This document shows positions 1 to 57,495 of a stretch of DNA of 57,495 bases, one piece after another. The notes under the pieces were generated by a model, which saw only the letters and a program-made list of their open reading frames with translations, searched no databases and had not been told where the DNA came from. Made by a program: the position numbers and the translations under genes. This stretch comes from a virus (Duplodnaviria; Caudoviricetes), in IMG/VR virus record IMGVR_UViG_3300034071_002361, positions 1-57,495 of that record; one strand, 5' to 3'. The number at the start of each line of letters is the position of its first letter. Position 1 is the stretch's first letter.

Positions 1-523
1 TGCTGACCCAGTAGTTGCGGAACTTCTCGACCTCGTCGTCGAGCTGTGCGCCCCAGAGGCCTCGGCTGTGGGCCGTCACGATCAGGTCTTGGCTCGGCAC
101 CCAGTCGGCCGGTAGGCGCGTCCCTCGGGCGCGCCCTGACGGTTCAGTGATGGTTCCCTGATGGTTACTTGTAGGTTCTGGGGGCACCACGTGCCGGGGT
201 GGGGGGCACGTCGTGCCGGGGTGGGGGGCACGTCGTGCCGGGGTGGGGGGCATCTCCTGCCGGGGGGCACCACGTGCCGGGGTCACGGTGTAGTAGCTCG
301 ACCTGCCCTCCCGGGCGTGGGTCTTCAGGTAGCCACCATCCTCGAGGTCGCGCAGCGCGTTCCTGACGGCGCGCTCACTGAGGCAGGTGCGCCGGGTCAG
401 GGATGCCACGGACGGCCAGCAGACGCCTTCGTCGTTGGCCTGATCGGCAAGAGAGATGATGACGAGCTTCTGCGTGGCGCTGAGTTCCAGCGGCCAGCAG
501 GCACTGAGAATGAAGGTGCTCAA
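1..523 (-). CDS. Phage replication initiator (lambda O-like, N-terminal HTH), 5' part; runs off the window start
   Basis: Manual translation from TTG at 523 (GGAG SD upstream): LSTFILSACWPLELSATQKLVIISLADQANDEGVCWPSVASLTRRTCLSERAVRNAL...RGTRLPADW...EKFRNYWVS; no stop before base 1; contains iterons. Confidence 0.85.
   Translation of the reverse strand, partial: MSTFILSACWPLELSATQKLVIISLADQANDEGVCWPSVASLTRRTCLSERAVRNALRDLEDGGYLKTHAREGRSSYYTVTPARGAPRQEMPPTPARRAPHPGTTCPPPRHVVPPEPTSNHQGTITEPSGRARGTRLPADWVPSQDLIVTAHSRGLWGAQLDDEVEKFRNYWVS
181..283. repeat. Replication-origin iterons (22-bp G-rich tandem units) inside the initiator gene
   Basis: Repeated ggggggcacgtcgtgccggggt units with an internal GGCAC-N3-GTGCC palindrome; position is analogous to lambda ori inside O. 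Confidence 0.75.
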
Positions 524-651
524 GATGTTCTCCACGTGGCCCATGATGGGCCGCTATCGCCAACCCCGTGGGCTAGGGCTGTCCTCGGCTCATGACTTCC
601 GAGTTAGGCGTGCGGCAAACGCGATCGCTCGCGCTGTGGCGGATGATGCGG

Positions 652-927
652 TCAGGCCGCGGCATTGTCCAGCGCCGTGATCTCTGCCGACTCTTTGTCG
701 GCCCGCTCCTGTCCGTGGTACTTCGCGATGAGCCCGATGTAGACCTCGGTCGCGCTGTAGTTGTCCTCCCGGCTCGGCGTGTCGCCGCCCATGCCGGGGC
801 TGAATTGCATGCGGTGGAGCTGCTCGGCGATGCCCCTGCCCTTGGCGCGGCAGCGGTCGGTGAGGCCGCCGCTGTGCCACGAGCAGTAGAACATCCAGTA
901 GCCCATGCAGATGTCGAAGCGATCCAT
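652..927 (-). CDS. Hypothetical early protein
   Basis: MDRFDICMGYWMFYCSWHSGG...; tightly packed in the leftward operon. Confidence 0.65.
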   Translation of the reverse strand: MDRFDICMGYWMFYCSWHSGGLTDRCRAKGRGIAEQLHRMQFSPGMGGDTPSREDNYSATEVYIGLIAKYHGQERADKESAEITALDNAAA

Positions 928-1232
928 CACGCGCTCCCCATCGCGAGCTGGGCTGCAGCCTTGTCGGCCGAGCCCATGCTGGAGTACATGCAGATCACCC
1001 CGAGCGTGGCGATCTCGCCGGTCTCGGGATCCATGATCCTCAGGGTTCCGGCGCGCTTGCCATTCGGCGGCTGCTCGCTGGTGGCGAAGAGGATCATCCC
1101 GTCGGCGCGGACGTAGCCGCCGCTGCCAAGCTCGGTGCGGAAGAACTTCATCTCGTCGGGGCCGAACCAGTTGGCGCGCTTCCACTTCTCGCGGTGGATG
1201 CGCTTGATCTCGGTCATGGTCATGGTCTTCAT
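927..1232 (-). CDS. Hypothetical early protein
   Basis: MKTMTMTEIKRIHREKWKRANWFGPDEMKFF...; GAGG SD. Confidence 0.7.
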   Translation of the reverse strand: MKTMTMTEIKRIHREKWKRANWFGPDEMKFFRTELGSGGYVRADGMILFATSEQPPNGKRAGTLRIMDPETGEIATLGVICMYSSMGSADKAAAQLAMGSA

Positions 1233-1240
1233 TGCTGTCC

Positions 1241-1573
1241 TCACTTCGCGTCGTGGATGTAGTGCGTTTTGCTTCGATTGTCCTCGAGCCACTGGTTGGC
1301 CAGCATCATTGCCTTGGCGTGCTGCTTGCCGTCGACAACGCAGAGCCACCGCTTGCCGCAGAAAGCGTTGCTGCTGCCGCCGTAGCGCGTGCGGGTCGAG
1401 ATGCCGACGGTCTTGAGCCAGCGCTGCAGCTCGCGGATCTCGTGCTTGACCCGCGGCGTGGGGCAGGGGCTGTCGCTGGCCGTGCCTGTGTCGCTGGCGC
1501 CGGCGATGGCCGGGCCCGGGATGGAGTAGCCACGCCATCCATCGAGGCGGCGGTATCGGCTGGGGATTCGCAT
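1241..1573 (-). CDS. Hypothetical early protein
   Basis: MRIPSRYRRLDGWRGY...; GGAGG SD, overlaps upstream stop. Confidence 0.7.
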   Translation of the reverse strand: MRIPSRYRRLDGWRGYSIPGPAIAGASDTGTASDSPCPTPRVKHEIRELQRWLKTVGISTRTRYGGSSNAFCGKRWLCVVDGKQHAKAMMLANQWLEDNRSKTHYIHDAK

Positions 1574-1875
1574 CACACGCCCTCCATCGCAGCGGCCCAC
1601 TCTTCGCCCATCTTCTCGACGACGAACTCGCGGCTGCCCTTGGTGCCTTCCTGCACGTCGGTGCGAGCCGGGATGACGTTGCCCCAGTAGTCTTTCGCGC
1701 GGCTCGTGCCGAGCATGCAGTAGCCGTTGTCGATGGCGGCCATCATGGCCCGGCCGTAGCTGCCTTGCAGGCTCCAGCACCCGTCGTTGATCGCCTTCTG
1801 GATCGACTTGTAGTAGTCGAGCTGGCTGCAGTCGTTGTCGGTTTCGATGTTGTTGACGTCGTTCACGGTCAGCAT
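1573..1875 (-). CDS. Hypothetical early protein, first gene after promoter P1
   Basis: 100-aa ORF with AAGGAG SD. Confidence 0.75.
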   Translation of the reverse strand: MLTVNDVNNIETDNDCSQLDYYKSIQKAINDGCWSLQGSYGRAMMAAIDNGYCMLGTSRAKDYWGNVIPARTDVQEGTKGSREFVVEKMGEEWAAAMEGV

Positions 1876-1886
1876 GTCGTTCTCCT

Positions 1887-1942
1887 TGGCGGCCCATCCG
1901 CCAGTTCCAGAATCATAGCACGGCCCAGTGCCGTGTTGTCAA
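1887..1942 (-). promoter_or_regulatory. Early promoter P1 with operator and leader hairpin
   Basis: TTGACA (1942-1937), 19-bp spacer containing CACGGC-N5-GCCGTG, TATGAT (1917-1912), then hairpin TGGCGG-ATGGG-CCGCCA before the SD. Confidence 0.85.
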
Positions 1943-1944
1943 GT

Positions 1945-1973
1945 AAAAGAATGGGGCTGGTTTCCCAGCCCCA
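1945..1973 (-). terminator. Intrinsic terminator
   Basis: Minus strand TGGGGCTGG-GAAA-CCAGCCCCA followed by TTCTTTT. Confidence 0.8.
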
Positions 1974-2047
1974 CCCCGCTTCACCGGAGAACCCATCCCT
2001 GCGTTAGGCGCATGTCGACGCCCCCCTACTCCGGAAACCAGAGGCTG

Positions 2048-2311
2048 CTACAGCAGCCCATCCCGCACAAGGTGGTCGCGCAGGTGCTCGACCAACCCGT
2101 CGTAAACCTTCGGCCGGCTGACGTGCAGCGTCTTGGTCGTGCCGCACGGGCACTCGAGGACAACCGCATGCCACGGCGTGTTGCGGTACTCGCCCGGGGT
2201 GCGGACGGTGTAGTCGCGGATCTGGCTTACGCCGAACCCGAGCTTCTCAGCCGCGTGGAGGATCTCGTACCGGGCGCGGTTCGTTGCGTGGTCTTTGCGC
2301 ATCAGGTCCAT
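2048..2311 (-). CDS. Hypothetical protein (CxC motif)
   Basis: 87-aa ORF in a packed operon. Confidence 0.6.
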   Translation of the reverse strand: MDLMRKDHATNRARYEILHAAEKLGFGVSQIRDYTVRTPGEYRNTPWHAVVLECPCGTTKTLHVSRPKVYDGLVEHLRDHLVRDGLL

Positions 2312-2508
2312 CCGAACTGCCCCCTCTCGATTGCCCGCTTGTGAATCCTGATCTGCTCGAGCACGTACTCAGCCCGCTCTCTGGCAGCCGGGTGGTGCAT
2401 GTTTTCGCTGCCGTTGGCCAGCTTGTTGTTGGACTTGCGGATTGTTCTGCGCACGTAGGATTCGAGCGCCTCGAACAGCTTCAGCGTTTCGTCGTTGGAT
2501 TGGATCAT
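2302..2508 (-). CDS. Hypothetical protein
   Basis: MIQSNDETLKLFEALESY...; ATGA overlap with upstream gene. Confidence 0.6.
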   Translation of the reverse strand: MIQSNDETLKLFEALESYVRRTIRKSNNKLANGSENMHHPAARERAEYVLEQIRIHKRAIERGQFGWT

Positions 2509-2606
2509 CGCCAGCTCCCGGCGCCGAGCGCCACGTAGAAGAACGCCCACGCCAGCGGCGCAAACAGCACGCCGCCGATGATGTACTTCCAGTCGCCACG
2601 CTTCAT
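2505..2606 (-). CDS. Small membrane peptide
   Basis: MKRGDWKYIIGGVLFAPLAWAFFYVALGAGSWR; one TM segment; AAGGAG SD; 4-bp overlaps at both ends. Confidence 0.6.
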   Translation of the reverse strand: MKRGDWKYIIGGVLFAPLAWAFFYVALGAGSWR

Positions 2607-2872
2607 GGCTTCACTCCTTCGGTCGTCGGTGCAAACAGGTCGCGCAGCTCGCCGGTCTTGCGGTCGATGCGCTCGTGGATCATCCCGACCTCGGCGATGA
2701 GGTCGCGGTCGGCAAGCTCCATCAGGCCGGTGAGGTCGATCCCAGCCTTCCGCTGCGCGATCAGCAGCGAGACGGTGACGTCGATCATGGCGGGCGGTGA
2801 CGCCTCGCCAGACGCAGCCAGAGCCGCCCTGTGGCGCTTCGCCAGCGCCATGGCCCATCGCCCCGGGTTCAT
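2603..2872 (-). CDS. Conserved phage hypothetical protein (DUF6874-like)
   Basis: IDLTGLMELAD...GMIHERIDRKTGELRDLFAP pattern. Confidence 0.55.
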   Translation of the reverse strand: MNPGRWAMALAKRHRAALAASGEASPPAMIDVTVSLLIAQRKAGIDLTGLMELADRDLIAEVGMIHERIDRKTGELRDLFAPTTEGVKP

Positions 2873-3075
2873 CGCGTCACCGCCTTGCTGGCCTCGTCGT
2901 GGGCCTTCAGGGCCATGCGGGCGTACAGCACCTCGCCCGGGCTGTGGCGGCCGAGGCCGCCGGGGATGCGCAGATCCTTGCAGGCCTGCATCAGCGAGGC
3001 GTCGCTCGAGCCGCGGTACGGGACCAGCAGGAGCCGCAGCGCGCGGGCCATCATGTCGGCGGGCGTCTCGCTCAT
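2869..3075 (-). CDS. Hypothetical protein
   Basis: 68-aa ORF with ATGA overlaps. Confidence 0.6.
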   Translation of the reverse strand: MSETPADMMARALRLLLVPYRGSSDASLMQACKDLRIPGGLGRHSPGEVLYARMALKAHDEASKAVTR

Positions 3076-3479
3076 GGGATCAGTCCTGCCTTGCGCGCCT
3101 CGGCCAGCCAGCGGTTGGCGTGCTCGGCCTTGCGCTCGTAGCCCTCATACGCCGAGGCTCCCTCGACGTAGTCGCGGATGACGGCAATGTACTCGCCGGT
3201 CATCTCGCGCAGCGCAATCGCGAGCTGCTTCGCCATGGCCTCGTAGTCCACGACCTCAGCAGGCAGGAGATCCAGCGGGTTTTCTCCGAGCTTGTAGGTC
3301 TTGTCGTAGACGCCATCGGCGGCCCAGCTCTCGAGCGTCTCGCGGCCCTCGCTGTCGGTCATGATTCCGCAGACCGAGTAGTGGCTTTCGGGGTTGGTCA
3401 TGTGGTGGATGATCTTGACGCTCAGGCCGCAGCGGGTCTTGTAGCGCATGCCGACGGCATAGGGGGTGGTCTTGGACAT
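3072..3479 (-). CDS. Hypothetical protein
   Basis: 135 aa, AAGGAG SD; YKTRCG..VKII...W.ADG...NPLDL phage-type motif. Confidence 0.7.
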   Translation of the reverse strand: MSKTTPYAVGMRYKTRCGLSVKIIHHMTNPESHYSVCGIMTDSEGRETLESWAADGVYDKTYKLGENPLDLLPAEVVDYEAMAKQLAIALREMTGEYIAVIRDYVEGASAYEGYERKAEHANRWLAEARKAGLIP

Positions 3480-3490
3480 GGTCGTCTCCT

Positions 3491-3859
3491 TCAGAGGGGG
3501 TAGGTGCCGTCTTCGAACGCGTCGATCATCTTCACGATCAGGTCGCGCTTGGTGTGTGCCGTCTCAGCATCGGGCTGCTTATCCCAGTCAGGCACGGTCC
3601 AGACCCAGCCGGGGAAGTTCGGGTTGGCCACCGGGCGAAGGACCGGGTAGCCGGGGTACTCGTCGGCCGCGGCCTCGAGCGCGGCGTCGATGGCGAGGTT
3701 GTTGCCGTCGTAGTCGTCGGCCATCTCGACCAGTCGGTCGATGACCTCGGTCAGGTTCCACGTCTTGAGCATCTCCGAAGGCGCCGGGTAAATCTGGTCC
3801 TCGGCGGGGAGGCTGTTGTAGACCACGTCGAGCATGGAGGCGAGCTTGGGGTTGTTCAT
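3491..3859 (-). CDS. Hypothetical protein
   Basis: 122 aa, GAGGAGG SD. Confidence 0.7.
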   Translation of the reverse strand: MNNPKLASMLDVVYNSLPAEDQIYPAPSEMLKTWNLTEVIDRLVEMADDYDGNNLAIDAALEAAADEYPGYPVLRPVANPNFPGWVWTVPDWDKQPDAETAHTKRDLIVKMIDAFEDGTYPL

Positions 3860-3862
3860 GGC

Positions 3863-4096
3863 TCAGGCCTCCTCGATCTTGACGTTGACCTCGACGGCCT
3901 CCCACTCGTGGTAGGAGTCCTTCACGCCGTGCATGTCGTTGCTTGCGATCTTGATCATCGCAGCGTGAGCCGAGGCAAAGACGCTGAACAGCTCGGCCGT
4001 TTCGATCTCGGTCGTGATGCCGCCGTGCCACGCGACGTACACGTCGTTGTTGAAGTCCTTCCTGATGGCCGTGGCCTTGACTACGTAACGCTTCAT
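3863..4096 (-). CDS. Hypothetical protein, first gene after P2
   Basis: MKRYVVKATAIRK...; AAGGAG SD. Confidence 0.7.
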   Translation of the reverse strand: MKRYVVKATAIRKDFNNDVYVAWHGGITTEIETAELFSVFASAHAAMIKIASNDMHGVKDSYHEWEAVEVNVKIEEA

Positions 4097-4108
4097 CTCG
4101 CTCTCCTT

Positions 4109-4164
4109 GGGGCGGCCCATCCGCCCCGTTGAGAAGATAATAACACGGCCCAGTGCCGTGTCAA
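4109..4164 (-). promoter_or_regulatory. Early promoter P2 with operator and leader hairpin
   Basis: TTGACA (4164-4159), CACGGC-N5-GCCGTG (4144-4160), TATTAT at 16 bp or TATCTT at 19 bp, hairpin GGGGCGG-ATGGG-CCGCCCC. Confidence 0.82.
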
Positions 4165-5258
4165 GAACCCTGATGAATCTGGATCTGGGCTGCCAGCGCC
4201 TTGTAGGCGTCGGTGCGGCTGGCGCCGCGGCTGGCCAGCTCGGCCAGCGCCAGCTTGGCGGCGTCCAGCAGGCTCATGGCGTTGAAGCGGGCGCGCTCCT
4301 CGGCTTCGAGGCGGGCAGCCTCGGCGGCCTCGGCACGGGCACGCTCCTCGGCCTGAGCGCGCTCGGCGGCTTCCCGGGCGGCGCGCTCCTCGGCAGCCTT
4401 GCGCTCCGCCTCCTGCCGGGCCTCGCGCTCAATGCGCTCGCGCTCCGCGGCCTCGGCCTGCTCCCGGGCACGGATGGCCTCCTGCTCGCGCTGGACGCGC
4501 TCCAGCTCGGCGCGCTGCTCGGCCTCGGCCTTCTCGCGCTCAGCCTTGGCCTGCGCCTCCTGAGCATCGCGGAGGGCCTTCTCGGCCTCCTCGATGCGAG
4601 CCCGCGTCTCCTCCTGCTGCCGGCGCAGCTCGGCCTGCTGGCGCTCCAGCTCGGCGCGCTCGGCCGCCATGCGGGCCTGCTCGGCCTCGTGGGCCTCCAT
4701 TTCGTCGGCCATCTTGCGCAGCTCGGCAGCAGACTCCTCGGCCGCATCTGCATAAGCCCGGCGCTCGACGTCGGTGAACTCCGAAGTATCGGCGCCCTGC
4801 GTGGCAGAGATCAGGCTGGCAAGCTGCTCGCGAACAGCGGCCGAGGATCGACCAACCGAAACGGTGACGAACTGGCGGACCCGGCGCATGCAGGCATCGA
4901 CATGGTCGCGGCGGCGCTGCTCGCGCTCAGCCGCCTCGCGCTTCTCGCGCTCCTTGCGCTCCTGCTCGGCCTTGATCTGGGCGTCGATGGGATTCTCCAG
5001 CGCCTCCAGTTCGGCGGTGATGCGCTTGGCCTCGGCGTCGATCAGCTGGCAGCGGCGCAGCGCCGGCTCTTTGATCTCCTTGCGCTTGGCCTCGAGCGCA
5101 ACGCGCGTCTCGCGGATCTCGCGACGGGCCTCGATGGCCTTGCGCATGCCCTCGGTCGTGGCAACGGGGAAGACGGCGTTCTCGTAGCGCTGGCGGAACT
5201 CGGCCAGAGCCTGCGCAGTCGGGGTGTACTCGGTGATCTCGGTGGTGATGCTGGACAT
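4161..5258 (-). CDS. Coiled-coil protein (E/A/R-rich; DUF1351-like N-terminus)
   Basis: RVALEAKRKEIKEP...IDAEAKRITAELEALENPIDAQIK followed by long EAR heptads. Confidence 0.75.
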   Translation of the reverse strand: MSSITTEITEYTPTAQALAEFRQRYENAVFPVATTEGMRKAIEARREIRETRVALEAKRKEIKEPALRRCQLIDAEAKRITAELEALENPIDAQIKAEQERKEREKREAAEREQRRRDHVDACMRRVRQFVTVSVGRSSAAVREQLASLISATQGADTSEFTDVERRAYADAAEESAAELRKMADEMEAHEAEQARMAAERAELERQQAELRRQQEETRARIEEAEKALRDAQEAQAKAEREKAEAEQRAELERVQREQEAIRAREQAEAAERERIEREARQEAERKAAEERAAREAAERAQAEERARAEAAEAARLEAEERARFNAMSLLDAAKLALAELASRGASRTDAYKALAAQIQIHQGS

Positions 5259-5292
5259 GGCGTATTCCTTCGATCGGGTTGGTTGAATTCGG

Positions 5293-5703
5293 TTACTGGA
5301 CTGCGGCCTTCGCCGTGTCGGAGATCTTCTGCACCATCTCGGTGACCTTGGCCATGTCCGGGTGCAGCTTTTTCAGCTCGTTGTCGAGGTGAAAAATCTC
5401 AGTCCTCAGTTGCTCCAGCGCGGTGGCCGACTTGCGCTTTGCTTCCTTGATCTCGAACAGTCGCTCGCCATCCGCGGGGTCCATGGCGACGCGGGGCGAG
5501 GAGTAGCCGAGGCCAGCGCCGTACTGGTCCCCGCGCGCCGTGATGCGGATCTCGCGGCCGGCGTCGGTCAGGATCAGCATGCCGCCGTCCTTGTAGTGCT
5601 TGATCACCGTGCAGCGCACGTTGGCGCCGGTCGGGCGGCGCGACAGCAGGATGGCTTCGGAGCCGATGGCGTAGTTGAGGTTGATCGCGTTCATGGAAAT
5701 CAT
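5293..5703 (-). CDS. Hypothetical protein
   Basis: MISMNAINLNYAIGSE...; AAGGA SD. Confidence 0.65.
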   Translation of the reverse strand: MISMNAINLNYAIGSEAILLSRRPTGANVRCTVIKHYKDGGMLILTDAGREIRITARGDQYGAGLGYSSPRVAMDPADGERLFEIKEAKRKSATALEQLRTEIFHLDNELKKLHPDMAKVTEMVQKISDTAKAAVQ

Positions 5704-5781
5704 GGTGGTGTCCTTGTGTGGGTTGCCGGTGGCGATGGCCACTCGGTGCTGCCCCCGCGGTGCAGGGGCAGGGCCGAGGGG

Positions 5782-6054
5782 TCAGTCGCGAGGAGTGGTC
5801 TTGCCCTTGAGGTCGACGATGTACGCGCGCTCGCGCTCCGACGTCGGCACTCCGACCGGGACGTAGCTCTCGATCTCGTATGGCGCCTCGATGGGAAGCT
5901 CGACCCGCATGCTCACGACGGCAAGTCCGCCGCGCGGCATGTTCGCCTCGATGATTTTCTTGCCTGCCTGACGCGCGACCTTGCGAAGCGCCTCGTCGCG
6001 GGTGGCGGCAACAGAGAAGCCGATGGCGGTGCTGGCGTAGTAGTGGTGCGACAT
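5782..6054 (-). CDS. Hypothetical protein, first gene after P3
   Basis: MSHHYYASTAIGFSVA...; AAGGAG SD. Confidence 0.7.
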   Translation of the reverse strand: MSHHYYASTAIGFSVAATRDEALRKVARQAGKKIIEANMPRGGLAVVSMRVELPIEAPYEIESYVPVGVPTSERERAYIVDLKGKTTPRD

Positions 6055-6069
6055 TTTGCTCTCCTTGAG

Positions 6070-6127
6070 ATGGCGGCCCATCCGCCATTTCCAGTACATC
6101 ATACACGACACCGGGCCGTGTTGTCAA
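6070..6127 (-). promoter_or_regulatory. Early promoter P3 with operator and leader hairpin
   Basis: TTGACA (6127-6122), 18-bp spacer with a one-mismatch operator (CACGAC-N5-GCCGTG on +), TATGAT (6103-6098), hairpin ATGGCGG-ATGGG-CCGCCAT. Confidence 0.85.
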
Positions 6128-6132
6128 CACCC

Positions 6133-6160
6133 AAAGAAAACCCCGCCGGAGCGGGGTCTT
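6133..6160 (-). terminator. Intrinsic terminator upstream of P3
   Basis: Minus strand AAGACCCCGC-TCCG-GCGGGGTTTTCTTT. Confidence 0.8.
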
Positions 6161-6163
6161 CGA

Positions 6164-7207
6164 TCAGCTCTTGGCTTCAGCCCATGGGCCTAACGATGCG
6201 GGCTCGCCGACCTTCTTGGGCTTGAAGGTGGCGACGAACCCGGGGCGGTCCACATACCAGCGAGACTCGCCCGGCGCCAGCCAGTCGAAGCCCGGGTCGT
6301 TCGAGCCCGGACGCTTGGCCAGCAGGACGTGCTCGTCGGTGCCGTTGGTGATGCGGAACTGCTGGACGCCGGTGAAGGTGCCAATCCCCTCAACAACCCA
6401 AACCTTCGGGGGGAAGCCGTTCTCGTCTCCGCTTCCGGTGACCGCGACGCTGTCTTGCGCCAGCAGCGCGTCGCGATCCGCCTCGAGTGTGGCCAGACGC
6501 TCAGCTCGCGTCGGCCGAGCCGGCATCTCCACCACCGGCACCTCGACAGCGCGGCCAGCCATGCGCGCCTCGTTGCGCTCGGCGATGGCCTCGACCAGCA
6601 GTCCGCGAAGGCGGCGGACCTCGGCCGTCTCCGCGGCGAGCTGTCGCTTGCTGGCCAGTGACGATTGCCACATGCGCCGGGCCTTCTTTCGCGCCTTGGC
6701 CGACTCGCGCCTGAGGGACTCGCTGCGCGATTGCTCGGCAGTCAGCTCAGCCTTCAGTCGGTCGGCCTCGTCTTCTGCCCTGACGCATCGGCTCATCGTC
6801 GACACCAACTCTCGGCCGTTCTCCTCAAGAGCGCCGCGCAACTTGTACACCTCGCTGAATTTCTCGCCGAGCTTGCGCGTATTCTCGGCGCTGGCAGCCT
6901 TGGTCGACTCAAGGAGCGCTCGCGATGCAGTGAGCTGCATGACCAAGCCGTCGACGACGGCTTGCCCGCCGATCAGCCTGCGCCACCAGCTGACGGTCGG
7001 GCCCTCGACGACGTGCAGCACGCCCGGCTTACGCGTCGCATGGTTGCCGCTGGCCATCTGCTGCGCCAGATCGCTGGTCTGTCGATAGATCGCGCTCAGC
7101 CCAGCATCGCGCCTCGCGACATCCTCCTGAGCGCGCTCGTTGCGAAGGCGATCGGCCTCCTCGTTTTGCCCTTGCGTTGGATTCCAGCTCACGGCATGAC
7201 CCTCCAC
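6164..7207 (-). CDS. Hypothetical coiled-coil protein (start may be GTG 7192)
   Basis: 347-aa ORF ending just before the terminator. Confidence 0.65.
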   Translation of the reverse strand: MEGHAVSWNPTQGQNEEADRLRNERAQEDVARRDAGLSAIYRQTSDLAQQMASGNHATRKPGVLHVVEGPTVSWWRRLIGGQAVVDGLVMQLTASRALLESTKAASAENTRKLGEKFSEVYKLRGALEENGRELVSTMSRCVRAEDEADRLKAELTAEQSRSESLRRESAKARKKARRMWQSSLASKRQLAAETAEVRRLRGLLVEAIAERNEARMAGRAVEVPVVEMPARPTRAERLATLEADRDALLAQDSVAVTGSGDENGFPPKVWVVEGIGTFTGVQQFRITNGTDEHVLLAKRPGSNDPGFDWLAPGESRWYVDRPGFVATFKPKKVGEPASLGPWAEAKS

Positions 7208-7392
7208 AGGAAGACGGCGAAGACCACAAGGCCGGCGACGAACAGCAGGTTGCCGGCGAAGAAGACCGCGTCGGCGATGTTGCGGTAGCTCTGCGACGCG
7301 ACATAGGCGATCGGGTTGCTCTTGACGACGCCCTTCGAAAGCGAGCGAAGGATGGCGCCGATGGCGATCAGGATGAATGCGGTAGCAAGCAT
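7189..7392 (-). CDS. Small two-TM membrane protein
   Basis: Two hydrophobic segments; AAGGAG SD. Confidence 0.65.
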   Translation of the reverse strand: MLATAFILIAIGAILRSLSKGVVKSNPIAYVASQSYRNIADAVFFAGNLLFVAGLVVFAVFLWRVMP

Positions 7393-7395
7393 GGG

Positions 7396-7782
7396 TTACT
7401 CCTTGGGGGTGAGGCCGAGTTCTACTCGGGCGGTGTTGAGGTAGAACCGGAGCGTGTCAGCACAGTTGAGCCCGCGCTTTGCCACGTCGTCGGCGTACAT
7501 GCGGTCGGCCAGCGCCTCCGCGCGGCGCTCGAGGCGAGCCCACTCCGCCGCCTTGACCTCCTCGGGGCTCGCGGCGGGGGCAGGGACGCGGTGCAGGTGG
7601 CTGTCCACCACCGCCCGCTCCAGCATCTCGAGCCGCTCCAGTGCGGTGCAGACCTCGTTGCGCAGGGCGATGGCTTCGGCCTGCCGCTGCATCTGGTCCG
7701 GGCTGTGGGCGCCGTAGCGGTAGAGCGAGGCCCTATCGTCCAGCCCGGCCCACGCCCGCTCGCGCAGCGTCGGCCCGGTCAC
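7396..7782 (-). CDS. Hypothetical protein
   Basis: GTG start overlapping upstream stop (GTGA). Confidence 0.6.
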   Translation of the reverse strand: MTGPTLRERAWAGLDDRASLYRYGAHSPDQMQRQAEAIALRNEVCTALERLEMLERAVVDSHLHRVPAPAASPEEVKAAEWARLERRAEALADRMYADDVAKRGLNCADTLRFYLNTARVELGLTPKE

Positions 7783-9269
7783 GCCGCACCGCCCTTGCCG
7801 TAGCCGGCGGCGATAATCAGCTCGGCCGCCTTGCGGCACGTCTCGAGCGTCGGCTTCAGGCCTGCGCCGCACGTAGCTCCGCCGCCTTCGATCCACTCGC
7901 CGTAGCTGTCCCACGGAGCAGAAGCAGCAAGGCGCCCCGCGACCACGTCGTAGAACAGACGATCGGCCAGCGCGTCGACGTCGACTGCGGTCTTGCGAGG
8001 CTCAGGCGCAGTGGCCCGCACCATCTTCACCGTGTCGCCCTTGGCAATGGGCAGCTCCACGCGGCGCAGCCAGATGCCCTCGTTGCGGATGGACTGTCCA
8101 GACGCTTGGTCGTACCGGATGAAGCTCGCGAACCAGCGCCCATCGTCAGCCAGCCCGCCGTAGATCTCAGGGGTTCGGATGAGGTCACCCCCGTGCGGGA
8201 ATGGTGAGATCTTGACCTCGCCAAAGTTGCCGCTGGCCCACCAGCTATCGTCCGGAAGGTCGGGCCTCACAGCCATCTGCCCGGGCTTGAAGCCGCGCTC
8301 GCGCGCATCCTCGGAATTGACCTCGTCGACGACCCAGCCCACGAGCGGTGCCGGCGCGCTGCCAAGGCCGCGCGTCTCGAAGTGGCCGGGCGCCATGGCT
8401 TCGTTCCACTCGGCCACCTTGTCGATCACCGGCGCCACGACCGCGTCGCGCGCAGCCTTGGCCCGCAGGTTCAGGTTCTCGGCGCGCTCCCGGGCCAGCT
8501 CGTCGTCCGCCTTGTTGAGCAGGCGCACCGCCTCTTGGGCATCCACGGGCCGGAAGGCGCGGAAGGCCACCATGCCGTGCGGACTGCCGACCACAACGGC
8601 CGACGGCTCGACAGCGCCGACGTGGTAGTTGGCATGCGCCTTCTGCTCCCGGGCCGCCGCGTCGCGCTCCGCGTCGCGCGCAGCCTCCACCGCCTTGAGC
8701 TGGCCCAGCAGCTCGTCGGCCCGATCCCGGTAGTTGCCGACCAGCGTGTTGCTCGCCATGAGCTGCTCGAGCAGGCTGTCCCGGTCCGCCAGCAGCTTCG
8801 CGTAGCGATCCTCGTCGTCCCGGCATTCGGTCCTGACCCCGCTGGGCGAGTGGATGACCACCTTCTCCACGTAGGGCGAGCCGGTCCGGGGATTGGGCGA
8901 GGACATCACCTCGAAGATGGTCGCGCAGCCCCAGCCATTGGGGAGCTGGCGGTTCCTCGGTACGGCCCGCTCAACGGCCGCATCGAAGGCGCCGCTGTCC
9001 ACGTAGGCGTCGATGGTGGCCTTGACCTCGGTCGTGGCCATGACGCGCCCGTCGTGCAGCGGCACGTCCACAGGGGTAAACGACTCCTCCCGCAGCTCGG
9101 CCTGCCGGCCGTCCGGGCCCATGCCTTCCGTCAGCTTGGCCAGCTCCTCGCGTTGACGCTCCAGACGCCCAAGGCACGCGCCCAGCTCGCCGACCGCAGT
9201 CGAGGACTCGCCATTGGCGATAGCCCTCATCGCGTTCCGAATCGAACGCTCGATACCACTCGTGATCAT
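7779..9269 (-). CDS. Large hypothetical early protein
   Basis: 496-aa ORF with strong TAAGGAGG SD; first gene of the leftward arm. Confidence 0.7.
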   Translation of the reverse strand: MITSGIERSIRNAMRAIANGESSTAVGELGACLGRLERQREELAKLTEGMGPDGRQAELREESFTPVDVPLHDGRVMATTEVKATIDAYVDSGAFDAAVERAVPRNRQLPNGWGCATIFEVMSSPNPRTGSPYVEKVVIHSPSGVRTECRDDEDRYAKLLADRDSLLEQLMASNTLVGNYRDRADELLGQLKAVEAARDAERDAAAREQKAHANYHVGAVEPSAVVVGSPHGMVAFRAFRPVDAQEAVRLLNKADDELARERAENLNLRAKAARDAVVAPVIDKVAEWNEAMAPGHFETRGLGSAPAPLVGWVVDEVNSEDARERGFKPGQMAVRPDLPDDSWWASGNFGEVKISPFPHGGDLIRTPEIYGGLADDGRWFASFIRYDQASGQSIRNEGIWLRRVELPIAKGDTVKMVRATAPEPRKTAVDVDALADRLFYDVVAGRLAASAPWDSYGEWIEGGGATCGAGLKPTLETCRKAAELIIAAGYGKGGAA

Positions 9270-9549
9270 TGCCGCCTCCTTACTGGCACCGCGCCAGTTT
9301 CTGTACGCGATTGTGCGCCCATTTCAGGCCGCAAACCAATAGGCCGAAGCTATCGAGATGGGGGAATTGACCCAAAGCTGTGCATCGAGGTGGCAGCATT
9401 GCCGCGCCCTGTATGTGCCCGGTCGCGCCGGTGCGGGGTAGGGGATTGACCGCCCAGTGCTAGCTGCCCAGCCTCGCAGCGCGACCCGTTCACCTCCAGC
9501 CGGAGCAATCGCCTTGCGCCCGACCGCCGCTCTACCGCAGAATCTCTTC

Positions 9550-9620
9550 AGCCGCCCGTTGTTCGCCTCCTTGAACGCAGCGGCTCCGCCCCGGCCGGGC
9601 CCATCCTGCCGGGGCTTTTT
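9550..9620 (+). ncRNA. Candidate late-leader small RNA (two hairpins, ends at terminator)
   Basis: Possible promoter TTGCGC-18-CAGAAT (9514-9543); hairpin GTTC-GCCTCCTT-GAAC; terminator hairpin with loop containing GGCCCATCC. Confidence 0.4.
9588..9620 (+). terminator. Intrinsic terminator directly upstream of the lysis genes (tR'-like position)
   Basis: GCCCCGGC-N12-GCCGGGGC-TTTTT. Confidence 0.8.
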
Positions 9621-9638
9621 CATGTCTGGGGCACTGGC

Positions 9639-10361
9639 ATGACGCCTCCAGACGGCCTTGAGCTGCTGGCCAAGCTGCCGACGCTCGTCGAGGTCGGCGG
9701 CGCTCTGGCGGCCATCTGGGGTGGCTGGGTGGCATGGCTCCGCTGGGTCTGGCCGAAGTTCAAGGGCACCGGGCGCGCGCTGGCCGGGCTCATGGAGCTG
9801 GGCACCCGGGCCGGCGAGCTGACCGACGGTCTGGGCCGCATGTCCGCCATCGAGGAGTCGCTGGCCGCGGTCAAGCACGAGGTGCTGCCCAATGGCGGCG
9901 GCAGCCTCCGCGACGCGGTAGCGCGCACCGAGGCCAGCGTCAGCCTGTTCCTGAGCCAACAGCGAGCCCGGGACGACGCCGAGGACGAGGTCGTCCGCAT
10001 CGACATCGACGAGACGGGACGCGTCACATGGGTGGCCGCTGCCCTGACCCGCTGGACCGAGCGCACGAGCGACGAGCTGCGCGGCCATGGCTGGCTGAGC
10101 TTCATCCACCCGGACGAGCGCGAGGACGTCGCCGAGGAATACACGCGCTGCATCCGCCACAAGCGCCAGTTCGACTCAGCCTTCCGCCTGATCGATCGCA
10201 GTGGCGAGTCGACGATCGTGCGCATGTCCACGCTGCCGGTGACCATCGTCGTCGGTGGCCGCGAGGAGACGCGCTGGACCGCGATCATGAAGCGCCGAAG
10301 CAACATCCCCGAAGCCTTGGCCGCCCCTGAGCGAGCCCCTGTCCAGAGCCGAGCCCCATGA
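9639..10361 (+). CDS. Membrane protein with C-terminal PAS domain, in the holin position
   Basis: N-terminal TM, PNGGGSLRDAV motif, PAS signature GWLSFIHPDERE...F.SAFRLIDRSGE. Confidence 0.75.
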   Translation: MTPPDGLELLAKLPTLVEVGGALAAIWGGWVAWLRWVWPKFKGTGRALAGLMELGTRAGELTDGLGRMSAIEESLAAVKHEVLPNGGGSLRDAVARTEASVSLFLSQQRARDDAEDEVVRIDIDETGRVTWVAAALTRWTERTSDELRGHGWLSFIHPDEREDVAEEYTRCIRHKRQFDSAFRLIDRSGESTIVRMSTLPVTIVVGGREETRWTAIMKRRSNIPEALAAPERAPVQSRAP

Positions 10362-10966
10362 GCCAGCCTGCCCAACAGCGCCCCGGCCGCGCGCCGCCCC
10401 GCGCTGTCGCTTTCCTCGGTGGCGTGGTCATCCTCGGCGCAACCGGCGCGTGGAACATCATCAGCCGCTGGGAGGGTGGCGGCGAGGTCCACCTCGAGGT
10501 CTACGCCGACCAGCTCGCAGGCGGCCTGCCCACCGTGTGCGATGGCCTCACGCGCCACGTCACCACGACGCCGATCATCGTCGGCCAGAAGTGGACGCTG
10601 GAGCAGTGCGGCCGCGAAGAGAGCATGGCGCTGGAGAAGGTGCAGCAGTCGCTGCTCCGCTGCTTCAAGCGCGTGCCGCCGCAGTCCGTCTTCGACTCCG
10701 CCACCAGCCACGCGTGGAACAACGGCGCGCCCAACACGTGCGCCAGCATCGCCATGAAGCACTGGAACGCAGGCAGCTGGCGCAGTGGCTGCGAGCGCAT
10801 GGCCCGCGATAGCGAGGGCCGGCCGGTGTGGTCCTACGTGCGCACCGGGCGGATGATCCCCGACGGCAAGGGCGGCATGAAGCCCGAGATGCGTTTCGTG
10901 CAGGGCCTGTTCAACCGCCGGCAGGACGAAGCGAACGCCTGCGTCGCCGACATCAAAAACCCCTAG
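10358..10966 (+). CDS. SAR endolysin (GH24 lysozyme)
   Basis: Gly/Ala-rich N-terminal TM; WEG...YADQLAGGLPTVCDGLT catalytic region; GLFNRRQDE C-terminal motif. Confidence 0.88.
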   Translation: MSQPAQQRPGRAPPRAVAFLGGVVILGATGAWNIISRWEGGGEVHLEVYADQLAGGLPTVCDGLTRHVTTTPIIVGQKWTLEQCGREESMALEKVQQSLLRCFKRVPPQSVFDSATSHAWNNGAPNTCASIAMKHWNAGSWRSGCERMARDSEGRPVWSYVRTGRMIPDGKGGMKPEMRFVQGLFNRRQDEANACVADIKNP

Positions 10967-10998
10967 CGCCGTTCGCGGCGCTGCCTGAGCATGTGCCC

Positions 10999-11232
10999 AT
11001 GATCGAAACGCCCACCACGCTGGCAGAAGCCGCAGCGCTCATCCGCGACATCGCAGACCGCGTCGAGGCTGGCGGCCAAGACAACAGCGTCGTGTGCGTC
11101 ATCCAGACCGAAGGCAGGGCCCAGCTCTACCTGTTCGCCGACGAGCCCGTGCTCGCCATGGACGCTGCCTGCAGCATGCTCGAGTCGGCCTGCGCCGCCA
11201 TCGAGATCCAGCCCAACGAGAGGACGCACTGA
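10999..11232 (+). CDS. Hypothetical protein
   Basis: MIETPTTLAEAAALIRDIADRVE...; TGATG coupling to next gene. Confidence 0.6.
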   Translation: MIETPTTLAEAAALIRDIADRVEAGGQDNSVVCVIQTEGRAQLYLFADEPVLAMDAACSMLESACAAIEIQPNERTH

Positions 11233-11543
11233 TGTTCGACCAACTGCGGCTCGTACTGCCCAAAGACTCGCGCCCCACCGAGCTGGCCCTGTCCATCTGG
11301 CGTGCTGGCGTGACGCCGTTCTCGTGGGCGATGCAGCTCGGCCCCGACTTCCTGCCCGAGCAGTCCATGGCCCAGCTCGTGACGTGGTCGGCGCACGAGG
11401 CCTACGAGCGCATGGTCCACGACCAGCATCTGGCCAATGCGATCAACCGCGCCGACGAGCTGCTGCGCGCGCAGGGCTACCACCGCAACGTCGACGACAT
11501 CATCACCGACCAGCTCGTCGAGGAGGTTGCCCGTGCTCAGTAA
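11232..11543 (+). CDS. Hypothetical protein
   Basis: MFDQLRLVLPKD...; translationally coupled. Confidence 0.6.
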   Translation: MFDQLRLVLPKDSRPTELALSIWRAGVTPFSWAMQLGPDFLPEQSMAQLVTWSAHEAYERMVHDQHLANAINRADELLRAQGYHRNVDDIITDQLVEEVARAQ

Positions 11544-11934
11544 GCTAACCCTGCCCGTCGCCACCAAGGTCATCGCTGGCCTCGGCGTCCTGCTGATCGT
11601 CACCGGCATCACGCTGGTGGCAACTGCTCGCTGGGGCTGGAACAAGTCCGTCGCGCTCGCATCGGCACGTCAGGCCTGCGATGACCGCGTCGCCGTCTTG
11701 CAAGCCGAGGCCAAGGCGCAAGGCGCGCAGAACGCGCTGGCCTACACCCGCGGCTTCAACGACGCCGCGCAGCAGGTCGACGAGGACTTCGCCGCCACGC
11801 TCGAGGACATCGCTGGCGAGCAGCGCAGCGTGCTCGGCAAGTACGAGCGCCTGCTGTCCACCATTCCGCCGCTCGATCCGAACTGCGGCCCCGGCCAGCA
11901 GCGCGTCGACGCGTTCAACGAGGGCTGGCAGTGA
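11533..11934 (+). CDS. Inner-membrane spanin (Rz-like)
   Basis: GAGGAGG SD, N-terminal TM, periplasmic coiled coil, C-terminal Cys (DPNCGP). Confidence 0.65.
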   Translation: MLSKLTLPVATKVIAGLGVLLIVTGITLVATARWGWNKSVALASARQACDDRVAVLQAEAKAQGAQNALAYTRGFNDAAQQVDEDFAATLEDIAGEQRSVLGKYERLLSTIPPLDPNCGPGQQRVDAFNEGWQ

Positions 11935-12167
11935 GCAGGGTCGTCATCTCCGTCGACGACACCGCCCGGGTCGCGGCCAAGCTGCGCGCGCACTTCGTGC
12001 CCAAGGAGTCGTTCCAGCCTGACGATGGCGTGCTCGGCTTCATCGATGGCTTCCAGATCATGGTGGACGAGGGCTTCATCAAGATGCTCCGCCCCCGCAA
12101 CCCGCACACGCTGTACCGCAAGCGCATCAAGCGCACCGACAAGACCCGCCGAAGGAGCACCCGATGA
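11931..12167 (+). CDS. Hypothetical protein
   Basis: 78 aa with GTGA overlap. Confidence 0.55.
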   Translation: MSRVVISVDDTARVAAKLRAHFVPKESFQPDDGVLGFIDGFQIMVDEGFIKMLRPRNPHTLYRKRIKRTDKTRRRSTR

Positions 12168-12559
12168 ACAGCCGCGACGCCTCCGTCCCCGCTCACGACG
12201 AGCAGACCCTCGAACAGCTCCTGATCGACAAGGGCCTGATCGACAAGGGCCTGATCGACAAGGGCCTGATCGCCCCGCGCATCACGCCCGAGCGCATCGA
12301 CGCCCTCATCGTCTCCGAGCAGTACCACGTCTTCGACGGTGCTTTCGGTGAAGGCCCGCGCTTCACGGCCTGCCTGCTGACTCTGTCCAACGGCTACCAA
12401 GTGCTCGGGGAGTCGTCGTGCGTTGACCACCGCAACTTCGATGCCGACGTCGGCCGCTCCATCGCCCGCAAGAACGCCCGCGACAAGATCTGGGCGCTGG
12501 AGGGCTACCTGCTGCGTGAGCAGCTCGCCAGCAACGTCGGCGCGGCGGTGGGCGCTTAA
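12164..12559 (+). CDS. Gp49-family phage protein
   Basis: KGLIAPRITPERID...TACLLTLSNGY.VLGESSCVD..NFDADVGR.IAR.NA.DKIWALEGYLL. Confidence 0.85.
   Translation: MNSRDASVPAHDEQTLEQLLIDKGLIDKGLIDKGLIAPRITPERIDALIVSEQYHVFDGAFGEGPRFTACLLTLSNGYQVLGESSCVDHRNFDADVGRSIARKNARDKIWALEGYLLREQLASNVGAAVGA
12220..12272 (+). repeat. 15-bp perfect tandem repeat (3.5 copies) encoding LIDKG x3
   Basis: cctgatcgacaaggg repeated. Confidence 0.95.
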
Positions 12560-12561
12560 CC

Positions 12562-12741
12562 ATGCGCGACCTCGCCCTCACCGCTGGCCTCTGGCTGCTG
12601 TCCCGCGGCGCGACGTTCGTCGGCCTCGTCGTCACGCTGACGGTGTGGGCGATGTTGATCCTCGTCGCGCTACTCGTGCTCGGCCTCGTGCTCGAGTCCA
12701 CGTTCTACGTCCTGCTGTCCCTGTTCGGCGGTGCGCTGTGA
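12562..12741 (+). CDS. Small hydrophobic membrane protein; holin/pinholin candidate
   Basis: Manual translation MRDLALTAGLWLLSRGATFVGLVVTLTVWAMLILVALLVLGLVLESTFYVLLSLFGGAL (59 aa, below the ORF-track cutoff). Confidence 0.5.
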   Translation: MRDLALTAGLWLLSRGATFVGLVVTLTVWAMLILVALLVLGLVLESTFYVLLSLFGGAL

Positions 12742-12974
12742 CTGAGCCCTTGATGACCCACAAAGGCTGGCACCTGTTCTGCCCGGTGAACGTCGGCTTC
12801 GACGACGAGAGCCTGTACATGGAGCCGCGCCACTGGTCGCTCGAGCCTGTGCTGTGGCTGGCCATCAAGCTCGGCGACCTCTTCACCTTCCTCGCTCAGC
12901 AGGCGAACCCGGATTTCCCCGCCGGCTACGTCGTCAAGCTGACCGGCAAGATCAGCCCCAAGTCCTACCTCTAG
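12738..12974 (+). CDS. Hypothetical protein
   Basis: GTGA overlap; THKGWHLFCPV..G.....EPRHW. Confidence 0.6.
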   Translation: MTEPLMTHKGWHLFCPVNVGFDDESLYMEPRHWSLEPVLWLAIKLGDLFTFLAQQANPDFPAGYVVKLTGKISPKSYL

Positions 12975-12983
12975 GAGCCCGCT

Positions 12984-13286
12984 ATGCGCAGCGTCATCTA
13001 CCAGTCCGAAACCATCGACAACGCGGAGCACGAGTTCGGCGAATCCATGGAGCCGCGCATCCCGGCGGTCATGATCACCAACGACGGCTACGAGGTTGCG
13101 ATGCTGTTCACCCGCTCGCAGATCGTCGCGGCCACCGAGCGTGCCGACAACGAGCCTGTCGAGGCCAACGAGATCCTGACGCGGTACGCGCGCAGCCGTG
13201 CCCGGCTGATTGCCATGGTCGTTGGGAGCATCGCCTTCAGCGGCGTCGCTGGCTTCCTCGCTGGCACGCTCGGGGTGGTGCCGTGA
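12984..13286 (+). CDS. Hypothetical protein with C-terminal TM
   Basis: AGGAG SD; hydrophobic C-terminus. Confidence 0.65.
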   Translation: MRSVIYQSETIDNAEHEFGESMEPRIPAVMITNDGYEVAMLFTRSQIVAATERADNEPVEANEILTRYARSRARLIAMVVGSIAFSGVAGFLAGTLGVVP

Positions 13287-13585
13287 GTCGCGCACTGCTG
13301 GCACTGGCCGCGCTGCTGCTGGCCGCCTGCACGCCAAAGCTCCCGCCCGAGTACGTGCCGCCGCTGCTCGTCTGCAGCAACGCGTGCGAGACACCGTGCG
13401 ATCGCACCGTGCCGGCGTGGACACCGCCCGACGTCCTCGACCCGGCCGCGTGGGATCTCATCAAGCCGCAGGTCGTTGCGCCGCTCAAGGCCAAGCTCGA
13501 CGTGTGCGAGGAGCGCCGCGCCGCGTGCGTTGCGTGCATGGACGAGGCCGAGCGTCAGGGCATCGTGATCCGGCAGGACCAGTGA
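13283..13585 (+). CDS. Lipoprotein; outer-membrane spanin (Rz1-like) candidate
   Basis: Signal peptide with lipobox LLLAAC, Pro- and Cys-rich mature region. Confidence 0.65.
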   Translation: MSRALLALAALLLAACTPKLPPEYVPPLLVCSNACETPCDRTVPAWTPPDVLDPAAWDLIKPQVVAPLKAKLDVCEERRAACVACMDEAERQGIVIRQDQ

Positions 13586-14010
13586 ACAAGCTCCCCTCCT
13601 TCCCGCTCGAGGCGAAAGAGGGCGAGTTCATTGCCGCCGACGAGACGCCGCAGCCCGAGGATCTCGCTCGCCTTGAGCTGCCTCATGCGCCTGAAGGCCC
13701 GGCCAACCGGCTCATCGGCAGGCTGCCGGATGTCGCCGACCTCAACCCCGAGTGGATCATCAAGCGCCTCATGGTCGAAGCGACCGACCGCGGCACCCGT
13801 ACGCGGCAGTCGTCGCGCGTCAAGGCGCTGGAGACGCTGGCCAAGATCACGCGCCTGATCGACGACGGCGTGCCGAAGGAGCCTGACGCCGAGGAGCGTG
13901 CCAAGGCGCTCGACCCCGAGACGCGCCGCAAGGTGATCGCCGCCAAGATCAAGCAGCTCGTCGAGGCCGGGGTCATCCAGAGGGAGGATCTCGATGGACC
14001 AGCCCGCTGA
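13582..14010 (+). CDS. Terminase small subunit-like protein
   Basis: EWIIKRLMVEA...SSRVKALETLAK helical motif typical of TerS C-terminal half. Confidence 0.5.
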   Translation: MNKLPSFPLEAKEGEFIAADETPQPEDLARLELPHAPEGPANRLIGRLPDVADLNPEWIIKRLMVEATDRGTRTRQSSRVKALETLAKITRLIDDGVPKEPDAEERAKALDPETRRKVIAAKIKQLVEAGVIQREDLDGPAR

Positions 14011-14608
14011 GGTCTACACGCCGGACCGCATCCGTTCCATGGCCGCGCTGGTCTACCGGCTTTCGGCCGGCAACGCCCACGTGCGCGAGGTGGGCAACTA
14101 CCTCGCCTCCTGCGCTGCAGCGGCCGACCAGAACGGCGACCTGCTGCAGCAGCGCAACCACCTCCGCGCCGAGCTGGGCCGGCTGCAGGGCGCCGTGGCC
14201 GAGGCCGATGCGGCCCGGCTCGAGGTGGCCAGACTGAAGGCCGACCTGCTCCAGACGCTGCAGGCGCTCTCAGCGGCCCGTCAGGTCGCCGCCATGGACC
14301 GCGCAGCCCGGGAGCACGCCGAGGGCGAGATGCGCGGACAGCGGCTCTGGCTCGAGCTGGCGCGCGCCATGGTCGAGGAGGCGCGCCAGCTGCTTCCCGC
14401 CGACAAGGCCGCCCTGCTCGACCCCATGCGCGCCGCCCGCGTGGCCGCCAGTGACCGCGGCCTGCTGGCCGAGGCCGGCCTCATGTTGCGCCGTCTCGCC
14501 CGGTGGGCCAGCCTCGCGGCCCAGAACGCCGGCAACGAGGCGGCCAAGGCCGACGTCGCTGCCGCTGAAGCCCTACTGGAGCGACCCGAGTGGCCGACGA
14601 AATCCTGA
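13994..14608 (+). CDS. Hypothetical coiled-coil protein
   Basis: GGAGG SD; Ala/Leu/Arg helices. Confidence 0.6.
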   Translation: MDQPAEVYTPDRIRSMAALVYRLSAGNAHVREVGNYLASCAAAADQNGDLLQQRNHLRAELGRLQGAVAEADAARLEVARLKADLLQTLQALSAARQVAAMDRAAREHAEGEMRGQRLWLELARAMVEEARQLLPADKAALLDPMRAARVAASDRGLLAEAGLMLRRLARWASLAAQNAGNEAAKADVAAAEALLERPEWPTKS

Positions 14609-15741
14609 CCATCGACGAGATCTACGACGTCGTTAAGTCGCGCTGGCCCGGCGAGGAAGGCCGCATCCTGCGGCAGCTCGGCATTCAGGCGCCGATCCTT
14701 CGCGCCGACCTTGCTGCCGACGGTGGCGCGATCGTTGGCATCGACCCGCCTCCGGGCTATACCGCCACCACGCTGAACGAGCTGCTCGTCGAGATCGCTG
14801 CGAACGGCAGCATCGGCCCGCAGGGCCCGCCCGGCGTCGACGGTGCTCAGGGCCCGCCCGGCACCGGCATGATCTGGTACACGATCATCGGGGCCAACGT
14901 CACCGTCGCCGACAACAGCGGCTACCTCATGGTCACGGGCGGCACGCTGCGCGAGGCGTTCATCCCCGCTGGCGTTGGGCCGGGCTTCCGCTTCGCAGTC
15001 CATGCGGATGGCGCGCAGGTCCGCATCGTCGCGGGCAGCAACACGATCCTCGACGTCGGTGCGGGCAACGACCTGCTCGTGGACACTGGCGCCATCGCGA
15101 TGCTGGTTGCGCGCAGCACGGGCGTTCTGGAGGTCGTCGCCGGGCAGCTCATTGGCCCGCAGGGTGTGCAGGGGCCGGAGGGTCCGGAAGGTCCGCAGGG
15201 CATCCCGGGCACCCCGGGGACCAATGGCACAAACGGCACGAACGGCACCAACGGTGTCGACGGCGCTGACGGTGCCGATGGCGCTGACGGTGCGCCGGGC
15301 TCGGTCTGGTTCGATGGCGCGGGCGTCCCGGGCGCAGGCCTAGGAATCAACGGCGACTACTACCTCAACACCACCAACGGCGACGTCTACACGAAAGCCG
15401 CGGGTGCGTGGTCCGTCACCGGCAACATCCGCGGCCCGGCCGGTAGCGGCGGCGGCGGAGGCGGGGCGCCGGTCAGCACGGCAACGATCAACTTCGGCAC
15501 CGACCCCGCAAGCTCGCAGTGGCAGCAGGTCGTCATCGCCAACACCAGTGTCACCGCCACCAGCAAGATCGAGGTGTGGCTGCATGGCAGCACCGCCGAC
15601 AACAACGCCTACGAGCATGCGTTCGTGCCGATGAAGTTCGGCGTAGTCGCTCGCTCCGCCGGCGTCAACTTCACCCTGCTCTGCACCTGCGACTACGCGC
15701 TGAGCGGGGACTTCCAGATCGCTTACCGAATCACCGACTGA
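14590..15741 (+). CDS. Collagen-repeat tail/head fibre protein
   Basis: Gly-X-Y runs (GPQGPPG, GTNGTNG, GADGADG) and G.NGDYYLNTTNGDVY motif. Confidence 0.8.
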   Translation: MADEILTIDEIYDVVKSRWPGEEGRILRQLGIQAPILRADLAADGGAIVGIDPPPGYTATTLNELLVEIAANGSIGPQGPPGVDGAQGPPGTGMIWYTIIGANVTVADNSGYLMVTGGTLREAFIPAGVGPGFRFAVHADGAQVRIVAGSNTILDVGAGNDLLVDTGAIAMLVARSTGVLEVVAGQLIGPQGVQGPEGPEGPQGIPGTPGTNGTNGTNGTNGVDGADGADGADGAPGSVWFDGAGVPGAGLGINGDYYLNTTNGDVYTKAAGAWSVTGNIRGPAGSGGGGGGAPVSTATINFGTDPASSQWQQVVIANTSVTATSKIEVWLHGSTADNNAYEHAFVPMKFGVVARSAGVNFTLLCTCDYALSGDFQIAYRITD

Positions 15742-15751
15742 GGAACCAACC

Positions 15752-17209
15752 ATGAGCGGAATCCGCCAAGTAGGCCGCACGGGCGAAATCGCAGACGTCA
15801 ATACCGCAGGCGAGCAGCTTGTCGTGCTTCCGAACGTGCATGAGCGCGTCGGCAGCATTCGCTCCCACAGCGAGAACGACAGCGGCGAGCTGACCGGCGA
15901 CCCGTACCTCAAGTCGGCCGAGACGTCTCGCGACTACCGACTTCGCGTCGGCATCGACACGATGCTGCACTACGACGAGTTCAATGCAACGTCGCACAAC
16001 ACGACGAACAATCGCCACGTCTTCGTCGGCATGACGGCAACGCAGGCTGGCGGCGCGATGCTGCTCAATGCGAACAGCAACTTGACCGCGGCGAACGGCG
16101 TGCAGCACACGACGTGGCGGCAGTTCCCGATCATCGACACTGCGCCGCTCTACACGAACGACACGCTCAGCTTCACCGCTGCGCCGCTGGCCAATCAGGT
16201 CGTGGAGTTCGGCCTGTTCCCGCACGGCACCGGCATCGCAGCGCCGACCGATGGCGTGTACTTCCGCTACACCTCGGCTGGCTTGTTCGGTGTCCTCAAC
16301 TACAACGGCGTCGAAACGTCATCCGCAGCCTTCCCGATTCCCGGCGGCACGATCCCGGCGAACGACACGCGCAAGTACACCATCGTGCCCGGCGAGAAGG
16401 CTGTCGAGTTCTGGATGGACGACAAGCTGCTGGGCGAGGTCGTCGTCCCGGCGGCGAACGGCAAGTTCTGCCTGAGCGGCGCACTGCCCAAGTCGATCCA
16501 GTTCCGTAACACTGGCACCGTGACTGGCGCGCCGGTCATGCAGGCCAAGCTCAACGACTGGAGCGTGTCGCTCGCCGACATCGCCACCAACAAGACGTGG
16601 GCCGGGCAGATGGCCTCGATGGGCCTGTCGGCCTATCAGGGCCAGAACGGCGGCACCATCGGCCAGACCGCCCAGTGGGCGAACACCGCCCTGCCCACCG
16701 CCGCTGCCGGCACCAACACCACCGCGGCGCTCGGCACCGGCCTCGGCGGCATCTTCCAGCTCAACGCTCCGGCCACGTCGGCCACCGACGTCATCATCAG
16801 CTCCTTTGCGAACCCGGTCGGAGGCGTGAACCAGACGCCGCGAACGCTGATCCTGCGTGGCGTGTGGATCCACGCAGCCAACGCTGGTGCCGCGGTCGCC
16901 ACCACGCCGACGACATACGCCCTCGCCTGTGCGTTCGGCCACACCGCGCTGACGCTGGCCACCACCGAGACGGCATCGTTCGCCACTGCGACGGCCAAGG
17001 CTCCGCGCCGCATGCCGCTGGGCATCATGTCGTTCCCGGTTGGCGCGCCCATCGGCGCAATCGCCAACGCCGTGCAGGTGGACTTCGAGGCCCCTGTCGT
17101 CGTCAACCCCGGCGAGTTCGTGGCCATCGTGGCCAAGATCCTCACCGGCACCGCGACCGCCTCGCAGGTCACGCAGTTCGTGATCGGCTTCAACGGCTAC
17201 TGGGAGTAA
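15752..17209 (+). CDS. Virion structural protein, beta-rich (receptor-binding candidate)
   Basis: 485 aa, T/A/G-rich; GAGG SD; lies in the fibre cluster. Confidence 0.65.
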   Translation: MSGIRQVGRTGEIADVNTAGEQLVVLPNVHERVGSIRSHSENDSGELTGDPYLKSAETSRDYRLRVGIDTMLHYDEFNATSHNTTNNRHVFVGMTATQAGGAMLLNANSNLTAANGVQHTTWRQFPIIDTAPLYTNDTLSFTAAPLANQVVEFGLFPHGTGIAAPTDGVYFRYTSAGLFGVLNYNGVETSSAAFPIPGGTIPANDTRKYTIVPGEKAVEFWMDDKLLGEVVVPAANGKFCLSGALPKSIQFRNTGTVTGAPVMQAKLNDWSVSLADIATNKTWAGQMASMGLSAYQGQNGGTIGQTAQWANTALPTAAAGTNTTAALGTGLGGIFQLNAPATSATDVIISSFANPVGGVNQTPRTLILRGVWIHAANAGAAVATTPTTYALACAFGHTALTLATTETASFATATAKAPRRMPLGIMSFPVGAPIGAIANAVQVDFEAPVVVNPGEFVAIVAKILTGTATASQVTQFVIGFNGYWE

Positions 17210-17212
17210 TCC

Positions 17213-17632
17213 TTGGACGTCACCCTCTCCAGCCTTCTCGGCGGATTGCAGCTTGGCTCCGCGACGCCGCAGCCGCTGGGCACGGCTGGAGCTGGGTCGT
17301 CCATCTTTGCGGCGCGACAGGACCATGTGCATGCCATGCCCAACGCAGCGGCTGTCGGCGCCGACCCTGCCGGCACTGGCGCGGCACAGGCTGCTGCCGC
17401 CGTGGCGGGCCACACGGCGCTTGCGGACCCGCACCCGCAGTACCTGACCCCGGCAGAGGGCAACGCCGCATACGAGGCCATTGGCGCTGCGGCAGCGGCC
17501 ATTACCGCCCACACCTCGGCCGGCGATCCGCACTCGCAGTACCTGACGCAGGCCGAGGCCGACGCGCTGTACGCACCAGCAACGACGTCCGGCGCCCCCG
17601 GCTTTCTTCTCCTTGACCGAGGCATCCACTGA
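17213..17632 (+). CDS. Tail-fibre fragment with H...DPH.QY repeats
   Basis: ARQDHVH, HTALADPHPQYL, HTSAGDPHSQYL fibre motifs; TTG start with GGAG SD. Confidence 0.65.
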   Translation: MDVTLSSLLGGLQLGSATPQPLGTAGAGSSIFAARQDHVHAMPNAAAVGADPAGTGAAQAAAAVAGHTALADPHPQYLTPAEGNAAYEAIGAAAAAITAHTSAGDPHSQYLTQAEADALYAPATTSGAPGFLLLDRGIH

Positions 17633-18024
17633 TGGCCACCACTCCGAATTACGCTTCGACGCCGCGCAGTGCCGTCGCGCAGATCAGCGCGGCCAACACT
17701 GCGCGCGACGGCACCGGCACCATTGTGTCCGTCATCACCGGCGGCACCAACGGCACGCGCGTCGAGGACATCACCGTGCAGGCGACAGCGACCACGACCG
17801 GCGGCATGGTGCGCCTGTTCCTCTCGCTCGATGGCGGCACGACCAATCGCTTGATCCGCGAGATCCCGGTCACCGCAATCACGCCGAGCGCAACCACTGC
17901 CGCGTTTCGCGCCGACCTCACCGACCTCGGCATCGTCCTCCCGAACAACACCGCGGTGCTCCGTGCGGCGACCAACAACGCGGAGGCGTTCAACGTCATC
18001 GTCAGCCGCGCCGGGGACTTCTGA
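17632..18024 (+). CDS. Fibre-associated structural protein
   Basis: ANTARDGTGTIV...GTRVE..T.QA motif; coupled ORF. Confidence 0.65.
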   Translation: MATTPNYASTPRSAVAQISAANTARDGTGTIVSVITGGTNGTRVEDITVQATATTTGGMVRLFLSLDGGTTNRLIREIPVTAITPSATTAAFRADLTDLGIVLPNNTAVLRAATNNAEAFNVIVSRAGDF

Positions 18025-18407
18025 TGAACTTCGGCCACTTCGCCGGGATCAACGGCCTAGCCCCGTTCGACCGGGGCGATGGCCGAGGCAACGTGCGCGA
18101 CCTCCCTCCGCGACTGGTCAACACCACGTTCACCTTCACCAAGCGCGACAGGGGCGTCGCGTACTGGAACACGAGTACGTCGGGGATCACGCTCAACATC
18201 CCTGACGAGCGCGTCTTCGGACGATTCCCCAACGGGTTCTCGCTCGCGCTGTTCACCGGCAGCTCGAGTGGCACGATCACTGTGCAGGGCCCGGCCGGCG
18301 TCACCATCCTCGAGGGGACGGGCACGGGCTCGTTCGTCATCCCGGCTGGCTCGTCGCGCCTGCTGGCCAAGATCCCCGACACGCTCAACCAGTGGAGGCT
18401 CTGGTGA
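18024..18407 (+). CDS. Fibre-associated protein
   Basis: MNFGHFAG...; TGATG coupling; ends NQWRLW. Confidence 0.6.
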   Translation: MNFGHFAGINGLAPFDRGDGRGNVRDLPPRLVNTTFTFTKRDRGVAYWNTSTSGITLNIPDERVFGRFPNGFSLALFTGSSSGTITVQGPAGVTILEGTGTGSFVIPAGSSRLLAKIPDTLNQWRLW

Positions 18408-19063
18408 GTACCATCAAGGGCGTGATCCGCCGACGCTCTGGCCCGCCGATCATCGATGACCTCGGGAAGACGTGGGTCGCCACCGGCTCAGCGGTGATCA
18501 CCACCGCGCTATCGAAGTTCGGCACTGGCTGCTTGGACATCAGCAGCGCTTCGGGCGACAGCATCACCACGACATCGGGTATGACTGACTACCAGCTCCC
18601 GTCGAACACCGCGTTCTGCTTCGACTTCTGGCTCTACGTCCCGACGCTAAGCGCTGGCGTGATCTTCACCGGCGAGGGGACGAACGCTGTCGGCCTGAAG
18701 ATGAACGCATCGGGCGCACTCACCCCGCTGGAGTTCGGCGTCGGCGACTACTACACGACGTCGAATGCGCTCGTCGCAAACACATGGCAGTACATCGCGT
18801 TCTTCAGGAATGCGTCGAACGTGTCGAACGTCTGCGTCAATGGTTCGGTGGTTGGCAGCGGAAGCATGCCTTCGTCGTTCGGCACGCCATCCGTGTTCAA
18901 CATCGGCGCGTACTCTGCCGGCGGCGCAGAGAACGCTGCGTGCTTTGTTGACGACTTCCGCTATGCCAAGGGGAATGCCCGGTACACGGGCGCGCACAGC
19001 TCGCCAGTTTCAGAAGCGACCGCGGATACCGGCGTAGTTTCACTGCTTCGATTCAACGCATAG
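18404..19063 (+). CDS. LamG/concanavalin A-like domain protein
   Basis: SKFGTG...F.FDFWLY...NTWQYIAFFR...VNG...IG...VDDFRY.KG.ARYT. Confidence 0.8.
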   Translation: MSTIKGVIRRRSGPPIIDDLGKTWVATGSAVITTALSKFGTGCLDISSASGDSITTTSGMTDYQLPSNTAFCFDFWLYVPTLSAGVIFTGEGTNAVGLKMNASGALTPLEFGVGDYYTTSNALVANTWQYIAFFRNASNVSNVCVNGSVVGSGSMPSSFGTPSVFNIGAYSAGGAENAACFVDDFRYAKGNARYTGAHSSPVSEATADTGVVSLLRFNA

Positions 19064-19071
19064 GTGCATCA

Positions 19072-19398
19072 ATGAACAAGCGCATCATCGACGTCAACGA
19101 GCACGTCTCGAGCGAATCACTGTCGACGACGACGGTTATCTCGTGGCAGCCCACCGCTGGCCCGCAGGCTGCGACGATCACCTTCCAGTGCTCGCGCTTC
19201 TTCCAGTACAAGATCGACGGCAGCTACTTCGGAGCGCCTCAGTCCGATGGCGCGATCACCGTGACTGCTGGCCAGCTCGTAGGCCGCATGATCCCGGTGA
19301 TGCTCCCGGGCGGCGAAATCATCGGCGAGCAGCCGGCCGAGCTATTCGACGGCATGCTGCGCGGCCTGTTCCACATGCTCTACAACGAGATGCGCTGA
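19072..19398 (+). CDS. Hypothetical protein (tail-fibre assembly-like)
   Basis: 108-aa ORF in the fibre cluster. Confidence 0.55.
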   Translation: MNKRIIDVNEHVSSESLSTTTVISWQPTAGPQAATITFQCSRFFQYKIDGSYFGAPQSDGAITVTAGQLVGRMIPVMLPGGEIIGEQPAELFDGMLRGLFHMLYNEMR

Positions 19399-19811
19399 TG
19401 GACGGTCCGGCCATTGCCACGCCGATCGAGGATGCGCTTCTCGAGGAGTACGCCATCAAGGGCTGGGATCGCCGAGGGCGCCTGACCAAGATCGGCGACG
19501 CCATCAGCCAGCTGTTCAACGCAGCCTCTGGCGGGGCGCCTGACGAGTCCCTCTCCGGACGCAGCTACTGGAAGTGCGAGCTGTCCGCCAACCCACCCCT
19601 GCGCTGGCGCATCGTGCGCTGGTGCGCCGAGGCGATCTTCTTCTGGCAGGGAGGAAACCACTGCCAGCTCGCTTTCTGGGAGGACATCTACCGCTCCCGG
19701 GCCCGCGGCACGGCGGCCGAGCTGCTTGGCCGTGCCATCGAGTTGCGCACGTGGGGGGAGCAGGGCAGCCTCCGCGACGCAACGGCCAGCACCCACGAGG
19801 AAACGCCATGA
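19398..19811 (+). CDS. Conserved phage protein (SQL.N...GG.PDESLSGR...NHC motif)
   Basis: Motif typical of small proteins next to tail-fibre genes. Confidence 0.65.
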   Translation: MDGPAIATPIEDALLEEYAIKGWDRRGRLTKIGDAISQLFNAASGGAPDESLSGRSYWKCELSANPPLRWRIVRWCAEAIFFWQGGNHCQLAFWEDIYRSRARGTAAELLGRAIELRTWGEQGSLRDATASTHEETP

Positions 19812-20104
19812 CCTGCATCACCATCCACTCGCCGGCAACCGCGGCCGCCATCGGCGGCATCGTCGACCTGACGAACTACGACGACGGCATGCTGTTCGCT
19901 GATGGCCTCGCCGGCGCCGAGGAGGTCGACATCTTCGTGATGGGCGGCCAGACCCTCATCCCGTACACCGTCGGCACGACCGTGCAGAAGCTCACGGCCA
20001 CGGCGCCCATGCTCGTGCTGCAGCCCGGCGTCACCTACAGCGTCAGCAAGGACGCCACGGTGGGCGCCTGCGGCGTGTACGTCCACGTCTCGCCGAAGAA
20101 CTAA
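19808..20104 (+). CDS. Small structural protein
   Basis: GAGG SD; beta-rich 98 aa. Confidence 0.6.
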   Translation: MTCITIHSPATAAAIGGIVDLTNYDDGMLFADGLAGAEEVDIFVMGGQTLIPYTVGTTVQKLTATAPMLVLQPGVTYSVSKDATVGACGVYVHVSPKN

Positions 20105-20172
20105 ACAACGGCTCGGCGCGCGGTTCCGGCCCCGCGACGCGCTGAACTCAACCAGCCGGAGGAGAAACTCCC

Positions 20173-20388
20173 ATGGCACTTTCGCAAGCGAACATCGAAG
20201 CCCGCATGAAGCCGCACTTCCCGGGCGAGCAGGGCAAGCAGCTGGTCGCGATCCTCGTCGAGCTGAACGCAAACATCATCGCGATCAACACGTGGGGCGC
20301 GACGCTGGCGACCAAGCTCAACAACGACGCCACGGTCACCGACACCAACTACGCGTCGCCGAACATCGCGACCATCGGCCTCGGCTAA
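20173..20388 (+). CDS. Small virion protein (decoration/cement-like)
   Basis: GGAGGAG SD; TLATKLNNDATVTDTNYAS. Confidence 0.65.
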   Translation: MALSQANIEARMKPHFPGEQGKQLVAILVELNANIIAINTWGATLATKLNNDATVTDTNYASPNIATIGLG

Positions 20389-20391
20389 GCC

Positions 20392-22509
20392 ATGCCGCTA
20401 CCCCCGGGCATCGGACTCAACCCCAGCACGGGGGCTCTCTCCGGCGTGCCAACCACGCCGGGGACTTATTCGTTCACGCTGCGTGTCCGCGACTCCGCGG
20501 GCAACATGCGCGACCAGCCATCGTCGATCACGGTCTCCGCATACACGCCGCCGAGCCTTAGCGGAACGCTTGCGCAGTTCGCAAACCGCACGGTGTCGTA
20601 CAGCAGTGGCCTCACCGTCAGCGATGGCGTAGCTCCGTTCACGTGGTCTATTGCCTCTGGGGCACTCCCCACTGGCATGACCATCAATGCGGCGACTGGC
20701 GTGATCAGCGGCACGCCGACCGACACCAGCTACACCGACCGGAACATCACGGTTCGCGTCGTCGATGCCAATGGATCTGCTGCGCAAAGCGCGCAGACCA
20801 TTCGCTACGCCAACGTCCTCCTGCTCAGTGGCAGCCTTGACGCTGGCGTCCAGAGCAGCGGCTACAGCGACGGCTTCGATCGCAGTGGCGGCCACAGCCC
20901 GTTCACCTTCGCCATCACCAGCGGCACCTTGCCGTCGGGCCTGACGTTCAACACCAACACCGGCCTGATCACCGGCATCCCTTCCGCGACCAGCTCGACC
21001 GCGCTCACCGTGCGGGTCACGGATGCCAGCGGCGCCACCTCGTCGGCCAGCGGCACGCTCACGATCAACAGCAGCTACGTGGCGATCGACATCACGGGCT
21101 CGGTGACGTCGAACACCCAGAACGTCGAGACGCTCTCGGCGTTCTCGATCACGCCGAACTACTCTGGCGTCGCGGTCACTGGCGGCAGCGGCAGCATCAC
21201 CTACTCGTGGGCCCGCGTGTCCGGAAGCACGGACATCAGCGCCGGCGCTCCGTCCTCGCTTGGCACCAGCTTCGTCGGGTCGGTCTCGCCCGGCGGCAAC
21301 GTGTCGGCGGTGTTCCGCCTCACGGCAACCGATGGCATCAGCAGCGACACGCTCGATGTCACCGTGACGGTCAACAACACCTACGTGACGCTCGCCCTCG
21401 ACGCGTCGTCGCTGCCTCGCTCGACGCGCACCGTTCCGTACGGCATCACCGTCGTCCGCTCCGGTGGCAAGTCGCCATTCACCTTCGCCGTCATCTCGGG
21501 CACCCTGCCGACCGGCATCACGCTCAACGCGTCGACTGGGCAGCTGTCCGGAACGCCGACCGACACCTCGTACACGACGCGCTCGCTCACCTTCCGCGTG
21601 ACCGATGCACTCGGCGCGACGGCTGACGCCAGCGGCTCGATCATCTACCGCAACTTCCCGGCATTCACCTTCGCGTTCCCGCCGGCGATGCGGACCCGTT
21701 CCTACGACACGACGCAGCTCGCGCCGTCGACGTTCCACACCCCGGGCACGTTCTCGCTCATCGGCGGCACCCCGCCGACGGGCATCTCGTTTACGGGCGG
21801 CTCCAGCTTCAGCCTGAGCGGTACGCCGACGGACACGAGCTACACCGATCGCACGCTGACGATTCGTTACGTGGACGCGGCAGGCAACTTGGTGGACACC
21901 GACGGCACGCTGACCTACAAGGACAACGTCGCCATCTCGGGAACTTTCCCGGCGGCGAGTCAGGGCGTGTCCTACAGCAGCACCGCGCTGTCGGCCTCTG
22001 GCGGCTACGGCACCAACGTCTGGAGCGTGGCCAGCGGCTCGCTGCCGACAGGCCTCTCGCTCAACAGCAGCAATGGCGCGCTCACTGGAACGCCCAGCGC
22101 CGCCGGCACGTTCAGCTTCACTGTCCGCGTCACCGACGCTCAGGGCTTCACTGCCGACAGCGCGCAGAGCATCGCTGTCGCTGCCGCGCTATCGGTGTCG
22201 GTCAACGATGCAACGGCTTCGGGCTACGTCTTCAATCCGGAAAACCCGGGCACCGAGTTCGTCATTTCCTTCCCAGACACCGTGGCCACGGCCAGTGGCG
22301 GCACCGGCCCGTACACTTACGCGTGGACGCGCATCAGCGGGAGCGCGCTCATTACGGCGAACAACCCGTCGTCAGGCACGACGCTCTTCAGCGGCACCAT
22401 CGAGGTCGGCGTGACCACCGCCACGTTCCGAGTCACCGCCACCGACGCGGTGCTGGCCACCGCCACGACCGACGTCTCGGTCAGCCTCGAGTACGCGAAC
22501 GCGCTCTGA
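20392..22509 (+). CDS. Multi putative-Ig (He_PIG/cadherin-like) domain virion protein
   Basis: Repeated GG..PFTFA..SG.LP.G.TLN..TG.ISGTPT...T.RVTD units (~6-7 copies). Confidence 0.88.
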   Translation: MPLPPGIGLNPSTGALSGVPTTPGTYSFTLRVRDSAGNMRDQPSSITVSAYTPPSLSGTLAQFANRTVSYSSGLTVSDGVAPFTWSIASGALPTGMTINAATGVISGTPTDTSYTDRNITVRVVDANGSAAQSAQTIRYANVLLLSGSLDAGVQSSGYSDGFDRSGGHSPFTFAITSGTLPSGLTFNTNTGLITGIPSATSSTALTVRVTDASGATSSASGTLTINSSYVAIDITGSVTSNTQNVETLSAFSITPNYSGVAVTGGSGSITYSWARVSGSTDISAGAPSSLGTSFVGSVSPGGNVSAVFRLTATDGISSDTLDVTVTVNNTYVTLALDASSLPRSTRTVPYGITVVRSGGKSPFTFAVISGTLPTGITLNASTGQLSGTPTDTSYTTRSLTFRVTDALGATADASGSIIYRNFPAFTFAFPPAMRTRSYDTTQLAPSTFHTPGTFSLIGGTPPTGISFTGGSSFSLSGTPTDTSYTDRTLTIRYVDAAGNLVDTDGTLTYKDNVAISGTFPAASQGVSYSSTALSASGGYGTNVWSVASGSLPTGLSLNSSNGALTGTPSAAGTFSFTVRVTDAQGFTADSAQSIAVAAALSVSVNDATASGYVFNPENPGTEFVISFPDTVATASGGTGPYTYAWTRISGSALITANNPSSGTTLFSGTIEVGVTTATFRVTATDAVLATATTDVSVSLEYANAL

Positions 22510-22510
22510 C

Positions 22511-22984
22511 ATGGCCGGCCTATCTGCCACCCGCCTGCTCGACGCCCGGCGCTGGACTCGCGAGCAGGCCGAGTCGCTTCTAGGGCTGCTCAGGCTTCGC
22601 CCTACGACGTTCGCCATGCTGGTCGGCAGTTCCACGTGGACCAACATGCCGGCGGCCCTCACGCCGCTTCTGGGGCGTCCTGCTGGCGGCATACCGCTGG
22701 ACATGTCCGAGTACACCCAGATCCGCCTGACGGGCGTGGTGACCACCGCAGGCTCGTCTGGCGCCGTGCTGCAGGCCCGGCTCGCGACGACCGCGCCACT
22801 GGTCGCCGGCAGCTACGCGGCCATCCTCGCCTCGGCATCAATCGCCAGCACCGGGATATTGGATACCGGCTGGCAGTCGGTCAGCGTAGCCTCGCGCGTC
22901 GCCGGCTTTGTCGACGTCCTTGGTTCCGGGGGTGACGGCGCGGCCGACCCTGTCCTCGGAGCCCTGACGCTGTGGGTACGCTGA
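22511..22984 (+). CDS. Hypothetical structural protein
   Basis: 157-aa ORF between the Ig protein and TerL. Confidence 0.55.
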   Translation: MAGLSATRLLDARRWTREQAESLLGLLRLRPTTFAMLVGSSTWTNMPAALTPLLGRPAGGIPLDMSEYTQIRLTGVVTTAGSSGAVLQARLATTAPLVAGSYAAILASASIASTGILDTGWQSVSVASRVAGFVDVLGSGGDGAADPVLGALTLWVR

Positions 22985-24429
22985 ACCTCGACATCGAAGA
23001 GCTTCAGGATCTTGACCTCGACCAGCTGCTGGAGGCCGAGGCCGAATGGCTGCGCTACAACCAGCTCGAGCAGATCTACAGCGAAGACGGCCCGTTCGGG
23101 ATCAGCAAGTACGCCAAGCACCGCGAGATCTTCGAGGCCACCGCGAAGTACGACCACGTGTGCGCCATGGGCGGCAACGGCACCGGCAAGACGTACGGCA
23201 TCGGCGGCTACCTCACGACGCTCCACCTGACCGGCCTGTACCCGCGGTGGTGGAAGGGGCTGCGCTTCCCATACCCGATCAAGGCGCGCGCCTGTGGCGA
23301 CACCCGGCAGACGATGCGCGAGGTCATCCAGCCCGTGCTGTTCGGCGACTTCGCCGAGAAGGGCGAGGAGTTCTACGGCACAGGCCTGATCCCTCGGCAC
23401 CTGCTCCTCAAGCGCAAGATCGTCAGCAACACCAACGGCCTCATCGACTACGCGGCCATCCGCCACGTGCCAAGCAACGGCATCTCGACGCTGCAGCTTC
23501 GCGCCTACGAGCAGGGCCGCGAAGCGTTTCAGGGAACCAAGTTCCACTGGATCTGGGAGGACGAGGAGCCGGACAACGAGATCCACGAAGAGAACGAGAT
23601 GCGAGGCCGTGGTGTCGACGGCAAGATCCTGCTCACGTTCACCCCGCTGTCTGGATTCTCCGAGGTCGTCGAGAGCTTCCTGAAGTTCGAAGAGACGAAC
23701 AAGCAGGGCGGAAGCATGTACTGCGCGCACATCGCGTGGAACGACGTGCCTCACCTGACCGAAGAGTGGAAGCGCAAGCGCCTCGCGAAGATGAAGCCGC
23801 ATCTTCGCAAGAGCCGCGTCTTCGGCATCCCATCCGGCGGCGACGCAATGGTGTACCCAGTGGACGAAGAATTCATCATCTGCAAGCCGTTCCCGATCCC
23901 TGATCACTTCCGTCGCGTCGCTGGTTTCGACCACGGCTGGCACAACACCGCCGCGGTCTGGGTTGCCTACGACAAGGACGAGGACATGGCCTACATCTAC
24001 GGCGAGTACAAGCGCGGCGAGGTCACGATCGAAGTGCATGCCACTGCGCTCAAGGCGCGCGGCGCGTGGATTCCGTTTCTCGGGGACAGCTCGGCGCGCG
24101 ATAGCGACGGAACGCAGATCGTCAACAAGTACAAGACGCTGGGCGTGCGCATGCGACTGCCCGACAAGGCGGTCGATGCAGGCATCCAAGAAGTCCTCGA
24201 GCGGCTCGACAGTGGCCGCCTGAAGATCTTCAGCACCTGCCCGAAGTGGATCGAGGAGTACCGCCGCTACCGCTACAAGGCGGACACCAACGGCATCCCT
24301 CAGGTCGTGAAGCAGAACGACCACCTCATGGACGCAACGCGCTACGCCATCTACGCCGGCCTGAAAGTCGCCGAGCACAACCCCGGAACGCGCACGCCGC
24401 GTGACATCACCAGCAACATGACCTTCTGA
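22972..24429 (+). CDS. terL: Terminase large subunit (P22-like)
   Basis: Walker A GGNGTGKT, Walker B IWEDEEP, motif III LTFTPL, nuclease GFDHG and NDHLMDATRY. Confidence 0.95.
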   Translation: MGTLNLDIEELQDLDLDQLLEAEAEWLRYNQLEQIYSEDGPFGISKYAKHREIFEATAKYDHVCAMGGNGTGKTYGIGGYLTTLHLTGLYPRWWKGLRFPYPIKARACGDTRQTMREVIQPVLFGDFAEKGEEFYGTGLIPRHLLLKRKIVSNTNGLIDYAAIRHVPSNGISTLQLRAYEQGREAFQGTKFHWIWEDEEPDNEIHEENEMRGRGVDGKILLTFTPLSGFSEVVESFLKFEETNKQGGSMYCAHIAWNDVPHLTEEWKRKRLAKMKPHLRKSRVFGIPSGGDAMVYPVDEEFIICKPFPIPDHFRRVAGFDHGWHNTAAVWVAYDKDEDMAYIYGEYKRGEVTIEVHATALKARGAWIPFLGDSSARDSDGTQIVNKYKTLGVRMRLPDKAVDAGIQEVLERLDSGRLKIFSTCPKWIEEYRRYRYKADTNGIPQVVKQNDHLMDATRYAIYAGLKVAEHNPGTRTPRDITSNMTF

Positions 24430-24437
24430 GGACAGCC

Positions 24438-26819
24438 ATGATCACCCAGCAGCAGGCGCTCGAATCCAACGAGGCCAAAGAGGCCGAAGTCGTCGACATC
24501 GCAGAAGACGAGGGTTCCGAGAAGCGAGCCGCCGAAGAGGCCATGGCTCGACGCATCTCGACCATGGACCGCATCGGCGACACGCTCGATGGCCACCTCG
24601 CCGAGGCCGTGCAATTCCGCTCGTCCTTCGAGCGCATGTGGATCGAGGACATCCGCCAGTTCGAGTACGGCGATGCCGGCGAAGGCGCTGGCGCAACGCC
24701 GACCAAGCAGTACAGCAGCGACGAGGAGTGGAAGTCGGTGACCGACAACGTCACCCGCTTCTCGACGATCACCTTCGCCGCCCGGCTTGGCGACATGCTG
24801 TTCCCGACGAACGACCGCAACTGGGACATGGACAAGACGCCGGAGCCCGAGCTTCCTCCGGAGGTCATGCAGAACCTCGAGTCCACGCTGCAGATGATGG
24901 CCTCCGAGGGCAAGATCTCCAGCGAGGCCATGGCCGAACGTCTCGAGGAAATGGTTCTCGAGGTGGCGAGCAAGCGCATGGACAAGATGCGCACCAAGAT
25001 GGACGACCAGCTCACCGAGGCTCGCTACGCCGACAGCGGGCGCGAGCTGATCATGGACGGATGCAAGATTGGCCACGGCGTCATGAAGGGCCCGTTCCCG
25101 AAAGCGAAGAAGCGCCGCCGCTACAAGGCCGGCATGGGCTACGCCGCGGTGATGGAGGAGGTCATGACCGATCCGTGCGTCAAGCGCGTCGATCCGTGGC
25201 TCGTGTTCCCGCGCCCCTGCCGCCGCATCGAAGACTGCCCGGGCGTGTTCGAGCTGCACGAGCTTTCGTCGAAGCGCGTCAGCGACCTGCGCATGCAGCC
25301 GGGCTTCAGTGAGCTGCAGGTCGAGCGCCTCCTCCAGATGGCTCCGACGTGGGCCAGTGTGAGCAGCACCCTCGTGTCGATGCAGCAGCTCGAGGAGGCG
25401 ACCATCACCGGCCGCAACGAGAACTATGCCGTGATGGAGTACCACGGCCAGATGCCTCGCGAGGCTGTCGACATCTTCATCGAGCAGCTGCTGTCCGAGC
25501 AGAAGATCAGCGAGGAGGCGCGCGCCAAGATCGTCTCGGAGATCGAGCGCCGCAACAGCCTGCACCTCAACTGCAACGTCTGGTTCTCCCAAGGCGTCGT
25601 GCTCAAGGTGTCGGTGTCCCCGGTGGACTACGACCACTGCATGTACAAGTTCTTCCGCTTCGAAGAGAACGAGGCCTCTCCGTTCGGCAAGGGCATCCCG
25701 CGCATCCTGCGCGACACGCAGCGCGGCATCACCGTCCTGTGGCGGGCCATCATGCTCAACGCGATCATGGCCGCCGCTCCGCAGATCGCCTTGGCCAAGG
25801 GCTACCTCGAGCCCGAGGGCGGCGGGTCATCCGGCCCGAAGAACCTCCGCTTCGATAAGCCGCGCGTCTGGTCCTTCATCGGCGAGATCGACGACATCCG
25901 CAAGGTGTTCCAAGTCTTCACCGTTCCGTCGACGGTCGGCACCACGCTGCCCGTCTACGAGCGCGCGAAGCAGAATGCGCAGGAGCAGACCATGCTCCCG
26001 CTCATTGCGCAGGGCGAGCCGACGCAGGCTGTGCCGACCAGCTCCGGGCTCGCGATGCTGATGAACGCCAGCAACATCGTGCAGCGCCGTCTGGCTGCGA
26101 GGTTCGATGCCGAGATCACCACGCCGATCATCCAGAGCCTGTACGACTGGAACATGGAGTTCGGGCCGGACGAGGCGAAGGGCGACTACAAGGTCGTGGC
26201 CCGCGCGTCCTCGCACCTGCTGGTCAAGGACATTCAGGCCCAGCACTTCATGACCGCGCTCAGCCTGTACGCCAGCAACCCCAAGCTCGAGCCGCGCATG
26301 CGCTGGGATGCTTGGGCCGAGGAGGGCATGAAGATCCTCGACATGCCGGCCAGCCGCTTCCTGCTGAGCGAGGAGGAGTTCGAGGCTGCTCAGGCCGAAG
26401 CCGCCAAGAACGCGACGCCGGACCCGGAGACCATGAAGGCCGAGGCTGCGGTGAAGGTCGCCGATGCGCGAGTCATGGAGGCGCAGTCCGGCGCCGAGCA
26501 CAAGGCCCGGTCGCTGGAGCTGCAGGCCGAGGATCGCGGCCTCGACTTCGAGGATCGCATCGCCGACCGCGAGAGCCGCGAACGCATCGCCGCGATGGCC
26601 GTGCAGCAGGCGCTCGCCGGGCTCGATGCCGATGGGCAGGCGCGCGTCATGGAGCTGCAGGCGAAGATGCAGAGCGACGCCGATCGCAATGCGACCCAGA
26701 CCCGCATCGCCGGCATGAAAGCCGCGGAGAAGGCGCAGGAGATCGCAGCGCGCGAGCGTGCCGACCAGCGCGAGGTCGAGGCCGAGCAGCGCCGGCCCGA
26801 AGGCCCGGTTCTGGCCTAA
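24438..26819 (+). CDS. Portal protein
   Basis: 793 aa directly after TerL; G.GVMKGP, RVDPW.VFP, PFGKGIP..LRD.Q, T.SGLAMLMNA; long C-terminal helical barrel. Confidence 0.9.
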   Translation: MITQQQALESNEAKEAEVVDIAEDEGSEKRAAEEAMARRISTMDRIGDTLDGHLAEAVQFRSSFERMWIEDIRQFEYGDAGEGAGATPTKQYSSDEEWKSVTDNVTRFSTITFAARLGDMLFPTNDRNWDMDKTPEPELPPEVMQNLESTLQMMASEGKISSEAMAERLEEMVLEVASKRMDKMRTKMDDQLTEARYADSGRELIMDGCKIGHGVMKGPFPKAKKRRRYKAGMGYAAVMEEVMTDPCVKRVDPWLVFPRPCRRIEDCPGVFELHELSSKRVSDLRMQPGFSELQVERLLQMAPTWASVSSTLVSMQQLEEATITGRNENYAVMEYHGQMPREAVDIFIEQLLSEQKISEEARAKIVSEIERRNSLHLNCNVWFSQGVVLKVSVSPVDYDHCMYKFFRFEENEASPFGKGIPRILRDTQRGITVLWRAIMLNAIMAAAPQIALAKGYLEPEGGGSSGPKNLRFDKPRVWSFIGEIDDIRKVFQVFTVPSTVGTTLPVYERAKQNAQEQTMLPLIAQGEPTQAVPTSSGLAMLMNASNIVQRRLAARFDAEITTPIIQSLYDWNMEFGPDEAKGDYKVVARASSHLLVKDIQAQHFMTALSLYASNPKLEPRMRWDAWAEEGMKILDMPASRFLLSEEEFEAAQAEAAKNATPDPETMKAEAAVKVADARVMEAQSGAEHKARSLELQAEDRGLDFEDRIADRESRERIAAMAVQQALAGLDADGQARVMELQAKMQSDADRNATQTRIAGMKAAEKAQEIAARERADQREVEAEQRRPEGPVLA

Positions 26820-26822
26820 GCC

Positions 26823-27026
26823 ATGGAGAGCCCGAACATCCGAATCAACCGCCACTCATCCGAGTGGCGCCAGATCCGCGCCTACATCGAAGCGCGGCTA
26901 ATCGAGCACCGGAAGGCGCTTGAAAGTTCGCTCGTGCCAGTCGAGAGAGTCCCCTCGCTGCGCGCCCGAATCGACGAGCTGAATCTGCTGCTCAAAGCCA
27001 ACCCCGAGGAGCAAGACCATGAGTGA
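26823..27026 (+). CDS. Small conserved protein between portal and scaffold
   Basis: SSEWRQIRAYIEARL...LRARI.EL pattern. Confidence 0.7.
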   Translation: MESPNIRINRHSSEWRQIRAYIEARLIEHRKALESSLVPVERVPSLRARIDELNLLLKANPEEQDHE

Positions 27027-28038
27027 CCCGAACGATCGCTATGCCGGACTGACCGATGAAGAGCGCGCCTTTGCCGAAGGCCTTGGCGACGACTTCGAGC
27101 CGACGCCGGCCGAGGGCGGCACGCCGCAGGATCCGCCGCAGGAGGGCGACCCGGGCGAACCCGGCGAGCAGGGGGTTGACACCCCGGAAAGTGCTGACCA
27201 GCCTGAGGGGCAAGACGACCCGCTGGCCGCGCTTCCCGAGGACATTCGGAACCGCTACGTCGAGCTGGAGTCTGCCCAACGGACGTTGGCAGCCGAACTC
27301 GAAAAGGTGCAGGCCCGCGAGGCCCAGCTCCGCAACGACAACGCAGCCATGGCCGGAAGGCTCAAGCCGCTGCAGCAGCGGCTCGCTGAGTTGGAACGCG
27401 GCCCTGCGCCGCGAACCGAGGGGTCAGTGGATGCAGGCGCCGACGAGATCGCCGCCCTGTTCGCCACCGAAGACTTCGCCGAGTTCGAGCGCATGTTCCC
27501 GCACGAGGCCAAGCTCCAGAAGGAGAAGATCCTCGGAGCCGTCTCTCTCACCGAGAAGAAGCTGCAGTCGGAGATCGCGGGCCTCAAGCGTCAGCTCGAG
27601 GACTTCACCCCGGTGATCGATCAGCTCCGCACGCAGAGGGAAGAGCTGGATTGGCAGAAGCGAGTCGATGCCCTTGCATCCGCTCACCCTGACTTCCAGC
27701 AGATCGACAAGCAGCCCGAGTTCTGGAACTGGTTCAACGGCGAGTACACCGCCAACCAGCCCGCGATCATCCGGCAGCAGCTTCTCGATCCCGCTGTGCG
27801 CAAGCAGATCTTCTCGGACCCCGAATCCACCTCGGCGATCCTGACCACCTACAAGAAGGCCCGCACCCCCGCGACGACGACCGCCGCACCGCCAGCGCCC
27901 AGTGCGCCGGCAGCCAAGGAAGTCGACCCGCGGCTTGCTCTTTCCGTCGCTCCGAACGTCGGCAGCAGCGCCACTCGCGCAGTGAACATCGCTGCCCTGC
28001 CGCCCGAAGAGCAGTTCCTCGCAGGCCTCAACTCCTAA
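27019..28038 (+). CDS. Capsid scaffolding protein
   Basis: Acidic N-terminus, coiled coil, HPDF...PEFWNW motif; directly upstream of capsid gene. Confidence 0.8.
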   Translation: MSDPNDRYAGLTDEERAFAEGLGDDFEPTPAEGGTPQDPPQEGDPGEPGEQGVDTPESADQPEGQDDPLAALPEDIRNRYVELESAQRTLAAELEKVQAREAQLRNDNAAMAGRLKPLQQRLAELERGPAPRTEGSVDAGADEIAALFATEDFAEFERMFPHEAKLQKEKILGAVSLTEKKLQSEIAGLKRQLEDFTPVIDQLRTQREELDWQKRVDALASAHPDFQQIDKQPEFWNWFNGEYTANQPAIIRQQLLDPAVRKQIFSDPESTSAILTTYKKARTPATTTAAPPAPSAPAAKEVDPRLALSVAPNVGSSATRAVNIAALPPEEQFLAGLNS

Positions 28039-28056
28039 AACCCAGCAGGCAACCAC

Positions 28057-29094
28057 ATGGCACTCCAGACTCATCAGGCCTCCAACCCGGCCACCGGCAA
28101 TCCCACCAACCTCTACTCGCTTGGCAAGGTGCTCAAGTCGATCGACGGTGTCTTCGTCCTCGACCGCCTCGTCAAGGTGTACCCGGTCCCGATGAACAAG
28201 AACGAGACGGTGCTGATGGTCCGCTCGATCACCCCCGACCCGCGCCTCACCGAGGTGGCGGAAGGCGTCAACCCGCCCTCGCGCGCCCTCGTGTACGAGT
28301 CGGTGCAGGTCACGCTCGGCGAGTTCGCCGAGGTGTTCGCCGTCTCGAGCCGTCAGGCCGAGCTGGGCGAGACCGACGTCCTGATGGACTCGAAGGACCG
28401 CCTCGTCGACCTGATGCGCCGCACCCGCGAGAAGAACGCTTGGTTCGCCTTCCGCAACGGCACCCAGCGCATCTTCAACGCCACGGCCCACACCGCCCGG
28501 TCGCAGGTCAACGGCGCCATCTCGCTCGGCGCGATCCGCACCGCGGTCCGCACCCTGCAGAACGCCCGCGCGGCCTACATCCGCCAGATCAGCAACGGCT
28601 CCGTGAACAACGGCACGACCGCCACCGAGGCGGCGTACCTGTGCATCACGCACACCGACGCGCAGGCCGACATCCGCGCGCTCCCGGGCTTCGTGCCGCT
28701 GGCCAACATCGGCGGCGGCGCGCGCAACATCCCCGAGCTGTTCGGGCAGGTGGACAACGTGATGTTCATCACGTCGCCCGAGTTCGACCCGTTCTTCGGC
28801 GAAGGCGCCGGCAGCCCGACGGCGCTCAACATGCGCTCGGTGGGCGGCGCCAACGTCGACGTCTACAGCTACGTCATCTTCGGCGCCGAGGCCCTCGGCA
28901 AGTGCAACCTGCGCGGCAAGAGCCAGAGCGGCCTTGGCGCGGTCGAGATGAACGTGCTCGACAAGGCGGACAAGTCGGACGCCACGAACCAGCGCCGTCT
29001 GGTCTCGTGCCGCTGGTGGGATGCTCCGCTGATCCTGCAGCAGCAGCACGTCGTCCGCATCGAGGCGGGCGTCACCGACAAGCTCTACACCTGA
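28057..29094 (+). CDS. Major capsid protein (N4-gp56-like)
   Basis: P.N...TV...EGVNP, Y..ITHTD...DIR.LPGF.P, ELFGQVDNV.F, DVYS..IFG..A, DK.D.TNQR. Confidence 0.9.
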   Translation: MALQTHQASNPATGNPTNLYSLGKVLKSIDGVFVLDRLVKVYPVPMNKNETVLMVRSITPDPRLTEVAEGVNPPSRALVYESVQVTLGEFAEVFAVSSRQAELGETDVLMDSKDRLVDLMRRTREKNAWFAFRNGTQRIFNATAHTARSQVNGAISLGAIRTAVRTLQNARAAYIRQISNGSVNNGTTATEAAYLCITHTDAQADIRALPGFVPLANIGGGARNIPELFGQVDNVMFITSPEFDPFFGEGAGSPTALNMRSVGGANVDVYSYVIFGAEALGKCNLRGKSQSGLGAVEMNVLDKADKSDATNQRRLVSCRWWDAPLILQQQHVVRIEAGVTDKLYT

Positions 29095-29099
29095 CCAAC

Positions 29100-29123
29100 A
29101 GGGGCGGGATGATCCCCGCCCCT
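29100..29123 (+). other. Stem-loop after the capsid gene (no U tract)
   Basis: AGGGGCGGG-ATGATC-CCCGCCCCT. Confidence 0.6.
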
Positions 29124-29142
29124 AACCACAAGGGAAACGAAC

Positions 29143-29625
29143 ATGGCACTCCTCTACTCCAACCTCTACGGTCTGGCCCCGAACGCCGGCACCCCGACGT
29201 GGACCTATCGCGGCCCGCAGATGGAGCGACGCGGTCAGGTGGTCCTGCGCTTTGCCCAGTACACCGGCGCGATCACGTTCAACGCCTCGCCGGCGCTGAA
29301 CGACATCCTGTACATCGGCGGCGGCTTCCTCGCCGGCGAGAAGGTCAAGCGCATCACCAACACGCGCTCGGCGGATCCGGACTCGGCCAACGACTTCACG
29401 TTCAACCTCGGCTGGCGCATCGGCACGGCGGCCACCCCGGGCTCGGCGTTCGCTGCGGCGAGCACCGGCATGCAGGCCACCACCGCGTTCGAAGTCGGCG
29501 AGGCTGCGGCCCTGCCGATCCAAGCCGCGGCCGAGAACGACGACCTGATCCTGACCGCCACCGCCGGTGCGGCCGAGGTCACGACCGCGGTCCACACGTT
29601 CCTCGTCGAGTCGTATATCCCCTGA
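29143..29625 (+). CDS. Capsid decoration/minor capsid protein
   Basis: Beta-rich 160 aa directly after MCP. Confidence 0.6.
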   Translation: MALLYSNLYGLAPNAGTPTWTYRGPQMERRGQVVLRFAQYTGAITFNASPALNDILYIGGGFLAGEKVKRITNTRSADPDSANDFTFNLGWRIGTAATPGSAFAAASTGMQATTAFEVGEAAALPIQAAAENDDLILTATAGAAEVTTAVHTFLVESYIP

Positions 29626-29653
29626 CGGGCGCAGGTCTGCCAGCGGTAACATC

Positions 29654-29683
29654 GGGAGCGGCCCCGTCTGGGGCCGCTTCCCT
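29654..29683 (+). terminator. Hairpin/weak terminator after capsid genes
   Basis: GGGAGCGGCCCC-GTCT-GGGGCCGCTTCCC; poor U tract. Confidence 0.5.
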
Positions 29684-29703
29684 ATCCGCCACCGGAGCCT
29701 GAA

Positions 29704-30459
29704 ATGCCCGCCACGAACATCATCCCCATCGACGAGGCCATCAAGGCGCGGTTCTCGTCGAGCACGACCGAAGAGCTGCAGCAGTACCTGTCCGACGCCG
29801 GCATCGAGTTCGTCTCGACCGAGCCGCAGGACAGCCTGCGACGCAAGTGCCTCGCCATGGTCGGCCTGTCGTCTTCCGATCCCGTCCAGACCCCGGACAA
29901 GAAAGTCGCCGGCAAGAAGTCGACGAAGGAAGACATCGTCCCGCCGTACCGCCTCGACCCGAACGGCCTCTGGGCCGGGCGCAAGTGGCGAGTCCGCGTT
30001 CCGCGCCCCGACGGCAACACGCAGGCCAAGGCCGCGGTGTACTCGTGGAACGGCAAGCGCGAGATGTGGGTGCCGTACGAGGAAGTCGTCAGCATCCCCG
30101 AGCCGATCTACCAGATCATGCTCGACCTCAAGCGCACGATGCACCGCACCGAGGAGATCCCGGGCAGCAAGGGCGAGATGACCACGGTCTTCGAGTTCGC
30201 CGACTTCAGCCTGCAGATCATCGGCATCGACCCGCTCACGGCGGATCGCGCCGGCTCGATCACCGAGTGGTATCAGTGGAAGAAGCCGAGCTGGTTCCGC
30301 AAGCGCAACACGCGCGAGCTGCAGCAGATCGCCGGCATGCTCGACATCGACGTCCGCAAGCGCGACGTCAATCGCACCAGCAAGGCTGACGACGAGCTGA
30401 TCGCCGACATCCTGCTGTTCCTGTTCGCTGACGCGAACGCAGAAGACGCGGAAACGTGA
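29704..30459 (+). CDS. Hypothetical virion morphogenesis protein
   Basis: 251 aa, GGAG SD, in the head-tail region. Confidence 0.65.
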   Translation: MPATNIIPIDEAIKARFSSSTTEELQQYLSDAGIEFVSTEPQDSLRRKCLAMVGLSSSDPVQTPDKKVAGKKSTKEDIVPPYRLDPNGLWAGRKWRVRVPRPDGNTQAKAAVYSWNGKREMWVPYEEVVSIPEPIYQIMLDLKRTMHRTEEIPGSKGEMTTVFEFADFSLQIIGIDPLTADRAGSITEWYQWKKPSWFRKRNTRELQQIAGMLDIDVRKRDVNRTSKADDELIADILLFLFADANAEDAET

Positions 30460-30463
30460 CCCC

Positions 30464-31165
30464 ATGAACTTCCTCGAGCTTGTCCAGAAAGGCTATGGCA
30501 TTTCGCGTGCCGGGCAGGGCGACATCTTTGCCGAGCCGGACACCGTCGCCAACCAGACTGGCAAGCTCAGGGAGTTCGTGGAGTTCGTCGCGATGTCGTG
30601 GGAAGACATCCAGAGCAGCCAGCCCTCGTGGCGCTTCATGCGTCGCGAGGGAACGCTGACCTTGCCCCAAGGCCAGACGACCGTCTCCCCGTCCGCCATC
30701 TCCGACTTCGAGTCGATCGTGCTCGCTGATCCGGATGGCCGCGGCCGCTCCATCTCCCTGTATCGCGAAAGCGTGGCCGATGAGCAGACCGTCCGCTTCG
30801 TTGCTTGGGGCGACTGGCAGCAGAGCTACCTGCAGCGCGGAGCCCGCGGCGTTGGCCAGCCGGGCTGCTTCACCATCAAGCCTGACGGAGACCTCGAGTT
30901 CGACCTCGAGGCTGATGCCGCTTACACGGTGAAGCTGTACTACAAGCGCAGCCCTCAGCCGCTTCAGCAGGACACCGATGAGCCGATCATGCCGGCCAAG
31001 TACCACAAGGCGATCTTCTGGTGGGCTCTGGCCAACTACTACTGCACGAGTCGTCCGGACGCCAAAGCGTTCGAGGCGTCGTGCCGCAGGAACCTCAATC
31101 GCGAGATGCGAGTCCTGCATCACGAGCAGCTCGATGAGCACCTCAGCGTCGAGGTGACGGCGTGA
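30464..31165 (+). CDS. Head-tail adaptor (tail tubular protein A-like)
   Basis: MNFLELVQ...W.DIQ....WRFM...D..YTV...Y...PQ.L..DTDEP.MP..YH.AI. Confidence 0.8.
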   Translation: MNFLELVQKGYGISRAGQGDIFAEPDTVANQTGKLREFVEFVAMSWEDIQSSQPSWRFMRREGTLTLPQGQTTVSPSAISDFESIVLADPDGRGRSISLYRESVADEQTVRFVAWGDWQQSYLQRGARGVGQPGCFTIKPDGDLEFDLEADAAYTVKLYYKRSPQPLQQDTDEPIMPAKYHKAIFWWALANYYCTSRPDAKAFEASCRRNLNREMRVLHHEQLDEHLSVEVTA

Positions 31166-34100
31166 GCCGCGCGCCGGCCATTGCGCTGACCGGCGGCCTC
31201 GACCTCACGACGCCAGCGCCGCTCGCCCGCCCCGGCACTCTCGCCGACTGCGAGAACTACGAGGTCGGCAGCCGTGTCGGCTACACCCGCGTCGACGGGT
31301 TCGAGCGCTTCGACGGGCGTCCGGGCGTCGCCGAGTTCCGCTGCCTGCGCTTGTCGATCTCAGGCATCTCTGGCTCGTTCTCGCTGCGCGATCGCATCAT
31401 CTTCGCGACCGGCATGCCGGCCCTCGGCCATCAGGGCGTCGATGGCTACATCGCCAGCATCAGCCAGAGCGGCTCGAGCGCGACGATCAGCGTCATCTTC
31501 GCCGGCGGCATGTCCGACCCGATTGTTCCGGACACCATCACCAACCAGACCGGAACGGGCTCGGCCAACTGCACCGCGTTCGAGTCGCTGTCCGTCCCTG
31601 ACGGCGAGCAGCAGGACTTCGACTATGCGCTCCTGCAGCTTGCCACCTCGCGGCGCGCCGAGATCGAGACGGTGCCGGGTCGCGCCGGCAGCGACGTGCT
31701 TGGCGGCTTCCTGTTCAAGAACAACGTCTACGCCATCCGCGATCTTCCGCGGGTCAACTTCGAGGGCGGTTACTACACCGACTCCGACGAAGGGCTGCAC
31801 ATCACGATTGATCTCGTCGAGTACAAGATCCTCGATGTCGTGGTGCTTGGCGAGCAGTCGGGCTATGTCGTCTACGACCCGGTCCCCGCCAGCGGCACCG
31901 ATGCCGTTGGCATCGATTCGCCAACGCTGGCATCGCTGCCGCTCAGCGGTTCGCTCAGCTCGGGGTTCGTCGGCATCCCGTACTCCGACGGCCTGTCCGT
32001 AAGCGGCGGCGTCGCCCCGTACTTCTGGTCGCTGGCAGAGAGCGACACAGGCGCTCCTGCACCGCCCGAGCCCGGAGACCTGTCGGAGGTCACGCTGCAG
32101 TCGGAGGTCACGCCAGCGGCGCTGTGGCGCGCCACGAGCACTGGCTGGTCGCGCGTGGACCTCGGCCGAGAGATGGCCTTCACCGGCGGAACCAGCTTCC
32201 TGCGCAACACGCCCCGGGCACTGAGCCTCGACGCGGCCGACGTCAAGACGTCGGCATGGCTGTTTCCGACGACCAGCACCATCAACACGGTCAGTGCGCC
32301 GAACATCAATGCCGACGACGGCACGACTGCATCGCTCGGCGGTGCCGACGGGCAGACGGTCCTGTGCAAGGGGTTCAGCTTCACCAGCATCCCTGCCGGC
32401 GCCCAGATCCTCGGCATCGAGGTTCGCATCGAGCGCCAGTCCAACGTCGGCAACAAGGCCTTCGATGGCGCCGTCATCCTGACCGGCGTCAGCGGCGGCG
32501 TGCAGAACAAGGCGGCTGGCGAGTGGCCGACCGCCCTGACCCTCGCCACGTACGGCGGCGCCGACGACCTGTGGGGCAGCGAGAACATCACGCGAGACGT
32601 GCTCGGTGATCCCGAGTTCGGCGTCATGTTCCTCGTGCGCCGCTCGAATCCGGCCAACGCCATCGTCGCGACGATCGACCACGTGTCGATCAGGGTGACG
32701 TACGCGGAGCGCGCCGGCATGCCGGCCTTCCTGTGGGACGGCACATCGGACGTCCCGGTCACCATCATCAACGTGCAAGCCCTGTCCGGAGACTTCGGCG
32801 CATCGAGTGCCGCCGGCTACATCACCATGACCGCGGCGGTGAACTCTGCCAAGCCGCGACTGGTCAAGGTCGGCGACCAGATCCGCAGCGCCGCGGCCGG
32901 CGGCGGCAACCTGCTCGGCGTCGTCGCCTCGCGTGACCGCCCCATCTTCCTGCCCGGGCAGTTCGAGGTCGACAACAACCGAAGCGCGTACCGCTGGGAG
33001 CAGTACAACTTCTTTGGCGAGGACCGCTACACCTCCATGTACGGCGTCAGCGGCGCTGGCCCTGCGATGTCGTTCGACGGAACCAACGCGATCAAGATCC
33101 GCGTCCCGCTCTCGCCGGGGCAGGATGTCCCGAGGCATATCGCGAAGCACGGAACCATGCTTGCCCTCGGCTACTTCAGCGGCGCGGTCATCTTCTCGGC
33201 CGTTGGCGAGCCGACCGAAATGCGCGCTGCCTTCGGCGCCGCCGCAATCGAGGTTGGCGACAGGCTCACCGCCCTTGCCCCGGGCGGCGGTGATGCGCTG
33301 ACCATCGTGTGCGAGGCCAGCACCTACGTGCTGCGAGGACTGTCGCAGTCGGTGTTCACGCAGAACACCGTCAGCGCGCGACGCGGCGCGATCGAATACA
33401 CGCTTGCCGATCCGGGCAAGACGATCATCGCCGACAGCTTCGGCCTCTTCATCGCCGACTCGCCGGAAAGCTTTGAGCCGGCAAACCGCCAGTACATGAG
33501 CGAGCCCGTGCAGCCGTGGCTGCGCGAGCGACTGCAGGCGACCATCAGCAACGAGCAGCGCTTCCTGCGTCCCGTTGCGGCGCTGGCTGTTCGGTCGAAG
33601 AACCAGTACCGCCTGTACTTCCGCGATGGCCGCGTGCTCACGATGACGATGAGCAATGCCGGAATCGAGATCACCAAGCAGCGCCTCTACTCCGGAAGCG
33701 AGGGCCTTGTCGTTCGAAACATCTGGACGGGCATCGACGCCAGCGGACGCGAGCGAATCTTCTGCTCGTTCAATGCGGCCAAGCAGGGCTACGTGTTCGA
33801 GGCGGATGTTGGCCGATCGTTCGACGGCGAGGCGGTCAGTGCGTTCTTCGTGCTGAACCCCTACAACGCCGGCAGCATCAGTCAGGACAAGGTCATCGAT
33901 CGCTGGTTCTTCGGCGGCACTGGCGGCTACGCCTCGCTTCAGTGGTCGGTAGGCGTCGACGGCAAGTACCCGGACGGTGGCCAGCAGCAGGCCGACCTCG
34001 GCCGCGCGTCGGACGATTCGACGCCACAGAACGGCAGCCGCCGCGCGGCCAAGATGGGCAGCGTCGACCGCCCTGCCGAGGGCAAGGACTTCCTGCTCAG

Positions 34101-34200
34101 GGTCGACAGCTTGACCGACAGCGAGGCGCCGCACAGCCTGCAGTACATCGAACCGTTCATGGAAGCCCGTGGCGACAGCCGCGGCAACCGAGGAAACTGA
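31162..34200 (+). CDS. Tail nozzle/DNA stabilization protein (tubular protein B-like) with inserted domains
   Basis: LTGGLDLTTP...PG.L..CENYE....GY.R.DGFERFDG N-terminus and KNQYRLYF.DG C-terminal motif. Confidence 0.8.
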   Translation: MSRAPAIALTGGLDLTTPAPLARPGTLADCENYEVGSRVGYTRVDGFERFDGRPGVAEFRCLRLSISGISGSFSLRDRIIFATGMPALGHQGVDGYIASISQSGSSATISVIFAGGMSDPIVPDTITNQTGTGSANCTAFESLSVPDGEQQDFDYALLQLATSRRAEIETVPGRAGSDVLGGFLFKNNVYAIRDLPRVNFEGGYYTDSDEGLHITIDLVEYKILDVVVLGEQSGYVVYDPVPASGTDAVGIDSPTLASLPLSGSLSSGFVGIPYSDGLSVSGGVAPYFWSLAESDTGAPAPPEPGDLSEVTLQSEVTPAALWRATSTGWSRVDLGREMAFTGGTSFLRNTPRALSLDAADVKTSAWLFPTTSTINTVSAPNINADDGTTASLGGADGQTVLCKGFSFTSIPAGAQILGIEVRIERQSNVGNKAFDGAVILTGVSGGVQNKAAGEWPTALTLATYGGADDLWGSENITRDVLGDPEFGVMFLVRRSNPANAIVATIDHVSIRVTYAERAGMPAFLWDGTSDVPVTIINVQALSGDFGASSAAGYITMTAAVNSAKPRLVKVGDQIRSAAAGGGNLLGVVASRDRPIFLPGQFEVDNNRSAYRWEQYNFFGEDRYTSMYGVSGAGPAMSFDGTNAIKIRVPLSPGQDVPRHIAKHGTMLALGYFSGAVIFSAVGEPTEMRAAFGAAAIEVGDRLTALAPGGGDALTIVCEASTYVLRGLSQSVFTQNTVSARRGAIEYTLADPGKTIIADSFGLFIADSPESFEPANRQYMSEPVQPWLRERLQATISNEQRFLRPVAALAVRSKNQYRLYFRDGRVLTMTMSNAGIEITKQRLYSGSEGLVVRNIWTGIDASGRERIFCSFNAAKQGYVFEADVGRSFDGEAVSAFFVLNPYNAGSISQDKVIDRWFFGGTGGYASLQWSVGVDGKYPDGGQQQADLGRASDDSTPQNGSRRAAKMGSVDRPAEGKDFLLRVDSLTDSEAPHSLQYIEPFMEARGDSRGNRGN

Positions 34201-34201
34201 A

Positions 34202-35563
34202 ATGGCGCAGCCGCTCATGTCCAATGCCGCAGTCATGCTCCCGCAGGAGGAGAAGCTGGGCTCGGTCACCCCGGCCATGACGCCGGCGCCGGTGCCGACC
34301 CCGGGCGTTGGGATGGTCAGCAGCAAGGCGTCGGTCGGCCCTGACTCGCCGCCGAACTTCGAGCGCAGCCGCGGGCCGATGCCGGGCGACGGGACAATCC
34401 CGATGCCCAAGCCCAATGCCGCGCCCGGCGAGACGCCGATGCCCAAGTACCCCGGGACGGTCGACTCGGCAACCCCGATGCCCAAGCCGCGCCCGCAGCT
34501 CATGGGCTCTGGCACGGCGCCGTCCGCGCCTTCGACGACGGCCGGCCTCGGCGTCGCGAGCGTTGGCGACTGGCGAGCTGGGTTCAGCGAGACGGATCGT
34601 GCAGCGGTCACGCGCTCTGTGCAGGACAGCGAGCTGACCAGCAAGCAGCTCAGCCGCCTGATCGACGAGAACGGCCGCTACATCCAGCAGGCCCGGCTCG
34701 GCGCTCGCGAGGGCGCCGCTTCGCGCGGCATGCTGACCTCGAGCTTCGCTGCTGGCGCAGCCGAGCGTGCGGCCATCGATGCGGCGATGCCTATCGCTCA
34801 GGCTGACGCCAACACGTACTTCAGCACCTCGTCCGAGAACATGGCCGCCCAGAATCAGGACGCCATGCAGGATCAGGCTGGCGGCCGGCAGCTGCTCGGG
34901 CAGGACATCGGCCTTCGTGCCAATGCGTCGGAGTCGGCTCTCAATCGCCAGTTCCAGAGTTCCGAGAACGAGGTCGGTCGACAGTTCCAGAGCAGCGAGG
35001 CTGCAACCGAGCGAGGCTGGCGCAGCACCGAGGCCGGGCGGGATCGCGATCAGCAGACGCGGCTCGAGGATCTCCGTCGCCAGTTCGAGGCGTCGCAGAA
35101 CGAGCAGGAGCGAGCGCGCCTCCGCGAGGCGATGAACAACGAGATGGCGTTCAATCGCGAGCAGGGCGACCTGACGCGACAGCAGCAGCGCGTCAGCGAG
35201 TACAACAACCTGATGGCCAACCGCGAGGCACAGCTCTCGCAGCAGCTTTCGGCGATCTTCAGCAACACCAACATGAAGCCGGAGGAGCAGGCACGCGCCG
35301 CAGAAAACGCCCGCGCCGTGTTCACCTCGACGACCGCCAGCTTCAATGCCGCGTTCGCGCAGGGCGTGCCTTCGATCTTCATGCGGCCCTACGAGATGCA
35401 GCAGCCTGCCCCGGGCACGCAGCCGACGACCCCGGTGGCGCCGACGACGCCGGCGGGAACGGGCCTCCAGCCCGGGTTCACCCCGATCCCCGGCACTGAT
35501 CTGGCCAGCGGCCCGGGCGGCGTGATCCGCCGCGCCATCGATGTGGCGCTCGCCCGCGGATGA
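34202..35563 (+). CDS. Internal virion/ejection protein
   Basis: PMPK repeats, SRG.L.SS.AAGA...A.IDAA.PIAQADA motif, Q/E/R coiled coil. Confidence 0.7.
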   Translation: MAQPLMSNAAVMLPQEEKLGSVTPAMTPAPVPTPGVGMVSSKASVGPDSPPNFERSRGPMPGDGTIPMPKPNAAPGETPMPKYPGTVDSATPMPKPRPQLMGSGTAPSAPSTTAGLGVASVGDWRAGFSETDRAAVTRSVQDSELTSKQLSRLIDENGRYIQQARLGAREGAASRGMLTSSFAAGAAERAAIDAAMPIAQADANTYFSTSSENMAAQNQDAMQDQAGGRQLLGQDIGLRANASESALNRQFQSSENEVGRQFQSSEAATERGWRSTEAGRDRDQQTRLEDLRRQFEASQNEQERARLREAMNNEMAFNREQGDLTRQQQRVSEYNNLMANREAQLSQQLSAIFSNTNMKPEEQARAAENARAVFTSTTASFNAAFAQGVPSIFMRPYEMQQPAPGTQPTTPVAPTTPAGTGLQPGFTPIPGTDLASGPGGVIRRAIDVALARG

Positions 35564-36006
35564 TTGCTCGCGCAGCCACCATGAACGATCTTCCGGCGAT
35601 CATGGAGTACAGCCGGCCAGCCTGCGAGTCGTCGCCGACTTGGGCCGGCCTCGGCTACAACTCGGTGATCTGGCGGCGGACGCTGATGTCGTCGTTCAAG
35701 GATCCGACGATGTGCGTGTTCGGCGCGTTCGCCGGCGGCAAGTGCCACGGCATTCTCGTCGGCATGTCGATGCCGGCCCCGTGGTGCGCTGGCTTTCTCG
35801 CCAGCGATCTCGTGTTCGTCGCTGATCGAGCCGGCGACAAGCTGCTCGACCTGTTCATCGAGTGGTGCGACAAGCGGAAAATCAGGCGAATGGACATGGG
35901 CGTCAGCGACACTGGTCGCGACGAGGCGAAGGATCGGCTGTTCAAGTCGAAGGGCTTTGGTCGCGCTGGCGGCGTGTACTTCAGGATCAACGAGGTGGCG
36001 AAATGA
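35560..36006 (+). CDS. GNAT-fold acetyltransferase-like protein
   Basis: IARAATMNDLPAI...DLVFV.....G.KLL..F.EWC...LF.SKGF...G. Confidence 0.75.
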   Translation: MIARAATMNDLPAIMEYSRPACESSPTWAGLGYNSVIWRRTLMSSFKDPTMCVFGAFAGGKCHGILVGMSMPAPWCAGFLASDLVFVADRAGDKLLDLFIEWCDKRKIRRMDMGVSDTGRDEAKDRLFKSKGFGRAGGVYFRINEVAK

Positions 36007-36866
36007 GTGCCGTGAAAAAGGCCGTCAAGAAGGTCGGCAAGTGGGTCAAGAAGAACTGGAAGAAGATCGTCATCGCAGTGGCGATCGTCTTCACTGCCGG
36101 CGCTGCTGCCGGCGGCCTCGCTGCGATGAAGGGCGCGTTTGCCGCCAAGGGGATCATGGGAGGCATCGGGGCCACCCTCAAAGCCGGAGCTGCCGCCATA
36201 GGCAGCGTGGCAACAGGTGGAGGCATCGCTGGCGCTCAGGCCGCTGCAGGCGGCGTGCTCAATGCTGCGGCGGGCACCGCTGCGGCGGGCACTGCGGGCG
36301 CTGCCGGCGCCGGCGCGGCCAAGCTGGCCACGACCACCGCCGCCAAGGGAACCGCCACTGCGGCGACCAAGGGCGCGGCTGCGGCAACCACCAAGGGCGC
36401 AGCCGCGGCCAGCGGTAAGGCCGCAGCAGCGACGACCGCCAAGACCGCGGCCACAACCGCCAAGGCAGCAACTACTACGGCGTCGACCAAGGCAGCTGCG
36501 GCCACGACGGCAAAAGCCGCCGCGCCGGCAGCGACCAAGGTGGCGGCTGCGACCGCGCCTGCCGCGAAGGCAGCGGGCGCCGTTGGTGCAGCTGCTCCTG
36601 CTGCCCCGGCCGCCGGCGGGTTCATGAACTCGCTGGGCGGTCAAGCGGTCATCCAAGGCGGGCTCGGGCTGCTGTCCGGCTACATGCAGGGCCGGGCCGC
36701 TGACGATGAGCAGCAGGATCAGGGCTACTACGGCGTCGGCCTCAACGGCAACGCCAGCGTCGGCCCGGAGCGCCTGTCGTTCCGCGACCAGAACATCACC
36801 GGCGGCACGCAGACGTGGGCACGTCCGAGCCGACAGCTCATCTACGATCCGGCCACCGAGGGCTGA
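36003..36866 (+). CDS. Ejection/DNA pilot-like protein with Ala/Thr/Lys low-complexity stalk
   Basis: KKAVKKVGKWVKKNWKK then hydrophobic Gly/Ala segments. Confidence 0.65.
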   Translation: MSAVKKAVKKVGKWVKKNWKKIVIAVAIVFTAGAAAGGLAAMKGAFAAKGIMGGIGATLKAGAAAIGSVATGGGIAGAQAAAGGVLNAAAGTAAAGTAGAAGAGAAKLATTTAAKGTATAATKGAAAATTKGAAAASGKAAAATTAKTAATTAKAATTTASTKAAAATTAKAAAPAATKVAAATAPAAKAAGAVGAAAPAAPAAGGFMNSLGGQAVIQGGLGLLSGYMQGRAADDEQQDQGYYGVGLNGNASVGPERLSFRDQNITGGTQTWARPSRQLIYDPATEG

Positions 36867-36868
36867 CC

Positions 36869-37465
36869 ATGGACCCGATGCAGGAACAGCAGCAGACCGG
36901 TGGCGACGACGCCGACACCCAGACCTTCAAGCAGATGGTCAATGGGCTCGTCGGCCACATGTTTGGCGCCGGCGAAGAGGGCATCAAGAAGCGCCTGCGC
37001 GATGGGGCCCAGCAGCTCCCGCAGACCATGGGCACGCTCGCGCTGACGATGATCGAGGAGGCGACGCGCCAAGCTGACGAGGCCGGCGCCCAGTACGACA
37101 CCGACATGCTGCTTGGCGTGGCCTCGGAGGTGATCGACAACCTCATCGACATGGCTGATGCCATGGGCCTGATCGAAGGAACCAGCGACGACAATCTCCG
37201 CGAGGACGCGATGATGCACGCCGTCGAGTCCTACGCCATGACGGCGGAGCCCGGCAGCGAGGAGCAGGAGGCGGCGCAGCAGATGCTGCAGCAGTTCCAG
37301 CAGGACGGCACGATGGCCGAGGCCGAGGCGACCATCGCGGAGATGGGCAAGCGCCGCGGCGTCGACCCGTTCTCGGATGGCGACGCGCCCGTTGACGGCG
37401 GCCAGTCGGCTGGCCAGCCTGCCCCCGGTACGGCCGGTCCCCGGCCACTGATGCAGGGAGCCTGA
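36869..37465 (+). CDS. Hypothetical acidic virion-associated protein
   Basis: 198 aa in the ejection cluster. Confidence 0.65.
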   Translation: MDPMQEQQQTGGDDADTQTFKQMVNGLVGHMFGAGEEGIKKRLRDGAQQLPQTMGTLALTMIEEATRQADEAGAQYDTDMLLGVASEVIDNLIDMADAMGLIEGTSDDNLREDAMMHAVESYAMTAEPGSEEQEAAQQMLQQFQQDGTMAEAEATIAEMGKRRGVDPFSDGDAPVDGGQSAGQPAPGTAGPRPLMQGA

Positions 37466-37467
37466 TC

Positions 37468-38118
37468 ATGTCGAAGCGCGCACGCCGCATGGCACTGATG
37501 GGCGCAGCTCAAGGCGCGCTGCAGGGCGTGCAGACGTGGCTCAATGCGCAGATCCAGCAGCAGCGAGAAGATCGTCTTGCTGCCATTCGCGCGCAGGAGC
37601 GTGGCGAGGATCGCGCATTCCAGCGCGAGACCATGCAGATGCAGGCCGACCAGCGTCAGGCCGAGCGGGGCGAGGACCGCGAATTCCAGACCACGATGCG
37701 CGAGGGTGACCGCGAGTTCCAGCGGCAGACGCTCGAGATGCAGCAGCGGCAGCAGCTGGAGTTGGCAGATAAGTCGCGCGATACGCAGCTTGCCGTCGCC
37801 GGCACGTATCGCCAGCCGCAGGAATCTGCGCCGCTTCGCTACCTCGTGAACCGCAATGGCAACGAGGTCGAGGTGGCCGGCAACGAGCGCCAGCCCGGCG
37901 ATGTCACCATGGGCGCGATCACTGCCAGTGGCGGATTTGTTCCGATTCGTCGCAGCCAACCCGGCAGCCAGTCGAGCGGCGGACGTGACCGCCCGCTGAT
38001 GGGCGAGTCGACTTCGCGACCGGGCGGAGTGATGGCTGACGAGTCCACCGGCGGCGGCGTCGAGAAGCCCGTCTGGGACCAAAAGCTCGGAAGGTTCGTT
38101 CTTCCGTCTCAGCAGTAA
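37468..38118 (+). CDS. Ejection protein-like (Q/R/E-rich)
   Basis: GAAQGALQG N-terminus; ERGEDR.FQ repeats. Confidence 0.65.
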   Translation: MSKRARRMALMGAAQGALQGVQTWLNAQIQQQREDRLAAIRAQERGEDRAFQRETMQMQADQRQAERGEDREFQTTMREGDREFQRQTLEMQQRQQLELADKSRDTQLAVAGTYRQPQESAPLRYLVNRNGNEVEVAGNERQPGDVTMGAITASGGFVPIRRSQPGSQSSGGRDRPLMGESTSRPGGVMADESTGGGVEKPVWDQKLGRFVLPSQQ

Positions 38119-38154
38119 AAGAAAAACCGCAGCACTACAACTTGAGAGGTAAGC

Positions 38155-41100
38155 ATGCGCCGCATTCAGGTGCCGTCGGGACGGATCTTCGAGTTCCCAA
38201 CCGACGCGACGGACGACCAGATCAACGAGTTCCTATCGGGCCTTGATCAGCGCACGCTTTCCGAAGAGCGCAGCACAGCTCGAGCTGCTGGCGACATCGG
38301 CGTCGACTTCGCAGCCGGCGTCGCTGGCATGGTCCCGACCGCGATCGATGCGGTGCAGGTCGACGAGGTGCCTCGCGCTGTAACTGCCGAAGGCCGGGCG
38401 CGCGCCCTGATGGGCGAAACCGCTGGCGACATCGTCGGTGCAATCCAGAGCGTCAGCCCGGCTGGCGACATCGAGAAGCGCACGATTCGCGCCACGGAGA
38501 TGGCTGCCGGCGGACTGCGCGGCGCGGGCGAAACGCTTCAGGAAGTTGGCGCCATGCCCGGCCGCCCCGTCGAGCAGGCCCTGACCGCAACCGGCATCCC
38601 GGGCGCAGCGCTCATCGGCAGGAACGTCGACAAGATCGGTGGCTTCTTGCAGCGCGCTGGCGACTTCATCGGCGGCGACATTGCTGAGGCGCGCGCCACG
38701 GAGAATGCGCAGCGCGTTGCTGCCGGGCAGAAAACGCTCGAGCAGGAATCGCAGCAGCAGGTCACCAGTCGAGCGGCTAACGCGGTCAGCGGCTTTGTCG
38801 ACGATCAGGCGAACAACCTGCGAAGCGATTACGCCAATGCCATCTCCGCCGAGATGGGCAAGGCCATTGATGGCGGCGTCGGCACCACTGCCGAGTTCAT
38901 TGCCGACAGCCCGGGCGAGGCACTCAGCGCTGTGCTCGGCGGCTCGGCGGCCTACCTGATCCCGGGCCTTGCCTCGGCCCGTCTGGCCAAGATCGCCGGC
39001 GCGTCGGAGGGTCTTGCCACGGCCGCGGCGGTGCAAGGCACCAGCGCCGTCGTATCGGCGCAGGGCGCCGAGGGGGCCCGAGACCTCGTCATGGGCATGA
39101 GCGAGGAGCAGCTGCTCAGCGTGCCCGAGTACATGGCCGAGCGTGACCGCGGCCTTGACCACGAGCAGGCCCAGCTCGCCATCGCCAACAAGGCGTACGA
39201 CGCCGCTGCAGGCGCAGGCTTCGCGCTGAACGCCACCACTGGCGCCGTCGCCCAGCGCCTTGGCCTCGCCCCGGTCGAGCAGCTCATGGCCCGTGGCGGC
39301 CGCATCCCGGGTGTTGGCCGCGTCGCCGGCGCCGTGGGCTCTGCGATTCGCGAGGCCCCGGGCGAGGCGCTGCAGGGCGCGGGTGAGGCCCTTGGCCAAA
39401 ACCTTGGCGGCGTCGCCGCCGGGACCATGGAGGGCCGCGACGCCTTCGAGGGCGTCGGTGCCAATGCGCTGCTCGAGGCCGCGGCCGGCGCCGGAATCGG
39501 CGGCATCACCGGCTTCGTTGCCCCTCAGGCCAAGGCGGCCGAGGTCACCAGCCAGCCGACCGACCAGACCAACCCGGCGGCTCAGGCCGCCCGGGACGTG
39601 GCAGAGATCTACAGCGCGGCTCGTCAGGCCGAGCAGGAGCGCCCCAGCGCGCCGCCTGCCACCGCCCCCGTCGACGCTGCGCCAGAGCAGCCGGCGCCCG
39701 CCACAGCCTCGCCTGCTTCGCTCATGGGCGGCTTCGCCGCCGCGACCCCGCTCGACCAGAACGCCAAGCCCGCTGACGAACTCGAGGCCCAGCTCCAGCA
39801 GGCCGGCGCTGCCCCGGTCATCCGCCCTGCCGCGGAGCCCGAAGGCATGGCTGCGCTCGAGGCCTTCCAGCGTCAGCAGGCTGCACAGAATCCCCCGGCG
39901 TCGACCTCCGCTCCGTTGGGCGAAACGCCTCAACATGACGGCGCGGTAACGCCGGGGGCCCAATCGCGTCCGCGGCCGCGCGACCTGCCGGCCGTCGTGC
40001 CGTCGCCGAAGCGCGCCAAGGTTCCGCTGCGCGAGCTGAAGGCCGCCGGCCAGACGCAGCTCCCGCCGATCCGCCCGGCAGTTCCCGTCCGCGCCCCAGT
40101 CGTGGCGCCGCCCCCGGACGTTGCCGCCGCGGTGGCCGCGCAGCCTGACCGCATCAGCTTCAGCGACAACGACGTCGTCGCCCGGGCCAAGCTCGAGCAG
40201 ACCTTCCTCGGCTTCGGCATCGAGCCGGAGCTGGCGCGCACCATGGCGCAGAACGACACCGTCCCCAGTGGCGCCATCCGCGACAGCGTTACCGGCGGCT
40301 TCGACGGTCGCGCCGACGGCGTCAAGTCCGGCACCCTGCAGCGCGCGATCGACCACGTCGACCAGACGGGCGAGGATTCGTTCTTCGTCAGTGCCGACAT
40401 CAGCAACCTCGGCGGCCTGAACAAGTTCCACAACGACGTGGCCGACGAGGCGAACCGCGACTTCCGCGGCCTGACCGACGTCCTGCTGGAGGAGCTGCGC
40501 GCCACCGGCGCCGACGTCGTCCCCATGCGTACCGGCGGCGACGAGGTCGGCTACGTGGTCGTGAACGCTTCGCAAGAAGCTGTCAATGCGGCCACCGAAC
40601 GAGCACGGTCCCGTGCCGTGGAGTATGCTCGGTCCCGGGGCTTCGACCAGATCCCGCACACCAAGGCGTCCCGCACCGACAAGGGCGTGACTTTCCACAC
40701 CGGGGTGGCGCGCATCCAGCCGGGCCTGACCGTCGAGGAGATCGCCCGCGAGGCAGACCTCGGCGTGAATGCCAGCAAGAATGCGGCCTCGCCAACCAAG
40801 GAGACGAGCACCAATGAGCGACGAGAAGCGACTGGAGAGGCTGGGCCTCTCGCATCTGGCGGACAAGCCGGACGAGCTGCAGGCGGAGACGCAGCGGCAG
40901 CTGGCGGAACTGCGGGCGAAGTCGGATCGACTGCGCAGCGAGCGGATGGCCAGCGCCCCGGCGCCGCGCCGCAGCCCGATGGCGGCAGCCCCGGCCAAGT
41001 AGCCGGCGGCACTGCGCCGGCTTCCGCTGGCGCACGCATCGACCCCTTCGTCGAGTCGACCGTTCGCGCGCTGGGCCTGAGCCCGGATGCTGTGGCCATC

Positions 41101-44100
41101 GTCGACGCGCCGTCCGATCTGCCTGCCGGCGTCAGCAGCCGCGGCCTCGACGGCAAGACTGAGGGCATCTACGACCCGAAGACCGGCAAGGTCTACCTGT
41201 TCCGCGGCGCGCTGGTCAGCCCTTCGCGCGCCGTCTGGGTCACCCTCCACGAGCTGGCCGGCCACAAGGGCCTGCGCGCCCTGCTGCCGCAGGAGCAGTT
41301 TGCCCGGACCATGCAGGAGGCCGGGACCAATCCGACCATCCGCGGCATCGCCATGGCCATGATGGCCGAGGCCCGGGCTGAGGCAGAGGCCGGCGCCGCC
41401 GGCGCGCGCCCGGCCACCGACCCGACGCTGTTCATCGAAGAGGCGCTGGCCGAGTACACGGCTGCGTGGTTCACCGGCGACATCGATGCGCTGATGGATC
41501 GCTACGGCGATGCCGTGATGTTCTCGCGCCAGCAGACGGCCGAGATCGATTCGCGCATTGAGCAGGAGCGCAAGGCTGCTGAGGGCGTGGTCAAGCGCGC
41601 CATCGCCGCGGTGAAGCGCGCCCTCTTCAACACGCCGGACGTCGGCACTCGCCTGCGCATGAGCGACGCCGAGGTGGTCGGACTCATCAGCAACGCTTAC
41701 AAGTCGCTGCGCGCTGGCCAGAAACAGGCGGCTGAAGGCGCGACCATGCAGAGCCGCGTGCCGCTCTCGTCGAAGTGGATGACCGAGGACTTCGCCAAGG
41801 CGCGCAAGCAGCTTGGCCTGAGTGTCGACGGCGAGAACAAGGTGCGCAGCGTTGGCGAGGCGCTCGATGCCTACGTCGCCAAGCGCAATGGGCGAATCGA
41901 ACCGAAGGATCGCAGCCCCGAGGCGATGACCAAGATCGCCGCCGCGATGGCCGACGAGGTCATGGTGCAGATCGGCGACACCGCGCAGCAGACCGGCTCC
42001 GGCGTCGGCTGGTATTCGGTCAACTACCCGAACGCGGTGCGCCGCCTTGCGTCGCGATTCCCTGAGCTGGACAGCGACAGCGAGGCTGCAGCTCGCGGCA
42101 TGGTCAATGCCGATTCCGCTCGCAACCTGTTCACGATGATCCTCGCCGTGACGTCGAACGGCGAGAAGGTGCGCCAGAACCTGAAGATGGCGACGGAGAT
42201 GTTCGCCGCCTTCCGTGATGGCGCCAGCCTGCGCGACGCCATGCCGGGCACTCGCCGCGCCGAGGCTCTCGAGAACAACATCGAGGTGATCGATCAGCTC
42301 ATCTCTCGCTTTGGCATGGACGGCATTCGCCAGCACCTGCTGTCGGAGATGACCGTCAAGGAGATCAATGCCGAGCTGCGCAAGCGCGGCGAGAAGCCGA
42401 GCAGCGACTACACGGCAGACATGACGCTGCCGCGATCGGCCCTGTACTTCGGCGCCAAGCTGGGCGCGTTCTACGCGAACCTCGCTGGCTCCACTGGCTA
42501 CCTGACCATGGACCTGTGGTGGTCGCGCAGCTTCAACCGCTACCGCGCGAACATGCTCCCGGCTCCGACGGATAGCGGCATGGCTGCGCTTCGCGGCCTG
42601 CTTGGCCTGCCGGACAGCGCCAGCATGGAGCAGCTCATCGAGGCCGCTACGCCGTACTGGAAGGCCTACAAGGATCGCGGCTATAAGGACGGCAGCGACA
42701 TCGAGAAGAAGGCCAACACCTTCATCAAGGCCGCCGTGCTCGAGCTGAACGAGGCGCCGACCAGCGCGACCGAGCGCAAGTTCATGGTCGAGACGGCGAT
42801 CGAGGCCCAGCGCCGCCTTCGCCGCCGCGGCGTCGACCTCACGCTGGCCGACATTCAGGCCGCCCTTTGGTACTATGAGAAGCGTCTGTACGACGGCCTT
42901 GGTGTTCGCGGCCGTGACGACATTGGCTACGAGGAGGCCATCAATGAACAAGCCCAAGGTGATCGACCCGACGGACCCGCTGCACGAGGCGGTGGATCGG
43001 GCGGTGATGTCGTCGAACCCGGCCGATCGGGCGCAGAAGCTGATGGCGCTCGCGGGCGTCGAGCCGGCCGAGGACTCGCCCGAGCAGGGCGCGATGCGCG
43101 TGGCCAAGATGCGGGCGCAGAACCGCAGCCTGCTCTCCAGAGCCGCCTCCCCGGCGCGCCGGTAGTCCGTGGCTTCGACGGGCCGGACCCCCGGCTCGTC
43201 GCTGTTGCTGAGCAGTACGCCCGGGACAACGGCATCCAGCTCCGTCGACAGGCGGAGTACGTCAAGGTCGACCCCGAGCGCGCCAAGCGCATCGCCGACG
43301 CTTACGAGGCGATGGAGCACGCGCCGAATGACCCGCGCGTCCGCGCCGCCTACCGCTCGCTGATCGACCAGACGCTTGCCCAGTACCGCGCGCTCGAGGC
43401 CGCGGGCTACCGCTTCTGGTTCATCGATCTCGAGAGCGAGGCTGGCCAGCAGTACACCAGCTCGCCGTGGAACGCGATGCGCGACATCCGCGCCAACCAG
43501 CGCATGGGCGTGTTCCCGACGGCCGAGGGCTTCGGCAGCGGGGCCAGCGACCTCGATGTCGCCGACAACCCCATGCTCGAGGACACCGGCATCCGCTGGC
43601 CGTTCGGTGGCCCGGACGGCGAGGCCAAGCCGGTGCTGGCCAACGACCTGTTCCGTGCCGTGCATGACGCCTTCGGCCATGGCATCGAGGGCTCTGGCTT
43701 CCGCGCCGACGGCGAGGAGAACGCGTGGCAGGCCCACGTCCGCCTGTTCACTGGCGACGCGGTGGCGGCCATCACCAGCGAGACGCGCGGCCAGAACTCG
43801 TGGCTCAACTTCGGCCCGTTCGGTGAACGCAACCGCACCGCCTCCGCCGAGGAGACGGTGTTCGCAGACCAGAAGACCGGCCTCATGCCAGAATGGACGT
43901 GGCTCGAAGGTCGAGCTGGCGACATGCAGGAGGACGCCAATGAACAAGAGCAAGCCGACACCCGCGCCGCCGCCGATGGACAGCCCGGAGTTCGACGCGA
44001 TGGTGCGCCGGGCAGTGCAGGCGGACCTCTCCAGTCGCGCAGCTTCCCCGAAGACGCCCCGTCCTTCCGGCAGCGCAAGCAGCAAAAAGACGCGGTAAGC

Positions 44101-47100
44101 GCGAACGGCATCCACTACAGCGGCACCGCCGGGCTCACTGCGCTCGACGGCAAGTTCGCTGGAGCTGGCTCTGCCGGCAATGAGCGTCGCCGATTCGGCA
44201 CTGGCCAGTACGGTGCTCGCGCTGAGCCGGGCGACACCGGCCGCCGCCTGTACTTCTACGTGCAGGAAGGCGACACGCCGCCGCGCAAGGAGGACGTCGT
44301 CGCCGGCAACAACCGCTACGCGGTCGAGCTGACGAACCTCTACGACTACGAGGCAGACCCGCGCGGACTGCGCGAGGATGCCGGCGCGAACATGGACTAC
44401 CTCGAGGAGCTGGTGAACGACGCCGGCTTCGACGGCCTTCTGCTGCCTCCGCTCGCTGGCATCGAAGGCAAGATCGCGATCCTGCACGGGCTCAAGAAGA
44501 AGGTGCCGATCATCAGCGCGCCGCTGCAGTCGCGCAGCAAATCGGCGATCGGCGACGAGTGGGGCGCCAGCCACTCCGGCAGCTCGGCCATCACCACGGC
44601 GTCGATGCAGATCATGGCGATCCCGGGCCGCGAGATGGAGCAGTGGCGATCGCGTGAGAGCGTCGATCGACTCGAGCGCATGGCCGTCACTGCCCTGTCC
44701 GAGATTGCCGCTGATCGCGAAGGCTCCGAGGAGCGCCTGTACCACGGCTTCGAAGATGTCGACGGCCGCGAGTTCCCGATCGGTCGAGTGGTCAAGCTCG
44801 GCTTGACGTCTGCCAGTGGCGACCTCAGCAGCTCCGCCTCGTATGGCATCCGCCTCGATGAGGCTGACCAGCGCGGCACGCCGACGGCCTATGAGTTCCC
44901 TGTCGGAACTCCGATGTCGGCATACGGAGTCTGGAGCGAGGCCGACGCTCGCGAGTTCGGGCACCGCTATTCGGAGGCCATCGTTGCCGGCGAGTACGAG
45001 GTCACCGGAGTTCGCGAAGAGCGCGCAAGCAACTGGCGCCGCACCCCTGTGCGCGTCGTGTCGCTCAAGCCCCTTCGCGTCTTCGATCCTCAGGCCATGC
45101 AGTGGACGCCTGTCGGTGACGCGCCGCTGCAGTCGCGCCAGACGCAGGACGCCCGCGCTGCCGCAGCAGCTCTCCGCACGCGCAAGTCGCAGCTCGCTCG
45201 CGAGCTGACCACGAACCTGACCACTGCCGAACAGGTCAAGGCGTGGACGCAGCGCGCTCGCCTGTTGATCGGCGAGGTGTCGACGTCGCGCGACTTCGCC
45301 GAAGAGATCGTCGAGGCCAAGCGCATGCTGACGCCTGAGCGCCGCGACGCACTGCAGGGCGACCGCGAGGCGCTGAAGCGTTACGACGCGGTGCGCGACA
45401 TGATCGCGATCGCCGAGCAGGGCATGTCCGCAGTCCGCTCGAAGCAGGCGCAGGCCAATCGCCTGCTGGACAAGGTCGAGCGCCGCACGTCGACGATGTC
45501 GTTGGCCGAGCGCGAGGCGCTGGTCGACGAGCTGACTGGCGCACTCGATGAGGCAGAGCGTGCCTACGTCGCCGCAAAGCGAATCGCCGACTGGCGCGCG
45601 GCCAACGACTACAAGGTGATCAAGGCGCACAAGAAGCGCAGCGACATGCTCGACTTCCTCGCTGCCGAGGGCTACCAGCAGGGCAGCTTCCTGTGGGCAA
45701 GCAACGGCATCAAGGATCTCGCGGCCAAGGCGAAGCGGTACTTCCGCCGCCTGCTGCAGGACAAGATGATCGACATGCGCGACGTGCAGGACGAGATCGA
45801 GCGCCAGCTCGGCCGTTCGATCGACGACCTGCAGAACGTGTACCGCATGGAGAACCTGATGCACGGCAAGACCGCCGATCGCATCGAGTCCTTCCGCGTG
45901 AAGCTGGTCGAGCCGCTGAAGGCTGCGGTCAAGGCGACTGGCCTGTCTCAGGACGCCGTCGACAAGTACCTCTGGGCGAAGCACGCCAAGGAGCGCAACG
46001 CCAAGATCCGGGCGATCCGCCCGGGCGTGGACGACGGCAGCGGCATGACCGACGCCGAGGCCGATGCCCAGCTCGCCAGCTACACCCCGGAGCAGCTCGC
46101 CTCTCTGGAGGCCGTCAGCCGCCGCGTGGAGGCCGTGAGGCGCGCCTCGCTGCAGACGCTGGTCGAGGCAGGGCAGCTGACCGCGGAGGCCGCACAGGCG
46201 ATCCAGAGCAGCTACAGCCACTACGTCCCGCTGCGCGGCAAGGACGGCGAGGGCGAGGAGCGCGTCGGCGGCCGCGGCACTGGGCAGGGCATCAGCGCCG
46301 GCAGCCCGGGCGTGCAGCGCGCGCTCGGCCGCAAGACCCCGCCGAAGAACATCCTCGCCGAGCTTGTCGGCGACGGCGAGCGCGCCATCGTGCAGGCCGG
46401 CAAGGCCGAGGTCGGGCGCTCCCTGCTGCGTCTGGTGCTGTCGTACCCGAACCCGGGCCTGTGGTCGCTCGAGCCGGTCGTGCTCGAGCCGAAGTTCAGC
46501 GAGGCGACCGGCGAGGTGTACCTGTCGATCGGCACGCCGGACGACGCCGAGACGGTGATCGTGAAGCACAACGGCAAGCCGTACCGCGTGCAGATCAAGC
46601 ACCCGCGATTGGTCGAGGCGCTGAAGAACACTGGCGTCACTGGCACCGAGTGGGCGGTGAAGTACATCGGCTGGGTCAACCGCTGGTTCTCCGCGGTCTT
46701 CACCCGGTTCAACCCGGGCTTCGTGCCGGTGAACCTTGCGCGCGACCTGCTGCAGGGCGCGAGCGGCCTGTACGCGGAGCTGGGCGCCAAGAGCGCCGGC
46801 GTTGTGCTGGCCAACTGGCGCGCCGCCTTCGCTGCTTCGTATCGCGATTCGCGCGGCCAGCGCGGCGACAGCACCATTGCCGACGACAAGAAGGCCATGG
46901 TCGACTGGGCCCGCGAGTTCGCAGAGCAGGGCGGCAAGACCGGCTACACCGCAATGGAAGACTCGGACACGCTGCAGCAGAAGATCGAGGACTCGATGCT
47001 CCCGATCGCTGACGTCGTGCGCAAGCACAAGGGCAACCCGATCCCGGTGCTCGCACAGGTCTTCGAGCGCAGCGACACGCTTCAGTGGATCGAGGACGTC

Positions 47101-48516
47101 AACGACGGCGTCGAGAATGCTCTGCGCATCGCGACCTACGCTCACCTCCGCAAGGACAAGGGCTGGTCGAAGCAGCGTGCAGCGACCTACGCGAAGGAGA
47201 TGACGGTCAACTTCAACCGCAAGGGCATGGCTGGCTCCTTCATAAACTCGCTGTACCTGTTCTTCAATGCGGCCGTGCAGGGCTCGCGTCGCACACTGCA
47301 GCTCATGAACCACCCGAAGGTCAGGGTCATGCTCGGCGGTCTGGCCATGGGCCAGTTCGCCTTTGCCATGGCGCTCGGCATGCAGACGTTCGGCGATGAC
47401 GACGACGAGACGCTGTGGGAGAAGATCCCCGACCACGCCAAGCGCCGCGGCTTCATCATCCCGCTGGGCTTCGACGACGACGGCACCGCCCGCTACATCT
47501 CGATCCCGATGCCGTTCGGCTTCAACGTGTTCCCGGCGACTGGCGGCTACCTCGCCAACTACCTGAGCCCGAACTGGCGCGGCCGCATGGGCGACTCGCC
47601 GATCAAGCACGGCACCGAGGCGATGGCATACATGACCTCGACTGCGATCGACGCAGTGAGCCCTGTCCCGGTCGGCGAGGAGGGCTGGTTCCAGCCGACG
47701 CTGGTCCGCCTCTACACCAACCTCGAGCGCAACAAGGACGACCTCGGCCGGCGCATTCGCCCGAGCGAGGACTTCAGTGAGTTCGACCTGCCGCGCGCCG
47801 CGCTTTACACGCCGGGCACGCCGGAGTCGCTGGTGCTTATCGCCAAGGGCCTGAACCGCCTCGGCGGCGGCGATGACCTGACCCCGCCGAAGCTTGCGCC
47901 AAGCTTCACCGACGTCAGCCCGAACGACCTCGAGTACCTGCTTGGCCAGTTCACTGGCGGCCCGGGAACGGTGCTGCTGCAGTCGACGCGTGCAGCGACG
48001 CGCGAGCTGGCGATCGGCGACATGGCCAGCTTCGACATCCCGGTCGTGCGTGCGGTGTCCGGTGGCGTGCGCCCTGAGCAGCGCGAGGCTGCGCGCTTCT
48101 ACGACAACAAGGACACCTACGAGCGCAACCTCGAGCGCATCCAAGTGGCCTATGCCGAAGGTGGTATCGAGGAGATGCGTCGCGTGCAGGCCGAGCTTGG
48201 CCCGGCCTACGCGGGCATCGATCCGAAGATTCGCAAGACGACCACGGAGAACGGCGAAGCCGGCACTGCGTTCGTCAACGCCAGCGGCCAGCCTCAGCTG
48301 GCGCCGCTGGAGGGCAGCGTGCTTGAGGAGTACCGCGCCGCGGAGAGGGATCTGCGCGAGATCTCAGCGGCAATGCGCGCGGTCTACAACAACCGCGACC
48401 TCGGCCCTATCGAGCGCCAGCGCCAGCTCGTCGAGCTTCAGCGCAAGCGCGAGGATGCGACCAAGGAGTTCAACCGCCTGATGTCCCGGGCGAATGTCGC
48501 AAGGTCGGGCGGCTAG
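38155..48516 (+). CDS. Giant polyvalent ejection-type protein: GGDEF, HExxxH metallopeptidase, glycosylase-like, HDxxGH, two ART-like and LPD38-like C-terminal domains
   Basis: 3453-aa ORF with GAGG SD; motifs RTGGDEV, HELAGH..EEALAE, GWY/LAVTS/TMDLW/QAALW, HDAFGH, IHYS/LYFY, LYHG/TSAS/SEAIV, NP.F...N..RD, TVNFNRKG, LYLFFNAAVQG, IPMPFG. Confidence 0.85.
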   Translation: MRRIQVPSGRIFEFPTDATDDQINEFLSGLDQRTLSEERSTARAAGDIGVDFAAGVAGMVPTAIDAVQVDEVPRAVTAEGRARALMGETAGDIVGAIQSVSPAGDIEKRTIRATEMAAGGLRGAGETLQEVGAMPGRPVEQALTATGIPGAALIGRNVDKIGGFLQRAGDFIGGDIAEARATENAQRVAAGQKTLEQESQQQVTSRAANAVSGFVDDQANNLRSDYANAISAEMGKAIDGGVGTTAEFIADSPGEALSAVLGGSAAYLIPGLASARLAKIAGASEGLATAAAVQGTSAVVSAQGAEGARDLVMGMSEEQLLSVPEYMAERDRGLDHEQAQLAIANKAYDAAAGAGFALNATTGAVAQRLGLAPVEQLMARGGRIPGVGRVAGAVGSAIREAPGEALQGAGEALGQNLGGVAAGTMEGRDAFEGVGANALLEAAAGAGIGGITGFVAPQAKAAEVTSQPTDQTNPAAQAARDVAEIYSAARQAEQERPSAPPATAPVDAAPEQPAPATASPASLMGGFAAATPLDQNAKPADELEAQLQQAGAAPVIRPAAEPEGMAALEAFQRQQAAQNPPASTSAPLGETPQHDGAVTPGAQSRPRPRDLPAVVPSPKRAKVPLRELKAAGQTQLPPIRPAVPVRAPVVAPPPDVAAAVAAQPDRISFSDNDVVARAKLEQTFLGFGIEPELARTMAQNDTVPSGAIRDSVTGGFDGRADGVKSGTLQRAIDHVDQTGEDSFFVSADISNLGGLNKFHNDVADEANRDFRGLTDVLLEELRATGADVVPMRTGGDEVGYVVVNASQEAVNAATERARSRAVEYARSRGFDQIPHTKASRTDKGVTFHTGVARIQPGLTVEEIAREADLGVNASKNAASPTKETSTNERREATGEAGPLASGGQAGRAAGGDAAAAGGTAGEVGSTAQRADGQRPGAAPQPDGGSPGQVAGGTAPASAGARIDPFVESTVRALGLSPDAVAIVDAPSDLPAGVSSRGLDGKTEGIYDPKTGKVYLFRGALVSPSRAVWVTLHELAGHKGLRALLPQEQFARTMQEAGTNPTIRGIAMAMMAEARAEAEAGAAGARPATDPTLFIEEALAEYTAAWFTGDIDALMDRYGDAVMFSRQQTAEIDSRIEQERKAAEGVVKRAIAAVKRALFNTPDVGTRLRMSDAEVVGLISNAYKSLRAGQKQAAEGATMQSRVPLSSKWMTEDFAKARKQLGLSVDGENKVRSVGEALDAYVAKRNGRIEPKDRSPEAMTKIAAAMADEVMVQIGDTAQQTGSGVGWYSVNYPNAVRRLASRFPELDSDSEAAARGMVNADSARNLFTMILAVTSNGEKVRQNLKMATEMFAAFRDGASLRDAMPGTRRAEALENNIEVIDQLISRFGMDGIRQHLLSEMTVKEINAELRKRGEKPSSDYTADMTLPRSALYFGAKLGAFYANLAGSTGYLTMDLWWSRSFNRYRANMLPAPTDSGMAALRGLLGLPDSASMEQLIEAATPYWKAYKDRGYKDGSDIEKKANTFIKAAVLELNEAPTSATERKFMVETAIEAQRRLRRRGVDLTLADIQAALWYYEKRLYDGLGVRGRDDIGYEEAINEQAQGDRPDGPAARGGGSGGDVVEPGRSGAEADGARGRRAGRGLARAGRDARGQDAGAEPQPALQSRLPGAPVVRGFDGPDPRLVAVAEQYARDNGIQLRRQAEYVKVDPERAKRIADAYEAMEHAPNDPRVRAAYRSLIDQTLAQYRALEAAGYRFWFIDLESEAGQQYTSSPWNAMRDIRANQRMGVFPTAEGFGSGASDLDVADNPMLEDTGIRWPFGGPDGEAKPVLANDLFRAVHDAFGHGIEGSGFRADGEENAWQAHVRLFTGDAVAAITSETRGQNSWLNFGPFGERNRTASAEETVFADQKTGLMPEWTWLEGRAGDMQEDANEQEQADTRAAADGQPGVRRDGAPGSAGGPLQSRSFPEDAPSFRQRKQQKDAVSANGIHYSGTAGLTALDGKFAGAGSAGNERRRFGTGQYGARAEPGDTGRRLYFYVQEGDTPPRKEDVVAGNNRYAVELTNLYDYEADPRGLREDAGANMDYLEELVNDAGFDGLLLPPLAGIEGKIAILHGLKKKVPIISAPLQSRSKSAIGDEWGASHSGSSAITTASMQIMAIPGREMEQWRSRESVDRLERMAVTALSEIAADREGSEERLYHGFEDVDGREFPIGRVVKLGLTSASGDLSSSASYGIRLDEADQRGTPTAYEFPVGTPMSAYGVWSEADAREFGHRYSEAIVAGEYEVTGVREERASNWRRTPVRVVSLKPLRVFDPQAMQWTPVGDAPLQSRQTQDARAAAAALRTRKSQLARELTTNLTTAEQVKAWTQRARLLIGEVSTSRDFAEEIVEAKRMLTPERRDALQGDREALKRYDAVRDMIAIAEQGMSAVRSKQAQANRLLDKVERRTSTMSLAEREALVDELTGALDEAERAYVAAKRIADWRAANDYKVIKAHKKRSDMLDFLAAEGYQQGSFLWASNGIKDLAAKAKRYFRRLLQDKMIDMRDVQDEIERQLGRSIDDLQNVYRMENLMHGKTADRIESFRVKLVEPLKAAVKATGLSQDAVDKYLWAKHAKERNAKIRAIRPGVDDGSGMTDAEADAQLASYTPEQLASLEAVSRRVEAVRRASLQTLVEAGQLTAEAAQAIQSSYSHYVPLRGKDGEGEERVGGRGTGQGISAGSPGVQRALGRKTPPKNILAELVGDGERAIVQAGKAEVGRSLLRLVLSYPNPGLWSLEPVVLEPKFSEATGEVYLSIGTPDDAETVIVKHNGKPYRVQIKHPRLVEALKNTGVTGTEWAVKYIGWVNRWFSAVFTRFNPGFVPVNLARDLLQGASGLYAELGAKSAGVVLANWRAAFAASYRDSRGQRGDSTIADDKKAMVDWAREFAEQGGKTGYTAMEDSDTLQQKIEDSMLPIADVVRKHKGNPIPVLAQVFERSDTLQWIEDVNDGVENALRIATYAHLRKDKGWSKQRAATYAKEMTVNFNRKGMAGSFINSLYLFFNAAVQGSRRTLQLMNHPKVRVMLGGLAMGQFAFAMALGMQTFGDDDDETLWEKIPDHAKRRGFIIPLGFDDDGTARYISIPMPFGFNVFPATGGYLANYLSPNWRGRMGDSPIKHGTEAMAYMTSTAIDAVSPVPVGEEGWFQPTLVRLYTNLERNKDDLGRRIRPSEDFSEFDLPRAALYTPGTPESLVLIAKGLNRLGGGDDLTPPKLAPSFTDVSPNDLEYLLGQFTGGPGTVLLQSTRAATRELAIGDMASFDIPVVRAVSGGVRPEQREAARFYDNKDTYERNLERIQVAYAEGGIEEMRRVQAELGPAYAGIDPKIRKTTTENGEAGTAFVNASGQPQLAPLEGSVLEEYRAAERDLREISAAMRAVYNNRDLGPIERQRQLVELQRKREDATKEFNRLMSRANVARSGG
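40814..41002 (+). CDS. Nested +1-frame small ORF after the GGDEF domain (62 aa)
   Basis: AAGGAG SD 10 nt before ATG; MSDEKRLERLGLSHLADKPDELQAETQRQLAELRAK is helical and protein-like. Confidence 0.55.
   Translation: MSDEKRLERLGLSHLADKPDELQAETQRQLAELRAKSDRLRSERMASAPAPRRSPMAAAPAK
42944..43165 (+). CDS. Nested +1-frame small ORF after the glycosylase-like domain (73 aa)
   Basis: GAGGAGG SD 6 nt before ATG; MNKPKVIDPTDPLHEAVDRAVMSSNPADRAQKLMALAG. Confidence 0.6.
   Translation: MNKPKVIDPTDPLHEAVDRAVMSSNPADRAQKLMALAGVEPAEDSPEQGAMRVAKMRAQNRSLLSRAASPARR
43940..44098 (+). CDS. Nested +1-frame small ORF after the HDxxGH domain (52 aa)
   Basis: AGGAGG SD 6 nt before ATG; MNKSKPTPAPPPMDSPEFDAMVRRAVQADL. 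Confidence 0.55.
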   Translation: MNKSKPTPAPPPMDSPEFDAMVRRAVQADLSSRAASPKTPRPSGSASSKKTR

Positions 48517-48823
48517 GCCGCTCCTGCCGTCGCTTCTCTGCCAGCTCGACGAGGTCGGCGGGGAAGTGGCGGCAGCCGGCGCATCGCCAGTTCTCCGCCA
48601 TGGGCACGGGGTCGGTGCTGGGATCGCTGGCCCACGACATGCACTTCTGGGTGAAGGCCCATGGGATAAGCGTCACGCGCTGAGTCACATCGACGGTCAT
48701 CGTCTCGATGTTGGTGGCGATGGGTACTCGACCCTCGTTCGCCGGGTAGCTCGCCATTGCCTCGCCGTTGTAGCAGAGCGGGCGCATTGCCGGCCCGCCT
48801 GTGCCTTGCGTCGGGCGCGTCAT
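48470..48823 (-). CDS. Cys-containing hypothetical protein, convergent overlap with the giant gene
   Basis: RPLCYN...IPWAFTQKC...WRCAGCRH. Confidence 0.6.
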   Translation of the reverse strand: MTRPTQGTGGPAMRPLCYNGEAMASYPANEGRVPIATNIETMTVDVTQRVTLIPWAFTQKCMSWASDPSTDPVPMAENWRCAGCRHFPADLVELAEKRRQERPSRPTLRHSPGTSGG

Positions 48824-48993
48824 GTGAGGCCCGCCTTCGCCCGGCGGAACGAGATTTGCTGCCGATGGCACAGCGCCTTCAGCGCGCCGACGGTGACGTC
48901 GTAGTGCTTGGCCACCTCCTTCAAGGTCTGCGTCTTCGCGCGCTCGCGCACGTCGCCGATCTCCGCGGTGGTCCACACAGCACGAGCCCTCAT
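48820..48993 (-). CDS. Small HTH-like protein
   Basis: WTTAEI...TLKEVAKHYDVTVGALKALC. Confidence 0.6.
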   Translation of the reverse strand: MRARAVWTTAEIGDVRERAKTQTLKEVAKHYDVTVGALKALCHRQQISFRRAKAGLT

Positions 48994-49178
48994 GCGCGCA
49001 CCTCGTGCTTGGTGCAGCCAAAGTCGGCAGGCGTGTAGAGCGCGTCGTTGCAATCGCCGCCGTCGATCCACCAGTTGACCTCAACCTGCATGCAGGGGCG
49101 GCGGCCCTGAATGTCTCCACCGCGCGAGTAGTCAATATTCGGGTGCCCCCAGTGCTTGCACGTCTCGCACCTGTTCAT
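48990..49178 (-). CDS. Small Cys-rich protein
   Basis: CETCKHW...C...TPADFGC..HE. Confidence 0.65.
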   Translation of the reverse strand: MNRCETCKHWGHPNIDYSRGGDIQGRRPCMQVEVNWWIDGGDCNDALYTPADFGCTKHEVRA

Positions 49179-49384
49179 GCGCGCACCGCGAAGCGCGCGG
49201 TGTCCTGCGCTTCCCAGAGTTCGATGGCCTGCTGCAGCGTCGGCATCTTCGCCGTGCGCAGTCCGCACGGGTAGCACTCCAGCAGGTGCTGGTCCCTGCC
49301 GAGGACGTGGTAGTGCTTCGGCTGCTTGCCGCAGCCGGGGCATCCGGCAAGCGTGCCCTCGATCTTGATCTGGCGTTGGATCAT
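49175..49384 (-). CDS. Lar-like (restriction alleviation) zinc-finger protein
   Basis: L.GCPGCG.....EC.PCG.......AIELW; AAGGAG SD. Confidence 0.6.
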   Translation of the reverse strand: MIQRQIKIEGTLAGCPGCGKQPKHYHVLGRDQHLLECYPCGLRTAKMPTLQQAIELWEAQDTARFAVRA

Positions 49385-49436
49385 GGTCGTCTCCTTGGGG
49401 TGCCGGGCCAGCTCGTCCTCTGGCCCGGCGTGCTGC

Positions 49437-49649
49437 TTAGAGCGGGAGCTGCTGCTGCGCAACGCGCGGCTGCGTCTCGGCCACTTCGAGCACGATGCCC
49501 GTCATGGCAAGGCGCGCCGCGTCGGCCGCGCTCGGCTTGGTGACCTCGTAGTCGGACTCGGCGACGTGCCGGATGGCGGTCGACGGGATCGGCGCTTCGA
49601 CGAGCCGTGTGACGCCGGTGTGGATGTTCTTGATCTGGTACAGGGGCAT
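49437..49649 (-). CDS. Conserved phage hypothetical protein
   Basis: RLVEA..PS.AIRHVA...Y.V....A.D...L...GI.LE; GAGGAG SD. Confidence 0.65.
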   Translation of the reverse strand: MPLYQIKNIHTGVTRLVEAPIPSTAIRHVAESDYEVTKPSAADAARLAMTGIVLEVAETQPRVAQQQLPL

Positions 49650-49650
49650 C

Positions 49651-50403
49651 TCAGTTCTCCTCGGCGCTGGTGGAAGTCTGCGCGTCGCCGGCACCGGCAG
49701 CGTCCGCGAGTTCGTTGATTGCTTCGATGGAGCGAGGCTGGTTCGACTGCTGCTCCAGCCGCGCTTGCAGGTCGCTGATAGCAGCGCGATCGTTCTCCGT
49801 GATCCCGCGGTGCGGCTGCGTGGCGGTGACGTCCTCGGCCTCCTCCTTGGTCAGGAAGCCCATGGACACCTCGGGCGCGTAGATTCGGGACCAGAAGCCA
49901 GCGGCGCGGTACATGAACATCAGCTCCGGCATGGTCTTCCACTTCGAACCGGACTTCGTGGTCCAGCCCTCGGCGTCGGCCATCTGCCAAGTGATCCACG
50001 GGCCGATGCAGATCTCGCCCGTCTCGCGATCCTTAGCCATTGCTCGCACGGCGTACTCTTTCCTCGACGCGTCGTCGCCGCCGCGCGTTTCGAAGCGCAT
50101 CGGGGTGAAGCGGCCGCAGGTGTTGACGGTCGCGATCAGGAACGACGACGACCAGCTCGGCCGGCCTTGGATGATGTGCAGCGCCTGCATCACCTGCAGC
50201 GGGTTCGCGCGCAGGCGGTCGGCGATGTCGAGGGCGATGACGACGTTGGCCAGCTTGTCCGGGCCACGATAGGCCTCGGGCACGATGGTGCTGGCGCCGA
50301 ACGCACGGGCGCGGCGCTGCATCAGTTCCCAGTGCTGAGTCGCCTCGTTGCTCTGGGGGACAAGCGCGGCGCGCTCGGCCGCGGTGGTGATCTCGGTGGT
50401 CAT
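49651..50403 (-). CDS. RecT-like single-strand annealing protein
   Basis: IVPEAYRG...NVVIALDIA.RL..NPLQVMQ.L.II.GRPSWSS.F; KWKTMPELM..YRA..FW.R.YAPE. Confidence 0.8.
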   Translation of the reverse strand: MTTEITTAAERAALVPQSNEATQHWELMQRRARAFGASTIVPEAYRGPDKLANVVIALDIADRLRANPLQVMQALHIIQGRPSWSSSFLIATVNTCGRFTPMRFETRGGDDASRKEYAVRAMAKDRETGEICIGPWITWQMADAEGWTTKSGSKWKTMPELMFMYRAAGFWSRIYAPEVSMGFLTKEEAEDVTATQPHRGITENDRAAISDLQARLEQQSNQPRSIEAINELADAAGAGDAQTSTSAEEN

Positions 50404-50405
50404 GA

Positions 50406-51260
50406 TTAGCCTCGGTCGGAATAGGCCCAGCCCGGGAGGGTCAGGACTTCGATGTTGTCGGAGTAGGCGGGCCAGCGGCCGGTGCGCATGCACTCGGCCA
50501 GCTTGTCCATGGAGCGGTGCAGGATCTGGAAGCCGCGCTCTTCAGCGGCCGCGTCGATGTGATAGACGCCGACGGCGTGCGGCTTGGGCTTCTCGACCGG
50601 GAGCAGCAGGTAGTTGCGCAGCGGCCGGTCGTTCGCGGAAAAGCCGCTGCTGTAGTGGCAGTGCTGGCGGTGGTAGCCGTAGCGCGCAACGCTGCGACCG
50701 AACTCGATGGGGCTCGCATCCTCGGTGGACTTCAGGTCCATCGCGAACTGCAGCTCCTCGTGCCACCAGTCGGCGCGAGCCTTGCACAGCAGGCCGGTGC
50801 GCTTGTCGATCCAGCGCAGCGTGACCTCGGGCCTGCCACCTTCGATGATCAGGCGCGCGGTCTTGTGTCGGAGCACGGCGTCGCGCATGGCCATGGCCAG
50901 CTTCTTCTCGCCTTCCTCGACGACAGACGTTCCCGGGGGCAGAGACTTCAGCCACTCGTCGCGGATCGCCCGGTTGGTGCTCGACTGCATCTTGCCGAAG
51001 TACGGCATCTCGACGTAGTGCTCGTTGAACTTGTCCGGCTCGAGGATCGCAGAGTGAACGATGCGGCCGACACGAAAGTGCTGCTGCTCCTTGAACTCTT
51101 CGTCCGGGGTCTTCGGCTTGTTGCGGTCCTGCACCCACTGGAAGTAGTGGGCGGGTGTCCGCTCGTCGATGACCTTGAGGCCTGAGTTGTTGGCTTCGCC
51201 GAGCACGGTGCGGTGGTAATCCGCTGCCGGCTCGTCGAGAAAGATCCCGATGCGGGACAT
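50406..51260 (-). CDS. RecE/exonuclease VIII-like PD-(D/E)XK nuclease (DUF3799-like)
   Basis: YH...SGLK...PAHY...G...H.AILEP; E....W.D..TG..CKARADW...DLKST; YGYH.Q...Y. Confidence 0.88.
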   Translation of the reverse strand: MSRIGIFLDEPAADYHRTVLGEANNSGLKVIDERTPAHYFQWVQDRNKPKTPDEEFKEQQHFRVGRIVHSAILEPDKFNEHYVEMPYFGKMQSSTNRAIRDEWLKSLPPGTSVVEEGEKKLAMAMRDAVLRHKTARLIIEGGRPEVTLRWIDKRTGLLCKARADWWHEELQFAMDLKSTEDASPIEFGRSVARYGYHRQHCHYSSGFSANDRPLRNYLLLPVEKPKPHAVGVYHIDAAAEERGFQILHRSMDKLAECMRTGRWPAYSDNIEVLTLPGWAYSDRG

Positions 51261-51281
51261 GACGCCTCCTGATATTGCTGC

Positions 51282-51331
51282 GCTGGCCCATCCAGCCAAT
51301 GCAGAATACGCGCGGTGTACAGAAACTTCAA
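51282..51331 (-). promoter_or_regulatory. Promoter for the recombination module with a fifth leader hairpin
   Basis: TTGAAG-17-TATTCT; hairpin GCTGG-ATGGG-CCAGC; no CACGGC operator. Confidence 0.6.
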
Positions 51332-51342
51332 GAGGAGCTACG

Positions 51343-51603
51343 ATGAAGCTGCGCGAGTACATCGAGAAGGCATCACTGGATGGCGAGGGCTTGGGCCTGA
51401 CCAACCCGGTGCTGAAGCGGATTGCGTACCGGGCTCGCTGCAGCGAGCACATGGTGTATGCCATTGCGCGCGGGGTTCGGTTCGCCGGCATCGACCTCGC
51501 CGAGAAGATCAGCCGAGCTACCGAACGGCACGTGACCCCACTGGAGCTGATGAATGACAACCCCCGAAAGCGCGGACCAGCGCCTGCAAATCGCACTGAC
51601 TGA
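51343..51603 (+). CDS. Cro-like HTH transcriptional regulator
   Basis: GAGGAG SD; MKLREYI...IA....CS...VY.IA.G.R.....LA.KI..AT...VT..EL. Confidence 0.7.
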   Translation: MKLREYIEKASLDGEGLGLTNPVLKRIAYRARCSEHMVYAIARGVRFAGIDLAEKISRATERHVTPLELMNDNPRKRGPAPANRTD

Positions 51604-52012
51604 CGCGGGTGCGAAGTACCCGACCTACGCCACAGGCGGCAGCGCCGGCCTCGACCTGTTCGCCAACGAGGACGTGACCGTCCCGGCCTTCGACCGCAAG
51701 CTGGTCCACACGGGCAACATCTTCCGCATCCCGCGCGGCTGGGCTGGTCTGGTGTGCAGTCGCAGCGGGCTCGCACTGAAGAGCGGGATCGAGGTGCTCA
51801 ATGCCCCCGGCATCATCGATAGCGACTACCGCGGCGAGGTTTGCGTGATCCTGTTCAACACCACTCGTCATCCGTTCGAGGTTCGTCGTGGTGACCGCAT
51901 CGCACAGATGGTCGTCACCCCGCACCTGTCGCCGTACTTCGATCGCGTCCTGACGGTCGACATGGACGAGACGATCCGCGGCGCCGGCGGCTTCGGGAGC
52001 ACCGGTCGATGA
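51554..52012 (+). CDS. dut: dUTPase
   Basis: AGLDL, SRSGLA, PGIIDSDYRGE, GDRIAQ, RGAGGFGSTG (all five motifs). Confidence 0.97.
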   Translation: MTTPESADQRLQIALTDAGAKYPTYATGGSAGLDLFANEDVTVPAFDRKLVHTGNIFRIPRGWAGLVCSRSGLALKSGIEVLNAPGIIDSDYRGEVCVILFNTTRHPFEVRRGDRIAQMVVTPHLSPYFDRVLTVDMDETIRGAGGFGSTGR

Positions 52013-52311
52013 TCTCTCTCCCGGTCATCTTCGGCCGGGCCGGAGAGGCGACCTGCCCGGACTACTACACGCAGGTCGCCGAACGCGCGGCGTCAACAGC
52101 GGAGGGGCGCAGCGGCAGGCTGTTCATCCGCATCGATGCAGCCGGCCGGTTCGTTGTCGACGACCATGCTGGTGAGCCGCGCTACTTGGTCATGGCGTTC
52201 GACAACGCATGCGACCCCGACCTGATCGCCTCGGAGATCATCGAGGCGGTCAAGTCGAGGGGCTTGGATTTTGGAAGCTTCAGGGGCAGGCCGAGAAGGG
52301 TGAAGCCATGA
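52009..52311 (+). CDS. Hypothetical protein
   Basis: ATGA overlap with dut. Confidence 0.55.
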   Translation: MISLPVIFGRAGEATCPDYYTQVAERAASTAEGRSGRLFIRIDAAGRFVVDDHAGEPRYLVMAFDNACDPDLIASEIIEAVKSRGLDFGSFRGRPRRVKP

Positions 52312-52652
52312 CGATCAAGGTGAAGGATATGCGGGCGGCAGCGAAGCGAATGCTGGACCGCGCCGTCGGAACAAAGATCGGCGTCTGGTGTCTTGTTGGA
52401 TGGGACGGTGAAGGCATCACGGCAAGCGACAAGGTGCGAAGCACGCTTCCGTGCGAGCGCGTCGAGGCTCGTGATGGTGAGGCTCTTGGCGATGTCGAGA
52501 TGCGACTGGCCATGGCCGCAATGCGCCTTCGATCGAAGATTGCCGATGCGCTGAGCAAGCCGCGCAAGGCGCAGCCAAGTCCACGAAAGCTGGGCAATCC
52601 GCTCGCGCGGAAGGGCATCTATCGCAGCCGCGAAAAGCCCGAGGGGAAGTAG
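52308..52652 (+). CDS. Hypothetical protein
   Basis: MTIKVKDMRAAA...; ATGA overlap. Confidence 0.55.
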   Translation: MTIKVKDMRAAAKRMLDRAVGTKIGVWCLVGWDGEGITASDKVRSTLPCERVEARDGEALGDVEMRLAMAAMRLRSKIADALSKPRKAQPSPRKLGNPLARKGIYRSREKPEGK

Positions 52653-52658
52653 GCTTCC

Positions 52659-52922
52659 ATGGGTCACAAGATTCACTACTACCACAGCGTGACCAAGGAA
52701 GAGAGGAAGCGCGCGTCGCGCAACGGCACAGCGCGCCGCCATGGTCCGACAGTGGTCTACGTCGATGGCAAGCCCGTCGTGTTGCAGAAAGTGGCGAAGG
52801 AGATGGGCGTCGAGTTCGATCGCCTGTCGAGGCGAGTGCAGCGCGCACGCGCCGCCGGAACAAAGCTCACCATGGAGCTGATCAGGCGACCTTTCCCCGG
52901 GCAGTGCAAAACACCATCTTGA
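52659..52922 (+). CDS. Small basic HTH-like protein
   Basis: VYVDGK.V.LQKVAKEMGV....L.RRV.R. Confidence 0.55.
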   Translation: MGHKIHYYHSVTKEERKRASRNGTARRHGPTVVYVDGKPVVLQKVAKEMGVEFDRLSRRVQRARAAGTKLTMELIRRPFPGQCKTPS

Positions 52923-53172
52923 TCGGGGCGCCCTCGCCGTAGCGGGGGCGTGGCGCGAAGTCGTTAGGGTCATAGGGCTGCGCCTTCCACCGGTCCTCGA
53001 GGTAGGCGGCTGCCGCGGCCCGTGCCTCGCCCTCCAGCCCGGACGCCTCGAGCGCAGCGCGCCACGCTTCCCGGGACCGGGGCTGGTAGGTCGCGATCCT
53101 GTGCCCGGCCAGCACCCCCTCGCAGTGGGCCTCAGACGCAACAGGCGGGCCGCTGCCGCGCTTACCCGCCAC
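52882..53172 (-). CDS. Hypothetical protein
   Basis: Last gene of the leftward operon; convergent overlap. Confidence 0.45.
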   Translation of the reverse strand: MAGKRGSGPPVASEAHCEGVLAGHRIATYQPRSREAWRAALEASGLEGEARAAAAAYLEDRWKAQPYDPNDFAPRPRYGEGAPIKMVFCTARGKVA

Positions 53173-53707
53173 GGGGCCACTCGCCCTTCAGGTAAACACG
53201 GATGGCCGACAGCGCCGCGTCTGCGCCGTAGGCGAAGCAGAACGCCTGCCCGCTGGACATGATCGCCCGGGCACGCTTGAGCTGGTCCTCGCTCGGCCTG
53301 CCGTCGCTGGCCTTCAGCTCGATCCACAGGCCGCCCATGGTGCGGCCGTCCTTCATCACCTGAAGGATCGGAAGAGCGTAGTCCGGCGTCCCCTTCTTCG
53401 CGCCCTGCCGCTTCATCTTCGCCGAGCGAATCATGCCGGCCTTGCCGGCTCCGCCCTCCATGGGCAAGTGCCACAGGTGCTCCTCCCACCACTGGCCTCG
53501 AGCCATGGCGACCAGCAGCTCGCCCTCCTGATCCTCGGTGCGGTACTTCCAGATCGGGACGTCAACCAGTGGCGGAAGATCGGTGACGTGCGGGATGTGC
53601 ACGCCGAACCTTCCGCGCATCTCCTTGGGCTGCATGCCCTGCGCCAGACGCTCGGCGTTTTCCTTCGACAGCTTCGCGCGCCGATAGCTCTTCGGGCTCC
53701 CGCTCAT
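53162..53707 (-). CDS. VRR-NUC family nuclease / Holliday-junction resolvase-like
   Basis: H.P.EG.......KMKRQGAKKGTPD....GLWIELKA.DGRPS.DQ. Confidence 0.85.
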   Translation of the reverse strand: MSGSPKSYRRAKLSKENAERLAQGMQPKEMRGRFGVHIPHVTDLPPLVDVPIWKYRTEDQEGELLVAMARGQWWEEHLWHLPMEGGAGKAGMIRSAKMKRQGAKKGTPDYALPILQVMKDGRTMGGLWIELKASDGRPSEDQLKRARAIMSSGQAFCFAYGADAALSAIRVYLKGEWPRGG

Positions 53708-53955
53708 TCCTTGCTCCGTGCGTTGTCAATAGCGGCGTCTAGCAGCCGTCGCACTCGGTCGATGTCTCCGCCGTCGAGCGTCGAGCATCCCCAAGCCTCG
53801 ACCAAGTATCGAAGCTCCGCCCGCGCTGCGTCGCGCCCGGCCTCAAGCTCGCGGATCACGGCGTCGGCATCATCCCAGAGGCAAGCATCGACTAGCTCGC
53901 CTTGGCTGCCGTCGCGGTGAATGTGCGCGGCTAGGAATCTCGTCAGCGGCTTCAC
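53704..53955 (-). CDS. Hypothetical protein
   Basis: GTG start after AAGGAG; ends LDAAIDNARSKE. Confidence 0.55.
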   Translation of the reverse strand: MKPLTRFLAAHIHRDGSQGELVDACLWDDADAVIRELEAGRDAARAELRYLVEAWGCSTLDGGDIDRVRRLLDAAIDNARSKE

Positions 53956-54182
53956 GGCGTCTCCTTCGGCGGCTCGGGCAATGGCATCCAGTGGGTCACT
54001 CGACCTGTAGCCGCAAGCTCTGAATCCCAAAAGCCAGTGAGGTATGACTGAACTACCACGTACCCGCGACTTTGGAAGTAAGGGTGTCTCGGATTGAATA
54101 TCAGCGTCCCAACGTCGTGCCACGTAAGTACCGGCGTACCTTTCGGCGCACTCTCAATCGGCATCCACTCAGCCACGATCAT
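53952..54182 (-). CDS. DUF551-like protein
   Basis: EWMPIESAPKG...VTHWMPLPEPP. Confidence 0.8.
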   Translation of the reverse strand: MIVAEWMPIESAPKGTPVLTWHDVGTLIFNPRHPYFQSRGYVVVQSYLTGFWDSELAATGRVTHWMPLPEPPKETP

Positions 54183-54534
54183 TCTCCTTCACCGCCGCGA
54201 GGGCGGGCACGACCGGGTGCGCCGTCCAGTGCGTGTGATAGCCGGGCCAGTCGTCGTCGTTCGGCGTCCCGATCCATGCCGCCTCTTCCACGGGCAGCTT
54301 CCACCAAGTCACCGGGCCGAAGTCCTCGCACCACTCGGACAGCGGGCGAGCCTCCACCACCCCGGCCTGCGCGTTCAGCGCGGCGGCGTCCTTCAACGCC
54401 TGCACCTTCTGCGGCAAGTCGGCATAGCTCCACAGCACGCCCATCGGTTGCGGCCCGTTCACGATGACTGAAATTTCTGCCAGCAACTTCGACAGCCGCT
54501 CGATCAAATACTCCTCCTCGGTTTGCTCGCTCAT
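54169..54534 (-). CDS. Conserved phage hypothetical protein
   Basis: RPLSEW.ED.GPV.WW..PV.E..W.GTP.D.DWPGYHTHWT. Confidence 0.7.
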   Translation of the reverse strand: MSEQTEEEYLIERLSKLLAEISVIVNGPQPMGVLWSYADLPQKVQALKDAAALNAQAGVVEARPLSEWCEDFGPVTWWKLPVEEAAWIGTPNDDDWPGYHTHWTAHPVVPALAAVKENDRG

Positions 54535-54692
54535 TGTCCGTGATCCTTCAAGATTTCATGCTTCGCAAGCTCAAGCGCGCCGATTGCTTCGGTCACGCTG
54601 AGTCCTGCGCCGTTCTCGTACACCGCCGCCTTGATCGCATCGACAAGGCGCTGCAAGTCGTGGCGTGCGCTTCCAAGTGCAACAACGCTCAC
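54531..54692 (-). CDS. Small hypothetical protein
   Basis: LVDAIKAAVYE...LSV.EAIGALELAK. Confidence 0.55.
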   Translation of the reverse strand: MSVVALGSARHDLQRLVDAIKAAVYENGAGLSVTEAIGALELAKHEILKDHGQ

Positions 54693-55069
54693 TTGCCCAC
54701 CCCCAGCGATGCGCGGATGCGCTGCCATGCGGCCTTGCGCTTCGGATTCCCATTGCAGTCCATCCACTCGCCCACCAGTGCCACATCCTCCGCGCTGGCC
54801 TGCGGCTGCGGGGTGGCGTAGAACTTGGTGCCAACGGGCGGCGGTGATTTATTCAGCCACTCGATTTGCACCAGCGCGAACTCGCTAGCTGCCGATTGCC
54901 ACGGCCCAAGGTCAGCGGCCACGACTTTCGCCACCGGCTCGGCCTGCGGCGCAGCAAGCATGGCCTCGACAATGCCTCGGCACTCTTCCGCCCAGTACCG
55001 CGAACGCTGGAACGTAGACAGGTCAAAGTCGCGGCGCATGTAGGCCACGCGCTTTTGCAGATCAGTCAC
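54689..55069 (-). CDS. Hypothetical protein (Eaa/DUF-type mosaic)
   Basis: AMLAAPQAEPVA...PPVGTKFYATPQP. Confidence 0.6.
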   Translation of the reverse strand: MTDLQKRVAYMRRDFDLSTFQRSRYWAEECRGIVEAMLAAPQAEPVAKVVAADLGPWQSAASEFALVQIEWLNKSPPPVGTKFYATPQPQASAEDVALVGEWMDCNGNPKRKAAWQRIRASLGVGK

Positions 55070-55451
55070 GGCACTCCTCCGTTGCGCGGATCACGCGCTG
55101 CTTGCGGCCGCTCTTGCCGAGCACGCGGTCGCCGGTGTCGATGATCAGGCCCTTGCGCAGCAGCGCGCTGAAGCGTGCCGTCAGGGTCGGGTAGGTGATC
55201 CACGGCAGCGCCTCGAGCAGGGCGTCCTGCGTCGTGCCCGCCTTGCCTGCGGCGCGGATCGCGACGAGCACCTTCTCTTCGACGCTCGAGGTGTCCACCG
55301 AGTAGGCGGCCTGCACGCTCGTGTCGCCAGCGTCAGCCCGGTGCAGCAGCGGCGCGTCGGTGCCGAGCACGACGCCGGTCAGCGCATCGATGGCGCGCTT
55401 GTTGTTCGCGGTACTGGCGATGATCTCGCCGATGGTTTTTCCCAGTGACAT
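55062..55451 (-). CDS. Winged-helix DNA-binding protein
   Basis: DTSVQAA...VL.AI...G.T...L.....T.TARFS.L..KGLI.DTG.R....GRKQ.V. Confidence 0.7.
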   Translation of the reverse strand: MSLGKTIGEIIASTANNKRAIDALTGVVLGTDAPLLHRADAGDTSVQAAYSVDTSSVEEKVLVAIRAAGKAGTTQDALLEALPWITYPTLTARFSALLRKGLIIDTGDRVLGKSGRKQRVIRATEECRD

Positions 55452-55471
55452 GTTCGCCTCCTTGTGGCGGA

Positions 55472-55723
55472 TTACTTGCGGCGCTTGCGCGGCAGCGGAT
55501 CTTCGCCGACCGCGTGCAGGACCAGAGCCCAGCTCGCTGCCGACGGGTACTTGTGCGACAGCGTTTTCTCGATCGCCTCCCATCGCTGCGCCGTTCGCTC
55601 GTTGACCATGGCCATCTCGGCGAGCTGCGCCTGAGTCAGGTCGTGGCGCTTGCGCAGCTTGCGCACATCCTCAGGCGACGGCGGCTGGTAGCTCTTCAGA
55701 ATGCTGACGGTCTTGTTGCTCAT
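55472..55723 (-). CDS. XRE-family HTH regulator
   Basis: PSPEDVRKLRKRHDLTQAQLAEM..VN.RT.QRWEA. Confidence 0.8.
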   Translation of the reverse strand: MSNKTVSILKSYQPPSPEDVRKLRKRHDLTQAQLAEMAMVNERTAQRWEAIEKTLSHKYPSAASWALVLHAVGEDPLPRKRRK

Positions 55724-55908
55724 GCGTTGTCGTCCAGTTTGTCGAGCAGGTCGTACCAGCGCTGCTTGCTGGTGAGATAGGAGGTGTCGAGGCCGGAGTG
55801 CCCTGACTCGACGAGGATGTCGCGGAAGCGCTTGGCATCCGACTCGGTGAAGGTGCCGCCCATCAGGTCGCGAAGCTGGGCGGGGTTCATGCTGCGGGAG
55901 ATGATCAT
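55720..55908 (-). CDS. Small hypothetical protein
   Basis: MIISRSMNPAQLRDLMG...; ATGA overlap with the XRE gene. Confidence 0.55.
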   Translation of the reverse strand: MIISRSMNPAQLRDLMGGTFTESDAKRFRDILVESGHSGLDTSYLTSKQRWYDLLDKLDDNA

Positions 55909-55910
55909 GC

Positions 55911-56153
55911 TCAGATCTCGTTGTAGTGTTTGAGGTAGCGGGGTTCGAGCCAAGCTGGGCAGTCGTGAATTCGCGACGCACGACGGTCGGTCTTTTTCGG
56001 CTGCCACTTGATGAACAGGCACCTGTTCCCCGGGAGGGTTGGCGGGCGCTCCTGAATAACCCCAACCCGACCCTTCAGTACGCGCTGCACATCGACCTTG
56101 AAATCCTCGATGTCGCGAATGACGACCTTGTCGCCGGGCTTGAACTCGCTCAC
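55911..56153 (-). CDS. Small SH3-like (KOW-type) protein
   Basis: EFKPGDKVVI...GRVGVI. Confidence 0.55.
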   Translation of the reverse strand: MSEFKPGDKVVIRDIEDFKVDVQRVLKGRVGVIQERPPTLPGNRCLFIKWQPKKTDRRASRIHDCPAWLEPRYLKHYNEI

Positions 56154-56440
56154 TGGTTGGCCTCGATGACGGCTCTGTCGTCTTTGACGGTGTACTTGAT
56201 CCCGACAGCGTCGAGCGCGTTGGTGATCTTCTTGAGGTTCTTCGCCCGCATCTCCGGCGTTTCCCTGATGTAGTGGTTGCCGGTGACCCAGTACGCACAG
56301 ACGTTTCCGTCCATGGCGCGGTAGACGCAGACGCCGCTGGTGTAGTCGCGCCACCCGCGGATGCGCGTAGAGCTTGAGGTGCTGGCCGGGACTCGCGCCC
56401 GGCGCATCGCGCCGCTGACTTTCTGCACGGTGATTGCCAT
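56150..56440 (-). CDS. Hypothetical protein
   Basis: MAITVQKVSGAMRRA...; AAGGAG SD. Confidence 0.6.
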   Translation of the reverse strand: MAITVQKVSGAMRRARVPASTSSSTRIRGWRDYTSGVCVYRAMDGNVCAYWVTGNHYIRETPEMRAKNLKKITNALDAVGIKYTVKDDRAVIEANQ

Positions 56441-56441
56441 C

Positions 56442-56630
56442 TCAGGACTCCTTGCCGACGCGGACGCGCAGGCCCTCGTTGATGCCGACGTACATGTGCG
56501 CATCCGGAGCATCCGACTTGGCGATCTTCTCGGCCGCATCGACAAGGAGGTTGGCAGCTGCGGTGTTGGTTTCGTAGATGACGGCGGCAAGCTTGCGGGC
56601 GCCGCCGGTCGTGGTCTTGATGTATTCCAT
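56442..56630 (-). CDS. Hypothetical protein, first gene after P4
   Basis: MEYIKTTTGG...; AAGGAG SD. Confidence 0.65.
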   Translation of the reverse strand: MEYIKTTTGGARKLAAVIYETNTAAANLLVDAAEKIAKSDAPDAHMYVGINEGLRVRVGKES

Positions 56631-56641
56631 GGGATCTCCTT

Positions 56642-56697
56642 CAGCGGCCCATCCGCTGGTGGCAGAAGCATAACACGGCACTAGGCCGTGCTGTCAA
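56642..56697 (-). promoter_or_regulatory. Early promoter P4 with operator and leader hairpin
   Basis: TTGACA (56697-56692), 19-bp spacer with CACGGC-N5-GCCGTG, TATGCT (56672-56667), hairpin CAGCGG-ATGGG-CCGCTG. Confidence 0.85.
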
Positions 56698-57307
56698 CAC
56701 CCCCGCCGCCATCCTGTCGCGCCCGCTCCTCGTCCGTCAGCCCGTCAGGTTCGTTGGCCCCGGGCAGGATCGAAGGCATGGCCATCAGCGTTGCGGCGAT
56801 CTCGTCGAGGGCGGACCTCACACGCTCCGGGCTCGCCGGCTTCGGCGGCGGCGCCTTCTGCTGAGACAGCGCCGGGACCGGGTCAGGAAGCGGCTGGCCG
56901 CGCACCACAGCGTCGCGCGCTTCGTCGTAGGCCTCGAGCAGCATCCGATCAGCGGCACGCCCCTCGGCCCGCCTGTAGGCGTGGGAGTCGATGTTCTGCC
57001 ACACCATGACGGCGAACGACGACCGGCCGCCGGCCGGGTTGGCCAGCTCGCGGCGCACCGCCGGCAGGCTGGGGATACCGAGGCACATGCAGCGGAAGCT
57101 GCCGACGCTCGGCGGGAAATCGCCCGGGCGGGCAGCGCAGCCGCGTAGGCCCTCGGCCAGCTGCTGGCCAGTGAGTCCGGCCAGTGCCTTCGCCCACGTG
57201 TCGGCCTGCATCGTCAGCTTGCCGTCCTCGCCGACCGGCGTAGGCCCGAGGTCACGAACCCACAGCCCGGGGTACATCGCGGTCATTCGCTCCCACAGGA
57301 TCGCCAT
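56681..57307 (-). CDS. Replication protein P-like (helicase loader)
   Basis: LWERMTAMY...W...W..ALAGLT..QL..GL..C.....FPPS...FR..C; directly downstream of the initiator; start may be further upstream (57433/57421). Confidence 0.75.
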   Translation of the reverse strand: MAILWERMTAMYPGLWVRDLGPTPVGEDGKLTMQADTWAKALAGLTGQQLAEGLRGCAARPGDFPPSVGSFRCMCLGIPSLPAVRRELANPAGGRSSFAVMVWQNIDSHAYRRAEGRAADRMLLEAYDEARDAVVRGQPLPDPVPALSQQKAPPPKPASPERVRSALDEIAATLMAMPSILPGANEPDGLTDEERARQDGGGGVDSTA

Positions 57308-57494
57308 GGTGCTCTTGGTCTGCGAGGTTGCCGTGCTCGCGGTGGTAGGCGGCGCACCGGTTGACCCACTCGAAATTGCTTTCGCCGCGGCGTCGTGCGA
57401 GTGGATTGGCTGGCTGGTCATTGGCGGCTCCATTGGGCTTGGCGTACTTCGTTGCGTTGATGATCCAGTTGCGGAAGGTGGCGCTCCAGTCCAG
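57252..57494 (-). CDS. Phage replication initiator, 3' part (continues from 1..523)
   Basis: LDWSATFRNWIINA... fits the conserved FR.YW...DW.AT.RNW C-terminal motif begun at window start. Confidence 0.8.
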   Translation of the reverse strand: MDWSATFRNWIINATKYAKPNGAANDQPANPLARRRGESNFEWVNRCAAYHREHGNLADQEHHGDPVGANDRDVPRAVGS

Positions 57495-57495
57495 C

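Follow-up and report, generated by a model that had tools for sequence, protein, structure and literature searches.

Why should a giant phage protein repeat one short QSR-containing peptide along its length, and is that peptide a cleavage site, a cassette-swap site or both? The protein is encoded in a window of 57,495 nt (57.5 kb), the whole stretch of DNA analysed, which is the complete genome of a 933W/Bcep22/GP4-like podophage. An earlier note, made from the sequence alone, had proposed both roles and a self-processing polyprotein. Its coordinates for the motifs, including HELAGH from 41248 and EEALAE ending at 41454, were all correct.

Modular layout of P0001

The giant open reading frame P0001 (38155..48516, + strand, 3453 aa) is placed after the terminase, portal, scaffold, capsid and adaptor genes. 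Its seven modules combine many unrelated domains in a single polypeptide. The LPD38 domain (aa 3088-3298, 47416-48048) scores 84.1 bits, above the Pfam cut-off of 27, and by this score P0001 is a member of the LPD38-type giant polyvalent proteins. It is probably packaged in the head and injected by this phage. The same genome encodes a DUF3799 PDDEXK-like nuclease (E 5e-29) beside a weak RecT-like ORF (E 0.006, below the cut-off).

All features of P0001 lie on the + strand, and run from an N-terminal module through a module with a GGDEF-like region and a zincin-like domain and four effector-type cassettes to a conserved core of ~1,100 aa. The conserved N-terminal module (aa 1-605, 38155..39969; cassette family C) closes with GAQSR (motif 1, aa 601-605, 39955..39969). 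This copy, which the earlier note ranked as a weaker one, proved to be a full member, with QSR conserved at the equivalent junction in the relatives P0002-P0004, P0006 and P0007. The GGDEF-like region (aa 731-877, 40345..40785) is a weak match (E 0.0079, 16.4 bits, below the cut-off of 23.8). The zincin-like domain (aa 959-1187, 41029..41715), assigned from invariant residues and AlphaFold2 modelling, contains HELAGH (41248-41265) and EEALAE (41437-41454) and is followed by TMQSR (motif 2, aa 1197-1201, 41743..41757). Module M2 (aa 1202-1664, 41758..43146; family B), widespread in polyvalent proteins, closes with PALQSR (motif 3, 43129-43146), and the very widespread M3 (aa 1665-1962, 43147..44040; family I) with GPLQSR (motif 4, 44023-44040). 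M4 (aa 1963-2127, 44041..44535; family G), a confidently folded domain, closes with APLQSR (motif 5, 44518-44535). M5 (aa 2128-2328, 44536..45138) likewise closes with APLQSR (motif 6, 45121-45138), and an identical 18-nt stretch encodes this peptide on both sides of M5. The likeness of M5 to ADP-ribosyltransferases is a lead only, and M5 was found in P0001 alone among the 269 proteins compared. The conserved C-terminal core (aa 2329-3453, 45139..48513), which includes LPD38, has no QSR. It is homologous to phi24B/933W-type proteins, Bcep22 gp75 and JC1 gp69 at 28-30% identity.

The claim that the QSR motifs fall at domain boundaries was largely borne out. Boundaries of BLAST homology blocks lie at most 10 residues from a QSR in 11 of 58 cases compared with 3.6% expected, although the relatives compared are not independent of one another. 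When aa 1940-2345 are modelled with AlphaFold2, a confident M4 fold extends from residue ~21-30 to ~185, and QSR occupies residues 21-23 and 186-188 of this model, which are the two edges of M4. However, VMFSR (aa 1121-1125, 41515..41529), listed earlier among the weaker junctions, lies inside a confident helix of the zincin-like domain (residues 231-275 of the zincin model) rather than at a boundary, and was rejected as a junction site. AlphaFold2 draws a short strand at MQSR (aa 1198-1201) with low confidence, and this strand was given no weight. No motif occurs in the disordered linker at aa 880-957, and most other polyvalent proteins have no xSR ahead of M3 or behind M4, indicating that the motif is more than a feature of linkers.

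The junction motif in P0001 and its relatives

QSR occurs six times in P0001 compared with 0.73 expected, and six or more copies arose in a fraction of 0.0001 of 20,000 shuffles. LQSR occurs four times compared with 0.05 expected, and at least four copies arose in none of the 20,000 shuffles. No other long open frame in the window contains [LM]QSR. When every tripeptide of P0001 is compared, QSR (p 1e-4) is only level with NWR and is no outlier; thus, P0001 on its own is not decisive, and the decisive weight lies with the relatives. The six copies vary synonymously as the earlier note described (CTC CAG AGC, CTC CAG TCG and CTG CAG TCG). Since Ser is encoded by both AGC and TCG, its suggestion of selection at the peptide level is supported. 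Only two of the six copies share more than the codons dictated by the peptide, and the 18-nt identity around M5 is built from the commonest high-GC codons.

The motif scan of homologues proposed in the earlier note found 56 QSR in 11 clade proteins compared with ~6 expected. QSR is the most over-represented tripeptide in five of the seven closest relatives (P0002-P0008). The 55 unique sites give an extended consensus A-P-[L/M]-Q-S-R-[A/R/S]-P, which is also the consensus assigned to all six P0001 junctions. Among the 55 sites, 27 have P at -2 (5% background) and 32 have L or M at -1. The cores of the 11 proteins contain no QSR compared with 2.35 expected, a weak avoidance.

Segments bounded by QSR sort into families of constant length (G, 165 aa; E, 159-163 aa; F, 83-91 aa), which are reused in varying order (F-K-E-H, E-F-H, G-F-E and G-E). 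In P0004, family E is the Pfam Acb1 (anti-CBASS) domain, which spans aa 1926-2063 and is bracketed by QSR at 1913 and 2075, and ADP-ribosyltransferase (ART-PolyVal) modules also occur among the cassettes of the relatives. M4 is followed by the ADP-ribosyltransferase-like M5 in P0001, by Acb1 in P0007, by F and Acb1 in P0006 and directly by the core in P0008. This reordering supports the idea of a cassette-swap site: the motif delimits cassettes exchanged among relatives. Shuffling at domain edges is in itself expected regardless of the role of the motif.

In other LPD38-type clades, the homologous junctions carry ASR, FSR, YSR (Stx phages) or FQR, and those of P0011 and P0012 are xS[A/T]R. Each protein uses one motif type throughout, and the types are coherent on the core tree, where 30 of 121 rows are labelled and nine changes occur. 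Such concerted variation by clade is the pattern expected if the sites co-evolve with one recognising enzyme. No clear motif is seen in the other 91 of the 121 family rows, no recurrent motif was found in the protein of the cultured Ruegeria phage 45A6, and only 19 of the 149 core-bearing proteins passed the enrichment test. Enrichment was found in these 19 of 149 proteins with the LPD38 core and in one of the 120 polyvalent proteins that lack it (Fisher p 9e-5). By comparison, 12 of 58 proteins with the P0001-type zincin and seven of 91 without it are enriched (p 0.025). The motif follows the LPD38 core family rather than a single peptidase family. The seven of 19 motif-rich relatives that have no P0001-type zincin all have another HExxH, indicating that recognition is not tied to one peptidase family and may depend on a conserved trans-acting factor or on the core.

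The zincin-like domain

The earlier note also held that the protein carries its own zincin motif just upstream of the junction series. A metallopeptidase-like motif pair is indeed present, with the H, E, H, E, E and E residues of HExxGH and EExxAE invariant in 21 of 21 aligned proteins. However, HELAGH has the form HExxGH and so exceeds the canonical zincin HExxH by one residue. At this position some relatives carry HExxH, so that the family mixes both forms, and nearly every member retains at least one HExxH or HExxGH. The zincin model has pLDDT >90 for aa 959-1154, and EEALAE, which holds the candidate third zinc ligand (Glu), is predicted to lie on a helix at residues 211-228 of the model.

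Pfam does not recognise the domain, and a Foldseek search of the PDB found no significant solved zincin, the best match being anthrax lethal factor (E 0.59). Fold matches in BFVD are other polyvalent proteins (E 5.5e-6) together with weak SprT-like or IrrE-like matches, and a search of viral contigs with the zincin module found no relative. A predicted complex of Zn, a 40-aa junction peptide and the zincin domain scored below one control, and this prediction is weighed on neither side. The rest of the complete genome shows no other peptidase family in scans of 20 ORFs against PHROGs and 30 against Pfam, and these scans found no prohead protease in the head module, which has a scaffold-like gene.

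The M49 dipeptidyl peptidase III (DPP III) motifs are given in the available M49 literature as HEXXGH and EEXR(K)AE(D), with active members carrying the pentapeptide HEXXH also described. HELAGH and EEALAE have the same unusual zinc-site spacing, and both families mix HExxGH and HExxH. The likeness is confined to these motifs, and DPP III differs in acting as an exopeptidase. P0001 was not accepted as a member of M49, as there was no PDB sequence match and no DPP III among the 50 Foldseek matches listed.

Proposed processing and competing readings

The reading that we tentatively favour, at just short of an even chance, is of an ejection protein that resembles a polyprotein and is processed at its QSR motifs by its own zincin; we infer the cleavage and its timing as well as the enzyme and the scissile bond. 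The HExxGH...EExxAE metallopeptidase domain would cut the junction motifs, in cis or between copies, and part the cargo modules from one another and from the core. The freed cargo would be the ADP-ribosyltransferase-like module here, and Acb1 and ART-PolyVal in relatives. The invariant Arg would fit P1 or P1', the latter being usual for metallopeptidases. As a by-product, the conserved motif would set the in-frame units that are shuffled between phages by recombination. A wider reading, advanced with more reserve, is that LPD38-type ejection proteins may be true DNA-phage polyproteins. After exit from the capsid, the embedded HExx(G)H peptidase would cut their lineage-specific phi-[Q/A/F/Y]-[S/Q]-R sites and thereby free shuffled anti-defence enzymes, among them Acb1 and ADP-ribosyltransferases, from a membrane-active core. 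In each clade, the protease and its sites would co-evolve as in RNA viruses, and the cargo would be a plug-and-play cassette array. Two other modes of cutting were rejected: cis-autoproteolysis through an N-O acyl shift at Ser, as long low-complexity linkers hold two of the sites and the FQR of some clades lacks Ser, and OmpT-like dibasic cutting, as most sites are QSR-A, QSR-S or QSR-P.

The RNA-virus 3C/3CL polyproteins combine an embedded protease with a repeated junction consensus whose sites co-vary with lineage, and LQ/S resembles the site of the coronavirus main protease. P0001 has the repeated consensus site at domain junctions expected of a self-processing polyprotein. It differs in belonging to a DNA phage, in being probable virion cargo, in having a putative metallopeptidase rather than a cysteine or serine protease, in showing no homology and in that its cleavage is a predicted one. 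The T4 internal proteins and Alt, which include an ADP-ribosyltransferase, are packaged in the head, cut there by gp21, the prohead protease, at a short consensus, and injected. P0001 resembles these proteins, and P1 DdrB with its described processing (PMC5512222), as probable head-packaged and injected anti-host cargo with a short consensus. In contrast to T4, its sites lie between modules of one polypeptide rather than behind a targeting peptide, and the PHROGs and Pfam scans found no prohead protease gene.

The closest precedent is the proposal by Iyer, Burroughs, Anand, de Souza and Aravind in 2017 that embedded zincin-like peptidases release the domains of polyvalent proteins, for which the analogy with RNA-virus polyproteins was drawn (PMC5512222). 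P0001 shares with the polyvalent proteins described there a giant multidomain protein beside virion genes, LPD38, a zincin-like domain, and ADP-ribosyltransferase and other conflict domains. The available text of that paper describes no cleavage-site or junction motif, nor does the accessible literature on polyvalent, LPD38, Bcep22 gp75, DarB-like and ejection proteins and on GP4. The listed papers that mention LQSR concern the LqsR regulator family of Legionella and Ralstonia. As far as these sources go, self-processing is the known proposal, and a mapped junction motif with clade-specific variants is new here. The homologues phi24B gp47, 933W-type LPD5/LPD38 proteins, Bcep22 gp75 and JC1 gp69 ('DarB-like') have the C-terminal core in common with P0001, whereas their cargo modules are others and the motif residue is Y rather than Q. 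According to the available portions of the reports, the JC1 gp69 and phi24B gp47 homologues were detected in virions by mass spectrometry, and phi24B gp47 was proposed to be an ejection protein; these portions report no processing and do not state whether the proteins were whole.

Cutting by a protease other than the embedded zincin, whether a host enzyme (periplasmic or cytoplasmic), an unrecognised phage or virion protein or a part of the core, is unlikely but deserves the most weight among the alternatives. The closer association of enrichment with the core than with the P0001-type zincin fits such an enzyme, as do the occurrence of one xSR class with different HExxH families and an invariant Arg that suits trypsin-like specificity. 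Against it stand the failure of the genome scans to find another peptidase family and the retention of HExxH or HExxGH in nearly all family members, and a concerted change of the residue before Ser is easier with a co-inherited phage enzyme than with a host protease. The motif could instead be uncleaved punctuation, such as a signal read while the protein is packaged, unfolded or threaded through the tail channel, or a site whose Arg the ADP-ribosyltransferase modules modify. We consider this quite unlikely. The conservation is at the peptide level, whereas cleavage is only predicted, and an invariant Arg in a family with Arg-specific ADP-ribosyltransferases suits a modification target. However, P0004 has four QSR and no Pfam ART domain, we know of no threading signal of such a kind, and polyprotein cleavage sites are classically marked by a consensus of 6-8 residues in exposed junctions that changes in concert by clade.

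It is very doubtful that the motif serves chiefly as a recombination junction at the DNA level, a short shared sequence aiding in-frame cassette exchange with the peptide incidental. Exchange exactly at the motif, the identical stretches bounding M5 and the PDDEXK-like nuclease beside the RecT-like ORF are in its favour. However, the synonymous differences among the copies and the common codons of the 18-nt identity argue against it, and whole clades have replaced Q with A, F or Y at every junction together, which DNA homology does not need. A chance or composition artefact of an Ala/Arg/Gly-rich high-GC protein, to which the tie with NWR might point, has a negligible probability, being already refuted by the relatives through their QSR excess, junction placement, extended consensus and homologous variants.

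If the motifs are processing sites cut by the embedded zincin, they predict exact termini and offer a ready substrate for an orphan HExxGH peptidase. Whether and where polyvalent proteins are cut has been conjecture since 2017, and the motif makes the idea directly testable. It also provides a parsing rule for effector units, among which M2-M4 are examples of new anti-defence candidates, and offers an explanation for in-frame cargo exchange. Phages and conjugative elements commonly encode polyvalent proteins, some of which occur in Shiga-toxin-converting phages, and the relevance of the motif spans several clades with QSR, ASR, FSR, YSR or FQR. In the protein of the Stx phage SH2026, YSR occurs four times compared with 0.39 expected, and three of these copies lie at homologous module ends.

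The giant gene and its QSR motif

The record is 100% complete by CheckV (57,495 bp), with late genes on the + strand from ~10 to 48.5 kb. On this strand lie the large terminase (22972-24429), the portal (24438-26819), a scaffold-like gene with a coiled-coil (27019-28038), the major capsid protein (28057-29094), an SU10-type adaptor (30464-31165), several virion-sized genes without assignment and then the giant ORF (38155-48516), which encodes the 3453-aa protein P0001. In P0001, Pfam recognises LPD38 at aa 3088-3298 (84.1 bits vs. a cut-off of 27), and GGDEF scores below threshold at aa 731-877. Over its last ~1,000 residues the protein matches PHROGs families of giant phage proteins, and the C-terminal 1,125 residues match giant proteins in 335 phage records at 28-30% identity (tblastn), from Stx-converting podophages and from Ralstonia, Burkholderia and Vibrio phages. 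An open frame of 3303 aa antisense to the giant gene (38233-48144, - strand) is most likely no gene but a consequence of codon bias and a GC content of 68-70%. Elsewhere on the + strand, a PAS-domain ORF (PAS_3, E 2.3e-10; 9639-10361) lies immediately 5' of the phage lysozyme gene (10358-10966); phages do not usually have a sensor-type domain beside a lysis gene. Just 5' of the terminase lies a probable adhesin or fibre of 705 aa (20392-22509, +), which contains PKD-like domains along with five Ig-like repeats (He_PIG).

P0001 contains six QSR tripeptides (aa 603, 1199, 1662, 1960, 2125 and 2326) vs. 0.73 expected, and the motif coordinates listed in an earlier note were all correct on re-check. 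At least six QSR were reached in a fraction of 0.0001 of 20,000 shuffles of the protein, and the four LQSR (0.05 expected) were reached in none of the 20,000. The other long frames of the window have no [LM]QSR. When all tripeptides of P0001 are compared, NWR is at least as extreme as QSR (p 1e-4), and thus the statistic of this single protein is suggestive rather than decisive. The six copies differ at synonymous positions (Ser AGC in two and TCG in four, Leu CTC and CTG, one CAA and one CGT), which speaks for selection at the peptide level, as the earlier note had suggested.

Cassettes and junctions in the QSR clade

A search with the conserved C-terminal core returned 120 giant proteins. 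Eleven proteins (P0001-P0010 and P0014) belong to the clade of P0001, called the QSR clade here, and hold 56 QSR vs. about 6 expected. QSR is the top over-represented tripeptide in five of the seven closest relatives, P0002-P0008. The 55 unique sites give the extended consensus A-P-[L/M]-Q-S-R-[A/R/S]-[P/A], with P at position -2 in 27 sites (5% background), L or M at position -1 in 32 and A at position +1 in 26. Cutting the eleven proteins at QSR yields segments that cluster into families of near-constant length: the N-terminal module (C, about 590 aa), the GGDEF-like and zincin module (D, about 680 aa), the core (A, about 1,120 aa), the Acb1 family (E, 159-163 aa), families G (165 aa in all four proteins) and F (83-91 aa), both without assigned function, and five families listed without length, namely B and I, with no function assigned, and H, K and L. 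Family H closes with the characteristic ART-PolyVal sequence; Pfam detects ART-PolyVal in P0028 and P0087.

The order of the families varies, being F-K-E-H in P0003, E-F-H in P0005, G-F-E in P0006 and G-E in P0007. After M4, one of the QSR-delimited cargo modules between zincin module and core, four proteins differ, with an ART-like module in P0001, Acb1 in P0007, F plus Acb1 in P0006 and the core directly in P0008. The anti-CBASS phosphodiesterase Acb1 makes up family E; its Pfam match in P0004 spans aa 1926-2063, flanked by QSR at 1913 and 2075. In the metagenomic relatives P0003-P0007, Acb1 is a QSR-flanked cassette of ~160 aa within giant ejection proteins, which suggests that anti-CBASS activity is delivered together with the DNA. 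P0007 has an extra QSR at aa 960, in the linker that joins the GGDEF-like domain to the zincin domain, where P0001 has none; thus the predicted number of products differs between close relatives.

Ends of homology blocks between P0001 and its relatives fall within 10 residues of QSR in 11 of 58 cases vs. 3.6% expected (binomial p 7e-6, the relatives not being independent). An AlphaFold2 model of aa 1940-2345 built on 17 aligned rows showed a confident M4 from model residue ~21-30 to ~185, with QSR at both edges (residues 21-23 and 186-188). Domain boundaries away from the QSR motifs, the outcome named by the earlier note as contrary to its reading, were therefore not seen where testable. The next module, M5, had no homologues in the alignment and did not fold. 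VMFSR, proposed as a weaker junction, lies within a helix (231-275, pLDDT >90) in the model of aa 880-1210, which rules it out as a junction site. As the 78-residue disordered linker preceding the zincin in P0001 lacks it, the motif is not a feature of linkers in general.

Motif variants and the embedded peptidase-like domain

In other clades of the LPD38-type family, different tripeptides stand at the homologous module ends. After the ART-type ending '...TGNSGAFDP.NPSI' come M-QSR in P0002, V-ASR in P0028 and I-ASR in P0034, and after the diverged ending 'TDN.GTF...' come R-FSR (P0080, P0068) or M-FQR (P0037). The end of M4 reads AP[LM]QSR in the QSR clade; the sister clade has I[VL]ASR or IVAQR, and most other polyvalent proteins lack a motif of this kind at that place. 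P0222 has nine FSR where 0.54 would be expected, and all nine are at junction-like places. P0011 and P0012, which fall within the QSR clade, have QSAR, ESTR and ASTR. The protein of Stx1 phage SH2026 has four YSR (0.39 expected), one at the FSR position of relatives and one just before the core; the giant gene of this YSR protein occupies 1415-9799 of the Stx1-converting phage locus NC_049919.1, and two of its YSR sites are homologous to FSR or QSR junctions of relatives. Motif types are clade-coherent on the core tree (FastTree), with nine changes over 30 labelled rows of 121 (QSR 10, FSR 6, ASR 4, FQR 3, AQR 3, LSR 3 and YSR 1), AQR, LSR, KQR and LQR labels being assigned by the tripeptide threshold alone; the remaining 91 rows have no tripeptide above threshold. 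Significant [x][S/Q]R enrichment was found in 19 of 149 proteins with the LPD38-type core vs. 1 of 120 without it (Fisher p 9e-5; 269 proteins), and the homologue in cultured Ruegeria phage 45A6 has no recurrent motif enrichment. Thus, the feature is common in the LPD38-core family but not universal.

The motif HELAGH, reported as the zincin motif of P0001, has the form HExxGH rather than HExxH. In an alignment of 21 relatives its H1032, E1033 and H1037 are invariant, as are E1095, E1096 and E1100 of EEALAE. The zincin-like domain is modelled at pLDDT >90 over aa 959-1154, with the two motifs on separate helices. A local profile search found it in 56 of the 120 core-search proteins, mostly as HExxGH, with HExxH at the same columns in some. 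Its pair of HExxGH and EExxAE is described as the hallmark of family M49, some active members of which have HExxH instead. Membership of M49 was rejected, as there is no sequence match to any PDB chain and no M49 fold among the 50 Foldseek matches listed. Foldseek matches in the PDB are weak (best, anthrax lethal factor, E 0.59), and those among viral models are other polyvalent proteins (E 5.5e-6). Scans of 20 other ORFs of the window with PHROGs and of 30 with Pfam detected no peptidase family, and the embedded HExxGH domain is the sole recognisable candidate protease encoded by the phage.

Proposed cleavage at the motif and alternative explanations

The P0001 homologue gp47 of phi24B is described as abundant in the virion and missing from the cryo-EM map, and is proposed as an ejection protein (bioRxiv 10.64898/2026.04.10.717836); whole-lane mass spectrometry found the 'DarB-like' gp69 of the Bcep22-like phage JC1 associated with the virion (PMC9144972). 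The accessible portions of both texts carry no statement on whether gp47 or gp69 is intact or cut. Iyer et al. proposed processing of polyvalent proteins by zincin-like peptidases and likened it to RNA-virus polyproteins (PMC5512222); a cleavage-site motif is described neither in the passages of that paper that were covered nor in the wider literature searched. The site motif mapped here gives the general idea of peptidase processing exact predictions that can be tested.

Our tentative reading is that P0001 is a polyprotein-like ejection protein and that putative cleavage at the junction motif might set its cargo modules free, with the protein's own zincin as the likeliest protease. The extended consensus, the exposed junctions, the peptide-level selection and the clade-wide concerted change argue for a cleavage site, because such a combination marks polyprotein cleavage sites that co-evolve with a protease. 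At the predicted scissile bond, the invariant Arg could occupy P1 or else P1'; some metallopeptidases cut before Arg or Lys. Seven of the 19 motif-rich proteins lack a P0001-type zincin, which argues against a strict link between motif and zincin, and all seven have another HExxH. Cutting by a protease in trans, the main variant of the cleavage reading, appears rather unlikely. Cassettes are exchanged at the motif, which fits cleavage, uncleaved punctuation and recombination alike; that the motif is punctuation which stays uncut seems improbable to us. A purely DNA-level recombination junction would agree with the motif copies flanking M5, identical over 18 nt (GCG CCG CTG CAG TCG CGC), and with a PDDEXK-like nuclease (DUF3799, E 5e-29) beside a weak RecT-like ORF (E 0.006, below the cut-off) at 49651-51776 on the - strand, which may be a recombination module of the phage and so bear on cassette exchange. 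However, the synonymous differences among the six copies point to the peptide, and this explanation has only a slim chance. The 18-nt identity itself could reflect recent insertion of M5 by recombination, or just preferred codons.

M5 (44536-45138) is unique among the 269 proteins compared. Its language-model look-alikes are ADPrib_exo_Tox families (0.95), and YHG, STS-like and ExE-like motifs are seen by eye. The M3 domain (43147-44040) occurs in thousands of proteins at up to 74% identity, many of the 5,834 matches for the M2-M5 query starting exactly at M3. It holds a conserved 'FRAVHD.FGH' stretch and has a stand-alone form in the 329-aa protein P0209.
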